From Batkoa obscura (lineage: Eukaryota), in contig JASVEC010000003.1 in NCBI GenBank assembly GCA_030770535.1, positions 1,426,001 through 1,490,000 on the forward strand: a DNA stretch of 64,000 nucleotides, read 5' to 3'. Numbering within the stretch: position 1 is the stretch's first letter; every line of letters starts with the position of its first letter. The position numbers were made by a program, and so were the translations under genes. The notes under the pieces are model-generated. The model had not been told where the DNA came from and searched no databases. It worked only from the letters and a program-made list of their open reading frames with translations. Below, piece after piece: positions 1 to 64,000 of the stretch.

Positions 1-1099
1 GGTTGTAAACTCAAGTTTTAAGCTAGGCAAAGTAAATATAATGTCATCAATTGACGAAATAGGAGGACGAGAAGTAAACCCTATTGATAGTAAAAATCTC
101 AATCTCTCAATATCAAATTGATGTTATCAAGATAAATTTAACAATAATAGGCTAAAGGAATATTTAAAACTATAAATACACTGCTAACTATTTAAATTAG
201 TTTATGACGATTTTAATTGTTAAAGGATCAATAATAGGTTAAAAAAATTAGCTTAATCAAGCTTATAATATTTTTTATTAATATCAAGATAACACGGTTA
301 TTTTTGTTTAAGTGTACCTTTTCTAAAGTAATGACTATATGTTCTATGGTAGCTTTGTTAAAATAATCATAATAAACTTTAGACTGTATTAGGTACTCAC
401 AAAAATAGATGATAAAACCGCTAAACCGGATAATGCTTTAGCTTATTATTTTTTGGTTTAGCCTTTAACTTATTATACTCTACTTTAAATGCAGCAAAGA
501 TCACAATTTTTAAAATAATTGTTACTATATGCGCTAATATATGGGGGTGTCCGAATTGGTTTCATTTTTTTATCCAATTTTTAAATTATTTTATTATAAT
601 TTATATTGTAAGTTAGCGGAATTTCTATCAAATTTAGTATAAATTCCTGAATTAGCAAGGCTTTTACCAATATAGCCTATATAATGATATTAATCAAAGT
701 TGTAATATGTAAATAAATATATATTTTTATAAAACTTTATTAAGAAATATTTGTTATTAACTGTTTTACAGCCAACATTGCAGATTTACTATCAAATAAA
801 TAAACAATTTTAATGTTATAATTACATTATTAATATATCGCTAAGTTAATGAATAGCTGCATGAGAGGGAGCGGTTAGCCCCAAAACTATAATTAACCAT
901 CCCTATGTAATACAAGCAGTATAATAATAGTTTTTACTTATTATTATAACTACTTGCTCTTTAACTATTTATTAACTTAGCTATTAATAATTTAAGCAAT
1001 ATTAACATTTAATAATTGATTTCTATCATCTAATAAACTACTTACTTGCTTACTAAATATTGAAACTTTTAAATTTTCAGTTATTTTTGTAAGATAAGC

Positions 1100-1567
1100 T
1101 GTGAAATATTGCTTTATTTAGCTCTCGGATTGATTATAACGCAACAATCACTTAAGTTGCTGTGTTCTCAAGTTCAAATACAATCAAGTCAGAGTCCCTT
1201 ATTTTGATTTGCTGCGAGAATTTCTAACTTCATATTGCAAGGAATAACATCCTCTCGTATTAATATCCATATTTATTGGAGTATAAAAGAGATTCTTCAA
1301 TATGATAACTCCAGGTTTTTTTTTAATTGGATTACTCCCTGATAACGTATCATTAATAAAGTCACTAAGTCTTTCTGACAACATCTGATATAGATTTTAT
1401 AGTAGTATCTTCCATTGTATTTGTTTTACATAATTTGTAGCTTACTACATACTATTTCTATTAAGTTAAGTCTACCTTAGTTATATAAACTAAGACCCTT
1501 CGACTCAAGGCAAGTTAATTAAGCAAGAGTAGCTTTTAACTTCGGCCACTAAGTATCAACTTTCACA
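1100..1567 (+). repeat. 5' LTR
   Basis: TGTGAAA...TTTCACA termini; no difference from 8284-8751 found by eye. Confidence 0.97.
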
Positions 1568-1569
1568 CT

Positions 1570-1587
1570 TGGCGCTCATAGCTGGGA
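1570..1587 (+). promoter_or_regulatory. Primer-binding site complementary to the tRNA-Asn(GTT) 3' end
   Basis: TGGCGCTCATAGCTGGGA 2 nt after the LTR; reverse complement of this window's tRNA-Asn 3' end plus CCA is TGGCGCTCATAACTGGGA (17/18, the mismatch is a G-U pair). Confidence 0.93.
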
Positions 1588-1685
1588 AAGCTCCTATAAC
1601 TACACTAGGTAGCCTTTATAGCCTTTCCTTTACGGTTCTTACCGCGTAACCACCCCAACCCTCCAATCCCCTTAATTCACAGACT

Positions 1686-4187
1686 ATGATCAACAATAGC
1701 CTCATACCCTATTTTGCTGACTCAAGATATCTCCTTGATAACCGTCAACAATTGACTATCACTGAATATGACATGGGTAGTAGTGATGAAGAAGAAGCTA
1801 GTGTTCTGACCCCAGAAATAGACACTGCTGCTTTAAATCAAGCTGCCCTACCTCCTCATGTTGTAAGCTCGGTCGTTACCTATGGAGCTGTTCCTATGCA
1901 CGTTCTTAATGGTGATCTCTCTGCTTGGAGACAATACCAAAGTAGTAGCTCCAGTACCCAAATTACTTTTCGTGCTCAGTACCAAACGGTACCTACCCTT
2001 TCCCACGTTCAACAATATTTAGTAGAGTTCTTGCACAACAAACTCATCCAGATGGTTGGTGAACTCAACCGTCTCTCAACTCACAATAATGAATTGTCTA
2101 CCTCTTTAAGCTCGCTTCTAGGTACGGTTAATAATCTCTCCATGGTCATCAACCAAAACAATGATGTCATCACCCCATCAAATGAATTCCATACCAGTAA
2201 GTTTAATGAATTCAACCAAAGGCTCAATGATACTGTTAGTTATGAAGTATATAGAGATTTGGCAAGAGAAGTAGGAGACTTCAAGGCTGAATTGCATCAG
2301 CTTGATACTGCCTTACATTCCGAACTCATTAAGATCTCTGACGAGATCAACCTTTCCCTCACTGAGATCAATGACCATACTGCTCAAAGGATCTCAGATA
2401 TCGACGGAAAAGTGAAAATCACTTTTGCAGAACTTAATAGATCGTTGATGACTAGATTCACCGAGTATAATCATCGTTTATCCTATGTTGAGCAATCCCC
2501 TGCGTCTGCATCAGCCAAAGATGCCAGAATCTTGGCTTTAGAACAAGATTTAGCTGCTTGTAATGTACAACTGACTCAACAAGTGACCACCATTAGCCAG
2601 CTCATCACTTCCAATAATAATTTGAAGGAACAAATTAGATTAGATAAAGAGCAGTCAGCGGCTGACTGGGAAGAAATTTCGCGTAATATACAGAGTACCA
2701 AGGAAGAGCTTATTATTCTTCAAACTAAGGTAGCTTCCAATACCAGCCAAATCAAGGCATCTTCTTGTAATTGTAGAAAGGAACGTATCGCTGTTTCAGC
2801 ACCTCACTCCAGACTCTCGACTTATAGAGATGTTCCGAGATATAATATGTATGATCTAGGTGATGGTACCACAGAATCTATTCTTGACACTGAATATCAA
2901 ATGAACCCTAAGTATCGTGGTTCTATTCACTTGGTACAACCGGATGATCAACCCAAGAAAGGAGAAAGTCCACCTCAATTACTTCCTAGAATGACCACTG
3001 CACCTACTGATGGTATTTACTCAAGAAACCCTGCTACAGGATCTAATGCTGAGCCAATAAGATCTCATGTACAACCCTATGCTGAAGTTAACCTGGACAA
3101 TCCTTTTAACAATAGTAACAAAAACAAGTTGCCATATATTGCTCCAAAAATCACTCAACATGTACCCTATGAGCAATCTTCATCTCACTACGTACAACCC
3201 GAGCGGATTCCTGTTCAAAATAACTATGGTATATCACATAATAATCATGACGCCTATTATGGCCATCCTGGACCTTCTGGTAACAATCTAAACCCGCATA
3301 GCTTCTCAACATACCCCCACAATTATCCGAGAAGCTCCCAACCCGTTAATACCAAGTTTAATTTTAGTCTCCTATTCAATCCAAATGAAATCACTGCTAC
3401 TACTTTCATCAAAGCGCTAGAAGTTCATCTTGATGCCAACAATTGGACCTACGAGTGTCGCCCTCAATGTCTCTTAGGTCAGCTTCAAACAAACGAGCTT
3501 TCCTGGTGTATGACCCTACCTGATGACTTACGCAGTAACTGGAACTCTTTTAAAAAGGCATTCATAGATCACTATGATTCCGATGTAAAAATGGAAGCAA
3601 AAAAGGCAGCCCTTTTATCTTTACGACTAGACGATGAAAGCAAACTTGAAAATTACATTGCAAACGTAAAAAATCGTGCTAATGCTTTAATTTCCTGTGG
3701 GAAGTTAAGCGTTACAGACCTCCGCCTGGCCTTCCAACGAAACCTTCCAAGTCACATCGCACGTCTTTTTCTAGACCCTCATCATAATATCACCAATATT
3801 ACTCAGATGATAGAGATTTTAGAGCTATACCTCGGAAGTCCAAAAAGCGAAGTTAAATCCAAGAAACTATACGTTAATCATATAGATAAAGAAACGGACA
3901 ACAACGAATATCTTCATTGCTTTGCCATTACACAACAGCACTACTCCAACCATCGTAAATCTCGAGTATTTACTGGATGCTGGAACTGTGGTGAACATGG
4001 ACATATTGCCGTCAATTGTATTGAACCAAAGCCAGAAAATGGTATTTTTAAATATTACTTTGAAAAAAATGTTCGCAATAGTAAACATTTTAACAAAAAT
4101 AAACAAGTTAATCACCTCAATTATAATTATAATGATGGTGACACTGAAAAGTTTGTTGACCCCAACAGCGAGTCAAAAAACTTCTAA
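1686..4187 (+). CDS. gag: Gag (833 aa) with long N-terminal coiled-coil region and CCHC zinc knuckle
   Basis: Retrotransposon capsid-like segment (W..FKKAFIDHY) and CWNCGEHGHIAVNC knuckle; lies between PBS and pol. Confidence 0.93.
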   Translation: MINNSLIPYFADSRYLLDNRQQLTITEYDMGSSDEEEASVLTPEIDTAALNQAALPPHVVSSVVTYGAVPMHVLNGDLSAWRQYQSSSSSTQITFRAQYQTVPTLSHVQQYLVEFLHNKLIQMVGELNRLSTHNNELSTSLSSLLGTVNNLSMVINQNNDVITPSNEFHTSKFNEFNQRLNDTVSYEVYRDLAREVGDFKAELHQLDTALHSELIKISDEINLSLTEINDHTAQRISDIDGKVKITFAELNRSLMTRFTEYNHRLSYVEQSPASASAKDARILALEQDLAACNVQLTQQVTTISQLITSNNNLKEQIRLDKEQSAADWEEISRNIQSTKEELIILQTKVASNTSQIKASSCNCRKERIAVSAPHSRLSTYRDVPRYNMYDLGDGTTESILDTEYQMNPKYRGSIHLVQPDDQPKKGESPPQLLPRMTTAPTDGIYSRNPATGSNAEPIRSHVQPYAEVNLDNPFNNSNKNKLPYIAPKITQHVPYEQSSSHYVQPERIPVQNNYGISHNNHDAYYGHPGPSGNNLNPHSFSTYPHNYPRSSQPVNTKFNFSLLFNPNEITATTFIKALEVHLDANNWTYECRPQCLLGQLQTNELSWCMTLPDDLRSNWNSFKKAFIDHYDSDVKMEAKKAALLSLRLDDESKLENYIANVKNRANALISCGKLSVTDLRLAFQRNLPSHIARLFLDPHHNITNITQMIEILELYLGSPKSEVKSKKLYVNHIDKETDNNEYLHCFAITQQHYSNHRKSRVFTGCWNCGEHGHIAVNCIEPKPENGIFKYYFEKNVRNSKHFNKNKQVNHLNYNYNDGDTEKFVDPNSESKNF

Positions 4188-4218
4188 GTGGGAGGGTAAA
4201 TGAGGATCCCCCTTCCAC
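4175..4218 (+). promoter_or_regulatory. -1 programmed ribosomal frameshift signal
   Basis: A_AAA_AAC heptamer in gag phase at 4175-4181; 6-nt spacer; stem GTGGGAGGG (4188-4196) / CCCTTCCAC (4210-4218); the -1 frame is open into pol. Confidence 0.85.
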
Positions 4219-7200
4219 GAAATCAAAAATTCCTCCTGATCCAGATGAAAGCACTGAATTAGACTTCGAAATTAACACGCTTTCAAAATTTGACCCCTCT
4301 ACCCTCATCCTAGCACTACCTTCCAAAATTCGTGGCAGACCCAAGAAGAAAAAGGTTCCCGTCGTTGAAATTCCTAAAGTCATTCCACGTCGAATTGATA
4401 AGTCACCTGATAACTCTATCAATGCCCCTGATTCTGCCTTGATAAATGAAATTGCTAAACCTTACATTTCACAATTATCCGATTTATCCAAACTGTCCCT
4501 TACACAAAGTGAACTAGATAATACACACCAGTGGTTAACTAATGTTACCATCCCAATTCCTCTAGACAAAATCCTAACTGGAGAATCAGACTTAGCAATT
4601 GCATTTAGAAACATCATTAGAGAATATCAGAATCCAAATAAACAGATCCTCTTAGTAAACCTCGATGCCAAAGCCAACTCCACCGATTGTACTTACATTA
4701 ATGCGTCGATTTACAAAAAAAATGTGCGTATAATATTAGATAGCGGAGCTCCCATCAATTTCATATCGAGTCGTCTGGTAAAACGATTACCCTTTAAACC
4801 GGATATAGATTGTTCGGACACCTTCGGTACAGCCGGAACCGGAACCGTCACGGCACTAGGAGCATACTCATCAATCCCTATTAAGTTTGGAAAGCTAACT
4901 TTAGCCTTTCCAGCGATAGTGTTGGAAAGCGAAGGTTACGACTTCCTCCTAGGCACCGAATTCTTTGTGAAACATGGTTGCCAATTATTGTACGATCAAA
5001 ATATCTTAAAAGTATTAGATCAATCCATTCCAATGTACTACAATAAGCCAAGGAACCTAACCATTAACAACATAAGCAACAAAACTCCTGACTGTCGTAT
5101 AATGAGCTATCGGACTAACAATAAATCAGTTGACGTTACTCTCTGCGGATTAGAATCTGTGATTTATCAATATCCAGATATAGCATATAAGCAGTCTGGA
5201 ATCCCCATTATTTCCCCTAAGAACTTACTAATACCGCCTAAATCACAGGTAGTACTAGACACCGAAATCTCATTATGGGTACCTAAGGAGTTCCATCTAT
5301 CTATATACAGTATAGAAAGTGTTTCAAGATTAGAACCTCTAACTATGCCCGGGATTTTAGGTAATAACATGAATGAGACTATAAAACTACTGCTTGCCAA
5401 CATTACCGAAAAAGATATCAAAATCTCTAGAGGTCAACAGGTTGGTACAATCCACGTAGAAAATAACATTGTGATTAATACTTTCAGTAAATTTGCAACA
5501 CTAGAAGAATTCCAAATTTATGAAGAAGCCCCTAATAACCAAACCCTGTTTGTTGAGAAAGACACTATTAAACATCTAAACCCAGATGAACAACTTCAAT
5601 TTTATAAATTGCTGGAAGAATATAAAGACGTCTTTGCAACTTCAGAAGAAGATATTGGCTGTGCCCGCAATACTAAACATAAAGTATATACATGTGATTC
5701 ACTACCTGTTGCAACTAAAGCATATCGTAAATCTCAGTCTGAACTTAAGGCAGAACGAGAAGAAGTCCAAAAACTTTTAAGATTAGGTTTGATTATCCCT
5801 TCAAATAGTCCATGGGCCTCTCCCCTTATGATTGTTAAGAAAAAAGATGGAACTAATAGAGTAGTTATGGACTATAGGAAACTCAACAAAATCACAAAGA
5901 AGGATGTATATCCACTACCCAGAATAGATGATGCTGTTGACCGCTTACAAGGTGCAAAATACTTTTCAGCAATGGATCTAATCTCAGGATACTGGCAGGT
6001 AGAAATGGATCCGGAAGACCAAGAGAAATGCGCTTTGATTACTTCCGAAGGACTATTTCAACCAACGAGGATGCCACAAGGCCTTTCAAACGCTCCTGCT
6101 ACACTCCAACGTCTTATGGATAATACACTAGGTGATCTTAAGCTCTCATGTGTACTAATTTACTTAGACGACTTGAATGTGTTCTCGAAGACTTTCGTGG
6201 ATCACCTAAATCACCTTAAAGCAGTATTCGAACGTCTTCGCCAAGCTAACTTAAAGTTAAAGCCAAAAAAATGCTCATTTTTCCAAACTAGTCTGGAATT
6301 TTTAGGCTACAAGGTCTCTGACAAAGGTTTAGCTCCTATTCCTAATAAATTAGATGCAGTAAAAGAGCTTTTCCCCCCAACTACGATGAGAGAAGTACAA
6401 GTATTCCTCGGACTAATGAATTACTACCGAAGATTTATAAAAGATTTTTCGAACTTAGCCACTCCACTATTCCAATTGTTAAAGAAAGAAGTCAAGTTTC
6501 AATGGAAAGAAGAACACCAACAAGCCTTTGAAGAACTTCGCGATAAGCTGCTTAACGCCCCAGTGTTGATGTTTCCAAATTTCTCAAAGCCCTTCTCCCT
6601 GCATACCGACGCTAGCCTAACGGCAGTTGGAGGTGTTTTAAGTCAACTGGATGATGACAACTGCGAGCATCCAATAGCTTATACCTCTAGAACCTTATCG
6701 AAGCATGAGAGGAATTACACTACGACAGAGAAGGAATGCCTTGCAATTATTCATGCTATAAAGGCATTTAGACCGTATATCTATGGCACTCACTTTACTG
6801 TTATTACCGACCATGTTTCCCTAAAGTGGTTATATTCAATCACTAATCCTGAAGGACGTCTAGCTAGGTGGGCTCTAAAACTACAATCGTATAGTTTTGA
6901 TATAGTATATAAGCCAGGTAAAGATCACCAAAATGCAGATGGGCTTAGTAGGTTACCCAGGATCTGTCTAGCCACCCCCATAGATGATGATTTGTACAAC
7001 CTATTGGGTAATAAAAATAAGTGGCCGCAACAACAACCTGAGCTTAAACAATGGCTTGAGAAAAATGCCCAGAATATCATTGTCAAAAGTAATGCATTGT
7101 ACAAAAAGATTAAAGGAACATATATTCCGTATATTAAGCCTTCTTCGCGGCTATCTGCATGTCAACAGTTTCACAATGTGATCTGCGGGCATTCAGCCTT

Positions 7201-8197
7201 CCAAAAAACATATGACACCATGAAAGTTTCCTGCTATTGGGAATCAATGATACCAGACTTAGAAGACTTCATAAATAATTGTGATGTTTGTAAAAGAGAA
7301 CAAAGTAGGATAAAAGTAACAGCTTACAAGTTTATTTTACCTAAACATGCATTCCACACGGTAAGTATAGATGTGATAGGCCCTCTTTGTGAAGCTTCTT
7401 CAGTAAGAGGAAATAAGTATATCGTTGTAGCTATAGACCATCTAACTAAGTGGGTTGAAGCTAGAGCAATACCAAACCAGACTTCCTTCCACATATCTAA
7501 ATTTATATATGAAGATATTATTTGTAGACATGGAAGCCCACAGGTGATACTTACCGATAATGCTGCCAATTTTGTTAATCTAGTTCTCCCAAAATTAGCC
7601 AGACTAATGGCCATAAGACATTCTACTGCAGCTCCGTATCATCCAGAAACTAATGGAATGGTTGAGAGAGTAAACGGTACACTAATACGTATACTAAGAA
7701 AACTAGCTTTTGACAAAACTAGCTGTTGGGATGAATATCTACATTCCGCTATTTTAGCATATAGATATTCAGTACACAGTATTACTAAAAAGTCTCCTTT
7801 TATTATGCTTTATGGGAGACACCCTGGGCTCCCCATATCTTTTGCCCCTTTAATCGCTAAACAAGGCGAGATAAGCCCTGACATATACTTGGCTAAACTA
7901 ACAAAAAAATTGATAGCTATCCAAGTTGAAGCCTTTAACGCATTAACAGATTCGAAGATAAAGAGGTATCAGCAAGATATGTCCAGACTTCCTAGTCTAG
8001 CCACTTTCAAGGTAGGAGATATTGTTTATTTGTATCCTTCCTACAACCAACCTAGAAAAAATAAACTGGCACTGAAATGGGACGGACCATATGAAATCAT
8101 ACATAAACACTTGTATGATAGCTATTCGATTAAACATAAAGGAACAAGCGTCATTTATAATCGAGTCCATGCCAAGTTTCTCAAATCAGCAATGTGA
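4181..8197 (+). CDS. pol: Pol polyprotein (aspartic protease, dUTPase-like, RT, RNase H, integrase), likely expressed as Gag-Pol
   Basis: ILDSGA protease; YPLPRIDD and YLDD RT; TDAS/EKECLA RNase H; HHCC plus D-D-E integrase with GPY motif; frame open from 4181, upstream of the listed TTG at 4439. Confidence 0.97.
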   Translation, partial: LLSGRVNEDPPSTKSKIPPDPDESTELDFEINTLSKFDPSTLILALPSKIRGRPKKKKVPVVEIPKVIPRRIDKSPDNSINAPDSALINEIAKPYISQLSDLSKLSLTQSELDNTHQWLTNVTIPIPLDKILTGESDLAIAFRNIIREYQNPNKQILLVNLDAKANSTDCTYINASIYKKNVRIILDSGAPINFISSRLVKRLPFKPDIDCSDTFGTAGTGTVTALGAYSSIPIKFGKLTLAFPAIVLESEGYDFLLGTEFFVKHGCQLLYDQNILKVLDQSIPMYYNKPRNLTINNISNKTPDCRIMSYRTNNKSVDVTLCGLESVIYQYPDIAYKQSGIPIISPKNLLIPPKSQVVLDTEISLWVPKEFHLSIYSIESVSRLEPLTMPGILGNNMNETIKLLLANITEKDIKISRGQQVGTIHVENNIVINTFSKFATLEEFQIYEEAPNNQTLFVEKDTIKHLNPDEQLQFYKLLEEYKDVFATSEEDIGCARNTKHKVYTCDSLPVATKAYRKSQSELKAEREEVQKLLRLGLIIPSNSPWASPLMIVKKKDGTNRVVMDYRKLNKITKKDVYPLPRIDDAVDRLQGAKYFSAMDLISGYWQVEMDPEDQEKCALITSEGLFQPTRMPQGLSNAPATLQRLMDNTLGDLKLSCVLIYLDDLNVFSKTFVDHLNHLKAVFERLRQANLKLKPKKCSFFQTSLEFLGYKVSDKGLAPIPNKLDAVKELFPPTTMREVQVFLGLMNYYRRFIKDFSNLATPLFQLLKKEVKFQWKEEHQQAFEELRDKLLNAPVLMFPNFSKPFSLHTDASLTAVGGVLSQLDDDNCEHPIAYTSRTLSKHERNYTTTEKECLAIIHAIKAFRPYIYGTHFTVITDHVSLKWLYSITNPEGRLARWALKLQSYSFDIVYKPGKDHQNADGLSRLPRICLATPIDDDLYNLLGNKNKWPQQQPELKQWLEKNAQNIIVKSNALYKKIKGTYIPYIKPSSRLSACQQFHNVICGHSAFQKTYDTMKVSCYWESMIPDLEDFINNCDVCKREQSRIKVTAYKFILPKHAFHTVSIDVIGPLCEASSVRGNKYIVVAIDHLTKWVEARAIPNQTSFHISKFIYEDIICRHGSPQVILTDNAANFVNLVLPKLARLMAIRHSTAAPYHPETNGMVERVNGTLIRILRKLAFDKTSCWDEYLHSAILAYRYSVHSITKKSPFIMLYGRHPGLPISFAPLIAKQGEISPDIYLAKLTKKLIAIQVEAFNALTDSKIKRYQQDMSRLPSLATFKVGDIVYLYPSYNQPRKNKLALKWDGPYEIIHKHLYDSYSIKHKGTSVIYNRVHAKFLKSAM

Positions 8198-8272
8198 TTC
8201 AATGAGTACAATTCGTAACTAGTCAAATTGCTCTTGGTAAGTAAATCATAAAAATTCACTACATCAAATCAT

Positions 8273-8283
8273 AGGGAGGGAAA
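8273..8283 (+). promoter_or_regulatory. Polypurine tract
   Basis: AGGGAGGGAAA immediately before the 3' LTR. Confidence 0.9.
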
Positions 8284-8751
8284 TGTGAAATATTGCTTTA
8301 TTTAGCTCTCGGATTGATTATAACGCAACAATCACTTAAGTTGCTGTGTTCTCAAGTTCAAATACAATCAAGTCAGAGTCCCTTATTTTGATTTGCTGCG
8401 AGAATTTCTAACTTCATATTGCAAGGAATAACATCCTCTCGTATTAATATCCATATTTATTGGAGTATAAAAGAGATTCTTCAATATGATAACTCCAGGT
8501 TTTTTTTTAATTGGATTACTCCCTGATAACGTATCATTAATAAAGTCACTAAGTCTTTCTGACAACATCTGATATAGATTTTATAGTAGTATCTTCCATT
8601 GTATTTGTTTTACATAATTTGTAGCTTACTACATACTATTTCTATTAAGTTAAGTCTACCTTAGTTATATAAACTAAGACCCTTCGACTCAAGGCAAGTT
8701 AATTAAGCAAGAGTAGCTTTTAACTTCGGCCACTAAGTATCAACTTTCACA
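8284..8751 (+). repeat. 3' LTR
   Basis: Copy of 1100-1567. Confidence 0.97.
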
Positions 8752-9120
8752 AAGCTGGGGTTGACCTTTTAATTTTTCTATTTTCTATAGACTCTATAAC
8801 TTTAATTGAAATTATATCGCTTTTTTTTTATCTATCAGATACTGGATAACAGTGTAGTTTATTACCACGTTTAATAAAATGCAGATACTTTTTAATACCT
8901 TGTATTTTTATTATTTTTTTCGTATCTTTGTTTCTTTCCATACTTTTTAAAAATTATGTTTGTTTTCCCGTTACTAACAGTTGGATTGTTAATTCTATTA
9001 TGTTCACAAATAAAAATCTCAAATTTTGAAATCAATTGATCAATATCTTCTATTTTACCTAATGCTTCAAAATTATTTTTCCATTGTGAAAGATTTCCAA
9101 AATGTCCGTCAACTATACTT

Positions 9121-9582
9121 TGTGGAAGTTGGTACTCAGTGGTAGGAGTTAAAAACAGTTCTTGGTTGGTTAACTTGCCTTGAGTCGAACGGTCTTAGTT
9201 TATGTAACTAAGATAGACTTAAATGAATAGGAATAATACGTAATAAATTACGAACTATGTAAAACAAATAGAATAGACAATACTACTGTAAAATCTACCT
9301 AAGATGTTGTCAGAAGGACTTAGTGGCTTTATTAATAGTACGATATCAGGGAGTAATTCAATTAAAAAGCCTCGAGTTATCATATTGAAGAATCTCTTTT
9401 ATACTCCAATAAGTATGGATATTAAAAGGAGATAATATTGTTTGCAATATGAAGTTAGAAATTCTCGCAGCAAATCAAAACAAGGGATTCTGGTTTGATT
9501 GTGTTTGAACTTGAGAACACAACAACTTAAGTGATTGTTGTGTTATAATTAATCCGAGAGCTAAATAAAGCAATATTTCACA
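9121..9582 (-). mobile_element. Solo LTR of the same family (diverged)
   Basis: Reverse-complement match along the LTR length; ACTT flanks both sides (9117-9120, 9583-9586). Confidence 0.93.
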
Positions 9583-9838
9583 ACTTTTTCCATGATTCTC
9601 AGCAAAAAAATTAAGATCAATATTTAAACTATTATTTATTTTATAAGTTTCTTCAAGTATATGATGTAAAAACTCTTGAGATTCAAAATGATTTCCTGTA
9701 TCTACTCATATATTAATTTTTGGGAACTTTTTAAATAAAGGCTCTTTAGACATTAAATCAATTAAACAGTCTCCTGCATATGCTGAATCATGATTTAATA
9801 TTTCAGATAAATAATCAAAATAAACTTTGCCTATTATT

Positions 9839-9940
9839 TTAAGTCTATCTTAGTTACATAAACTAAGACCTTTTGACTCACGGCCAGTTAACTAAGCTAG
9901 AACTGCTTTTAACTTCTACCACTGAGTACCAACCTTCACA
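9839..9940 (+). mobile_element. 3' fragment of LTR
   Basis: Matches the last ~100 bp of the LTR, ending AACCTTCACA. Confidence 0.85.
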
Positions 9941-10099
9941 AACATATAATTTAAAAAATTTAAAAATTAAAAAAAGTCTTTGAAGTTAAATTTTTATTTT
10001 TAAATTTAGCTAATCATACATTAAAGACTTACAAATTTGAAAACTTAAAATTTGGATTAATTTCTAGTTAAATTCTGGAACTAATTTGGACATCCACAT

Positions 10100-10197
10100 G
10101 GGGGTATTTTTTTGGCTTTATCACTTTTTCCATCTTTTAAGCGCTATTTGAATGGGAAAATTGTTTGTAAGATTCTTAAACACAAAAGTACATCCCC
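10100..10197 (+). mobile_element. ~97-bp MITE copy
   Basis: GGGGG...CATCCCC termini, family core TTTTAAGCGCTATTTGA. Confidence 0.9.
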
Positions 10198-10373
10198 ATA
10201 TGTACAATATACTTTATATTATTGATTAAATTTTAGTTTAATTTCTATCAAATACAAAATGCTTTAAAATAAATATTATATTGATAATTTTGTTATGATA
10301 TTAGGTTGAAAACATTAACTAAATCTATTTAATAATAATTTTAGTAAAAAAAGGACTCGTTATAAACAATGTA

Positions 10374-10446
10374 TGCTCCGTATAGGGCTTGAACCTATGA
10401 CCTTAGCGTTATTAGCACCACGCTCTGCCAACTGAGCTAACGGAGC
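10374..10446 (-). tRNA. tRNA-Ile(AAT)
   Basis: 73-nt cloverleaf, anticodon loop CTAATAA, T-loop GTTCAA. Confidence 0.96.
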
Positions 10447-11012
10447 ATTTTTAATTATAGTTGGGATCATATCTTAAAAATAATTTATATTTAATAATTT
10501 AACCTTTAAAAACAGTAGTGATTATTAGCAATGCTTCTGCCTTTAGTTTTTTGTTGTATTCATTGACTTTTAAGGGTACAGATTATTATTGACATTTCAT
10601 TTGTATTGATAGTCCTTGTTTTATTAAATTGTAAGCGTAGTAATAGTGAGTATTTTAAAGCTACTAATTCAGGTTTAAATACATATGTGATTAGTTTATT
10701 TTAAATAAAATATAGAAAAGTTATATTAAAATTGAATATTTATTCTATGGTTAGTAAAGTTAAAAATAAAATGATGTTTATTATTATTGATAATTTTTAT
10801 ATTAGTATAATAAGGATAGGCTATTTGCTATACTTGACCATCTCTAAAGCAATGCCAATAGTATAAATATTAAAAGGCATATCAATATAAATACATATAT
10901 TAATTTATTTTATTTTATTAAAAAGAGCATAAGACCAATAATAAATCAATACATTTGAAAATAAATATAACCTTTTAATTAAATAATAATAACAACAAAT
11001 TAAAAAATCCAT

Positions 11013-12106
11013 CTATTTTTTACCTGATCTATCAAGCCTTCTCTTTGAGTGTTGTTTTTCTAACCTTTCATCAACCTCCTTTTCAACTTCTAATGTTCTT
11101 TTGTTATCATCATGAATTGATGGGATTGTACGACCTGGACTAATGGGTTGATTAACACTTAACTCAATATCGTTATAGTTTAAATCCAGAAGTTTAGATT
11201 TCTTATGCTCTAAATACCTTTTAGGATTATATCTTTTAATAGTTTCTATTTCATTATTAAATGTGTGTTCATTTTGTAAATTTTTATCTTTAATAGTAAC
11301 TTTCTTTATATCAAATTCTTCCATAGCTTCCCAATTAGTTGCCCATTCTGATGCATAACTAGAATTATCTTTCAATCCTTGTTGACTGCTGTTTTGTATT
11401 TGGGTTGGGTTTTCCTTTGAACTATCAATGTGTTCCCTTCTTAAAGTATTACTTGTGTTTTGTTTAGCCAATACTACTGGTTTATCGCAATTCTTTATAT
11501 TTATACTATTAATAGCGTTATTTGTTTCCTTTTTTCTCCCAATTAACTTATCTATTTTTTCCCCAATTAACTTATCTATTCTTTCTCCGATTAATTTATC
11601 CATTTTTTCTCTAATTAATTTATCCATTTTTTCGTCTTCATTAATATTATCAATGAGTGTTGATTTCTTTAATGAACTTTGGTGCTTAGAAGGACCGCTT
11701 TCATTATCTAAAATTTATTATAGTCATTATTTAATTTACTACTATTACTATACTTACAAATATCTTTCTTTACTCTCTTTAAATTATCATCTTTCATTTT
11801 ATCCTCTAACACCTTTAATTTATCATTCATTTCCATTTTTTCCTTCTTTTGTTTATTTAATTGCTGTTTTATTTGATCAAATATATCAACATCTTCTTTA
11901 TCTTTAGCACTTTTAGTTTGATTTTGTAACATGTTTTTAACTGCTTTAGAATGTCTCCATTTGGCGTTTATGGACATTATTATCTTTCCTCTTTCCATCA
12001 TATTTGTCCCTTTATTTTTTAATGAATCATTGATAACTACCATAAACTTTTTAAAGTTATTATGACTTAATTGAAGTAATTCGGATACTTCGACTGTTCT
12101 TTTCAT
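11013..12106 (-). CDS. Orphan Lys/Asn-rich protein (~347 aa, 2 exons), paralog of 28118-30850
   Basis: A 50-nt GTAAGT...TTTTAG intron (11757-11708) joins ORFs 11708-12106 and 11013-11627 in frame; 4x 8-aa repeat (K[MI]DKLI[RG]E). Confidence 0.75.
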
Positions 12107-12441
12107 TGTTTTAGTTTAAGATAAAATAAATTTGAGTTAAAATGAATTTTATTTTAATTGATTTTTGATCCTTTCGAAATCTATTGGTTATAAATGAATT
12201 TCAATTGAATAGCTGAATATTATTGGAACCAATAAAACTTGGAATTTGGAAAGTATTACGCTACTCCTTTTTTAAAGGGTTAGTCTAAATGAAGCTACTA
12301 ACTTTAGTTAAAATTAGGATAGAGCCATTTTGGCCAATAATATGGCTTTATTTTGATAACAATTGGCTTGTGTGAAAAAGCAAACACTGATTTGTTGATA
12401 TGCAGCCATAGAAAACTATTAAACTCTGGCCTTAACCATCT

Positions 12442-12465
12442 CTAACCCTAACCCTAACCCTAACC
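12442..12465. repeat. Interstitial telomere-like (CTAACC)4 / TTAGGG repeat
   Basis: CTAACCCTAACCCTAACCCTAACC. Confidence 0.7.
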
Positions 12466-12800
12466 AAAAAAGGATCTTATTTGCTGAACCACAACAAATC
12501 ATGACTACCGAGTCTTAAACTCGTTAGTCTTTGATTGGTCAATTTATTACATTTATGAGTTGTAGTAGCTACATTACATTCTCCCTTTTTGAATTTAGGT
12601 TTATTAGGTTTATAAATTCAAATTTTTAATATAGTTTATACATTTAATTAATAGATAACTATTGCTTTTTTATTTTAAAATGAAAAATATGAAAAAAAAA
12701 TAGTATTATATTTCATAAAGTCATAGAATATAAATCAACTTTAAATAGTACAATTATTTTTGTAAGAAGAGTTTAAGAATATTCAACTAAATAAAATATT

Positions 12801-12896
12801 GGGAATGTCTTTTTTGTTTAAGAAATCTGCTATCATTTTTTCCACTCAACATCACTTAAAAATGTAAAAAGTGATGAAACCAAAAAACACCTTCTT
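12801..12896 (-). mobile_element. MITE copy (same variant as 14476-14574)
   Basis: Family core with variant AGAAATCTGCTATCATT...CATCACTTAAAAATGTAAAAAG. Confidence 0.85.
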
Positions 12897-14150
12897 ATAT
12901 AGATCTTAATGCTTCAATGGTTATAACAACCCTGTTAATTTTATAATAACATCTTTATCTAATCGCGTTGCTCAATAACTCCTTAATTTACTACACAGTT
13001 TATATAGCTTATTTTTATTTTAGCCATGTCTTTTTCTATTATTAGGACCACAACTTCCACTTCAACTAATGATTTCAAATACCAATGAAAATAACCTTAT
13101 AATAGTAAAGAAATATTACAAGTATATAATTTAATTATAAAATTTATCAATTATTTATAAGTGATTAATGACATAAAAATCTTATGAATAACAATATCTT
13201 AAAGCAAAGAGAAAATAAATCAATAAACAAATCAAAGCATATTCAAAAATATAAATATCTTTATTATTATTATAACAAACAAAAACAATTAAGATAATAC
13301 AAAGAGCTGGACTTTATGACATTTTTAGCTACTTGATAAAACTAACTATTCGATATATAAATTTAATGATAAATACTAATATCTAATATAAAATCATTAA
13401 AATTTTGTTTATAAACAAATTAGTTCTTTAATTTTATAGTGAAAATTTATACTATATTGAGAAAATAATTTATCTATTTGAAAACTAATAAATAGCTTAG
13501 ATAATCCATCTATAATTGACTGCCTTGTATATGATAAAAGAAATTGAACTCTAGACCATTTATTCTATATTAATGTTTTCAAAAGATTCAATACTTCAAT
13601 TTTATTATTGTTTCTATTAACATCATAAATTGAGGTTTAATTATTTTATATTTCAAATAATTTTCCGTTTTATTATTTTAACTAAATAAAATTGAATATT
13701 ATTATTCTTGTAATGATAAAAAATAACAATCAAATGTTGTGTAAAATTTGAACAACATAATGTTAAAGATAGATGGAATAGTAGCCATATGTTAGTTTAT
13801 TTTTAAAGATTATTGGTAAAAATTAATATTTTAAATAATTACTTGAACCATAATAAATATCAAATACCAATGACGTTAGTTATAACTTATTATGATTGCA
13901 ACTTACTTAATTTGGATTTATTTTATGAATTTATTTTAAGGTTCTTTGATAATCAACAGAATACTTATTTTACTGTAATCGGTTTATACCCATTACGCCT
14001 GTTGTTCACCAAACAAAATAGTAATATAGATGAAAGAATAGTAAATGAGTCAATAAACAATACGCACACTTAGAATTTCAAATATTTTGAAAAAAAATTG
14101 AAAAGTATAAATAGACTTTCGAAACTTACACTTTTCATTATTAAATTAGA

Positions 14151-14348
14151 ATGTTTAACAAAATCGTTTCTGCTTTACTTGTATCCGCTTTCGGTTTACA
14201 ACTCATCTCTGCTGCTCCAGCTACTAACCAAGTTGATGCCATTGAAGCTGCTCCAAAGGCCAGTGCTAACTGCCTAATCCTCTGTACTGAATGGAAAATG
14301 GATCCAGCTTTAGGTAGGTTCAGATGCTACAAATGGGAATGTAAATAA
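14151..14348 (+). CDS. Small secreted cysteine peptide precursor, copy 1 (65 aa)
   Basis: Signal peptide, Ala/Pro/acidic pro-segment, C-x3-C-x13-C-x4-C core; TATAAATA at 14106; paralogs nearby. Confidence 0.9.
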   Translation: MFNKIVSALLVSAFGLQLISAAPATNQVDAIEAAPKASANCLILCTEWKMDPALGRFRCYKWECK

Positions 14349-14475
14349 ATCAACAGTCATTTGATGTTTTATTAAATAAAAGTAAAATTTTAATGTATTT
14401 ATTACCTTTAAAGGTTTGTTTATATTTCTATATAAATAATTAAATGTTGACTTCAAATGTATGGTTTTCATCAAT

Positions 14476-14574
14476 AGGGGATGTTTTTTTTTGGTTTCAT
14501 CACTTTTTACATTTTTAAGTGATGTTGAATGGAAAAAATGATAGCAGATTTCTTAAACAAAAAAATATATCTCT
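14476..14574 (+). mobile_element. MITE copy inserted in the 3' flank of peptide copy 1
   Basis: Family core; absent from the homologous site of the next repeat unit (~16870). Confidence 0.85.
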
Positions 14575-16548
14575 AAATGTTTTTATTTGAATTTCATCTA
14601 TAGCAATTTATTTTATCATTTACTCAGAAGTTCATCAACATTCAATCTTTCTTTAGTAATAAGGATATAGATACTCAAGTACAATACTTTAAAATAGAGT
14701 TTTCTTTAGTTTTTCTATTGAATTCTTTGTTAGTGCTTTCACACATCTGTTACTAAAGATGCATAGTCTAAAAGCTACACTTCTTTCCCAGAATGTGTAC
14801 ACCCCAAATGTTGATACTGAGTTTATCTATATAAAAACAAAAGGCTGGGAAAGAGAAAAATATAAGATCATATGAAATAAGATGCTATTATCAAAAGTAG
14901 TTCCATGTTGCTTTCCCAAACGTGATAAAAATAAGTTGATTATTCTTTTTAAACCAATTGTGTTTATAACTCAATACATGTTGATACAAGGAAGATTCTA
15001 AAATAGCATATTGTAAGTTATTACGGTTATACTTTATATTGTAAATGCACTATAAAAATTACTAAACTTAATTCTAAATTTTAATAATTAACATAACAAA
15101 ACGAGCATTGTAATCTTAAATCGATGTAAAGTAGTAAGATAATAGTAACACGTTAATTAAATTTATCAAAAATGTTTTTAATATTATATATATTTATGAA
15201 AATAAAAGTCATTAGATACTTAAGTTAATATCGAACTATTTAGAAATGAATGCTCAGTTATTACAATAACATCATAAAAAACTGATGAACCATAAAAATT
15301 TCAATTCTGAAGGGCCATATTTGTTTTAGTATTTATTCCTTTACTCCATCTCTGCTCTAGGATCTTTATAAAAATAGACGAAATAAAAATAAAAATAACA
15401 AAAAAGCGATGATATTCCCTAATTTTTTATTTGATTTATTTATCTTTTTTTAGCATTATGATATTATAAATTATACAAAAAGCTTATAGCTTAATAATTA
15501 TCATTCAGTTTGGGCAAATTTTAATATTTTATTTTTATTATATATAGATATTGACTATAAGCTAACCAAGATATTTATAAGCTGGGGTTATAACTCTTTA
15601 ACTATATACTCAAAGCGATTGTTATAAATAAACTAATATTATAGTGAGTTAAAGCTATATCAAAATTGATAATTAATCAAACAATGGTTCACAATTACTC
15701 AAGGTTTATTCCCAGAATCGATGACGTTAAGAATAAATTACACAGTTTTATTTACGTGAATGAAAATCTTTTTTGATGACAACTTATAGCTAATTTTTAA
15801 TTTAATAAAATGCTATGATCTATTTAGAGAGATTAAATAGTTTTTCTGGTAAAGTTTATGTTTGATATATTTGTGAGGAACAAACAATTCTAAACTGGTA
15901 TAAAAACAACTATCTAATAATGGATATTTATTTAAAAAAAGTGCACATCTGCGATAGATGTGTTTTTTGTGTTTTGGACTTTTTGAATATACTAAATGTA
16001 GCTTTTGATCTAACTTGTCGGTTATCTATGGCTGAAGACAGCTTTATTTTTATTTTAGACAAATAATTTTGTATGATTCAAGACTAAAATACTACTAATA
16101 GTAAATACAGTTGTAAATCAAGTTATTGTTTAAGAACTAAGCTTTTTATAAATGCTCTGCATAATGAATATCAAAGAACATACCTGTTATATTAGATACT
16201 TGAACCATAGGATAAATATCAATATTGACAGTTTTTAGCCATGTTTTATTTCAACTTAAGATAATAAATTATTATTTGCCAATATCACTAAGTTTTATTA
16301 ACGTACTGATTCGATTTTATATGATTCTATACAGATTAAATAAATTGTTACAATATTCATCTATTATAAAGATATTTTGTATTTTTTAAAAATTCATCGT
16401 TTGACTATGTAAAGATTTCACCATATATTGAGTAAGAATATAAATAGGCTTTAGGAATTCCACAAGATTGTTAAAGTTGACTCAAAATCCAAAGTAATCC
16501 TCTAATACCAACTATTTAGTATATTTTAACCTAATTTCTTTAGTTATA

Positions 16549-16746
16549 ATGTTTAACAAAATCGTTTCTGCTTTACTTGTATCCGCTTTCGGTTTACAAC
16601 TCATCTCTGCTGCTCCAGCTACTAACCAAGTTGATGCCATTGAAGCTGCTCCAAAGGCCAGTGCTAACTGCCTAATCCTCTGTACTGAATGGAAAATGGA
16701 TCCAGCTTTAGGTAGATTCAGATGCTACAAATGGGAATGTAAATAA
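16549..16746 (+). CDS. Small secreted cysteine peptide precursor, copy 2 (protein identical to copy 1)
   Basis: One synonymous difference from copy 1 (AGG/AGA); TATAAATA at 16439; candidate 5'UTR intron 16494-16543. Confidence 0.9.
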   Translation: MFNKIVSALLVSAFGLQLISAAPATNQVDAIEAAPKASANCLILCTEWKMDPALGRFRCYKWECK

Positions 16747-18666
16747 ATCAACAACCGTTTAATATGTCAATAAATAAAGATGTTTTTTTATATATTGATA
16801 CCTTTAAAAGTTTGTTTGTATTTATAAGTTGCATAATCAGATACCGACTTCGAAGTGTATGATTTTCTTTAACAATGAGTGCTTTAATATTTGAACTTTA
16901 TCTATATTAGCTTCTTTTATTAACGTTTAATCTTTCTATAGCAATAAAGATGTAGTTATTAACGTAATATACTTTGACACAGCAATTTCTCCAATTTTTC
17001 CATTGAATTCTTAGTAATTTTATATATCCAATACTAAAAACGCATAATACAAAAGCTATAGGTCTTTTTCAGAAGATGTACAGCCCAAAGGTTAGTACTG
17101 ATTTTATTTGCATAAAACTAAAAGCTGAGAAAAAGAAAACTTCAAGACAAAAAATAAGTGTAATCGTTAAAAATAGTTTCATCTAGATTCTGAGTATCAT
17201 AAAAATATGACAAAATAAATTGGTTATTCTTTTTAAACCAATTGTGTTTATAACTCAATACATGTTGATACAAGGAAGATTTTAAAATAGCATATTGTAA
17301 GTTATTACGGTTATACTTTATATTGCAAATGCACTATAAAAATTACTAAACTTAATTCTAAATTTTAATAATTAACATAACAAAACGAGCATTGTAATCT
17401 TAAATCGATGTAAAGTAGTAAGATAATAGTAACACGTTAATTAAATTTATCAAAAATGTTTTTAATATTATATATATTTAAAGGAAAACAAAGATCATTT
17501 AGTGATAAAGTTTTATATCGAGTTAGAAGTAAAATTTCAATTTCAATTTCAATAATAATACATAAAAATTGATTAACTATAAAAATCTCAAATTTAAAAG
17601 GCCACTTCCAGCTTAATGTTTATTCTTTACTTTATCTTCATCCAAATAGCTTCGTAAAAATAGTTGAAGTAAAAGTAATAAATGATAAAAAAGCGATGAT
17701 ATTCCTTAATTTTTTATTTGATTTGATATATTTTTCTTTTTTTAGCTTTATTTTATTATAAATCGAATAACAAGTTTAGGACTTGTTCATTGTTCACTAA
17801 CATTCATTTAAGGTAGGTTTTAATGGTTTGTTTTTGTTATATTATAATATTATCCTATAGACAAACCAAGACATATATATATTTTAGTCATGATTCTTCA
17901 ACCGTATATATTTAAAGCGATTGTTGTAAGTAAAATAATATTATATTGAGTTTAGGTCAATGTCGAAATAAGAATCAATTTAACAATGGTTCATAAATGC
18001 TTGAGGTTTATTACCAGAATTAATGACGTTACGAATAAGTTATACAACTTTACTTACTTAAATAGAAGTCATCAAAAACGACATTATATAATTAAGAATT
18101 AATTGAATAAAAAGTTTTTGACCTAACTTGTCTGTTTCATATGGTTAAAACGGATTTATTGTTATATTGAAACACATGTTTCCATATGGTTCAAGATTAA
18201 AATACTACTAATAGTAAGTATAGTATTAGATCGTTTTATGGTTTTAAAACCAAAGTAGTTTTAAATGTTCTATATAGTAAATATTAAATAATATACTTGT
18301 TACATTGTAAATTCGAACCATAGCATACATGTCAGGATCAACAGTTTAGATCCATACTTTGATTTGAACCAGGATAATGATTTTTTATTTGACAGTATTA
18401 CTAAGTTTTATTAACTAATGTATTCATCTGATTTCATATGGTTATATACAAGATAAATAAATCATTACAGTATATGTTTATTATGAAGATGTTTTATATT
18501 TCTATAATAAAACTTCATTTACCCACGTCAAACTTCTATCCTATTTTAATGAGAGTATAAATAGGCTCTATAAACTCGAAAAAGTATTAAAGTTAACTCA
18601 CAATCAAAAGTAATACTTTAATACTAATTAATTAAAATTTATACTAATTTAACCTCTTTAGCTGAA

Positions 18667-18891
18667 ATGCTTAAAAAAATCGTAAGTGCTTTACTTGTAT
18701 CCGCTTTTGGTTTACAGCTTTGTGCTGCTGCTCCAGCTGATGCTCCAGTTGGTACCCAAGTCGACATTAGTGAAAAAAGTATCTTAGCTACAGCTGATGA
18801 TATTGGTGCTAATTGTATCATCCTTTGCACTGAATGGAAGTATGACCCTGCTTTAGGTAGATTCAGATGCTACAAATTTGAATGTACATAA
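18667..18891 (+). CDS. Small secreted cysteine peptide precursor, copy 3 (74 aa)
   Basis: Same signal peptide, longer acidic pro-segment, core CIILCTEWKYDPALGRFRCYKFEC; candidate 5'UTR intron 18610-18661. Confidence 0.9.
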   Translation: MLKKIVSALLVSAFGLQLCAAAPADAPVGTQVDISEKSILATADDIGANCIILCTEWKYDPALGRFRCYKFECT

Positions 18892-19337
18892 ATTACCATC
18901 AATATCCATTTGTTAATAAACAAACCTACCGTTAATATACATTTTTTAATATATTTTTATAAATTGTAACCTACTGACTATTGTTTATTTGTTTAATGTT
19001 ACTATATAAGGATATATTTGTCTAGAGGCTTTAGTTAAAGTGTTGGCAGCTTTATTTGATTATTTAATATTGAGTCATAATGTCTTAGAGAGCTTAATTT
19101 ATACGGCTAGTGGTAGTCAGTAATTATTATAAAGCTTTGTTAAAAACAACTCTTTTGATTATAAATTATAATTTATATTAATTAAAAATAGTCTATATTT
19201 CATACGATTTGTTCGTTTTTCTGTTAACAAAAGTAAAAGTGCTAAAAAAAATTATAAGTCTATACATTATTTATACTATGTATTTACTTTTTAACGTTTG
19301 TAAAATAAAGTTATTTGAAGCAAAAGCAGTTTGATAT

Positions 19338-19434
19338 AGGGACGTTTTTTTTGATTTCATTATTTTTTCCATTTTTAAGTGCTATTTGAGCGGAAAGATT
19401 GTTAGTGAAATTCTTAAACAAAAAATACATCCCT
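19338..19434 (+). mobile_element. MITE copy
   Basis: Family core; ATAT/ATAC flanks. Confidence 0.9.
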
Positions 19435-19487
19435 ATACGATGATTTTTGGAAAATACTAAATTTAACTTCAAAATTAAAAATATTGA

Positions 19488-19560
19488 TGCTCCGTATAGG
19501 GCTTGAACCTATGACCTTAGCGTTATTAGCACCACGCTCTGCCAACTGAGCTAACGGAGC
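19488..19560 (-). tRNA. tRNA-Ile(AAT)
   Basis: Identical to the other Ile copies. Confidence 0.96.
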
Positions 19561-20028
19561 TTCCTGCTTTGTTGAGTTTGAAATAGACAAATTAATAATA
19601 AATTTTTTTTAACGTCTTAAACTATTTATTGATTGAGCCTTGAAGGTTTAAGTTACTTTTCAAAGTATTTTACGATTTTTCTATACCCAGTAACAAGGGC
19701 TTAGTAGTTTTCTAATTCATTTATGATTTTATTAAAAAAGTATATTGTAACTTTGATAAAATTTACAATCAATACGTATTGCTATTTCATGTGAAGTTAC
19801 ATAAAAGGAAGGGACTGGTAGCTCTATTTTTTCAAAATAGAAAATTTAGTCTCAATAAATCTAAATTTTAATCATCTGAAATTCAACTTAAATCATAAGG
19901 CATAGTTTTGGTAATTTATTTCCATTTTATTGGATTAATAAAGTCCACAATTTTTTATTGGCAGTGTTTAAACTTTAAGCCATTGAAGTATAAAATGTCA
20001 AAAGAAAATTGATTTTTAAAAATCAAAA

Positions 20029-21642
20029 ATGGATCATTCAGTACCTTCAATTAATCAACTTAATGAAATATACTCAGATTTGCAAGTTCAAAGCCAAAAG
20101 TAAGTATTTGTATCATCAATTTAGTTAATAATTTAAAATACTTCTATTAGTCTTCGTTATAAAAAATTAATAAAAGAATTTCAAAAACAATTTAATGTAA
20201 CCCCTCATTTCATCTCAAGAGCACCAGGAAGAGTCAACATAATAGGTAAGCTAAAAATAATATGAAGTTAAATCATTAATAAGGCGTAAGGTGAACATAT
20301 CGATTATTGTGGGTTTGGAGTGCTACCTATGGGAATTGAAAAAGATATCTTAGGAGCTGTCTATGTAGAAGATAAAGAAGTAAGAGCTGGTGAAGAAGGA
20401 TTAGAAATCAGTAATATAAATCCAAAGTATCGCAAAGCAACTATAAAACTTTTAAGCAGACAAGAAGGACTTGTGAATGTTGATATGGAAAAACATGAAT
20501 GGTATAATTATTGTTTGGCTGGTTATAAAGGGGTATTGGAAACAAAACCAAATAATAAAGTAAGGAAAATCAAAATTATGATCGATGGAACTGTACCAGC
20601 GGGTTCAGGTTTATCTTCAAGCTCAGCTTTAGTTGTTTGCATGTCCTTAGCTACTAGTCACTCACAGAATATACCATTAAAACAAAAGGAGTTAGCAAAA
20701 TTATGTGTAAATAGTGAACGTTATGTTGGTGTTAATGGTGGTGGTATGGACCAAACTTGCTCTATTTTAGCTCGTAAAAATGCACTTTTGAATATTGAAT
20801 TTATCCCCTCTTTAAATGCTAGGTTAGTTAAATTACCCAACTTAACACCAGAATGTGTGTTTGTTATTGCCAATTCGAATATAGTAGCAGATAAACAGAA
20901 ATCAGCTAAATATCATTATAATTTGAGAGTAGTAGAAACTAGGATGGTAGCCTATTTATTAGCTAGCTATTTGAAATTAGATATTGATTTATCCGAAGCT
21001 CCCACTTTAAAAACAGTATTAGATGCCTACTATAAAAACAATTCTAATATAAGTAATTTGGATAAGTTAACACAATTTTTAAAGCTTACAAAAGAGCATA
21101 TTAACAAAGAACCTTATACTGTTGAGTCTTTTTCAGAAGATTCCAAATTGCCCTTACAAAAAGTTGAACAATTCTTCTTCACCAAGTATGATGTAGATCG
21201 TACTAAATTTGAACTTTACAAACGAGCTAATCATGTATTTTCCGAGGCTTTAAGAGTTTATCAATACTGTGAATTATGTGAAAGTTCAAGCCCTGATGTA
21301 GCTAGCAAATTAGGAAATCTCATGAATGAATCTCAAGCTTCATGCAATTTATTATTTGATTGTTCATGCCCAGAATTAAATCAATTAACTCAATTAGCCC
21401 TTCAATATGGTGCTTTGGGTTCTCGTCTTACTGGAGCTGGATGGGGTGGTGCTACTGTTTCTTTAGTTCCTGTTGAAAAAGTGGATGAGTTTATAAGAGG
21501 ATTGAGAAATTCTTATTTTAAAAGGTATACCGATGAACAATTTAATGAATTTGTCTTCCCTACTTCCCCATCTATGGGGGCTGTTCTTTTGAGTAATTTA
21601 GGACAGTTTTTAAGTTCAACGAAATTAGGTAATAAACTTTAA
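20029..21642 (+). CDS. GAL1: Galactokinase / GalNAc kinase (GHMP family), 3 exons
   Basis: Introns 20100-20150 and 20246-20290 reconstruct RAPGRVNIIGEHIDY; PAGSGLSSS, GGMDQ and GSRLTGAGWGG motifs. Confidence 0.92.
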
Positions 21643-22421
21643 ATTTAATAAAGAAAATCATACCATCATTTAGAATTACGTATTAAATTCCTCTATTTAG
21701 ATTCATAATTAAGATAAGTGGTATTGAAATTTATAGTAAATTTAAAAAAATCGTAAAAATTTTTCCGACATCTATTAGCTTCGATTATAATAATTTTAGT
21801 GTTTTATATTATTTTAAAAGCATAGAAATATTATGCAGTGGGTTTATTATTTGTTTAATTTTTATATTATTTTCTTATTCATTTATAACGGTTTTTAATG
21901 TTTTATGTCATTCTTGAACATCTTTTTATATGATAAAAAGGATTAAACTAAAGGAAGCAAGATAAGCTTCTCTAGCTTTTATATAGGACATGGATTGCAG
22001 AAAGTTTATTCAGATACTGTTTAATGATTTTTTAACTTGAATTCGGGAATGCTTTTGCATCAGTATTTTGTCCATTTATTAAAAAGTCTAAATTTTGAAA
22101 ATAATTGTACTCAAAAAAACATCTCTATTTAATTTTTAGTGTTTAGTCATTCATTCGATTAATTTAATAAAATTAAAAGTTTAAACTTGTAGTATTTTTT
22201 AATTATCATATCTTTTATATTTTAAAGCTTATATTGGATGCTATATAATGAATTCATGACCTTATTTTTATCATTATAAAACAATTATAGATGCTTAAAA
22301 ATAACATACACAATTTCTTTGTTTCTTTCGCTTTTTTAGAATCCTAGAATTAAACTACCTTGTTGTCTTGATACAAAAGATCAAATTATTTTATAAAATT
22401 TCTCTTTAACATACAAATAAG

Positions 22422-23869
22422 ATGCTTAAATTGGGAGATTTACCAGATTTTATTTTATTACAAATATTTAATTTAGTTGATCCAGATGATTTATTTGATC
22501 TTTGTTTTTTGAATAAATTTCTTCGTAGCCGTATTTACTATATGGGGATGTATTTTTGTGTTTAAGAATTATACTAACGATTTTTCCGCTCAAATAGCGC
22601 TTAAAAGAGAAAAAATAATGAAACCAAAAAAGACACCCCCATATAATATATAACAACCTATGCAATTCCGTTTACTTTGATCACAATTACCGCGAACTTC
22701 AAAATAATTTCACAACTATGAATGGGGATAAAATAAGACATTTAATCATGAATAGCAGTGATAATTATCATTATTTAGAGCTATGTTCAAATATTACTAG
22801 TTTATCTATAGGCTTTGAGGGTGGGTTAAAAGAATCAAGTGTATTATTAGCTTCAAAATTATATCCTAGATTAAAAAAGCTTATTATATATATACTCTAT
22901 GGCGAACATGAAGAATTCATGAGTTATTTACCACAATTTAAGCAAATATTAGATGATATTGAATGTCTCAGTATCAATAATATTAGTGGTAGTACCAATG
23001 AGTTTATAAATTATCTCAATCCAAACAATCTTAAATCGTTGAGGTTACATTCAAACTATGATGCTGATTCAAGCACACTAATAAAGATAAAAGACAAACT
23101 ACTATTATTAAAACTATTAATAGTCTCGTACGATAATGATGAAATGAGTTATGGTTTTGATTATTTTACATATTATGATTCTATAAGTAAGCTCATAATT
23201 CGTTTAGATTGTTTGCTAGAGTATTTTAATAAAATGAAAGATCTGTCAACTTATAATGAGGTTTATTTGTATCCATTCAATCATGATGTTGATAAAAGCA
23301 TACTTAATAAGCTAGACAAATATAAAATTCAATGTTTAGGTTATATTAATCCAACAGTGCTTGAAATGATAGATTTAAACTTATTACCAAATTCAAAGAA
23401 AGTGAGTATTCGAGAACATGAAGAATTACATACAGTCTTAAGTTCAATTTGTTTATTGTCAACAATAAAAACTATTGAGTTTTGTTTCGTTGATCTTTAT
23501 CATGAAACAAATATGTTGATTTCTTTTAAGTATTTTGATTTAGATGAAAATGATAATAATAACAATAGTGATTATTATTATAAACAGCCACTAGCTACGA
23601 TTAATCTAATTCAATGTAAATTTGTAAAACATTTAGTGTTTGATAATTGTGGTTTGTCCTTTCAAGGTATTTTGGATGTTTTATGTTCCTTTCCTAATGT
23701 TGAAACAGTTAAACTTTGTTATATTGTTCTTAAAGGATCTGAAAAAGAATTAATATATAAAAACATTAACCCTATTTTAATTCAATTTGATAATGTTTCA
23801 TTTGGACGCAATAAAACTAATATTATTAATAGTTTAAGTAACAATTCATTAGTTACTTTAATAAAATAA
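22422..23869 (+). pseudogene. F-box/LRR-like gene interrupted by a MITE
   Basis: MLKLGDLPDFILLQIFNLV...L..LNKFLR F-box at 22422; removing 22544-22640 plus one ATAT (101 bp) joins it in frame to ORF 22718-23869. Confidence 0.85.
22544..22640 (-). mobile_element. MITE copy with perfect ATAT TSD
   Basis: ATAT|GGGGATG...CACCCCC|ATAT. Confidence 0.95.
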
Positions 23870-24149
23870 TAAGTTTTTTTAGTATTTGATTTCTTTTACT
23901 TTAAATCGTAACAATTTCATTAATGGGTTAGAAAATATAAACGATACTAATAATATGTATAATTAGTGCTATGTGGATAGTAATTGTTATATACCAAAGC
24001 TATCTTAAGCTTCATCTGCTCTAGTCAATAGAAAGTTCAATTCAATTTTTAAAGGAACATCATCTTTCAGGGTGTTAAAGAAACGTCATCATTAGTTTAA
24101 GATAAACTTTTTATCAAAATACTTTAGTTTTTAATCAATTTATATTCAA

Positions 24150-25370
24150 ATGCCCTTAAACTTTACCAGTATATCAAATAATGTATTAGAAGAAACGTTT
24201 AAGCTACTAGAACTTCCTGAGCTATTCAAGCTGAGACTTTTAAATAAGTGTTTATCTAAAGTAGGGAATTTAGCAATTCGAAGCAATTTACTTTATTCCA
24301 GATACAATGAACTTAATTATCGAAAATATCAAACGTTTCAAGCGGAATTTATAAAAGGAAATGAAGAATCAATGAAGCATATCAATATCAATACTAATAA
24401 CTATAAGCTATTATTGGGATGTTCAAATGTAGTATGAACTCATTATTTATTTTTATTAAAAAAGACATATAATTTTAAAGTTCAAATTCAAGGGGAGTTA
24501 TCTTTTATGAGAGAGCTTATAATTCAATGTTATGAATTTTTAAATAAAGTAGAAGTATTTGAAATTTAAGGTAAAAATATGATTGCTAAAGAAATCATTA
24601 AATATCTAAATCAAGAGATATTGAAGAGTTTAATTATATTCTAAAATTCAATTACAGCTTGATGATTTAAATACAATTAAAACTAAATTCACTAAGTTAA
24701 AAGTGTTGCATTTAAAATCTAATAAATTTATTAATACACCAAGAAAACCCAATCCGAAATTCAATTTTAAAGCTAATTTAGAATTAGAGATAAGTAGACG
24801 CTTTGATTCCCTTTAATATTGAAGGTTGAAAATTTAAATCAATTTGAAAGTATCAAATTACTCAATGATGATAATTGTTTATTATTATTATTATTATTGT
24901 GTTATTTCAAAATAGTAATTCAATTACATTAGATCATATATTATTAGAAGCTACCAATTTTGATCTATTAAATTGACAAGTTTAAAGCAGATTTATTTAT
25001 ATAGTTTATCCACTCAATTATTCAAAACTGCTTCCTTAACAAATATTGGAAAAAATTCAACTTAATCTTGTTAGTTTTGATTTAGGAGATGAGGAAGATA
25101 ATGAAATTAATAAAAATCCCTTAATTCCATGTAAACTTATAAAACAAGTTGCTATGAGTTTTTTCAACCCATCAATTGAACAATTCAATTCCTTTTTAGC
25201 TACTTTTCCTGATCTTCAATTATTAGCTTTTAATAATTATCTTATTTTGGATTTAAAAACAAAATTAACTGTTATCTACTTTTTTGTTAATTATTGCTCC
25301 TATTCAACATAAAGCACAATGTTAAATTATTAAAAATAATTCAATGTTAAATTGGATTGAATGTAAAAGT
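24150..25370 (+). pseudogene. Decayed F-box/LRR-like paralog
   Basis: F-box-like start (ISNNVLEETFKLLELPELFKLRLLNK); C-terminal fragment resembles 22718-23869; several stops and frameshifts. Confidence 0.75.
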
Positions 25371-26027
25371 AAGGCTTTTAACTAATTCTAGGTTACTTTA
25401 TAATATTATATATTAATAAATTGTACTTGTTTTTTTAATAAAATATCCTTTACTTACTGTTGGAAAATTCCTGTAATCATACTCAGCCCAATCAAAGGAA
25501 GAGCAGTGGTTTATTTCATGGGAAAGTAATAAACTAAATAAATTCAATGAAGTAAGACAACTTAAGGAGCCCATAAAGGAATTTAAAAAAATCTGACCAT
25601 TTTGTTCCAGCTTTAGATTCTGAAGTGAGTGCCAGAGCATATTTGATTTCGCATTTGAAAAACGGAACCCATTCGAGGAAGATCTATAAAGATGGTGAGC
25701 TGTTGAAATTATTTTTAGTTTAAATAAAAAACAAGATTAGTTTATTAAGGGTGCCTGGATTCCACTATACTAAAAATCATAGTTTATAAAGCAAATCTAA
25801 ATAAAAGACACCATAATAAGCTCAACAAATGAATACTTGGTTATCAGCATTTCTATTTTATAATTTATATAAATACTAAAATAGGATTTCACAACTTCAA
25901 TATTCACATACCATTGATATCGACCATTTAACATTAAGCCATTTAAATCTATTTCAAGCCCAGTACATCTCCAATAAAACTATAAAAATTACTTTTATTT
26001 AACAATCATACTAACATCCCCATAGCT

Positions 26028-26222
26028 TTATACGCAGCTAAATTTATAGCACCTAAATGTATCTAAAACGGGACCTTTTCTCCAATCAGGAAAAACTTGT
26101 AAACATCTAGATCTAAAATTGGAAACTTCAACAGCATCAACTGGAGTAGTGGCTGGAGCAGTAGTGCAGAGTTGGAAACTGAAAGCAGAGATAAGTAGAG
26201 CAGAAACGATTTTATTAAGCAT
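26028..26222 (-). CDS. Small secreted peptide precursor, divergent copy 4 (64 aa, Cys2->Phe)
   Basis: Same signal peptide (MLNKIVSALLISAF) and FRCYKF.C end; same 24-residue core span; candidate 5'UTR intron 26281-26228; TATA at ~26343-26336. Confidence 0.82.
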   Translation of the reverse strand: MLNKIVSALLISAFSFQLCTTAPATTPVDAVEVSNFRSRCLQVFPDWRKGPVLDTFRCYKFSCV

Positions 26223-27320
26223 CGGAACTAAAATTACGAGGTTAGTATTTAGTTGTAAGAGGGTTAATATTTAGAGGTTACCTTTTGTTAAATTAAAGAT
26301 TATTAATAATAATAAATTAATAGCTTAACGATGACTATTTATACTTATTGGATTTTGATTTTTGCCTGAAAAAGCATTTCAATTTATAAATGTAAGTATA
26401 GAAGCCAGTTTTATTCATAAATTATTCTTTAATATAGTACTATCGTGTTTTAGGAATAATGGGCGCAACAAACTTAAATAGATTCTAAATGATATGATTA
26501 TTCAGTTTATTATTAGAACTATAGGAAAAATAAAAAATAAACCCAATGAAATTTAATTACAGTTTAAAATAATGGCTTTGCTTGTTTTTTTATTAATAAA
26601 TTAACTCAGAGCTTATACCTTTATAAAACTATGTATTTATATAGTTAAAATTCTAACTATTGTAAATTATGATGAATAAGATTGGGTTTGACGCTTATTT
26701 ATGGTTCAATTAGATATTGAAAATATCGGTTTATAAAAACAATCTCATAAAAATGAACATAGCTTACATATAGATACTATTGTGTCACTTTTTGATGTAA
26801 AGTTAATTAAATTTTATATATCGTTTGATAAATACAATATCAATGAAATAATAACATTCCATTTCTATTTCGTAAAAATTCAACAAAAAGGACAAGTAAT
26901 TTAAATATGACAACAATTCAAACCACGAATCAAGAAAAATAATAAAATAATAAAATAATAAAATAATAAATAAATTTGGCTTATTTGACCTAAGAAATTC
27001 ATTTTATGAAAAAACTTTAAAGTTATACGTCCTAATTCCTACATAAAAAGTTTCGTTCAGTTTATAGTGATCAAGTTCACTTACATGAATAATTGACCAC
27101 TTTTTGATTGTATCCTTCTATTGAGCTCACTTTTAAAATACTTGCTTCTTTTGTTAGATAAAACTACCTTTGAAGCTGCTAATATTAAAATAGTACGTGA
27201 TTTATGTTTAAAGTTCTTTATATATAACACACATAATGGTTAGTTATATTAAATTTATCCGGTCTATTTTATAATCTCTAAGTAAATTAATTTTTTTAAT
27301 AATTTTCAATAATAACATAT

Positions 27321-27418
27321 GGGGATGTATTTTTTTGTTTAAGAATTTTACTAACAATCTTTCCACTCAAATAGCGCTTAAAAAATGGAAAAAGTGATGA
27401 AGCTAAAAAAAACATCCA
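27321..27418 (-). mobile_element. MITE copy
   Basis: ATAT|GGGGATGTATTTTT; family core. Confidence 0.9.
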
Positions 27419-27551
27419 TATATATATTATTATTAGTTTTGGTTATAATAATTTTATTAAATTAATTATAATATTTACACTTAATATTAATATAATATAA
27501 TATAATATAATTGTATTAAAACAAGTTAAACGATTAAAAGTACTGTAATAA

Positions 27552-27663
<112 letters not shown>

Positions 27664-27787
27664 TTAGCATTAAAATCCAATTTATAAAGTTCAATTAGTA
27701 GTGTTAACTATAAAATTACCTATTACTGCGGTAAAAAAATGTTATTTATATATTTATTATGGCTTTTGTATTTAACAAACTTGGTAG

Positions 27788-27860
27788 GCTCCGTTAGCTC
27801 AGTTGGCAGAGCGTGGTGCTAATAACGCTAAGGTCATAGGTTCAAGCCCTATACGGAGCA
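27788..27860 (+). tRNA. tRNA-Ile(AAT)
   Basis: GCTCCGTTAGCTCAGTTGGCAGAGCG...CTAATAA...GTTCAAGCCC...GGAGCA followed by a T-run. Confidence 0.96.
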
Positions 27861-28117
27861 TAATTTTTGACTTTAATTACAAGATCGAATAACTAAATTA
27901 TAGTTTAAACTGTTTTTATTTACAAAGTATCTTTAATATAATCTTATTTTATAAGGTTTTTACAAATTCTGTTTATTAGCAATATTTTATTTTTTATTAG
28001 ATAATTTAAACATTACAATGTTAATTATCAATTACTATAATTATAAACAAGATAATAAATACTAACATAATGTAGCTGATTTTTTTATTTAATTTAAAAT
28101 AATGAATACAATTTCAA

Positions 28118-30850
28118 TTAATTTCCATTTGATCTCTTACCATTTCTCCTTAAACCTTCTGTTTCCAATATCTTTTCAGCTTCCTTTTCCAATTCGGATG
28201 TTCTTCTATAACCATTACGAAGTTGTGGTATTCTACGAACATGAGCTTCTGGAAAGATATCTAGATCATCATTGATTGGTTCATATTGATGCAGATTAAT
28301 AAAACTTTTAGATTGTTTTATTAAATCATTTAATGTTAACTTTTCATTAGAATCTATTGTAATATTCTCATTATAATTTTCAATTTCCTCACTATGATTC
28401 TTTAACAATTGAGATGGTATTGGTAAAGGTAATGTATTATTAAGATAGGGATCAATAGTTAATTTGACATTTTGAGTTTTAAATTTAAAAAAATCTCGAT
28501 CTCCAATATCTTTAAACCTTCTAGTAAATACTTCTCCGGGATCTAATGTTTTCTTTGGAAATAGTTGTTTTATTTTATATTTATTTTGAAGATCCACTTG
28601 TTTTCTATTAACTTCATCATCAGCTGCCCAATCAGCTACATAAGTTAAATCATCTTGTGCTATCATTTCTTTAATATCTTGCTTCTCGAATTCAAGTCTT
28701 TTTGTGCTGTTGATTTGATAATACATTAACCTTTCTTTTGAGTATTGCTCTGCTAATTTTACTGACATATCATATACCTCTTTATTTATAATATTATTGT
28801 CATCTATCGATTCCTTATGTCCTTTATATATCCTATTTTTTCTTTTGTCCATCCTAATTTCATCAATAAATACAGCTTCATCCAATGAATTATCATCAAG
28901 TTCAGCCAAGCGTCGTTGCTTAATACTACTATGCTCAACATCTGAATAAGTGTTAAAGTGAATATCCCTCTTAATTTTATCATTATTGTCACTGTTAATA
29001 TCATTTTTTACTTCATTAGAGCTATCTATTTCATTATCAATCAATTTAACTTGTCCAATTTGTTGAAGTTTTTCTAACTTGTTGTCTTTATTTTTATTCC
29101 ATTCCTTCATTGCCTTATCCAATGAATCCTCCTCCTCTGAATTTATCTCCTCTTGGCTTTTAACTTCATTGATACATTTATTAAAATCAAGTTTTGTTTT
29201 ATTAGTTTTAATACTTACACGTTCAACAATACTAATCCTTGGTTTATTCAATTTTCTAGTTTGGTTTTTCATTAGCCTTCTTCTTTTTTCATAAATACTA
29301 TCATCACTTGAACTTATTGTCTTTTCCTCAAATACAATAGTTTGGTGCATCACGTCCTTATTGTTATTTTCAATATATATTTCTTTTGGTTGAGTTAGAT
29401 TCTGTCCTTGTGTTAATTTATTGGCGGAACTAGACTTAGCATTGTCCTTCGTATTCCCTGTACTTATACTCTTATTTTCAACTAGAGAAATATCTTTTTC
29501 CACAGTGGGTTCTTTGATTTCAGTTAAAGGCTCATTGTGATTTACATTTACACTACTTAATTTATTACTATCCTGGATATGATTAACTGTTTGAATACTT
29601 TTATTTTCCTTTGAATTGATATCATTTACTACACCTTGGGTTAGATTTTCATTACTTGGTCTTTTATTATCTTCAATATTATTAACTGCTTCAATACTTT
29701 TGTTTTCCTTTGAATCGATATTATTTACTTTACTCTGAATCGCATCACTTAATTTGGGTTGAATTGGAATACGTTCTTTAGTTTGAATTGCTCTATTGGT
29801 TCTAGATAGAATCCTATTATTTATTTTAGCTTGGATTGCATTACTTGCTTTGGGTTGAGTCATAACATTTATTTTAGCTTGAAAAGCATTCCCCGTATTA
29901 ACTTGAATTAAATTCCTTGTTTTGGGTTGAGTTATAGTATTTGTTTTGGTCGGAATTACATTAATTACTTTGGGTTGAGTTATTGTGTTTGATTTGAGTG
30001 GAATTATATTACTTACTTTGGGTTGGGCTGCAGTATTTACTTTAGCTTGAATTACATTGTTTGCCTTAGGTTGGTTCATTTCAGCTTGAACTGGATTAAG
30101 TCCTTTAGTTTGAATTGCTTTATTCGCCCTAGATTGAATTGCAATACTTGCTTTATCTTGAATTGGATCAATTAATTTTGCTTGATTTACTCTAGACTTG
30201 CTTGGAGTATTTGTTTTAGCTTGGGCTACTTTAGGCCTATTTGGAGTATTTGTTTTATCCAAAACTGTTTCACTCACTCTAGTATCATTCGTATCACTTT
30301 TTTTATCCTGGATTGGATAGTTTTCTTTATTTTGATTCAAAATTACTGCTTTGCCTTCAATTGGATTATCTGAACTATTTTGCTTTTCAATGTCATCTTT
30401 CTTATTTTCCTTTTCATTTTCATCACTGATATTAATGATTGTAACTTTATTTGCGTCTTCTTGATTATCAATTTCGCTTGTTTTAATTACTTCTACATTT
30501 TTTTTATAGCTGTTAATTGGAGAAGCTGCAAATTCCCTTTTTTGTTTCACACTTGCATTATTGTCATACCTTTTCTCAGTAGACCCAGTTCTTTTATTAT
30601 AATCACTGTTATTATCTATCTTAATTTCCTTATTTTCTCGTAGCCATTTACCCCACATACTCAAAACAGTCCTCTTTCTTTGAGTTTCATCTAATCCATC
30701 ATTTTGTTTTAAAGAAACATAAAGTGCCATCATATTTTTTCTAAACGAATGTTTATCCAACTTTAATAAATCTCTCCCTTTTATTTTATCATCCATGCTC
30801 GAAGGTTGACTTGTTTTAAATAGATTGTAAGTTCCTTTTTTACCCTCCAT
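28118..30850 (-). CDS. Orphan 910-aa low-complexity protein with degenerate ~11-aa repeats
   Basis: Long intact ORF in very AT-rich DNA; QPK/QAK/QTK periodic segment; N- and C-terminal motifs shared with 11013-12106. Confidence 0.85.
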   Translation of the reverse strand: MEGKKGTYNLFKTSQPSSMDDKIKGRDLLKLDKHSFRKNMMALYVSLKQNDGLDETQRKRTVLSMWGKWLRENKEIKIDNNSDYNKRTGSTEKRYDNNASVKQKREFAASPINSYKKNVEVIKTSEIDNQEDANKVTIINISDENEKENKKDDIEKQNSSDNPIEGKAVILNQNKENYPIQDKKSDTNDTRVSETVLDKTNTPNRPKVAQAKTNTPSKSRVNQAKLIDPIQDKASIAIQSRANKAIQTKGLNPVQAEMNQPKANNVIQAKVNTAAQPKVSNIIPLKSNTITQPKVINVIPTKTNTITQPKTRNLIQVNTGNAFQAKINVMTQPKASNAIQAKINNRILSRTNRAIQTKERIPIQPKLSDAIQSKVNNIDSKENKSIEAVNNIEDNKRPSNENLTQGVVNDINSKENKSIQTVNHIQDSNKLSSVNVNHNEPLTEIKEPTVEKDISLVENKSISTGNTKDNAKSSSANKLTQGQNLTQPKEIYIENNNKDVMHQTIVFEEKTISSSDDSIYEKRRRLMKNQTRKLNKPRISIVERVSIKTNKTKLDFNKCINEVKSQEEINSEEEDSLDKAMKEWNKNKDNKLEKLQQIGQVKLIDNEIDSSNEVKNDINSDNNDKIKRDIHFNTYSDVEHSSIKQRRLAELDDNSLDEAVFIDEIRMDKRKNRIYKGHKESIDDNNIINKEVYDMSVKLAEQYSKERLMYYQINSTKRLEFEKQDIKEMIAQDDLTYVADWAADDEVNRKQVDLQNKYKIKQLFPKKTLDPGEVFTRRFKDIGDRDFFKFKTQNVKLTIDPYLNNTLPLPIPSQLLKNHSEEIENYNENITIDSNEKLTLNDLIKQSKSFINLHQYEPINDDLDIFPEAHVRRIPQLRNGYRRTSELEKEAEKILETEGLRRNGKRSNGN

Positions 30851-31639
30851 TGTTGTAATTTTAAGAAAAATGATTATGATCCCTTTTTGCTTTCATGTTT
30901 ATTTGATCAATTTTAATTGGTTGGCAGTAATCAATGAAAAGTTGAATATTTTTTCGTTTGGGTAAGAGCGACTTATCTCAATTATTATATCAATTGACTG
31001 TTTTTAAATAAAACTTTCTCCAAAAGCTCATAATAGGGATAAAGCTTCTTCTTTATTATAATGCGTATTTTATATTGTGTTTTATCTCAATAAACACAAC
31101 CTTGAAAAGACATATTTTTAAAAAAAGGTTTGCAACGACTCATTAACATTGAGTGGAAATTTACTTGAAGCACAATATTAATAATTTTATAAAAGCCTTT
31201 ATAAAATTATCCAGAGGTAAGCTTTAAAGTACCATTGATAACAATATTATCTCAAAGTTATATTATTACAAAGCACTATTGTTATTTGCAAAAATCTGAG
31301 CTAACAACTTATAGTTAATAAAATTGAATCATCTCAGCTTAAAAAAAACATAGCAATTAAAATAGTGGTTGGTGAAACCTTTTTGAATTTCATTTAATTG
31401 TTAATTTTTTAAACAATAAAGACATGACCAATATTACAAAGATTAAAATATAGATGTTAATTTTTTTACTTTTTAAAAAAATATTTAAACCCGAACTATG
31501 TTTTGTTAATATACGTATTAAAGAATTTTTATTATCTATTGATATTTTTGATGCTAATAAAGATTTTAAAAGCGTGATATCTTTTTATCCCTGAAAGGCT
31601 TACGCCCCAAGTGTTTTATTTATCAAGGCGATGAGGGAT

Positions 31640-32330
31640 GTGCAAATAGCTGACGCTCTAAAAACATTACAATGATAGGATTGTCATGGGAGGGAAATTA
31701 TTTTGTCCAGTACATTCCTACTTTTACGGGATTTCACTAGCCAATGGTGGCACCATCTGGACTCTAACCGTTAGAAGTGATCCCAATCAAGAGAAATAGG
31801 GACTAGTTAGAATCTGTGTTGGTGGGAAGGATGATCAAAATGGAACAAAGTAAAGCTTTGGTGAAAGGTCCATAGGCCCGTTAAGGTAAGTAATAATTAA
31901 TTTACTGAAACGAAGTTCAATGAAAAGTTTTTGAAAGATGTAAAGACTGAAATTTATGTGAGAAAACGGGCTGAAAGAGATCACTCCAGAGAAAATGTGG
32001 CATCACAAACCAGTGGACATAGAGCAATTGGAGAAGCAGCATGAGGGACAATGGCCATCAATAAAACAATGGAGGCGAATGGACAGGGTATCAGTGAATT
32101 TTGAGAGTGTGGTTAGGGGAGTAAAGACATTATACATTAGACGCCACATAATAACTGAAGGTTTAAGGATAATATTTTTACTAAGAGAAATATATCATAA
32201 GGCTAATAGGAAATGTTGGAGGAGGTATGGATATATTATACTGACCTTTGTCAGTTGAACAATCTAAGAAGTCTTCAAAGGGAAAGTGAGTAGGTGAGTA
32301 GATATATTTTTTAAGGATAAGAAGTAACAA
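31640..32330 (-). mobile_element. Probable relic of a non-LTR retrotransposon 3' region (zf-RVT-like)
   Basis: GC-richer island; minus strand reads IMWRLMYNVFTP...HCPSC and, after a frameshift, HFLW; boundaries approximate. Confidence 0.4.
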
Positions 32331-32806
32331 TTTACATAGTGACCAAAAAATTCACCAACTTTTTTCATAATGAAAAAAAGCGATCTTTGTAAAAAAACTA
32401 AGGCTTTAAATCTACTATAAGCTTAGTTATAGCATTGTCTTTCTCTTTACTATCTAGCTATTTTTAATAGACCTTACTTGTTTAATATAAATTGATTGTT
32501 TAAGATTATGTATATGAAATAAAAAAGAATAATAACAGTTTAACAAAATGAAATTTTACATACCTTGGGACATTAAGTAGGATATACTACAAGCTATAGC
32601 ACAATAAGAAGATATTTACCAACTTTTACTAGCACAGTTTCAAAGCTATATGTCTAATAATCTAAGCATCAAGAAGCTTATTAAATAGTGAAACTTCGTC
32701 TTGGATTGAGAATAACCCAAGTTATTATGGACTAATAACAAATCTTAATATAATTTAAAAAATAATTGCTGTATTTGGAATGAAAGAATAATCAAAATCA
32801 TCAGTT

Positions 32807-32902
32807 AGGGGTGTTTTTTTTGGCTTCATCACTTTTTCCATCTTTTAAGCGCTATTTGAGCGGAAAAATTGTTAGAACTCTTAAACACAAAAATACATCC
32901 TC
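32807..32902 (+). mobile_element. MITE copy with AGTT TSD
   Basis: AGTT|AGGGGTG...CATCCTC|AGTT. Confidence 0.9.
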
Positions 32903-33236
32903 AGTTATTTATTTACATTAGTGGAACATTTGATTTATTGTAATAAAGAGGTGACTTAGCCATGCCAGTAATCTTATTCAAACTTAGTATACATTAAAAA
33001 TAAAAATAAAAATAATGTTATTGTATAGGCGTAAAGATCAAATTTATACTTTTGACAAAAAATCATAAGTGTTTACTAAGAGTAAAAGTATAATAAACTA
33101 ATGGACTTAATCTCTGCTTTTTATAAATGTTACTAAAAATAATTACCAACTCTAAAACCACTTTTTATAATTTGATTTAAAGTATTTGCTAGAACTATAT
33201 AAATAATTAATAAAATATAGCAATTCTAAAATCAAA

Positions 33237-34748
33237 ATGTTTTTATTAATTTTTCATTTTTTATTCTATGTAATCAACTGCCAACTACCACGAATGACCT
33301 TTGGAGGATGTACAATAGCAGATGATGAAATTTATTGTTTAGGTGGTGAAGTGTATTTACCACAATTGAAGGAAATGATTAAATACAATAACAAAATATT
33401 TAATTTAAATTTAAAAGAAGACGTTAAACTAGAAGGAGGGATAGCGCCGTGGAAAGTATATAATTCAACGAATGATATATTAGAGATGTATTCACAATCT
33501 TGCTTTTATGTTAAAAAAAGAAGGAGTATTATTAACTTTTATGTTAGTTATAAAAAACAGTTTCTAATAAGTTATTATGATATTGAGCAGAATAAATGGT
33601 ATACTCAAGATAAAACAAATGAAATTTTGAAGATAAGTAAAATTCATCAACTTTTTAAAGGTAATGAATTTTATATCAATGTTATACAAAGTGTTTCGGA
33701 CCCCAACCAATTCTATATCACTTTATATATTTATGATGATAATATTTTAACTATGACCCCTTTACCATTATTTTTATTTGATAATGAGCTAGACAGCTTT
33801 AGAATATTAACAACTAAGTTACCAGCAATAGCTGAGCATAAGATGTTTCTATTAAATGAGAAACTTTACTACTTTGGTTCCAAAGTAATTGATAACACAT
33901 ACATTGAAGTCAATTACAGTGTTTTATATGAAATGGATTTGATGAATTACGATATAAAGTCGCATGATTTGAAAAATAATAAGATTTTAGGGGAGGAGGA
34001 TGCTAAAATAGTAATAGGGGATCAATTGGTATACTTTATAACTACTCCATCTAATAAAACAAGTTCTATTTATGAATTAGACTTAAATCAAAACAAGTTT
34101 ATTGAAAAGAAAATCGATTATAAAATAGCTAAAGGAGGGGACATACTTTATTATAATCGTTTTATTATCAATTCTTTTGGTTATGAAAGTAATGAATCAG
34201 ATAGCTCGGATAAAACCCAATTAATTAATACGAACACCTGGGAATTGGATGGTATTTTACCAGCATTAGTTAAAAATAAAAGAGAAGAACCAATTGAAGA
34301 CAGTAATGACAATGATTATAACAAGAAAGTGTTAATTGGAGGAATAGTGGGTGGCTTGATTGGAACTATTATGATATTACTTATACCTTTTATAATATTT
34401 TATAGACATAGATTAAAGAAAAAGCAGTTACCTAAACCTTTAACTGACCACATTTTTATTAATCCAACAAGTCCTTTATCTAATAACCATAAAAATAATG
34501 AGCTTGTATTTTATCACTCTTCCATTTCAACTGATTCTGTACAGTTAAAAAATATCAATAAAGAATCGAAGGATATTATGCTATTAGAAGGGTATGAGTA
34601 TATCAATCAAGCAATTGAAACTGATAATAGAAATAATAATAGAAATAATAATAGAAATAATAATAATCCAGTAGATTCTTGTAGGAATAAAACCAAAGTA
34701 AATAATGGAGGAAAATCACAAAATAATGAAAATACACTAACATTTTGA
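33237..34748 (+). CDS. Type I membrane protein with kelch/beta-propeller-like ectodomain
   Basis: Signal peptide; IYCLGG and LYYFG blades; TM IGGIVGGLIGTIMILLIPFIIFY followed by RHRLKKK. Confidence 0.8.
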   Translation: MFLLIFHFLFYVINCQLPRMTFGGCTIADDEIYCLGGEVYLPQLKEMIKYNNKIFNLNLKEDVKLEGGIAPWKVYNSTNDILEMYSQSCFYVKKRRSIINFYVSYKKQFLISYYDIEQNKWYTQDKTNEILKISKIHQLFKGNEFYINVIQSVSDPNQFYITLYIYDDNILTMTPLPLFLFDNELDSFRILTTKLPAIAEHKMFLLNEKLYYFGSKVIDNTYIEVNYSVLYEMDLMNYDIKSHDLKNNKILGEEDAKIVIGDQLVYFITTPSNKTSSIYELDLNQNKFIEKKIDYKIAKGGDILYYNRFIINSFGYESNESDSSDKTQLINTNTWELDGILPALVKNKREEPIEDSNDNDYNKKVLIGGIVGGLIGTIMILLIPFIIFYRHRLKKKQLPKPLTDHIFINPTSPLSNNHKNNELVFYHSSISTDSVQLKNINKESKDIMLLEGYEYINQAIETDNRNNNRNNNRNNNNPVDSCRNKTKVNNGGKSQNNENTLTF

Positions 34749-35085
34749 TTAATGAAATTCATTAAATAAACATCAATTACAATCTGATTTTTATTATTGT
34801 TATCTTTAAAAAATTAATAATTGTTTAAAATAATTCTTAGATTTTACAAAGAAACAAAAGATAAAAAATTTATCATCTTAAATACTGTATTAATTATACA
34901 CTTATTTTACTTATTTGTAGTATTAAACGTAACTATTATTTAATATATATAATCTCTTTGTAGCGTTTCAACGCCTATTATACGCTTTAAATAAACTATA
35001 AAGTCATTACAATACCCATTAAATATTTTACCATTTATAAAAAAGTATAGTTTCATTAAAACAAAAATAACAAATACTTTTTTTA

Positions 35086-35159
35086 CGCTCATAACTGGGA
35101 TCGAACCAGTAACCTCCCGATTAACAGTCGGACGCGCTAGCCAATTGCGCCATACGAGC
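35086..35159 (-). tRNA. tRNA-Asn(GTT)
   Basis: 74-nt cloverleaf, anticodon loop CTGTTAA; identical to 62361-62434. Confidence 0.96.
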
Positions 35160-35236
35160 TTTATTGTTCGAGTTTAGGGTTTAAACTATAATATTTATTT
35201 ATTATTTTTTCAATTTTTATAGATATTTTGTTATAT

Positions 35237-35335
35237 GGTGATATATTTTTTTGTTTAAGGAATTTTACTAACAATCCTTCCACTCAAATAGCGCTTAAAA
35301 GATGGAAAAAGTAATGAAGCCAAAAAAACACTCCC
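35237..35335 (-). mobile_element. MITE copy
   Basis: ATAT on both sides; family core. Confidence 0.9.
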
Positions 35336-35444
35336 ATATTTCAAATGATAAACATTAGTAGTGAACAATAAATAAGTTAATAAAATAAAAGAATTGAAAC
35401 AAAGAAAATCAATAATTACTAAAGGCAGTATTCTTTATTCTGAT

Positions 35445-36572
35445 TTACTCTCTCTTAAAATGGCCATAACGAAGAGAGTAACCATCAATATCATAAAGAA
35501 TGGAATCTTTCTTTTTAAACCCATCAACAGCAGGTAAATTTAATAATTGAGCGTTACCTTCTTTGAATAAAGTAATTGAAAATTCTTTTGGTTTAAAACA
35601 TTTTAATACCTTTTCAACTAATTTTTTGACTTCACTATCATGATCTCCTTTCAATGGAATATTAGTTTCAAAGGAGGCATAAGAGCACTGAGTTTCTGGG
35701 GTTACATGGACGTTGAAGTAGTGTTCATTAGCTAAGGCATTCATGGAAAAACCACATGGTTCAAATAAAAAGGGATCTTGAATTAAATTGGTGTAAATCT
35801 TGCTTAACCCAATTTTATCAGCTACTTCTTCACCTCCTTGACGACCAGTACTATTATTATTTTCAATATAAAATACTTTACTATGTTCTTCATCTAAATC
35901 TGTCATCAATAATTCAATAGTAAAATCATGTGTTAATTCATTGGTCTCGTTAACAGGGAAGATGGTCGTTTCAATAACACTATTTTTACCCGAATTGATT
36001 CTAGAATTGGAATTTACATAAAGATACCAATGTTCACCATTAGTACGACCAATTTTATATGGAGCTCCATTTTCTATAAAAAAGAATTAAGGTAAATACA
36101 TAATAAATAGAAAGAGAAATATCTCACCGAAATACTTATCCAAGTAATTGACTTCAGAATCCCAATCTGAATGAGGGTAAAGTTGTTTTTCTGGAAACAT
36201 AAACGATTTTCTTGAATAAAAAACACGATAAATTTGTTCTACATTTAAGCAACTCTGAGCCAATTCCAAAATCTTTGGAATTGAATGAAGTAAAGTAGTA
36301 GTACCACATGTCTTTAATACTATTTTATGATTATAAACAAACATTGAAGATTCGGATAATAAATAAGAATCCACTTGCTCATTTTGAACAATATTTAAGA
36401 TTTCACAATTGACTAATTTTAACATAGCTATCCAATCTTCCAAACCAACTTTCTTCAATCCTTCATCTCCCTCTTTAGCCTGTGGTAAGAACCAAATTTC
36501 TAATAACTTTTCTGGTCCTTCAAAACCATGAAAATCGTAAGTTTCAATGGGGATACAATCTTCTTTTAACAT
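35445..36572 (-). CDS. SPE2: S-adenosylmethionine decarboxylase proenzyme, 2 exons
   Basis: FEGPEKLLE, YLLSESS (autocleavage), KTCGTT, PCGFS, HVTPE; intron 36127-36074 joins the two ORFs. Confidence 0.95.
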
Positions 36573-39000
36573 TCGTATATCTATTTTTTTTGTTTTTTTA
36601 TATATTGGTTGTTAAACTTTAGCTTATCTTATTACAGATATATAATTAATAATATTGATTGGTCTATTTATAATGACCACGTAAATAAATGTTAGGTAAC
36701 GTCAAAAAGAGTATAATACTGTATGTTGGGTAAAAATGAATCAAAACTTTTTAATAGTGTTTGATTGCAATTCTATTTGTCTGTTAACTTGGGCTGTTTT
36801 ATAAACTTCTTAGAGGTTGAGTTTATAAAAGGTAACTAAATAAAAATAATAATGAATTAATGGGAGTTTTTATATTTAATGTTAAGCGATTACCTTATAA
36901 TTTTAGTTTAATTTAGTTTAGTTTAAAATAAGTTGAAAGTTGCGTTTATTAAGTTGCTGACTATTTGTTTGTAAGTTACTATGCGTTAACAAAGTACTAT
37001 TGGAAAGCAATATATGAAAGTATAAAAATTGATTTTCAAGAAAGAAAAAGAAAGAAAATATTCATTACTTCAATCTCATTTTATGTGTGTTCAATAACCT
37101 TGCATTAAAATTAAGGTAACCTTGTAACCTATCAAAACAATAATAAATTTTTGATTTATTCTTAACTTTCTCTCCTTTAGTTAACTACAAGTTTTTTTTA
37201 TAAATGACATTTTGTACTCTTTTTTCTATTTTTTCTATCCTTTATAAAAATTTTGGGGTTAAATTATAGCTCCTTTTAGCCAATCATAAGCACTTATTTT
37301 TCTCCATATTTTTTGATTTAGAATTTAACATTTTAATCATTGATTATCTTGGCTTCTAGCATTGAAAGTAATTTGATTTATTTTGGGAATGATTTAACTA
37401 TTACAAAAATTAAAGAAATGCAGTAGCTTTATATTGTAATATGATTATTAGTAAATTAAAAAGTAGCTTAAAGGAATAAAGATTGCGAAAGATTGCATCT
37501 TATTTTTTAAATTTTTATTTACTCCTTTTAAAATAAATAAAGTTTTTAATATGTAAATTTATTACGATTAAAATATGAGGAAGATATATGACTCATCCTT
37601 TTTTTTAAAATTGATGAATGATTTTTTTTAAAGAATAATCATCTAAACTAAAATTATCATTTTAATTGGAGAATTGAATTTAAAATCCAGCTATTGAAAC
37701 TCTTTTATGACTTTTTAGCGATAATTTTTATAATTAAATCATTGATGCAGCCAATTTTTTAAGTTTGATCTTTATATTTTTTGAACTTTTAGCATAAATT
37801 TTTTCTTAATAAGTAGCTAATTAAGTTGCAAAAGAGTTAGAACACAGCTTATATAATAGTTGAAATTATTATAAAATAAATCAAAAATTAGAAGAAATTC
37901 ATATAAATAATAAATATAGTTATTATTTATAATAAACTTTACAAAAAGAATATGTTATAAAGAAAACATACAAAAGAATAAGAATTGTAATGTTTTCATA
38001 ATATTATAACTTGATGGAATGTTTTTGTTGATTATTTTTTGTACAAAAGTGAAATATCATATGAGTTTCGATTTATTCTAAACATCATCCACTCATTTAA
38101 CAGGTTAATACTGCAGTAAATAATTAATCTTACATATAGAATTTAAAAAATTATCAATATTTTAGTTATTATTGCTATAATAGCTAATAGAACATTTTTT
38201 ATATATAAAAAACAAGTATCTTTCAATGATAATTAATTCCCAAGTCTAAAATTTTATTTCAAACTCAAAAACTTTAAAAAATTTAATATCTAATCATAAA
38301 ATGAAAACATTTTTATAAAAATAATATCTAATTGGGTTTATCGGATTTATCTTAAAAAATTTTAAAAATTCAGTTTTGCTCAATTTAAACTAATGAAATC
38401 ATTGACTGCTAATAATATCTTCAGTTGATTGGATAAAAAATTAGCCATTATGGCACCATACTTATTATTGAAAATTTAGATCATTCATTTTTAACTGTAG
38501 AAATAAAAATTACACTTTTAAATGTTGACAACTAAATTAATTAATAAAAAACAAATTAAATAAACAATTATCTTGTATTATTTATTGTGTTTATTTTACT
38601 CCCTTTAAGCCATTTTAATAAAAGTAGATCTCAATTCTTGTTCTTTTGTTAAAATAATTTACTTCTTTCAGCTCAATCTTTCAATAAGATTTCTTAGTTT
38701 TTTTTTAGTAATAAGAATTTTTTATATAAAATGCTTTAAGGTTCGGAGTTATACTGTTGAATTTAGCCAATTAAATTGAAACAAATAAGAATATGAGCAA
38801 AATCAAATGAAAATTTAGAAATAAATTAAAGTAATTTTTAAGTTATATGGATTTCAAAAGATATATAAATCAAATGTAAACATTCAATTAAACTTTAGAT
38901 TTTTAGAGTTTTGATTTTTTTTTGATTTTTTTTTTGTAACTGTAGCAGTTACAAGTGTGTTGTAAATTGATATTTAAATAAATAATTAAGTAGTGAAGAA

Positions 39001-39543
39001 ATGAAGCCAAAGAGAATGATGAATAGCAACAACAGTAGTTTGAAGAGTATTAATATTATCAATAATAATAATAGTAATAATAATAATAACGAACATATAA
39101 AAGAATGGGAATATTATAGATTAATTAGTAATAAAAACAAAAATCAAAATTTGAAAAATATGATTAATAAATTAATAGTAGAATTAGGGATTGATTATTT
39201 TACATGTAGTTTAATATTAGATTTTTTTAATTTAAATATTGAATTAAATCAATCTTTAACAATATCTCAATTTATTACATTGAATAACACCCTCACTGAT
39301 AATTTCAAAAAATTATTATTCTTACAACTAGCCATTTTAACTTTATGTTATTATTTATCTGATAAAAATTATAAAAATTTTGATTCTCTATTTCTAGAAA
39401 AGAAATTAAATGTTTATCTAAAAGGGTTAGATAATACAATTAATTTTTTAAATAATCAGAATAATAATCAATTAAATGTTATACCAATGTTAAATAGTTT
39501 ATTAAATGATATTTCTATTGTTCGTAATTGGTTAAAAATTTAA
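39001..39543 (+). CDS. Hypothetical Asn-rich protein (180 aa)
   Basis: Intact ORF with helical-looking C-terminal part; no family recognised. Confidence 0.55.
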   Translation: MKPKRMMNSNNSSLKSINIINNNNSNNNNNEHIKEWEYYRLISNKNKNQNLKNMINKLIVELGIDYFTCSLILDFFNLNIELNQSLTISQFITLNNTLTDNFKKLLFLQLAILTLCYYLSDKNYKNFDSLFLEKKLNVYLKGLDNTINFLNNQNNNQLNVIPMLNSLLNDISIVRNWLKI

Positions 39544-39832
39544 GGTTTAACCTTTCTACCCTTATTTCCTTCATCTTTTCTTTTCTATTTTCTCTATTAT
39601 TTTACATATTCATTTCGTTACTCAATTCCTATTCTATTTCTATTCTATTTCTGTTCATCTCTTTTGCATATACATTTTAAACCTCGATCCTCTTCCCCCT
39701 TCTCTTTATATTCTTACTATACTGTATATTTTCCTTTTATCTAATTTACAATTGCATTAAAAATAAAAAACATTTAAAAAATCAAAATAAATATCATGAT
39801 ATCTTTTTTATTTAACTATAACATACATCGAT

Positions 39833-40134
39833 TTACCCCTTATTAATTTTTTTAGCACCTAATTTAAGTTTTCCTTTCGCTTTACTAGGTATCATTTTAT
39901 TCGTTTTCTTTGTTCCACTTTCATTACTATTACTCATCTTAACCCCTCTATTAATACTGTTATTATCAAATTGATTTTCACTACCCCAATTATCCCAAGC
40001 ATCAACTTTATTATTATCTTCTATTTTATCATCTTTAATTATATTACTATTATCTGAAGTATCCCAATTATCCCAAGCATCCGTAGTAGTATCGTCGGTA
40101 ATTGTATTGATAGTCTTAGTTAATGTAGTCTTTG

Positions 40135-40218
<84 letters not shown>

Positions 40219-40938
40219 GTTGAGTTTTACTAATATCTTCAATAACCTCCTCAATTTCATCACCCCAAGCACCCCAATCATCATTCGCAGTAGTGGTTGT
40301 AGGAGCAGCAGGTACAACATTGGCTATAATATTTGTATTATTACTATTAATTGTATTATCATTGTCTTCTGGTAATAAAATGGATGAATTTTGAATAGAA
40401 TCCGCTGCATATGATATGCCTTTACTTAAATTATTAACTGCCCAATTAGTCCAATTATTATTATTTATAGTATTAATACTATCTGAGTTACTAATCGTAT
40501 TAGTATTCTTTACATTACTATTGTTTGGATTATTTGAATTATTCTGCTTCTCTTGTACAAAACCAGTATCTGGCAATTCTTTTGTAAACTCGTCTACTTT
40601 TAATAAACTTTTATCAGTTAAATTTTTAGCTTGAATTCGAATATTTTTTTCGGTATCCATTAATAAAGGAATTAAATTTGGTAGTAAAGATTGTATAAAT
40701 AATTTTAAATTTAAATTATTAATTAATAATATTAAACAATTTAAACAATTAATTCTACTTGGTGGAAAGGGATCTTTTAATGATTTTATAATTTGATGAT
40801 AAATTGTTATTTTATTACTATAATTGGGTATAATTTTTTCATATATTAAAATGGTATTAGCTCTTACTATCCCCAACTTATCAAATTGTAATTCTTTTAT
40901 TGAATCATAAATATCTTCTATTATTGTGATTATTAAAC

Positions 40939-40975
<37 letters not shown>

Positions 40976-42396
40976 TTCTTCATTATCACTATTATCATTT
41001 TGATTATTATCATTATTACAATCCTTATTTAATTTATTTAATAATAACAAAATAACTTTTAAGCTTAATTCTTTAATTTGTAAATGATTATCTTTTAAAC
41101 CTAATAAAATATTATGATAAATTTCTTTAATATCATGTTCATTAAAATGATGAATGATTTTGTGAAAATTTAATAATAAATTAAATCTCAATTTACGATC
41201 ACTATTTTTAAATGCTTCCATATAATCTTTAACTATTAACTTGGGTTCAAATTCACTTAATTTAATTAATACTTGTATACCTTCATTTTCTAATAATCCA
41301 ATTTTTAAAAATTTACTTAATTCAAAGATAATTTTATATCGTATATAATGTTGATTTAATTCATTTAAATGAAATTGTATTTTTTTATAGAATTGTTGTT
41401 TTTCTTCATTATTTAAAGTTGTAAACTGATTTAATTGATTGTCAATTTCAATTTTAAAATGTCGAAAATAATTGTTATTATTTAATAAGCCATTAATGTC
41501 TTTCTTATAATTCTTATTCATTATCATTTTCCTAATCAATTCCTGTATCCCTTTATCACCATTCTTTTTAAATCTTAAATTATTACTATCTCTAACCTCT
41601 TCCCCTTCAAACAACTCAAATAATAAGTTACCTAACTGATAACTTTCAATTAAAGTTATATTATTTCTATCCGCTATTTCTTTAGGTATTAAATTAAATC
41701 TAGTCAACTCAGCTATAATTTCATCTTTTTCTTCTTCTCTGCCCAAGAATTGTAAATTAAATAACTTCCATTCTAATGCTTGATTCATGACCACATGTTG
41801 TTTTGTGACTCGTCCAATAACAAACCCATTTTCAAATAAAAAATTACATACTTTCTATAATAAAAAATAGATTAATTGCCAAATTAACTTTTACACAAAC
41901 ATGTAAAAAATTTACCAATAATTTAAAACAATGAAAAGGTTCCATAGTTATTTCGTCTTCAAATCCAAGAAATTCCACTCTTTCCGTTACAATAGAAACT
42001 TGATAACTGTTACTATAACCTTCAATAAATTGAATAGAATCAGGATGCTTTAATGTTTTAAATCGCTTTAATACTCTTTCTGCTATCGAATAACCATCCA
42101 CTGCATTTTCAATTTTATAATCTTTATCATTGTGTAAAAATAAAGTGTATTCTTTTAATGTCGACTAAATAATACAAATTAATTATATGTACTATATGAA
42201 TAATTTTTTATAAAATAATAGTATAAACAATGAAACTTACTTTTTGTATCACGTTAAAACACCGCCATAATTTAGATAAAAATGGATCCTTTAAATGTTG
42301 TTCTTCTAGTATACTATATTCTTTTAAGATGGGATTACTACTATATTGTTGTATACCAGTTTGTACTAAATTAATGATATTGCTGAAATAAGCCAT
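39833..42396 (-). CDS. SCYL1/Cex1-like pseudokinase with HEAT repeats (~808 aa, 3 exons)
   Basis: Introns 42240-42165 and 41915-41855 give an open frame; RFKTLKHP, VTERV, EWKL, LKDPFPPSR, acidic W-x-x-W motifs, C-terminal KLGAKK. Confidence 0.85.
40137..40216. repeat. (TAT/AAT)n coding microsatellite (poly-Asn)
   Basis: Encodes a long Asn run in the SCYL1-like tail. Confidence 0.9.
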
Positions 42397-42585
42397 TTTG
42401 ATTATATATTTGAAATTCTATTCCTTTATTTTAATAGACTGTTCCCTTTGTTGCTTGTAAAAATAAAAACTTGATCAAAGAAACTTGAACCGGTTATTTC
42501 TTAGAAAAATGAAATGAGTAAATTCGTTGAATTTTCATTGGATAATAAATTTGGTCAAAAAGCTGTATACAATCAAAGATACATA

Positions 42586-42658
42586 TGCTCCGTATAGGGC
42601 TTGAACCTATGACCTTAGCGTTATTAGCACCACGCTCTGCCAACTGAGCTAACGGAGC
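42586..42658 (-). tRNA. tRNA-Ile(AAT)
   Basis: Identical to the other Ile copies. Confidence 0.96.
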
Positions 42659-42710
42659 ATTTCTGATTATTATTGAAATATAAGTAAAGCTTTAATATTA
42701 TAAATTAAAC

Positions 42711-42782
42711 TTACTAACACGTTTTCCACTCAAGTAGCGTTTAAAAAATGGAAAAAGTACTGAAACCAAAAAAAGCATCCTC
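42711..42782 (-). mobile_element. Truncated MITE copy
   Basis: Family core and one TIR followed by ATAT. Confidence 0.8.
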
Positions 42783-42894
42783 ATATTTTAATGAAAATAA
42801 AATAAAAAATATTCGAGATGCTAAAAGTATACTTTTAAATATTTATATTATTGAAATATTTATTAAGTAAATTAAAATGATAAAATTAGAACAT

Positions 42895-43573
42895 CTAAGC
42901 CTCTTCCTGCTTTTCAACAGGTTGATGAGTTGATGAATTAGAGATATGATGAAGATAAGAAGCAATTCCAAAGACTAAAAAAGTAGTAATAATTGTAATG
43001 ATATGAATAGCAAGAGAACCAGATACAAGTGTATAAAAATTGCCTGATAATACAATGGAGTGGATTATAATATTTACAGCCCCATTAACAAGTAAAACAG
43101 ATCCAATCCAAATACATGCAAAGATATGAGAAAGCTCATAAAACCATATTACTAAGACAGAAAAGCCTACAGCAAAAATAAAGCTTACAATCAATCATGT
43201 TAAAAATAAATGGATAGAAAAGTATCCACAAACCCTAACCTGAAGCTGCTCCTAAAATGATGTCGCCTAAAATACCAATTGCGCCACATAAGATGGCACC
43301 AAGAATAGCAAATCCTATAGTACAACCAAATACAATCCATAAAGCAGTAGTAGGATCACTTGGTGACACATTTACAATGATAACGATACCAAGAAGGTAT
43401 GTCAAGTAACCAAAGAACCAAAGACCAGAGACTCCACGAGTGAATTTGATACATTTCAACCCTTTAGCTAAAATCATACCACCAAATAAAAATAAGATAA
43501 TGCCTAATTCTAGAGCAAGAGTTGACGATATCATTACACTTTTAAGCAAAGAAGTAGAAGTATTCAAGCCCAT
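42895..43573 (-). pseudogene. Multi-pass membrane protein copy A, disrupted
   Basis: TGG->TAG after GAASG, then a frameshift; paralog of 45157-45852. Confidence 0.85.
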
Positions 43574-45156
43574 TATGTTAAATTAATAAAAATCAATAAA
43601 TTTACTATATTTAAATAGTTACAATCTTAAGTGGATATCTAAGACAGAATTAATAAACTATTATAGGCTTTGTGAGCTATTTATATACTGTGAAATTGTA
43701 TTTACGCAGTGGAAATTAAAATGAGATAATATGGTTTTAAGTAAGAACTTAAAGTAATGGTTGAATAAGTAATTGATACTAGGCGATATGGTCTATATGC
43801 TGTTTTATTTAATAAAGGAAACTAATGCGTTTATGATATAAAAGGGATTCAATACTAATATCTCCAAGTAGGTTACCAATATGGTTCGATTGTCCTTGTG
43901 AAGTTGTACCGCATTTTAGCAATGGGTAAGTATATGAATAAAGTTGAAGACTCACCTAATGGAGTAATATTGATTGCACAAAAGTTAGAGAATAGTTCAA
44001 AACCCAACCAACCAAATGGTAGAAGCCGATAATAAAATCAAAGTGGGACTTGAAACTGGATTTTGAGTTGATACTGAATATAGATCTGGTAGATTTAACA
44101 AGAAGAGAGTGAAACCTGTTAAAGTAGTAAATCCTTGTAAGCTTAGGTACTATCGCTTAGGTAAATCGAGAAGTCACGTTGCCTAAGTGGAAGATCAATA
44201 TTGTAAGAAGTTTGAGTATGAAAATTCGCAGTGTTTTACTAAAATAAAATTATCAAATTATAAACTTAATAATTTTACAGTTATTGTAATAGTTTTTTTA
44301 TTTAGTATTATAATCCAACTCTTTTAACTTTCACATAGCTTTAATAACAAGTGCTAATATCTCCCAAAGATGATTAGTGGTGATCCTATAGAGCCTATCA
44401 TATCCACGTCCAAGTAAGAAAAATCAAGAGACAGTCTCTAAATTCCTCATAGTCCTATGAAAATTAGTCAATAGTAATGGGATTTTAGCCCAGGTAGTTT
44501 ACAAGTTGTTAAAGGAACAATTACTAAAAGGCTATATTACTCGCTGCTATAACCTGTGTATATTTCAAAGTGAAATTGTTAGAATCTAACAATACAGTTA
44601 TGGTTGTTAGTATCTTCTTAAGTTTTGAAATAATTTAAACTAAAAAAATAAATTGATGTAATAAATTAACTTTATTTTATCGTTTTTAACAAGGTCTTTT
44701 TTATGTTCCATTATACTTACATGTACTTAGATCAAGTAAGTTATTAGCTACAACATCAAATGTTTCACTAAAAGCATATTATATATATAAATATTATGTA
44801 ATGTTGCAATTACATACTTTAGCAATTTTATGTTATAAAAGTCCAATAGAACATAAAAACGGTTTTTAAAAAAATAATAAAATCAGTTCATTTTTTTTAG
44901 TTTAAATTATTTTAAAGCTTACAGATATTAACAAACACAACTGTATTACAAACATAGTTTTTATAGCTTTAAATACCACTTACATTTAGATTTAAAAATC
45001 TATAGCTTACAACTTCAATGGTCTAAGGAGTTAAATAACGTATTTGATAAATACAAAACAAAATAAAAAAGAACCAAAGTATATAAAATGATACTTTTAG
45101 CCATTAGTTAGTATTGAAGTGTTTATTAATGAAATTAAATAATAGAATTGGGGTAT

Positions 45157-45852
45157 TTAAGCATCTTCTTGCTTTTTAATAGGTTGTTGAATCGAAGAGT
45201 TTGATCTAAAATGAAGATAAGAAGCGATAGCAAAGACTAAGAAAGTAGCAATGATTGAAATAATGTACAGGATAAGAGAACCAGATACAAGTGCATCGTA
45301 ATTACCAGATAATACGATTGAGTTAATTATAATATATACAGCACCACTAATAAGTAAGATGGATCCAATCCAACTAGATGCAAAGATTTGTGCCTTCTCT
45401 TTAAACCATACAACTAGAATAGCGAAAACTAAAGCAAGGATAATACTTACAACTAAATTGATAATGTTATTTGAGACGAAAGGAGAGAAGATGGTCCATA
45501 AACTCCAACCTGAAGCTGCTCCTAAAATGATGTCGCCTAAAATACCAATTGCGCCACATAAGATGGCACCAAGAATAGCAAATCCTATAGTACAACCAAA
45601 TACAATCCATAAAGCAGTAGTAGGATCACTTGGTGACACATTTACAATGATAACGATACCAAGAAGGTATGTCAAGTAACCAAAGAACCAAAGACCAGAG
45701 ACTCCACGAGTGAATTTGATACATTTCAACCCTTTAGCTAAAATCATACCACCAAATAAAAATAAGATAATGCCTAATACTAAGGTGATAATCGACCATA
45801 TCATTAGATTATTACTCAAGTAAGCAGAAGCACTGGAGGTATTAGAACCCAT
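45157..45852 (-). CDS. Multi-pass membrane protein copy B (231 aa; TM7S3/TMEM198/DUF4203-like)
   Basis: About 7 hydrophobic Gly-rich helices; SSWIGS motif; family call from pattern recognition only. Confidence 0.8.
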   Translation of the reverse strand: MGSNTSSASAYLSNNLMIWSIITLVLGIILFLFGGMILAKGLKCIKFTRGVSGLWFFGYLTYLLGIVIIVNVSPSDPTTALWIVFGCTIGFAILGAILCGAIGILGDIILGAASGWSLWTIFSPFVSNNIINLVVSIILALVFAILVVWFKEKAQIFASSWIGSILLISGAVYIIINSIVLSGNYDALVSGSLILYIISIIATFLVFAIASYLHFRSNSSIQQPIKKQEDA

Positions 45853-46933
45853 TATGTTAAATAAATATAAATTAATAAAGTCCGATATACCTTTTGAGCT
45901 ATTTATATACTTAATTTTAATTTCCTATTATTACTGTGGGGGTACTTTCATTTTAAGTTAACCTTAAACTTTGAATAAGTTTATATTTTTACCAATAATT
46001 CTGTATTTTTATGTCAACGTAGTTTCACACAAATCCTATCCTAGATTTATAAGCATTCATTTTTTATAGCTTAACCTTAATTTAGTCTTTTTTACATAGT
46101 GTGGACAAAATTTGACTTAATTTACATGTCAAATGGAAGGTTACTTTATGCCCAATTGAATATACAGCCTCATATCACTCCTTCATCAAAGTTTTAAATT
46201 CAGACCTCATTGCTAAGCTTTTATACTATATTAATTTCTTAACTAAAATGGGTGATAATGATTTGTTATTTAGTTGATTGATTTATTAGATTGAAGGATC
46301 TCCCTGAAATTGTATACACTTTAAATTCACTGTTAAAATAATATCCATTTTTTACTTAATAGTAATTTAAGCTAAACTTTTTTTAAAACAGTGGTTAAAT
46401 TCATTAGATAAAAGATAATCTAATGAAAAAGCCTAATGGTAAATTCTTTTATAGATCTTATGAGTTACCATTTTTGATAAAGGCATTTTACACTATATTG
46501 TTTGTTGTAGTGTATATTAAAAATACAGTGGAAAAGGTTTAAAGCCACACTAGGTCAATTTATTCGAAATTATGTACAATCTAGAATGAACGCTTTGTTT
46601 AAAAATGCTCACGGGCACATCTGTAAATCCTATAAGTGACATACGGTTAAAAACCGGTAGTATAAAATTATCATAAATTTGAATATAAGTTCATATGAAA
46701 TGCCTCGTTTAAAAGACTTAGGCCATAGGATAAACATCTCGATATACAAATAAGGAACTTTATATCCCACTGTGATATTATTAAGGCTAAAAAATTCAAG
46801 GTATCTTGTTTAAAAATCTACTTTAAAATAGAGATATTCTATACAACACCCATAAAGTTTTATTTAAAAGATAAAAGTACAATGATGATTAAACTCAAAG
46901 CTATAAGATTATAAAGCTACATTTAATTAAAAA

Positions 46934-47006
46934 TGGAGAACCCGGGCATCGATCCCGGTGCCTCTCGCATGCTAAGCGAGCGCTCTACCATCTGAGCTAG
47001 TTCCCC
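46934..47006 (-). tRNA. tRNA-Ala(AGC)
   Basis: GGGGAACTAGCTCAGATGGTAGAGCG; CTCGC-TTAGCAT-GCGAG anticodon arm. Confidence 0.96.
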
Positions 47007-47870
47007 GATACTTATGATCGAGCTATAATAATATAACTCTTTGTAGTTAATTGGCAAGTTCTTAGGTAGGGGATACTTTATAGTTGAGAAAATTGTTTTA
47101 GTTTTTGATGAAGAATTAAACTCTTAACAAAGCTAAGGCAAAAATCAGCTGCTTTTTTAAGGTGTAGAGTTTTTTCGAGTGGTTAGATTTTTATAGCTAT
47201 TTTTTTTGAGTGCCCTGCTAAATTTTACTTTATGTGTTTTCAATTCAAAATATACAAATCCAATCTAAAAAATATAAAATTTAATAAATATAATCAATGT
47301 TATAATATAAGATTCAATTTTTAGTATAATTAAATAAAAAATACAAAAGTCCAATATAAATATTGGATTTAGCTTATAATTTAAAAATAAAGTTGTTAAA
47401 AGTAGGAGTTATAAATTAAACTGAGTTTAAAAAGCAGATAAATTAAAAAACTTAATAGCTTATAGTAAATATATTAATCTACATCAGGATTTGAAATTCT
47501 TCCAGTAACCTTTGAATAGCTTAAGTATTTAAAATGATGCTTAATAGTATAATTTTTATTAATTTTTAAGTTATTCTATTAAATTAGCTTTTTTTAAAAC
47601 CCATTTAATATTTAATATTAAATCATTTATTGAGTTATTTTTTTATAATAGAATATTTGTTTTAATTGTATTTTATAAATGCCTAATATCATTTAAAAAA
47701 GAGGAATAAATAAGTAATAAGTAACAATAAATAGTTAATAGTTTTTATTATTATTACTTTATATATATTTATTAATATTTTATAAACTTAAGCATTATTA
47801 TTAAATACGTATTTATTTATTTGGATTTTTTTATACTTAAAATATTTTATAAATTTTGTAATAAAATCAT

Positions 47871-48347
47871 TGTGAAGTATCGCTTCGTTAGCTCTAGGGT
47901 TGATTATAATATAACAATCAATTCAGAGTTCCTTATATAGATTTACTGTGAGGATTGCTACCACCTGATCACGAAGAACTTATTGCCCACGTTTTAATGT
48001 CCATACTTGGCAACTACAATAAGGAATAACTGTTATAATGTTTCTTATATATAGTCACCCAGTTGGAGTACAAAAGAGATTCTTCAATATACTAACTCGA
48101 GGCTTTTTTTGACTGAATTACTCCCTGATATTGTACTATTAATAAAGCCATTAAGTCTTTCTGACAACATCTTACGTAGATTTTACAGTAGTATCTTCTA
48201 TTTTATCTGTTTTACATAATCCGTAGCTTATTACGTGTTATTCCTATTAAGTTAAGTCTATCTTAGTTACATAAACAGACCATTCGACTCAAGGCAAAAT
48301 TAAGCAAGAGTAGCTTTTAACTCCGACACTGAGTATCAACTTTCACG
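47871..48347 (+). mobile_element. Solo LTR, divergent subfamily
   Basis: TGTGAAG...TTTCACG; ATCAT flanks both sides; internal segment differs from the intact LTR. Confidence 0.9.
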
Positions 48348-48730
48348 ATCATAATATTAGTCAATTGGTTTTTAACAATTTTATCAATCTTAGATATGTT
48401 TATTTTTTTTAAAGTTGTATAAATAATAATATTTTTTAATTTATTATATTTTATTTCTATTAAATATTCTTTAATATTTGCATAGGTTATATTATTGTTG
48501 TCGTTAATAAAAGCCAAATGTGGCTTTTTTATATTGTTTTTTTTAATTGATTGATTTAATGTTAATTTATTGATATTATAAAGTTTATATGCTTTTAATT
48601 GTCTATAAATACCTTGTTTTACTTTTTCTGCTGCAATTTCAGTAATTTCCTATTAGCTTTTTTTTTTCATCTAATTTATTATTTTTTAATTGTAATTTTT
48701 TTCATTCAATGTCTTTTTTAAAGCCTTATA

Positions 48731-48829
48731 GGGGAAGTATTTTTATGTTTAAGAATTTTACTAACAATCTTTCCGCTGAAATAGCGCTTAAAAAATGGAA
48801 AAAATAATGAAACAAAAAAAAACACCCCC
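48731..48829 (-). mobile_element. MITE copy
   Basis: GGGG...CACCCCC; family core. Confidence 0.9.
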
Positions 48830-49037
48830 AAATATAATAAGCCATTAAATTTACTATTCAAATAACTATAAGATAATTTATTTTAGATTTAAAAGAGCTA
48901 TTGTGACAAATTTTAATTATACAAAAATTGTTTAAATTCTTAACTAGTAAAAATTTGTTTATTTTATTTATTAACACATCATTATAGACAAAAAATATAA
49001 AATCAAAAATGATTGAACTTTAAAATTGATAACATAT

Positions 49038-49137
49038 GGGGGTGTTTTTTTTGGTTTCATTATTTTTTCCATCTTTTAAGCGCTATTTAGGTGGAAAGAT
49101 TGTTGGTAAAATTCTTAAATAAAAAAACACCCCCCCC
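49038..49137 (+). mobile_element. MITE copy (inverted relative to 48731-48829)
   Basis: ATAT TSD on both sides. Confidence 0.9.
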
Positions 49138-49231
49138 ATATAAACAATATAGAATAGTAAGAGCTATGATATAATATAAGCTAAAATAATTTATTTTGAT
49201 ATGACAAATGCTATAAAGTGGATGTAAAAAA

Positions 49232-51316
49232 CTATTCAAAAAATACAGATGGTCGAGCACGTGGGAAGTTAATAGTCATAGCAGTATTATCAAGACCCTC
49301 TTTCTTAATAGCTTTGATAGCTTGATCTTGGTTATCAAGCCTTAAATAACGTTGAGCTGCTTCAATTATATCAGCATTAGTAACAACACACTCATTAACA
49401 TTCTCTTTAAGAAAAGATGGAGTATCGTAACTAATTCTCATGTTCCTCTTATAAAGAAAGTGCTCATCTCCAATTGATAATGCATTGTGAAGTATCCTTT
49501 CTATATTTCCTCCTAATTCTTCAAACGAGTAGCCTGAATAATAATGAAATTCTGCATTCCAATCAACTCCTTTGATCATTCTACGTGCAATAGCATAACA
49601 ACTTGCTGCTATTTTGGATGGCGGTAACATTGCTAAATCACGACTAATATAGCACGTTTCACATAAATATCTTGCTAATAAATAAACACGATTGTTGTTA
49701 CCATCTAATCTATTAATCCTTGCTAAAAACTCAATTGGTGATTCAAACAATGTTTGAAAATCTAAAGATTCAAGGGTAATTTGCTCGGTATCAATTACTT
49801 GATCCCAAGTATATTTATGTTTAAGTTTAGTATAATCAAGGATATCATCTAACCTTGGTAAATTGACTTCATATAACTTCAATGTTGTAAATGCACATGA
49901 TAGTGCGAATAAAAGTACGTTTCCGTTATTAATTTTTGGGCATTTGAATATAATCTGATCAAACAACGTAAACCCAAGTAGTACATCTTCTCTTGCATCA
50001 GCAAATTTACCAAGAATTGCACTAATTAAATATAACCCGTAAACTCTATGCCTATCATCTAAATTTTCCTTATTTAAAAAGTCACTGCCAAGTGTTTGGT
50101 TCTTTTCTTCAATAAACATAAATTTAGCTAGCATCTCAGCCAATAAGCCTTGGTCATCATCAAATATAAGGGGCTCAAAGTCCACTCCAGGCACTGGTAA
50201 ATGGTCAAATATATGATGTGCTTTGATAGCTTCCTCAATTCTTTTCGTGCAAGCATCCTTATATAGCTCAACTGATTCTTTTCCTTCCTTTAAGGCATTA
50301 TAATATTTAGCAATGGGTTGGTATTCATTGTTGCACAAATATTGAAAATAACCTTTACCTGCCTTAAAATCGCTCATATCTTCAAGTCCCAACAGCTCTT
50401 CATATCTTAAGTTTCTTTCAGGCACATTGTTATCAAATTTGAAACCATTTCTTTCCATTATATCTTGTTCGACTATTTTGATTTTTTTAGTTGGCATGTC
50501 TTCAGTGAATAGTTCAATTTCATTATATCTTTTAGCACGAATCACAGATCTATTGCAAAATTGAGTGCTGATAGCCGAATCAAACTTCTTTTTACTTCCA
50601 CAACTAACTAATTTTTTATAGTTTTCGATACATTCTTCACTAACTCCAAGTAAACCATATAGCTTAGTAGTTAACTTCTTCTCAACGTAGTTGTCATTCT
50701 TATTTTTGTAGCTTCCATTATTCGCTTTTTCATTGATCTCACCTATTTCTTTACTTTCACTTACTTTAATTTCCCCTCTGCTATCTCCACTTATCTTTTT
50801 ATATTCGTTTATTTCATTATTGTTTTCATTGATCTCTCTCAAGCACACCAATATATTCCCTAATTCATTAATATCAACTTTTTGGATATTCTTAGCTCCA
50901 GAATACTGTATGCCATCTGATTTGATCTTAAGCCATCTTTCCTTTTCATTAATTGGCTTAATATAATTTACAAAGTTAAAATACTTTCTTGTTGGTTGAG
51001 ATTCTAGATCTTCATCCTCATTTAAAATGTCGTCTCCTTTAAGTCCTTCTAAAACATCATTGAACCTTCCTGAAGCCTCATTCCTTGCGCCTCTGGGATT
51101 ATCATAATCATTGTTACTTTGCTCCTGAATAATACTTTCTTCATTAGTAATCAAACTGGAGTCCGGGTTTCTGGCAATTTCGTTGAGTTGAAATATAGTG
51201 TCACTATTACTACTATTTTCCTTTAAATCATTTGAGTTATTTATTTTACTCGTTCTCTTATCACTTAGTCTTCGTTTAGTTTCAGCTAATTTTTTTATTT
51301 GCAATGAGTTAACCAT
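49232..51316 (-). CDS. Divergent B-type (Clb/Cdc13-like) cyclin, 694 aa
   Basis: Cyclin-fold motifs TLKLYEVNLPRLDD, YTWDQVIDTEQITL, PIEFLARI, LARYLCE, PPSKIAAS, HYYSGY. Confidence 0.82.
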   Translation of the reverse strand: MVNSLQIKKLAETKRRLSDKRTSKINNSNDLKENSSNSDTIFQLNEIARNPDSSLITNEESIIQEQSNNDYDNPRGARNEASGRFNDVLEGLKGDDILNEDEDLESQPTRKYFNFVNYIKPINEKERWLKIKSDGIQYSGAKNIQKVDINELGNILVCLREINENNNEINEYKKISGDSRGEIKVSESKEIGEINEKANNGSYKNKNDNYVEKKLTTKLYGLLGVSEECIENYKKLVSCGSKKKFDSAISTQFCNRSVIRAKRYNEIELFTEDMPTKKIKIVEQDIMERNGFKFDNNVPERNLRYEELLGLEDMSDFKAGKGYFQYLCNNEYQPIAKYYNALKEGKESVELYKDACTKRIEEAIKAHHIFDHLPVPGVDFEPLIFDDDQGLLAEMLAKFMFIEEKNQTLGSDFLNKENLDDRHRVYGLYLISAILGKFADAREDVLLGFTLFDQIIFKCPKINNGNVLLFALSCAFTTLKLYEVNLPRLDDILDYTKLKHKYTWDQVIDTEQITLESLDFQTLFESPIEFLARINRLDGNNNRVYLLARYLCETCYISRDLAMLPPSKIAASCYAIARRMIKGVDWNAEFHYYSGYSFEELGGNIERILHNALSIGDEHFLYKRNMRISYDTPSFLKENVNECVVTNADIIEAAQRYLRLDNQDQAIKAIKKEGLDNTAMTINFPRARPSVFFE

Positions 51317-51876
51317 CTTTAGAGGATATTAGTTGTTATTTATTAAAAGAAAAATGTATTAAAACAATTACAGTTTTAAATAGATATTTAAAACAGAATT
51401 TATTAAAAAACAAAAACTAAAAAGTTGTTTTATAACCCTTAGTTTTAAGGATAGCCAATAAAATGCCATTTAGCTTCAAATATTCCCATAATTCATTGAA
51501 CAATAAATAATATAATGGGCATTTTATTTGCTATAATTAATTTACTTCTATGTAGACTTGTTTAACTTTTGTTGGAATATTATTTCCAAAGTGGATCATT
51601 CAAGTTATTTGCACAAAATAACAGTCATAGCCTTGTATTTTCTTTCATAAGGTTATTGATTTCAGGTAAGGATCAAAAAAATCATTGCTTTATTTAAGCT
51701 TACTCTGGAATAGAAAAACTATTTCGAACGCACATTTAATGGTCAATATTAAATTTGAATTACCGTCAATATTAAAAAATTTAAGAAATTAAAATAAATT
51801 TAGTTGAAAAACACTTGTAATCATTGATAGATATTTAAATGTTTATTAATGAAATTAAATAATAGAATTGGGGTAT

Positions 51877-52572
51877 TTAAGCATCTTCTTGCTTTTTAAT
51901 AGGTTGTTGAATCGAAGAGTTTGATCTAAAATGAAGATAAGAAGCGATAGCAAAGACTAAGAAAGTAGCAATGATTGAAATAATGTACAGGATAAGAGAA
52001 CCAGATACAAGTGCATCGTAATTACCAGATAATACGATTGAGTTAATTATAATATATACAGCACCACTAATAAGTAAGATGGATCCAATCCAGCTAGATG
52101 CAAAGATTTGTGCCTTCTCTTTAAACCATACAACTAGAATAGCGAAAACTAAAGCAAGGATAATACTTACAACTAAATTGATAATGTTATTTGAGACGAA
52201 AGGAGAGAAGATGGTCCATAAACTCCAACCTGAAGCTGCTCCTAAAATGATGTCGCCTAAAATACCAATTGCGCCACATAAGATGGCACCAAGAATAGCA
52301 AATCCTATAGTACAACCAAATACAATCCATAAAGCAGTAGTAGGATCACTTGGTGACACATTTACAATGATAACGATACCAAGAAGGTATGTCAAGTAAC
52401 CAAAGAACCAAAGACCAGAGACTCCACGAGTGAATTTGATACATTTCAACCCTTTAGCTAAAATCATACCACCAAATAAAAATAAGACGATTCCTAATAC
52501 TAAGGTGACAATCGACCATATCATTAGATTATTACTCAAGTAAGCAGAAGTACTGGAGGTATTAGAATCCAT
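51877..52572 (-). CDS. Multi-pass membrane protein copy C (231 aa)
   Basis: Differs from copy B at 4 residues, all near the N-terminus. Confidence 0.8.
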   Translation of the reverse strand: MDSNTSSTSAYLSNNLMIWSIVTLVLGIVLFLFGGMILAKGLKCIKFTRGVSGLWFFGYLTYLLGIVIIVNVSPSDPTTALWIVFGCTIGFAILGAILCGAIGILGDIILGAASGWSLWTIFSPFVSNNIINLVVSIILALVFAILVVWFKEKAQIFASSWIGSILLISGAVYIIINSIVLSGNYDALVSGSLILYIISIIATFLVFAIASYLHFRSNSSIQQPIKKQEDA

Positions 52573-54535
52573 TATGTTAAATAAATATAAATTAGAAATG
52601 TAAATTAATAAATATTTCCGTACTTTGTAAGCTATTTATATGTCTACTTTTAATTAATTATTATTACTGTGGGGATGTTTTCATTTTTAGTTAACCTTAA
52701 ACTCTGCATTGCCTATGTTTTTACCAAAAAATTGTTTTTATGCTAAAGTAGTTCCACACAAATTTCCCCTTTGAATTCATGGGTCAATCTTATTTAGGTG
52801 GTCCGAAACTTAATTTTAGTCTTTTTCTCACCCTATCAATACTTATTAAATTTTCTATTTGAACTGAAAATATTTTATGCTTAGCTAAGCTTTTTCCTCT
52901 CTCCTCCCCCCTCCATCAAACTTTTGACTGGAGGTTTTGGTTCAATTTCGTTTTGTATGTGTTTTCAAATTATAGTAATGTAACAAGGATTTATTTTACA
53001 TTTTTGAATTTGAATCTTTATTTGAAATTCAGTTATAGATTTTTAAATAGCCCAATATTTATAAAACAATTATATTATAAATATTAAACCACACAAAGCT
53101 AATATATTTAAATTTACAAGAATTCCTGCTTATTCTTTTCTTCAGTAGCTTAACAAAATACCTAGATAGTAGCATATAATCAAGAAATCTCTATCATATA
53201 AAAATATTATAAACATTGGAATATTACATAATGACTAGTTTAATAAAAGCTTAAAACGGACATTTTAAACTGAATATAGTTTTAAAAGCAAAAAGGCATA
53301 TACAGACAACTAATTTTTATAGTACTTTCAGGATTTTTACAATGGTCCGATTGTTTTTATGGAATGCTGGTTCTCAAGCTGAATAAGTAATCTAATAAGT
53401 TGATTATAACAAAATTCAATAAAATAAAAAACATAGTATTGTTGACTATTTATAGAACATAAAAGTTGATAATTTGTGCAATAAATGCTTTAAATTCTTC
53501 CTTTTTTCGCCTATGATACATAAAGTACTTTAAAATTTTGATTTTTTGATAAAAGCCATAAAATTAATTTAATAATATAGCTTTGTATTTTACCAAATTT
53601 CCGTTCATATCATTTTAATAAATTATCTTGATTGTTTGATTAGTTAATATCTAAAAATGCCCCCAAATTGCTTTGAAAAGGCATATTAAAAGTTCATCAA
53701 CGAACAATGGATCAAAAAAACATTTGAGTATGAGTTTAAGGAAACATTTTATCAAAAATAAAAATAAAATGAATGAAGAGAATATAAATTTAGCTCTTTG
53801 AGCTTTTCAAAATGACCCACTGTTAAGTACTATTACTGTACAAACCCATATCAGTTTATTTCTGTTAAACTACACTATATAAAGCTTAATATGCCCGCAA
53901 AATGAGACAATGACTAACAGTCTAAACCTAATAAAACAAGGATAAAATATAATTTAAGGCTATACGGTTGCTTTGAATGCCTTGAAGCTTTTCAGTATAT
54001 TTTAAAAAAATAAAAGGAATACTCAGCCAGTCTTCTCCCAAGTGTACTTTATTACCAGTTAGTAAAGAGTAGGTTTGCAAATCCATATCATAAATTCCCA
54101 TTGTAAACTCTGATTTTATAACAACAAGCATACAGTTAAAGAAGCTGACGAAAATGTCAATCAGCCTAATAATGTATCTTTTTCAGATCTGAAAGATAAA
54201 GTTTAACTGAAATATCAGAGCGATTAAAAGAAAAAAACAACGGATAATTCAATCTTACGTTAATTAACCAACTTTGGTAAACGAAGTAACGTATCAATTT
54301 AAAAGAAGGAGTAAAGAAATATTATATAAAATTGGTTCAAAATATTTAATTGTAGATAGTGATTTACAAAATATAATAAGCTCAATAAGAAGGTGAAAAG
54401 ATATTTGATCAAATATTGATCCATCAAAAGGAATTAAAACTTTTTTATAAGGTTTTAGTGTAACTGAGGAGCAGTAAGAGGTTTATGAAACTAATGAAAA
54501 CAGCAATCAAATTTAATGTAAAAAATTTATTATAT

Positions 54536-54620
54536 GGGATGTATTTTTGTATTTAACAATTTTTCCCCTCAAATAGCACTTAAAAGATGGAAAAAGTGAT
54601 GAAGCCAAAAAAACACCCCC
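54536..54620 (-). mobile_element. MITE copy with internal deletion
   Basis: Both TIRs and core present. Confidence 0.85.
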
Positions 54621-55165
54621 GTACAAATTTTCAAAGCATTAAACATAAAAAATTGTACAATAAATAACATCACATTCTATTTTCCTTAAAAAAGTTGTAG
54701 ATTGTGGTTTTATCTTTTTAACTATACCTTATTGACAATCTTTATTTCACTTTATCACCTGCTATAGCGTAAAAATTGCTATAGTAAGTAGTATTTTATA
54801 CCTTTGTTTATAAAAACTTAGCTTAAGCTATAGCTAGAACTCTCAGATTAATCTTAGCCTTTCCACAGCAGATTAAAACTTAAGATTGATCTGAACCTTC
54901 TAGCTATATTCTTACAATTTACTATTACTAATATGCTCGTTTATATGACTAGTATATTTAATTTTAATTTTTGTATACATTAATAGCTTAAATTTTATAA
55001 ATAACAGCCTTACTCACTATAATTTTTGTATTATAAGTAAAAATCTACTCGATTTAACAAAAGAAGGTTCTTATGTAGAGAAATTCTTAAAGTTAGTCTA
55101 TAAAAACAAAATAAGAATAACAAATTCAAAATCAAAAAATTACTAATTTTAACTCGTTTTAAGCA

Positions 55166-56118
55166 ATGTCAACTTTAATAACCCCTAAAGGATATCAAAA
55201 CGTTGCAATTGCTGGTGGAACTGGTAAACTAGGTCGTTATGTCACTGAAGAGCTTCTAAAAAATAAGGACGTCAGAGTAAGAGTTTTAACTCGAGCTTCT
55301 AATCGAGAAGACATTAAAAAAGGAATAAAAGATAAATATTTGAAGGTTGGTACAGAACTTGTAGAAATTGATTACAACTCCCAAAAAATCCTTGTAAAGG
55401 CGTTAGAGAACATTGACATATTAATATCAGTACTATCCACTTCAGATTTTGCACAAGTGTATAAAGATTTGATCGACGCTTCTATTGAAGTTAAGGTAAA
55501 ATTGTTTGTCCCATCCGAGTTTGGAGCGGAAGTGGAAGAGTAAGTTTTAATTAATTTTAAAAAACCAAGCAATTGACTAATACTATTACAGAATTGATAA
55601 GCTATTCACTTCACCAAAATTAGTTGTTATAAAACACCTTGAAAGCTCAGCTCTAGATTATATCTATTATAACAATGGGTTTTTTATGGAGCATTTGTTA
55701 TCGGATTTATATTTAGTAAATGTGCCCAACCATGAATCCAAAATCGTTGATAGTGGGGATGTAAAGCTTACAATTACTAGTATAAAAGATGTTAGTAATT
55801 TGTTCCCAGGCCTATTATTTACCTGAAGTTAGAAACCAGTTTGTTGATATAGTTGAGGAGAATACTACCATGAATAAAATATTCAAGAACATTTCTAAGG
55901 TTAGTAGTAAGCCATTCAAAGTTGAAAAAATCTCAATTGAAGAAGCTAGTAAAGTGATTGATGACAGAAAGACTGAATTTCTTACGTTGATAACTTATTT
56001 GTTTAGAAGAGATATCGAAAACGGCCATGCATACCTCAAGGGGAATTCGAATCATCTTTTGCCAGATTTTAAGTTTTTGTCAATGAAAGAGTATGTCAAA
56101 CAAGCTTTCTTTAATTGA
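55166..56118 (+). CDS. NmrA/isoflavone-reductase-like NAD(P)-binding protein; apparent frameshift near 55800
   Basis: VAIAGGTGKLG, FVPSEFG, YNNGFFME; intron 55540-55591; C-terminal part lies in another frame. Confidence 0.8.
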
Positions 56119-56264
56119 AATATTGACCTTTGAAGGTTGAAAATTATTTTTGGATTATTTTAGCCAATAATAAATTGAGCTAAATATTGTTTAATAAAAG
56201 AATAAGCTTATAAATAACTAGAAAGCATTTTCAGTCCTTTCTCTTCTATTAAAGTTAACTTGTA

Positions 56265-57540
56265 ATGTTATTAAGTCTTGATGAATTACCAAATATTGTA
56301 TCGGGAGAGGTATTTAAATTATTAAATCCAGCTGAGTTATTTAAATTAAAGCTGTTAAGTATTTGTTCAAAGTTGTAGGTTACGCCATTAGATATAATTT
56401 ATTATATTCAAGAATATAATGAGAACGAACTTAAACAATATCGAAATCCCCAAGAAGAATTTATCAAAGAAAATGGATTATTGATGAAACATTTAAATAC
56501 TAATAATGATAATACTGACCTTTTAACTGAGTGTTCAAATGTGGTATCTATAGGTCACAATCGTACATATACTATTAATAAAAGTGATGAAGTCATTAAA
56601 TTAGAAAACAAACTACCAAAATTAAGAAAAGTGACAATAGGTTCTTATAATTATAAACACTTGCTAGATTTACTGAGTGTTTATTTGAACTAACTTGAAG
56701 TATTTGAAATTAATGGAACATTTGAAATTTGCGGAGAAGAAATTATTATTAAAAATGTAATCAAATATCTTAATCCGAATAAATTGAAGATTTTTAAAGT
56801 ATTCTCCAAAAAGCAATTAAATCTTGAGGGATTAGATGTCACGAAAGCAAAATTTAAGAAAACAAAAGTTCTGTTTTTATCAGCTAGGGAATATATTGTT
56901 ACCCCTCTTAAATTTAACTATAATATCAATTTTGCTTCAATTTAAAATTAGAATCAAAGGATGGCTTGTTCGATTTGATATCAAGTGTTTTGGGGATTTA
57001 AAAAGATCGGAAACTATAAAGTTAATGAATTATCCTGGTAAGTTTTTTAATATGGATGGAGGTGATAACATAAAATCAATTGAAGACAGTAATATTATTA
57101 CTTTAGGGCATTTCAATTCAAATAATCCAATTAATACAGATTTTATAAATTTATATTTAAGGAATATCAATAGAATTACTGAAGGGAATCTCTTTATTGT
57201 CAAATATTTATAATATTGAATTTAATGTACTTCATTTTTATATTGAAAAAACATTCAACCATGATGTTAATGGAGATAACATTTATAAAAAAGAATACAA
57301 CTCAATTAAGTGTAAATATATAAAACAAATTAAAGTGGAATATTTTGAGCCTACTTTTGAAGAATTTGTTTGTTTTTTATCCTTATTTTCAAATGTTGAG
57401 GTAATTAAGATTAAAGTTTTTAATCTTATAGATACTGTTAAACAGATTAATTACAACCTAAATACTTCTCCATTAATTACTGCGCCTGTTAAAGATAAAA
57501 AGCTTTCGAATGTGCTTGAAATAATATTATGTTAGACTGG
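56265..57540 (+). pseudogene. Decayed F-box/LRR-like paralog
   Basis: MLLSLDELPNIVSGEVFKLLNPAELFKLKLLS start; fragments 56481-57535 resemble 22718-23869 and 24150-25370; frameshifts and stops. Confidence 0.78.
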
Positions 57541-57913
57541 TATAAGTATTAGTGTAAATTCATATTTTTATAATAATAATAAATATTGATAGTCTAATTA
57601 TTATCATTTAAATCTCAAATATTTATATTAATAAAAACTATAGCTTAATTAAACAAAATATACAAATAATAAGTATTTTTTTATAAATCAAATATGTTTT
57701 TTTTGAATATATGTAAACATCAACTTAAAGATTATATAATAATTATATCTAAAGTAGTGTTTAAACTTTTTTTAACACTTAAAGCTTTGAAAGCAGCTAT
57801 TAAGACGCTATAGTAATAACAAAATGATATTTAAAATGTTTTTATTTTTATTTCTCTATTTTTAAGCTTAAAATTTGAATAGATCAAGTAAATTAATAAA
57901 AACATGCTCATAT

Positions 57914-58011
57914 GGGGATGTATTTTTGTGTTTAAGAATTTTGCTAACAATCTTTCCGCTCAAATAGCGCTTAAAAAATGAAAAAGTGATGAAACCAAAA
58001 AAAACATCCCC
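57914..58011 (-). mobile_element. MITE copy with ATAT TSD
   Basis: ATAT|GGGGATG...CATCCCC|ATAT. Confidence 0.93.
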
Positions 58012-58151
58012 ATATTAACAATTTTAGTCATTTTTTTATTTTAATTGGCCTATTTATTTTAAGAGCAAAAGGATAAGTTAAAAAATTGATCAATTCAATT
58101 TATTTTTTTATAAAACTTCTATTTCATTATAATTAATTCCAACTTATTAAA

Positions 58152-59667
58152 ATGAGTTTTAACAAAACGATTGATGAGCCAATTCTTGAGCCACAGCAGA
58201 TAGTAGAAGTATTAAGGAAATTAGAAATATATATCCATGAAACACAAATTTTAAAACCTTCCGAAATGGACTGCCTTACAATCTTCAATTCAATAAGCGA
58301 ATTATTTCTAGGTATCGGTCTTGTACCTGATATTGAGTACGTTAGAAATCATTTTAAAGAGTATGATCATATATTACAAGATCTCGCTGGATTACTTGCT
58401 TATCTTAAAAGATTGTAACTTTTCTTTGTTTTATTTTGATTATATGACTAACTATAAGTTTAGGAATGAATTTTTTAAATCATTGAATATTGAGCCCGTC
58501 AGCTATATTGATTTGGTTGAACCTAAACCTAAAAAAATAATAAGGATCTTATCTCAACTAATTAACTTTTTAAGGTATAGAGAGTTTTATTCTAAACTTA
58601 TAGATGATAGGATTAGAGCGTTGGTAACTATTAAAATGACCATTTCTAATATATTATTTACGATCATTTCTAGAATGAAGTATCTGATAAGTTGGATGAA
58701 AAGCTAGAAGAAAATAGGCAAATGAAACAATATAATATTGAAAATGAGTAAGTATAATGTTATTATCTTAAATTATAATTGTCTAAATTCATTAGAATAA
58801 CCGAAGATGAAATTTACCAAGAAAGTAAAATCAATTCAATAATTAAAATAGATAAAGAAGAGATGATAATGATGGCTAAAGAACAAGAGAAAACGTCAGC
58901 GGTACATGATGAGTTAAGAGGAATTCATACAAAAAATCGAATAAAGATTGATGCATTGGAAGAAGTAATTAAAAAAGGTAAATATATTATTACCGAATTA
59001 AGTTCCATGATTATCGAAGACCCAGCCAAATTGATGGAGTCCATTAAGAAGAATCGGGAAGATAATACAAAAATGGAGCAAATTATAGCAATTGGCATGG
59101 AAGAAATAAATAAAATTAAAGACCAGATTAATATATTAAAAGATAACAGAGAAGAATTAGAAATAAGAAAAAAGCTGATGAAAGAACTAATGATACAAAT
59201 CAAGAGATTTGCAAGTTTAGATAAAAAACAAAAGGAATTTAAAGAGAAAAATGAAACATTGGAGAAAGCTATAGGCGACTTTAAAGCGGAAGAAAAAGTA
59301 ATATAATATAATTTGTATTTGAACACAAATATTAATTCTGCTTTAGGTTCTACTAATGGAAGATGAAAGGATAACCAACGAAGTAAGAGAACGGAACGAA
59401 AATTATAAAAAGAAAAGAGAAATGTTATCAATTGAAAAATATAAGAGTGAGTTAGTTAAAAGAAAGAGAGAAGAAGCAATGAAAGTTACAGATAATGAAA
59501 AGAGAGAGCTACATAAACGATTAAAAGCATTGGAAGAAGAAAAAAGAGAAATAGTGGAGAGTAATGATTATAAAGTAAAAAAAATAATCTCAACAAATAA
59601 TAATCTTGTTAAAAAAGCAAACAAGTTTTGTAAACTTGTTCGAGAAATGGTTAAAATTATAAAATAG
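58152..59667 (+). CDS. NUF2: Kinetochore Ndc80-complex subunit Nuf2-like, ~5 exons
   Basis: DLVEPKPKKIIRILSQLINFLRYRE matches the Nuf2 motif; long coiled coil; GT-AG introns near 58415, 58624, 58748, 59298. Confidence 0.8.
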
Positions 59668-60045
59668 AAGTGGAAGTAATTGCTTTAATTTTAATAAACT
59701 TATTTATGATTTGCTTCATTTTATCTAAAAACTTACTATTTATATTAATTTTATAGTAAATAGATTTTTGATCATTATTAAACTTAGTGTAATAGAATGA
59801 CAATAATTAAATTCATCATATCAAAAAGTTATTGGCTATTTTAATACCAATCTAAGTAAACCCAAATTATATTTAACTTAATTATTATTCATAGAAATAA
59901 GAAAACTTTTATGGGGTACCCAAAGCATTTTATAATAAAATAGTAATATTTGGTTATTACGAACTACACTATAAATAAAACTAATTCAGTTTTAAAATAA
60001 AGTTTGATCGATATTTCAATTGAAAAAGTGTACAAAATTTACAAG

Positions 60046-60118
60046 TGCTCCGTATAGGGCTTGAACCTATGACCTTAGCGTTATTAGCACCACGCTCTGC
60101 CAACTGAGCTAACGGAGC
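60046..60118 (-). tRNA. tRNA-Ile(AAT)
   Basis: Identical to the other Ile copies. Confidence 0.96.
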
Positions 60119-60205
60119 TTACCTATTAGGCTTGCTTTTTTGAAACGCTTTATATTTATATTTAAAACTATTATACAGTGATTGATGTTGCAAATTAGAA
60201 TATAT

Positions 60206-60300
60206 GAGGATGTTTTGGCTTCATCATTTTTTCCATTTTTTAAGCGTTATTTGAGTGGAAAGATTGTTAGTAAAATTCTTAAACAAAAAAATACATCCCC
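60206..60300 (+). mobile_element. MITE copy with ATAT TSD
   Basis: ATAT|GAGGATG...CATCCCC|ATAT. Confidence 0.92.
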
Positions 60301-61181
60301 ATATGCTTATATTAATTTATATACCGTTTTAACATGACCATAATAATTTTATTTATTAGTTAGCTTACTTTAGGATTTTTAGAATTTTTGTATTAAAAAA
60401 TTATTTTTGATCGATATATGATAATATGAGTAAAAATTTTACGTACTCTTGATTAATTATTACATAGTAAAAAGCTTTATCTTGTCATATTTAAATAAAT
60501 AAAATTAACTTAACTATTCAACATAAATTACTTTCAGTTAATTAAAAAATATATTTAAAAATTATATTAGAGCTAGTTGACTATTTTTATACCTTAATTA
60601 TAGTTTTAAAAACAATATTTAAATCAGAGATAGACCAAATCATATGGAAGTATTAAAAGCTCCTAGACATCAGATGTTTGAATAGAAAAGATAATAAAAT
60701 AATTTTGTCCAAAACTACTAATTTAATGCATTAAAAGCTAGAAGCAATTTACACAATGAAATGGAAGAACAGGGGATGTGCACTAACATCCTAAACAGGC
60801 AAGCTATTGACAAATAAGTATCCAACTACAATTAAAAATTCAAATAGTACATAATTCAGTTACAAAATTATTAATGAACTTGATCATTAACCAAAATAGA
60901 ATTATAAAACCGTAATCAAAATACTTATTTAGTTGTGATGTTTTAATATAACTTAAATTGAGTTTAGAATTCTAGAATTAGCGCATATATTTAGAAATAT
61001 ACTAAAAATATCCAACAATGCACTATAAAATAGTCAATTGACCTGATGAACTATTCATAATCAGATGATAGTATCACACAGTTTAGCAGATAGTTCTATC
61101 ATTTACTAATTGAAAGTATAAATACCGATAAACTTGCATTTCTCGAAAATAATAACTCTAGTACAACTAGCAAATATTCAA

Positions 61182-62007
61182 ATGCAATTTTTCAACTTAA
61201 CTTTTTTGCTCACTTTACTCACCAGCACTGCCCATTGTGGTATCAATGGTGATGGTCGAATCATAGGTGGTTACGAAGTAACCCCAGCTTTTAAATACCC
61301 CTTTGCAGCTGTTATTTATCGTAATGGAGGGTTGAGTTGTCAAGGTACTTTATATCGTAAAAACCGTTTGATAACTGCAGGTCACTGTGGTGGTGGAGTT
61401 AATGAATTTAAAGTGTTAATCCATCGTCATAACTTAACTTTAACTGATGCTCAAGAGCAGGGTTATCGTGTGGGGGTAAAACAAATTGTTACTCATCCAT
61501 CACATGATGGTCAACAAAGATATGATATTGCTATTTGGAAGTTAGATTCTAATGATAACTCAGAGAATGGTATCTATCTTGATGAAAGTGGCTTATATGC
61601 AAAAGATAATATGCTAGTTAATATTGTTGGATGGGGTACTACTGCTGAAGGTGGTTCTATTCCTAAAAAACTATTACAAACTGATGTACCCATTGTTAAT
61701 GTGGATGAATGTGTTAAAGCCTATGCTAATAATAGCAGAAAAGTGGATAAAAGTGTGCAATTATGTGCTGGATTTCAGCAAGGAGGTAAAGACACTTGCC
61801 AAGGGGACTCAGGTGGTCCTTTATTTGCTAACATCGATGGCAAGTACCATATCATTGGTATCACTTCTTGGGGTAAGGGATGTGGTAGACCTAACTTTCC
61901 AGGGGTAAGTTTAATAATATTTTGCCTTTGTTTTTTACTAATGATTTTATTAGGTATATACTAAAATTAATGCAGTACTTGACTTTATTAAAAAAGAAAC
62001 TGTTTAA
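61182..62007 (+). CDS. Secreted trypsin-like serine protease (S1), 2 exons
   Basis: Signal peptide, R-IIGG activation site, TAGHC/DIA/GDSGGP triad, Asp in KDTCQ; intron 61905-61953 restores PGVYT. Confidence 0.95.
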
Positions 62008-62360
62008 CTAAATAAAGTTTGTCAATTAAGTTTTATAGTTTAAGTAATTTTCTTATCTTTATTTTTATATAAAATAATTTGTTAAATCAAAAAATAGAAA
62101 TTCTAATAATAAATAAATAGAAAATTAACAAATACCAAATAAATCAAGATCTATTGAATATTAAAAATAGGAGGTATTTATTAAAATCATGCAATATAGA
62201 ATAACCATAATTATATATTTATAACTACCTATAAAACGTTGTATGGAGAAAAGTGTAATATAGGAGACAAAATAATAAAATTATATAGTTTCATTTATTA
62301 AACTTACAATATATAATGTTATTATATATGTTTTAGAATTGAAAATGCTGACAAGTAGAG

Positions 62361-62434
62361 GCTCGTATGGCGCAATTGGCTAGCGCGTCCGACTGTTAAT
62401 CGGGAGGTTACTGGTTCGATCCCAGTTATGAGCG
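62361..62434 (+). tRNA. tRNA-Asn(GTT)
   Basis: Cloverleaf, anticodon GTT, downstream T-run. Confidence 0.96.
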
Positions 62435-62574
62435 CTTTTACCTTTTTAGATATAAATACACAAGTGTTTATAGACTTTTAATGATTATTTTAATTTTTTA
62501 TTTGTTTTAGTTGAATGTACAATAAGTCAAAAATCTTAGTTCCAATGGTTAAAATTAATATGAAAAAATAATAT

Positions 62575-62673
62575 GGGGGTGTTTTTTTTGGTTTCATTGC
62601 TTTTTCCATCTTTTAAACACTATTTGAGTGGAAAAATTGTTAGCAAAATTCTTAAACACAAAAATACTTCCCC
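62575..62673 (+). mobile_element. MITE copy with ATAT TSD
   Basis: ATAT|GGGGGTG...CTTCCCC|ATAT. Confidence 0.92.
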
Positions 62674-63118
62674 ATATATAAGGATGTTTTCTTTAATTTT
62701 ATAACTTTTTAAATATTATTTAAGCAAAAAAATTGTTAATAAAATCCTTGAATAAAAAATATATCTTTATATAATAATTAAATAGAATATATAAAATAAA
62801 TAAAAAAGTAAATAAAAAAATGATATAATTAAAAATTAAAATAAGTTTATCAAAATTAAGTATAATAAAATTTATAAAAAAAATATTATAGTAAAAATAT
62901 ATATATATTTTTTGTATTAAAATGCTATGTATAAAAACATTTTGTTGATTATAATAAAATATTATAACTATAAGTATAAATGTTGAAATATCAAAATAAT
63001 ATTTTTTATTTAAATTTACTATATAAATTTTTTAAACTAAATATATATAAATTTATAAATATATTTAATTTTAAGTGATTTTGGTATTAAATTAAGTTAA
63101 TAAAATAACATTTTACAT

Positions 63119-63195
63119 GGTGATGCATTTTTTTGTTTAATGATTTTAGTAAATTTTTTTTAAATTACATTTAAAAAATGAAAAAAGACAAAACT
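63119..63195 (-). mobile_element. Degenerate MITE cut off by an LTR
   Basis: GGTGATGCATTTTTTTGTTTAA...AAAAATGAAAAAAG, ends at the LTR boundary. Confidence 0.55.
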
Positions 63196-63660
63196 TGTGA
63201 AAGTTAGTACTCAATGGTTGGAGCTAAAAGCAGTTCTTGGTTGATTAACTTGCCTTGAGTCGAACGGCCCTAGTTTATATAACTAAGATAGACTTAACTT
63301 AATAGGAATAATACGTAATAAGTTACGAACTATGTAAAACAAATATAATAGAAGATACTACTGTAAAATCTACGTAAGATGTTGTCAGAAAGACTTAGTG
63401 GCTTTATTAATAATACGATATCAGGGAGTAATTCAGTTAAAAAAAGCCTCGAGTTATGATATTGAAGAATCTCTTTTATACTCCAACAAGTACAGATATC
63501 AAAACCAGAGGATATCATTCTTTGCAATATAAAGTTATAAATTCTCACAGCAAATCAAAACAAGGGACTCTGGATTGATTGTGCTTGAACTTGAGAACAC
63601 AGGAACTTGAGTGATTGTTGTGTTATAATCAATCCCAGAGCTAATAAAGCAATATTTATA
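63196..63660 (-). mobile_element. Solo LTR (diverged)
   Basis: Reverse-complement match to the LTR over ~465 bp; one terminus degenerate. Confidence 0.9.
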
Positions 63661-64000
63661 ATATATAAATAATAAAAAGTTAAGTTTATTAAAAACAGCT
63701 TTGATTTTATTATTAAAGGTTTAGGTTCTTTTATTAGTAACTATATTAATTTTATTTTGAAATAATTAATTTAAAATAAAAGGTAATGTTATGTTTAAAA
63801 GCTTAAATTTGAGGTTTTTAACTTTTTTAATTAATTTTTTATGTTTTATAATTGATATGATTAAGCTTTGAATTTTTTAAAATGAGATTTTTTTAAACCA
63901 GAGTTATATATATTATGCAAAAAAGTATTAACAGTACTATAAAAGATCTGGATGAAAGCAGTCAAGTTATTAATAGTATTAAAAGCATAATTGACTTTTT

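What the first reader, a model, noticed from the sequence alone, without database searches (positions are those of the whole stretch)
14151..18891. Cluster of small secreted disulfide beta-hairpin peptides: candidate new effector, toxin or antimicrobial family
Seen: three tandem genes (a fourth at 26028-26222) encode a signal peptide, an Ala/Pro/acidic pro-segment and a conserved C-terminal core ANC[LI]ILCTEWK[MY]DPALGRFRCYK[WF]EC. The Cys spacing is C-x3-C-x13-C-x4-C and each gene has its own TATAAATA. The pro-segment varies in length and sequence while the core is conserved. Known: prepro-peptides with an acidic pro-piece and a two-disulfide core are typical of beta-hairpin defence and toxin peptides (protegrin, tachyplesin, gomesin classes), but those have much shorter inter-Cys loops. 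I recognise no family with this spacing. Inference: a ~27-residue mature peptide with nested C1-C4/C2-C3 bonds, net charge only about +1 to +2, and no KR Kex2 site. That points to a target-binding effector, toxin or signal rather than a membrane-lytic peptide. At 65-74 aa it is easily missed by annotation.
Basis: partly seen in the sequence, partly recalled or inferred. Interest (0 to 1): 0.88.

Follow-up and report, generated by a model that had tools for sequence, protein, structure and literature searches.

The report
Orphan fungal disulfide beta-hairpin peptide family
An insect-infecting fungus carries a small cluster of transcribed genes, with no relatives found in public databases, for tiny peptides that are likely secreted and predicted to fold into a disulfide-stapled hairpin, most likely used against competing microbes, a peptide class so far described only from animals and plants.

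Summary
The genes are real. Four single-ORF genes encode 64-74 aa prepro-peptides in a Neoconidiobolus thromboides-like fungus (neighbouring trypsin 96% identical). Genes 1 and 2 encode the same protein. Gene 3 keeps the C-x3-C-x13-C-x4-C core under purifying selection. Gene 4 has only three core cysteines. Contigs of four public runs from two studies pile up on the coding region, with non-templated poly(A) tails and a spliced leader; loose ends point to a fifth paralogue. The core folds as one beta-hairpin (pLDDT 89). No homologue was found in 1.84 billion representatives, Pfam, PDB, ESM Atlas, metagenome or prokaryote contigs, or the literature searched. The nested disulfides are not shown, and need bulges in the predicted register. 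Function is untested. Best guess (0.42) is a secreted, low-charge, non-lytic antimicrobial hairpin made in bulk. Rivals are a spore or hyphal surface coat (0.2) and a host-directed effector or toxin (0.2). A 2026 review knows natural beta-hairpin antimicrobial peptides only from animals and plants, so activity would make this the first fungal family.

The parts
14151..14348 (+). g1, 65-aa prepro-peptide: hydrophobic signal about 1-21, pro-segment about 22-38, four-Cys core 41-65; no 5' UTR intron
   Evidence: g1-specific 83-nt contig (14326-14397, 0 differences, then 11 A) in run X3
14106..14113 (+). TATA box of g1 (45 nt before ATG)
14349..14397 (+). g1 3' UTR with AATAAA and a poly(A) site at 14397
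   Evidence: poly(A) loose ends at 14381, 14393 and 14397; the genome has no A-run there
16549..16746 (+). g2, same protein as g1 (1 synonymous difference in 198 nt)
16439..16446 (+). TATA box of g2
16494..16543 (+). 50-nt GT..AG intron in the g2 5' UTR
   Evidence: an 8-nt loose end in X2 before 14143 equals g2 16483-16490, as expected for the spliced leader
18667..18891 (+). g3, 74-aa prepro-peptide with a longer, more acidic pro-segment and the same four-Cys core
   Evidence: g3 3' UTR loose ends in X1 and X3, and a 287-nt g3-type contig in X5
18556..18563 (+). TATA box of g3
18610..18661 (+). predicted 52-nt GT..AG 5' UTR intron of g3
   Evidence: sequence signals only
26028..26222 (-). 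g4, divergent 64-aa paralogue with three core Cys (second Cys replaced by Phe)
   Evidence: contigs with g4's difference counts (18 of 97, 17 of 93) at depth 6-11
26228..26281 (-). predicted 54-nt GT..AG 5' UTR intron of g4
   Evidence: sequence signals only
26336..26343 (-). TATA box of g4
14631..18924 (+). old tandem duplication of about 2.1-2.3 kb (14631-16778 against 16916-18924, 71-77% identical) that produced g2 and g3
   Evidence: self-blastn

Best explanation
These are transcribed, lineage-specific genes of a Neoconidiobolus-like insect pathogen whose products are likely secreted, trimmed to a 25-29-residue peptide predicted to fold as a disulfide-stapled beta-hairpin, and most likely used in bulk to suppress competing microbes by binding an envelope target rather than by lysing membranes. 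Shown: intact ORFs, polyadenylated and spliced transcripts, purifying selection on the core, near-identical g1/g2 coding copies. Predicted: one hairpin, strands Ile43-Asp51 and Arg56-Cys64 around a Pro-Ala-Leu-Gly turn; pro-segment of low confidence, probably disordered. Inferred: signal cleavage near residue 21; removal of the pro-segment by a monobasic cut (Lys36 in g1) and/or X-Ala/X-Pro dipeptidyl trimming, as no Kex2 site exists; a bulge in each C-x-x-W strand segment so that C41-C64 and C45-C59 form as diagonal bonds on a Cys/Trp/Phe face, with Lys49, Arg56 and Arg58 on the other face; antimicrobial role on the cuticle, cadaver or soil.
For: Transcripts: summed contig depth 1.6-4.9e5 over 14148-14393 in X1-X3 and about 3e3 in X5, against 0-0.9 over 13082-14065 in X1-X3. 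Single contigs reach 25,000, 5,702 and 3,577 against 3-8 in the spacer; poly(A) ends are non-templated. Codon bias points the same way: C-ending NNY codons 11 of 17 in g1 and 10 of 22 in g3, against 6-40% in 9 other window ORFs (p 2.5e-5 and 0.003). Core dN/dS g1-g3 is 0.127/0.90 (p 0.001). g1/g2 CDS 197 of 198 identical while flanks are 57-72%, which suggests conversion or selection for dose. Hairpin pLDDT 96/94 over the strands in the core-only model, same strands in the precursor model. Architecture (proprotein, hairpin, Cys pairs, positive charge) overlaps the beta-AMP class, which includes +1 and +2 members such as RCB-1 and non-lytic members (PMC13001179). An insect pathogen using a secreted AMP against cuticle bacteria has a precedent in BbAMP1 (PMC10883574).
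Against: No activity, target or peptide was observed. Two sequence trends of beta-AMPs are not met: Arg over Lys (2 Arg, 3 Lys in g1) and scarcity of Asp/Glu (3 in the core). Without bulges, C45 and C59 point to opposite faces, and model coordinates were not visible. g4 has an odd number of core cysteines. Contig depth is summed over paralogues and the tool warns that it cannot rank genes. The runs' growth conditions are unknown, so no induction by bacteria or host is shown. Bulk expression and conservation fit a surface coat equally well.
Confidence: 0.42

Rival explanations
1. Structural surface peptide: the amphipathic hairpin would self-assemble or cross-link on conidia or hyphae as a coat, adhesive or surfactant, doing the job of hydrophobins or repellents.
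For: Apparently very high transcript level, codon optimisation and dose-type duplication. Conserved rather than diversified core. Aromatic, low net charge. Entomophthoralean conidia carry a mucinous adhesive film of secreted proteins (PMC9026835), and the adhesive of Entomophthora is unidentified (PMC8588673).
Against: A removable acidic or Ala/Pro pro-piece is typical of bioactive peptides (recalled). The core has modest hydrophobicity (GRAVY -0.18 to 0.06). No sequence or Cys-pattern link to any coat protein family.
Confidence: 0.2
2. Host-directed effector or toxin: the hairpin would bind an insect target (immune protein, channel or receptor) during infection.
For: N. thromboides is a broad-range insect pathogen (PMC9409958). 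Small secreted proteins of zygomycetes are lineage-specific and often predicted effectors (PMC9391592). Compact disulfide scaffold with exposed aromatics; low charge; g4 is divergent.
Against: Core under purifying, not diversifying, selection and g1/g2 homogenised. Most of the genus is saprotrophic. No host-induced expression shown. No similarity to any toxin or effector family.
Confidence: 0.2
3. Protease or hydrolase inhibitor that would restrain the fungus's own secreted serine proteases or host enzymes.
For: S01A trypsins are expanded in Entomophthoromycotina (PMC9391592) and one lies in the window. Some disulfide hairpins (ranacyclins) are Bowman-Birk-type inhibitors. Stoichiometric inhibitors are made in bulk.
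Against: No Bowman-Birk-type reactive loop (compare ranacyclin T). The basic residues lie in the predicted strands, and the turn is a tight Pro-Ala-Leu-Gly.
Confidence: 0.08
4. Developmental or mating signal (conidiation, zygospore formation) or metal-binding peptide.
For: Prepro form with X-Ala/X-Pro dipeptides recalls pheromone precursors (recalled). Four Cys could bind a metal.
Against: No Kex2 sites, repeats or CAAX end. No His. Signals rarely need bulk expression. Secreted Cys are normally oxidised.
Confidence: 0.1

Closest known systems
Beta-hairpin antimicrobial peptides of animals and plants (alvinellacin, arenicin-3, HfBRI-25, tachyplesin, gomesin, protegrin, RCB-1; PMC13001179)
   Same: Made as proproteins; one predicted antiparallel hairpin of about 25 residues; four Cys; Pro/Gly turn; Trp and Ile in strands; net positive charge.
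   Different: No listed family has x3-x13-x4 spacing (nearest, counted: alvinellacin x3-x9-x3, HfBRI-25 x1-x12-x4). Charge +1 to +3 against mostly +4 to +8; acidic residues in the core; Lys at least as common as Arg in g1-g3; Cys not directly cross-strand in the predicted register; fungal origin; no sequence similarity.
Fungal CS-alpha-beta defensins (plectasin type; BbAMP1 of Beauveria bassiana)
   Same: Fungal signal + pro + Cys-rich mature peptide; BbAMP1 shows the proposed ecological role.
   Different: Six-Cys framework with CX3C and CX1C plus a helix (PMC5234102 abstract start), against four Cys, no CXC and no helix here.
Plant alpha-hairpinins (recalled)
   Same: Four Cys with an N-terminal C-x3-C and a long middle loop.
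   Different: They end in C-x3-C and are helix-loop-helix (recalled); here the last spacing is x4 and the model is all-beta.
Lineage-specific small secreted proteins of zygomycetes (PMC9391592)
   Same: Short, predicted secreted, no Pfam match, narrow distribution.
   Different: That is a size class, not a family. These peptides were not found among annotated proteins, although N. thromboides FSU 785 proteins are in the database searched.

Membership tests
beta-hairpin AMP class (PMC13001179) | single antiparallel beta-hairpin | tested here: met
   prediction only: strands 43-51 and 56-64, mean pLDDT 88.9; same strands
beta-hairpin AMP class (PMC13001179) | cyclised by at least one intramolecular disulfide | tested here: inconclusive
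   four Cys present in g1-g3, three in g4; coordinates not visible; simple register puts C45 and C59 on opposite faces
beta-hairpin AMP class (PMC13001179) | mature length 11-25 aa | tested here: inconclusive
   25 aa from first Cys to the end; the true N-terminus is unknown (27-29 aa by the inferred cuts)
beta-hairpin AMP class (PMC13001179) | net charge +1 to +8; Cys pairs at least three residues apart | tested here: met
   +2, +1, +3 for the last 27 residues; spacings 3, 13, 4
beta-hairpin AMP class (PMC13001179) | Arg enriched over Lys, Asp/Glu scarce (a trend, not a strict rule) | tested here: not met
   g1 2 Arg/3 Lys, g3 2/2, three acidic residues in each
beta-hairpin AMP class (PMC13001179) | antimicrobial or host-defence activity | not testable with these tools
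   needs synthetic or native peptide
fungal CS-alpha-beta defensins | six-Cys framework with CX3C and CX1C, helix plus sheet | tested here: not met
   four Cys, no CXC, no helix in the core; no Pfam match
alpha-hairpinins | CX3C-Xn-CX3C, helix-loop-helix (recalled) | tested here: not met
   last spacing X4; model all-beta
Kex2-processed repeat peptides and pheromone precursors | repeated cores separated by KR/RR sites (recalled) | tested here: not met
   one core per gene, no KR or RR site
Bowman-Birk-type hairpin inhibitors (ranacyclins) | disulfide-closed Thr-Lys-Ser-x-Pro-Pro reactive loop | tested here: not met
   motif of ranacyclin T absent from all four genes
secreted prepro-peptide | cleavable signal peptide | tested here: inconclusive
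   basic N-terminus and 9-residue hydropathy windows of 1.3-1.9 near the N-terminus; no SignalP-type tool was available

The most novel reading that the evidence does not exclude
The first fungal family of disulfide beta-hairpin bioactive peptides: among the most abundant products of this insect pathogen, built on a bulged CxxW...CxxW hairpin with two diagonal disulfides, and acting on microbes or the insect host through a specific target.
Probability: 0.35. Interest if true: 0.8.

Novelty: new variant of a known kind. Interest (0 to 1): 0.62.

Why it matters
A 2026 review lists only 25 natural beta-hairpin antimicrobial peptide families, all from animals and plants (PMC13001179). A fungal family with a new cysteine spacing and low charge would widen the class to a third kingdom and give a 25-residue scaffold that is easy to synthesise and test. 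It also shows that a strongly transcribed product of an entomophthoralean biocontrol fungus is missing from public proteomes; transcripts with ORFs under 100 aa can be filed as lncRNA by pipelines used on related fungi (PMC8237998). Whatever its role, it is a direct candidate for how these fungi defend a cadaver, coat their spores or act on the host.

Tried and rejected
No genome was held, so family size outside the window is unknown. Word search of 5.8 billion proteins with g1: no candidate, lengths 35-114 aa only. HMMER over 1.84 billion representatives: 2 hits at E up to 0.001; both are long tandem-repeat ORFs whose score is summed over 6-7 repeats and which lack the four-Cys core, so rejected. 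Exact look-up of 10 window proteins: 0 of 10 held. Pfam 0 families for 3 precursors and 3 cores. NCBIfam one weak SilE match, E 0.12, far below cut-off. PDB sequences 0 hits at E up to 10. ESM Atlas: one 0.78 hit and no usable hit, which shows neither novelty nor absence. Fold searches: no Foldseek match at E up to 0.001, no VIA match at Z 2 or more; uninformative for a 30-residue hairpin. Metagenome scan: 326 pattern matches, 0 confirmed. Degenerate core pattern: 21 metagenome, 4 prokaryote and 0 viral matches; 11 of 25 have a stop inside the motif and by inspection none of the other 14 lies in a signal-peptide ORF, so read as chance; no sign of bacterial origin. Homodimer prediction: no verdict, score 0.02, no evidence either way. 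Run search listed no holder on record as RNA. Earlier scan notes: nothing in 3 look-ups. Literature: 0 papers with four core motifs, 0 for Conidiobolus plus small secreted cysteine-rich peptide, nothing relevant among titles, and 0 motif hits in the supplements held for PMC8237998 and PMC9026835. Gene tables or sequence files not held, and subscription journals, could still list these genes.
Full report
Observation. The four ORFs are as stated. g1 (14151-14348) and g2 (16549-16746) encode the same 65-aa protein and differ at one synonymous base; g3 (18667-18891) is 74 aa with a longer, more acidic pro-segment; g4 (26028-26222, minus strand) is 64 aa and about 52% identical to g1. The C-x3-C-x13-C-x4-C core occurs three times in the window and never in 30 shuffles. 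g4 does not have it: its second Cys is Phe. tblastn found no further copy in the window.

Organism. The window is 27% GC. The galactokinase at 20329 has its best hits in Entomophthora and Massospora (47% and 44%). The trypsin at 61182 is 96% identical to one of Neoconidiobolus thromboides FSU 785. The source is therefore N. thromboides or a close relative. That taxon may be a species complex and is one of two broad-range insect pathogens in a mostly saprotrophic genus (PMC9409958, passages).

Gene structure and evolution. Each gene has RTATAAATAG upstream; that motif occurs 8 times in the window, the shorter TATAAATA 50 times. g2, g3 and g4 have a 50-54 nt GT..AG intron just before the ATG, and g1 has none. 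g2 and g3 arose by an old tandem duplication of about 2.2 kb (71-77% identity). g1 and g2 coding regions are 197 of 198 identical while 120-nt flanks are 57% and 72% identical; I infer gene conversion or selection for dose. Core dN/dS is 0.127/0.90 for g1-g3 and 0.435/1.80 for g1-g4 (Fisher p 0.001 and 0.04 on rounded counts). So the core is conserved at the protein level, and g4 is relaxed but not clearly dead.

Expression. Five public runs from two studies hold part of 14000-19200, none on record as RNA. Four of the five were laid on 13000-15450. Contigs pile up on 14148-14393 (summed depth 1.6-4.9e5 in X1-X3, about 3e3 in X5), with 0-0.9 over 13082-14065 in X1-X3. Loose ends at 14381, 14393 and 14397 end in A-runs that the genome lacks, and a GT..AG joint at 15012-15244 is present in X1, so these runs behave as RNA. 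An 83-nt contig matches g1's own 3' end exactly and carries poly(A). An 8-nt loose end matches the spliced g2 leader. g3's 3' UTR appears in X1 and X3. The single 287-nt X5 contig (second study, other organism label) has exactly g3's differences from g1: 4, then 89 letters between, then 13 plus 2 gaps. Contigs with g4's difference counts have depth 6-11. Two recurring loose ends and a recurring variant at 14277 are not explained by the window, which points to at least one more paralogue or a divergent allele. Depth is summed over paralogues and cannot rank genes; codon bias independently suggests high expression. Growth conditions are unknown.

Relatives. None was found: 5.8 billion proteins by shared words, 1.84 billion representatives by HMMER (2 spurious repeat hits), Pfam, NCBIfam, PDB and ESM Atlas, metagenome, prokaryote and viral contigs. 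N. thromboides proteins are in the protein collection, so the peptides are probably unannotated there, or absent from that strain. No fungal genome collection could be searched at DNA level, so absence from other fungi is not shown.

Structure. The precursor model has strands 43-51 and 56-64 with the pro-segment below pLDDT 50. The 30-residue core alone gives the same hairpin at mean pLDDT 88.9. The register pairs Asp51 with Arg56, Trp48 with Cys59 and Cys45 with Trp62. Without bulges Cys45 and Cys59 face opposite ways, so the nested pairing needs a bulge in each C-x-x-W segment. That would place both disulfides diagonally on one Cys/Trp/Phe/Ile/Met face and Lys49, Arg56, Arg58 on the other. 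This is my inference; coordinates were not returned. The D-P-x-x-G-R turn resembles the chignolin and WW-domain type of hairpin turn (recalled).

Mechanism. The most likely reading (0.42) is a secreted low-charge antimicrobial hairpin. It rests on the prepro architecture, bulk transcription, dose-type duplication, purifying selection, the class precedent for +1/+2 and non-lytic members (PMC13001179: text parts 1, 3 and 4 of 8, passages and the supplementary table) and BbAMP1 as an ecological precedent (PMC10883574, one passage). A surface coat (0.2) fits the same expression and conservation. A host effector or toxin (0.2) fits the lifestyle but less well the lack of diversification. Inhibitor (0.08) and signal or metal binder (0.1) are weaker. 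Processing is inferred: no KR site, a monobasic Lys or Arg in each pro-segment, and X-Ala/X-Pro dipeptides before the g1 core.

Comparison and novelty. It looks like a beta-hairpin AMP but cannot be filed as one: activity and disulfides are untested and two composition trends are not met. No family in the review's table has this spacing. It is not a CS-alpha-beta defensin, alpha-hairpinin, Kex2 repeat peptide or Bowman-Birk loop. The review finds natural beta-AMPs only in animals and plants. I found no description in print. Other papers seen as passages only: PMC9026835, PMC9391592, PMC12387763, PMC8237998, PMC11105155, PMC8588673, PMC9602595; PMC5234102 as abstract start.

Verdict. A real, transcribed, unannotated orphan peptide family with a confidently predicted hairpin and unknown activity. 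New variant of a known kind; interest 0.62. Orphan small secreted proteins are common in these fungi, which caps the score until activity is shown.

Noticed in passing
window 1100-8751: Full-length LTR retrotransposon (gag with zinc knuckle; RT, RNase H, integrase, weak dUTPase match) with two identical 468-nt LTRs, so a very recent insertion; further LTR-like copies at 9121-9586, 48063-48346 and 63196-63657.
   Followed up: partly
window, 16 copies from 10098 to 63185: Dispersed repeat of about 107 nt, 74-93% identical to the copy at 57910-58016; 7 of 16 lie within 400 nt of a tRNA gene, and copies appear in transcript contigs. Not tested against chance.
   Followed up: partly
window 10373-62435: Eight tRNA genes in 64 kb, five of them near-identical tRNA-Ile(AAT).
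   Followed up: no
window 14608-15373: Low-depth spliced transcript in the g1-g2 spacer (GT..AG joint 15012-15244) with no plus-strand ATG ORF of 50 aa or more in the unspliced sequence; probably non-coding or read-through. A 255-nt part (14935-15190) is 96% identical to 17222-17478 inside an otherwise 76% duplication.
   Followed up: partly
window 14106-14150: g1 lacks the 5' UTR intron that g2-g4 have, and its leader resembles the spliced g2 junction; possible cDNA-mediated intron loss. Its upstream region 13599-13853 resembles that of g4 (26699-26956, inverted, 69%).
   Followed up: partly
window 42794-52763: Three copies of a TM7S3/TMEM198-like membrane protein gene, 81-93% identical.
   Followed up: no
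window 20329-24437 and 61182-61964: Galactokinase, an LRR-like ORF and an F-box-like ORF lie between g3 and g4; a trypsin-like protease lies at 61182.
   Followed up: partly
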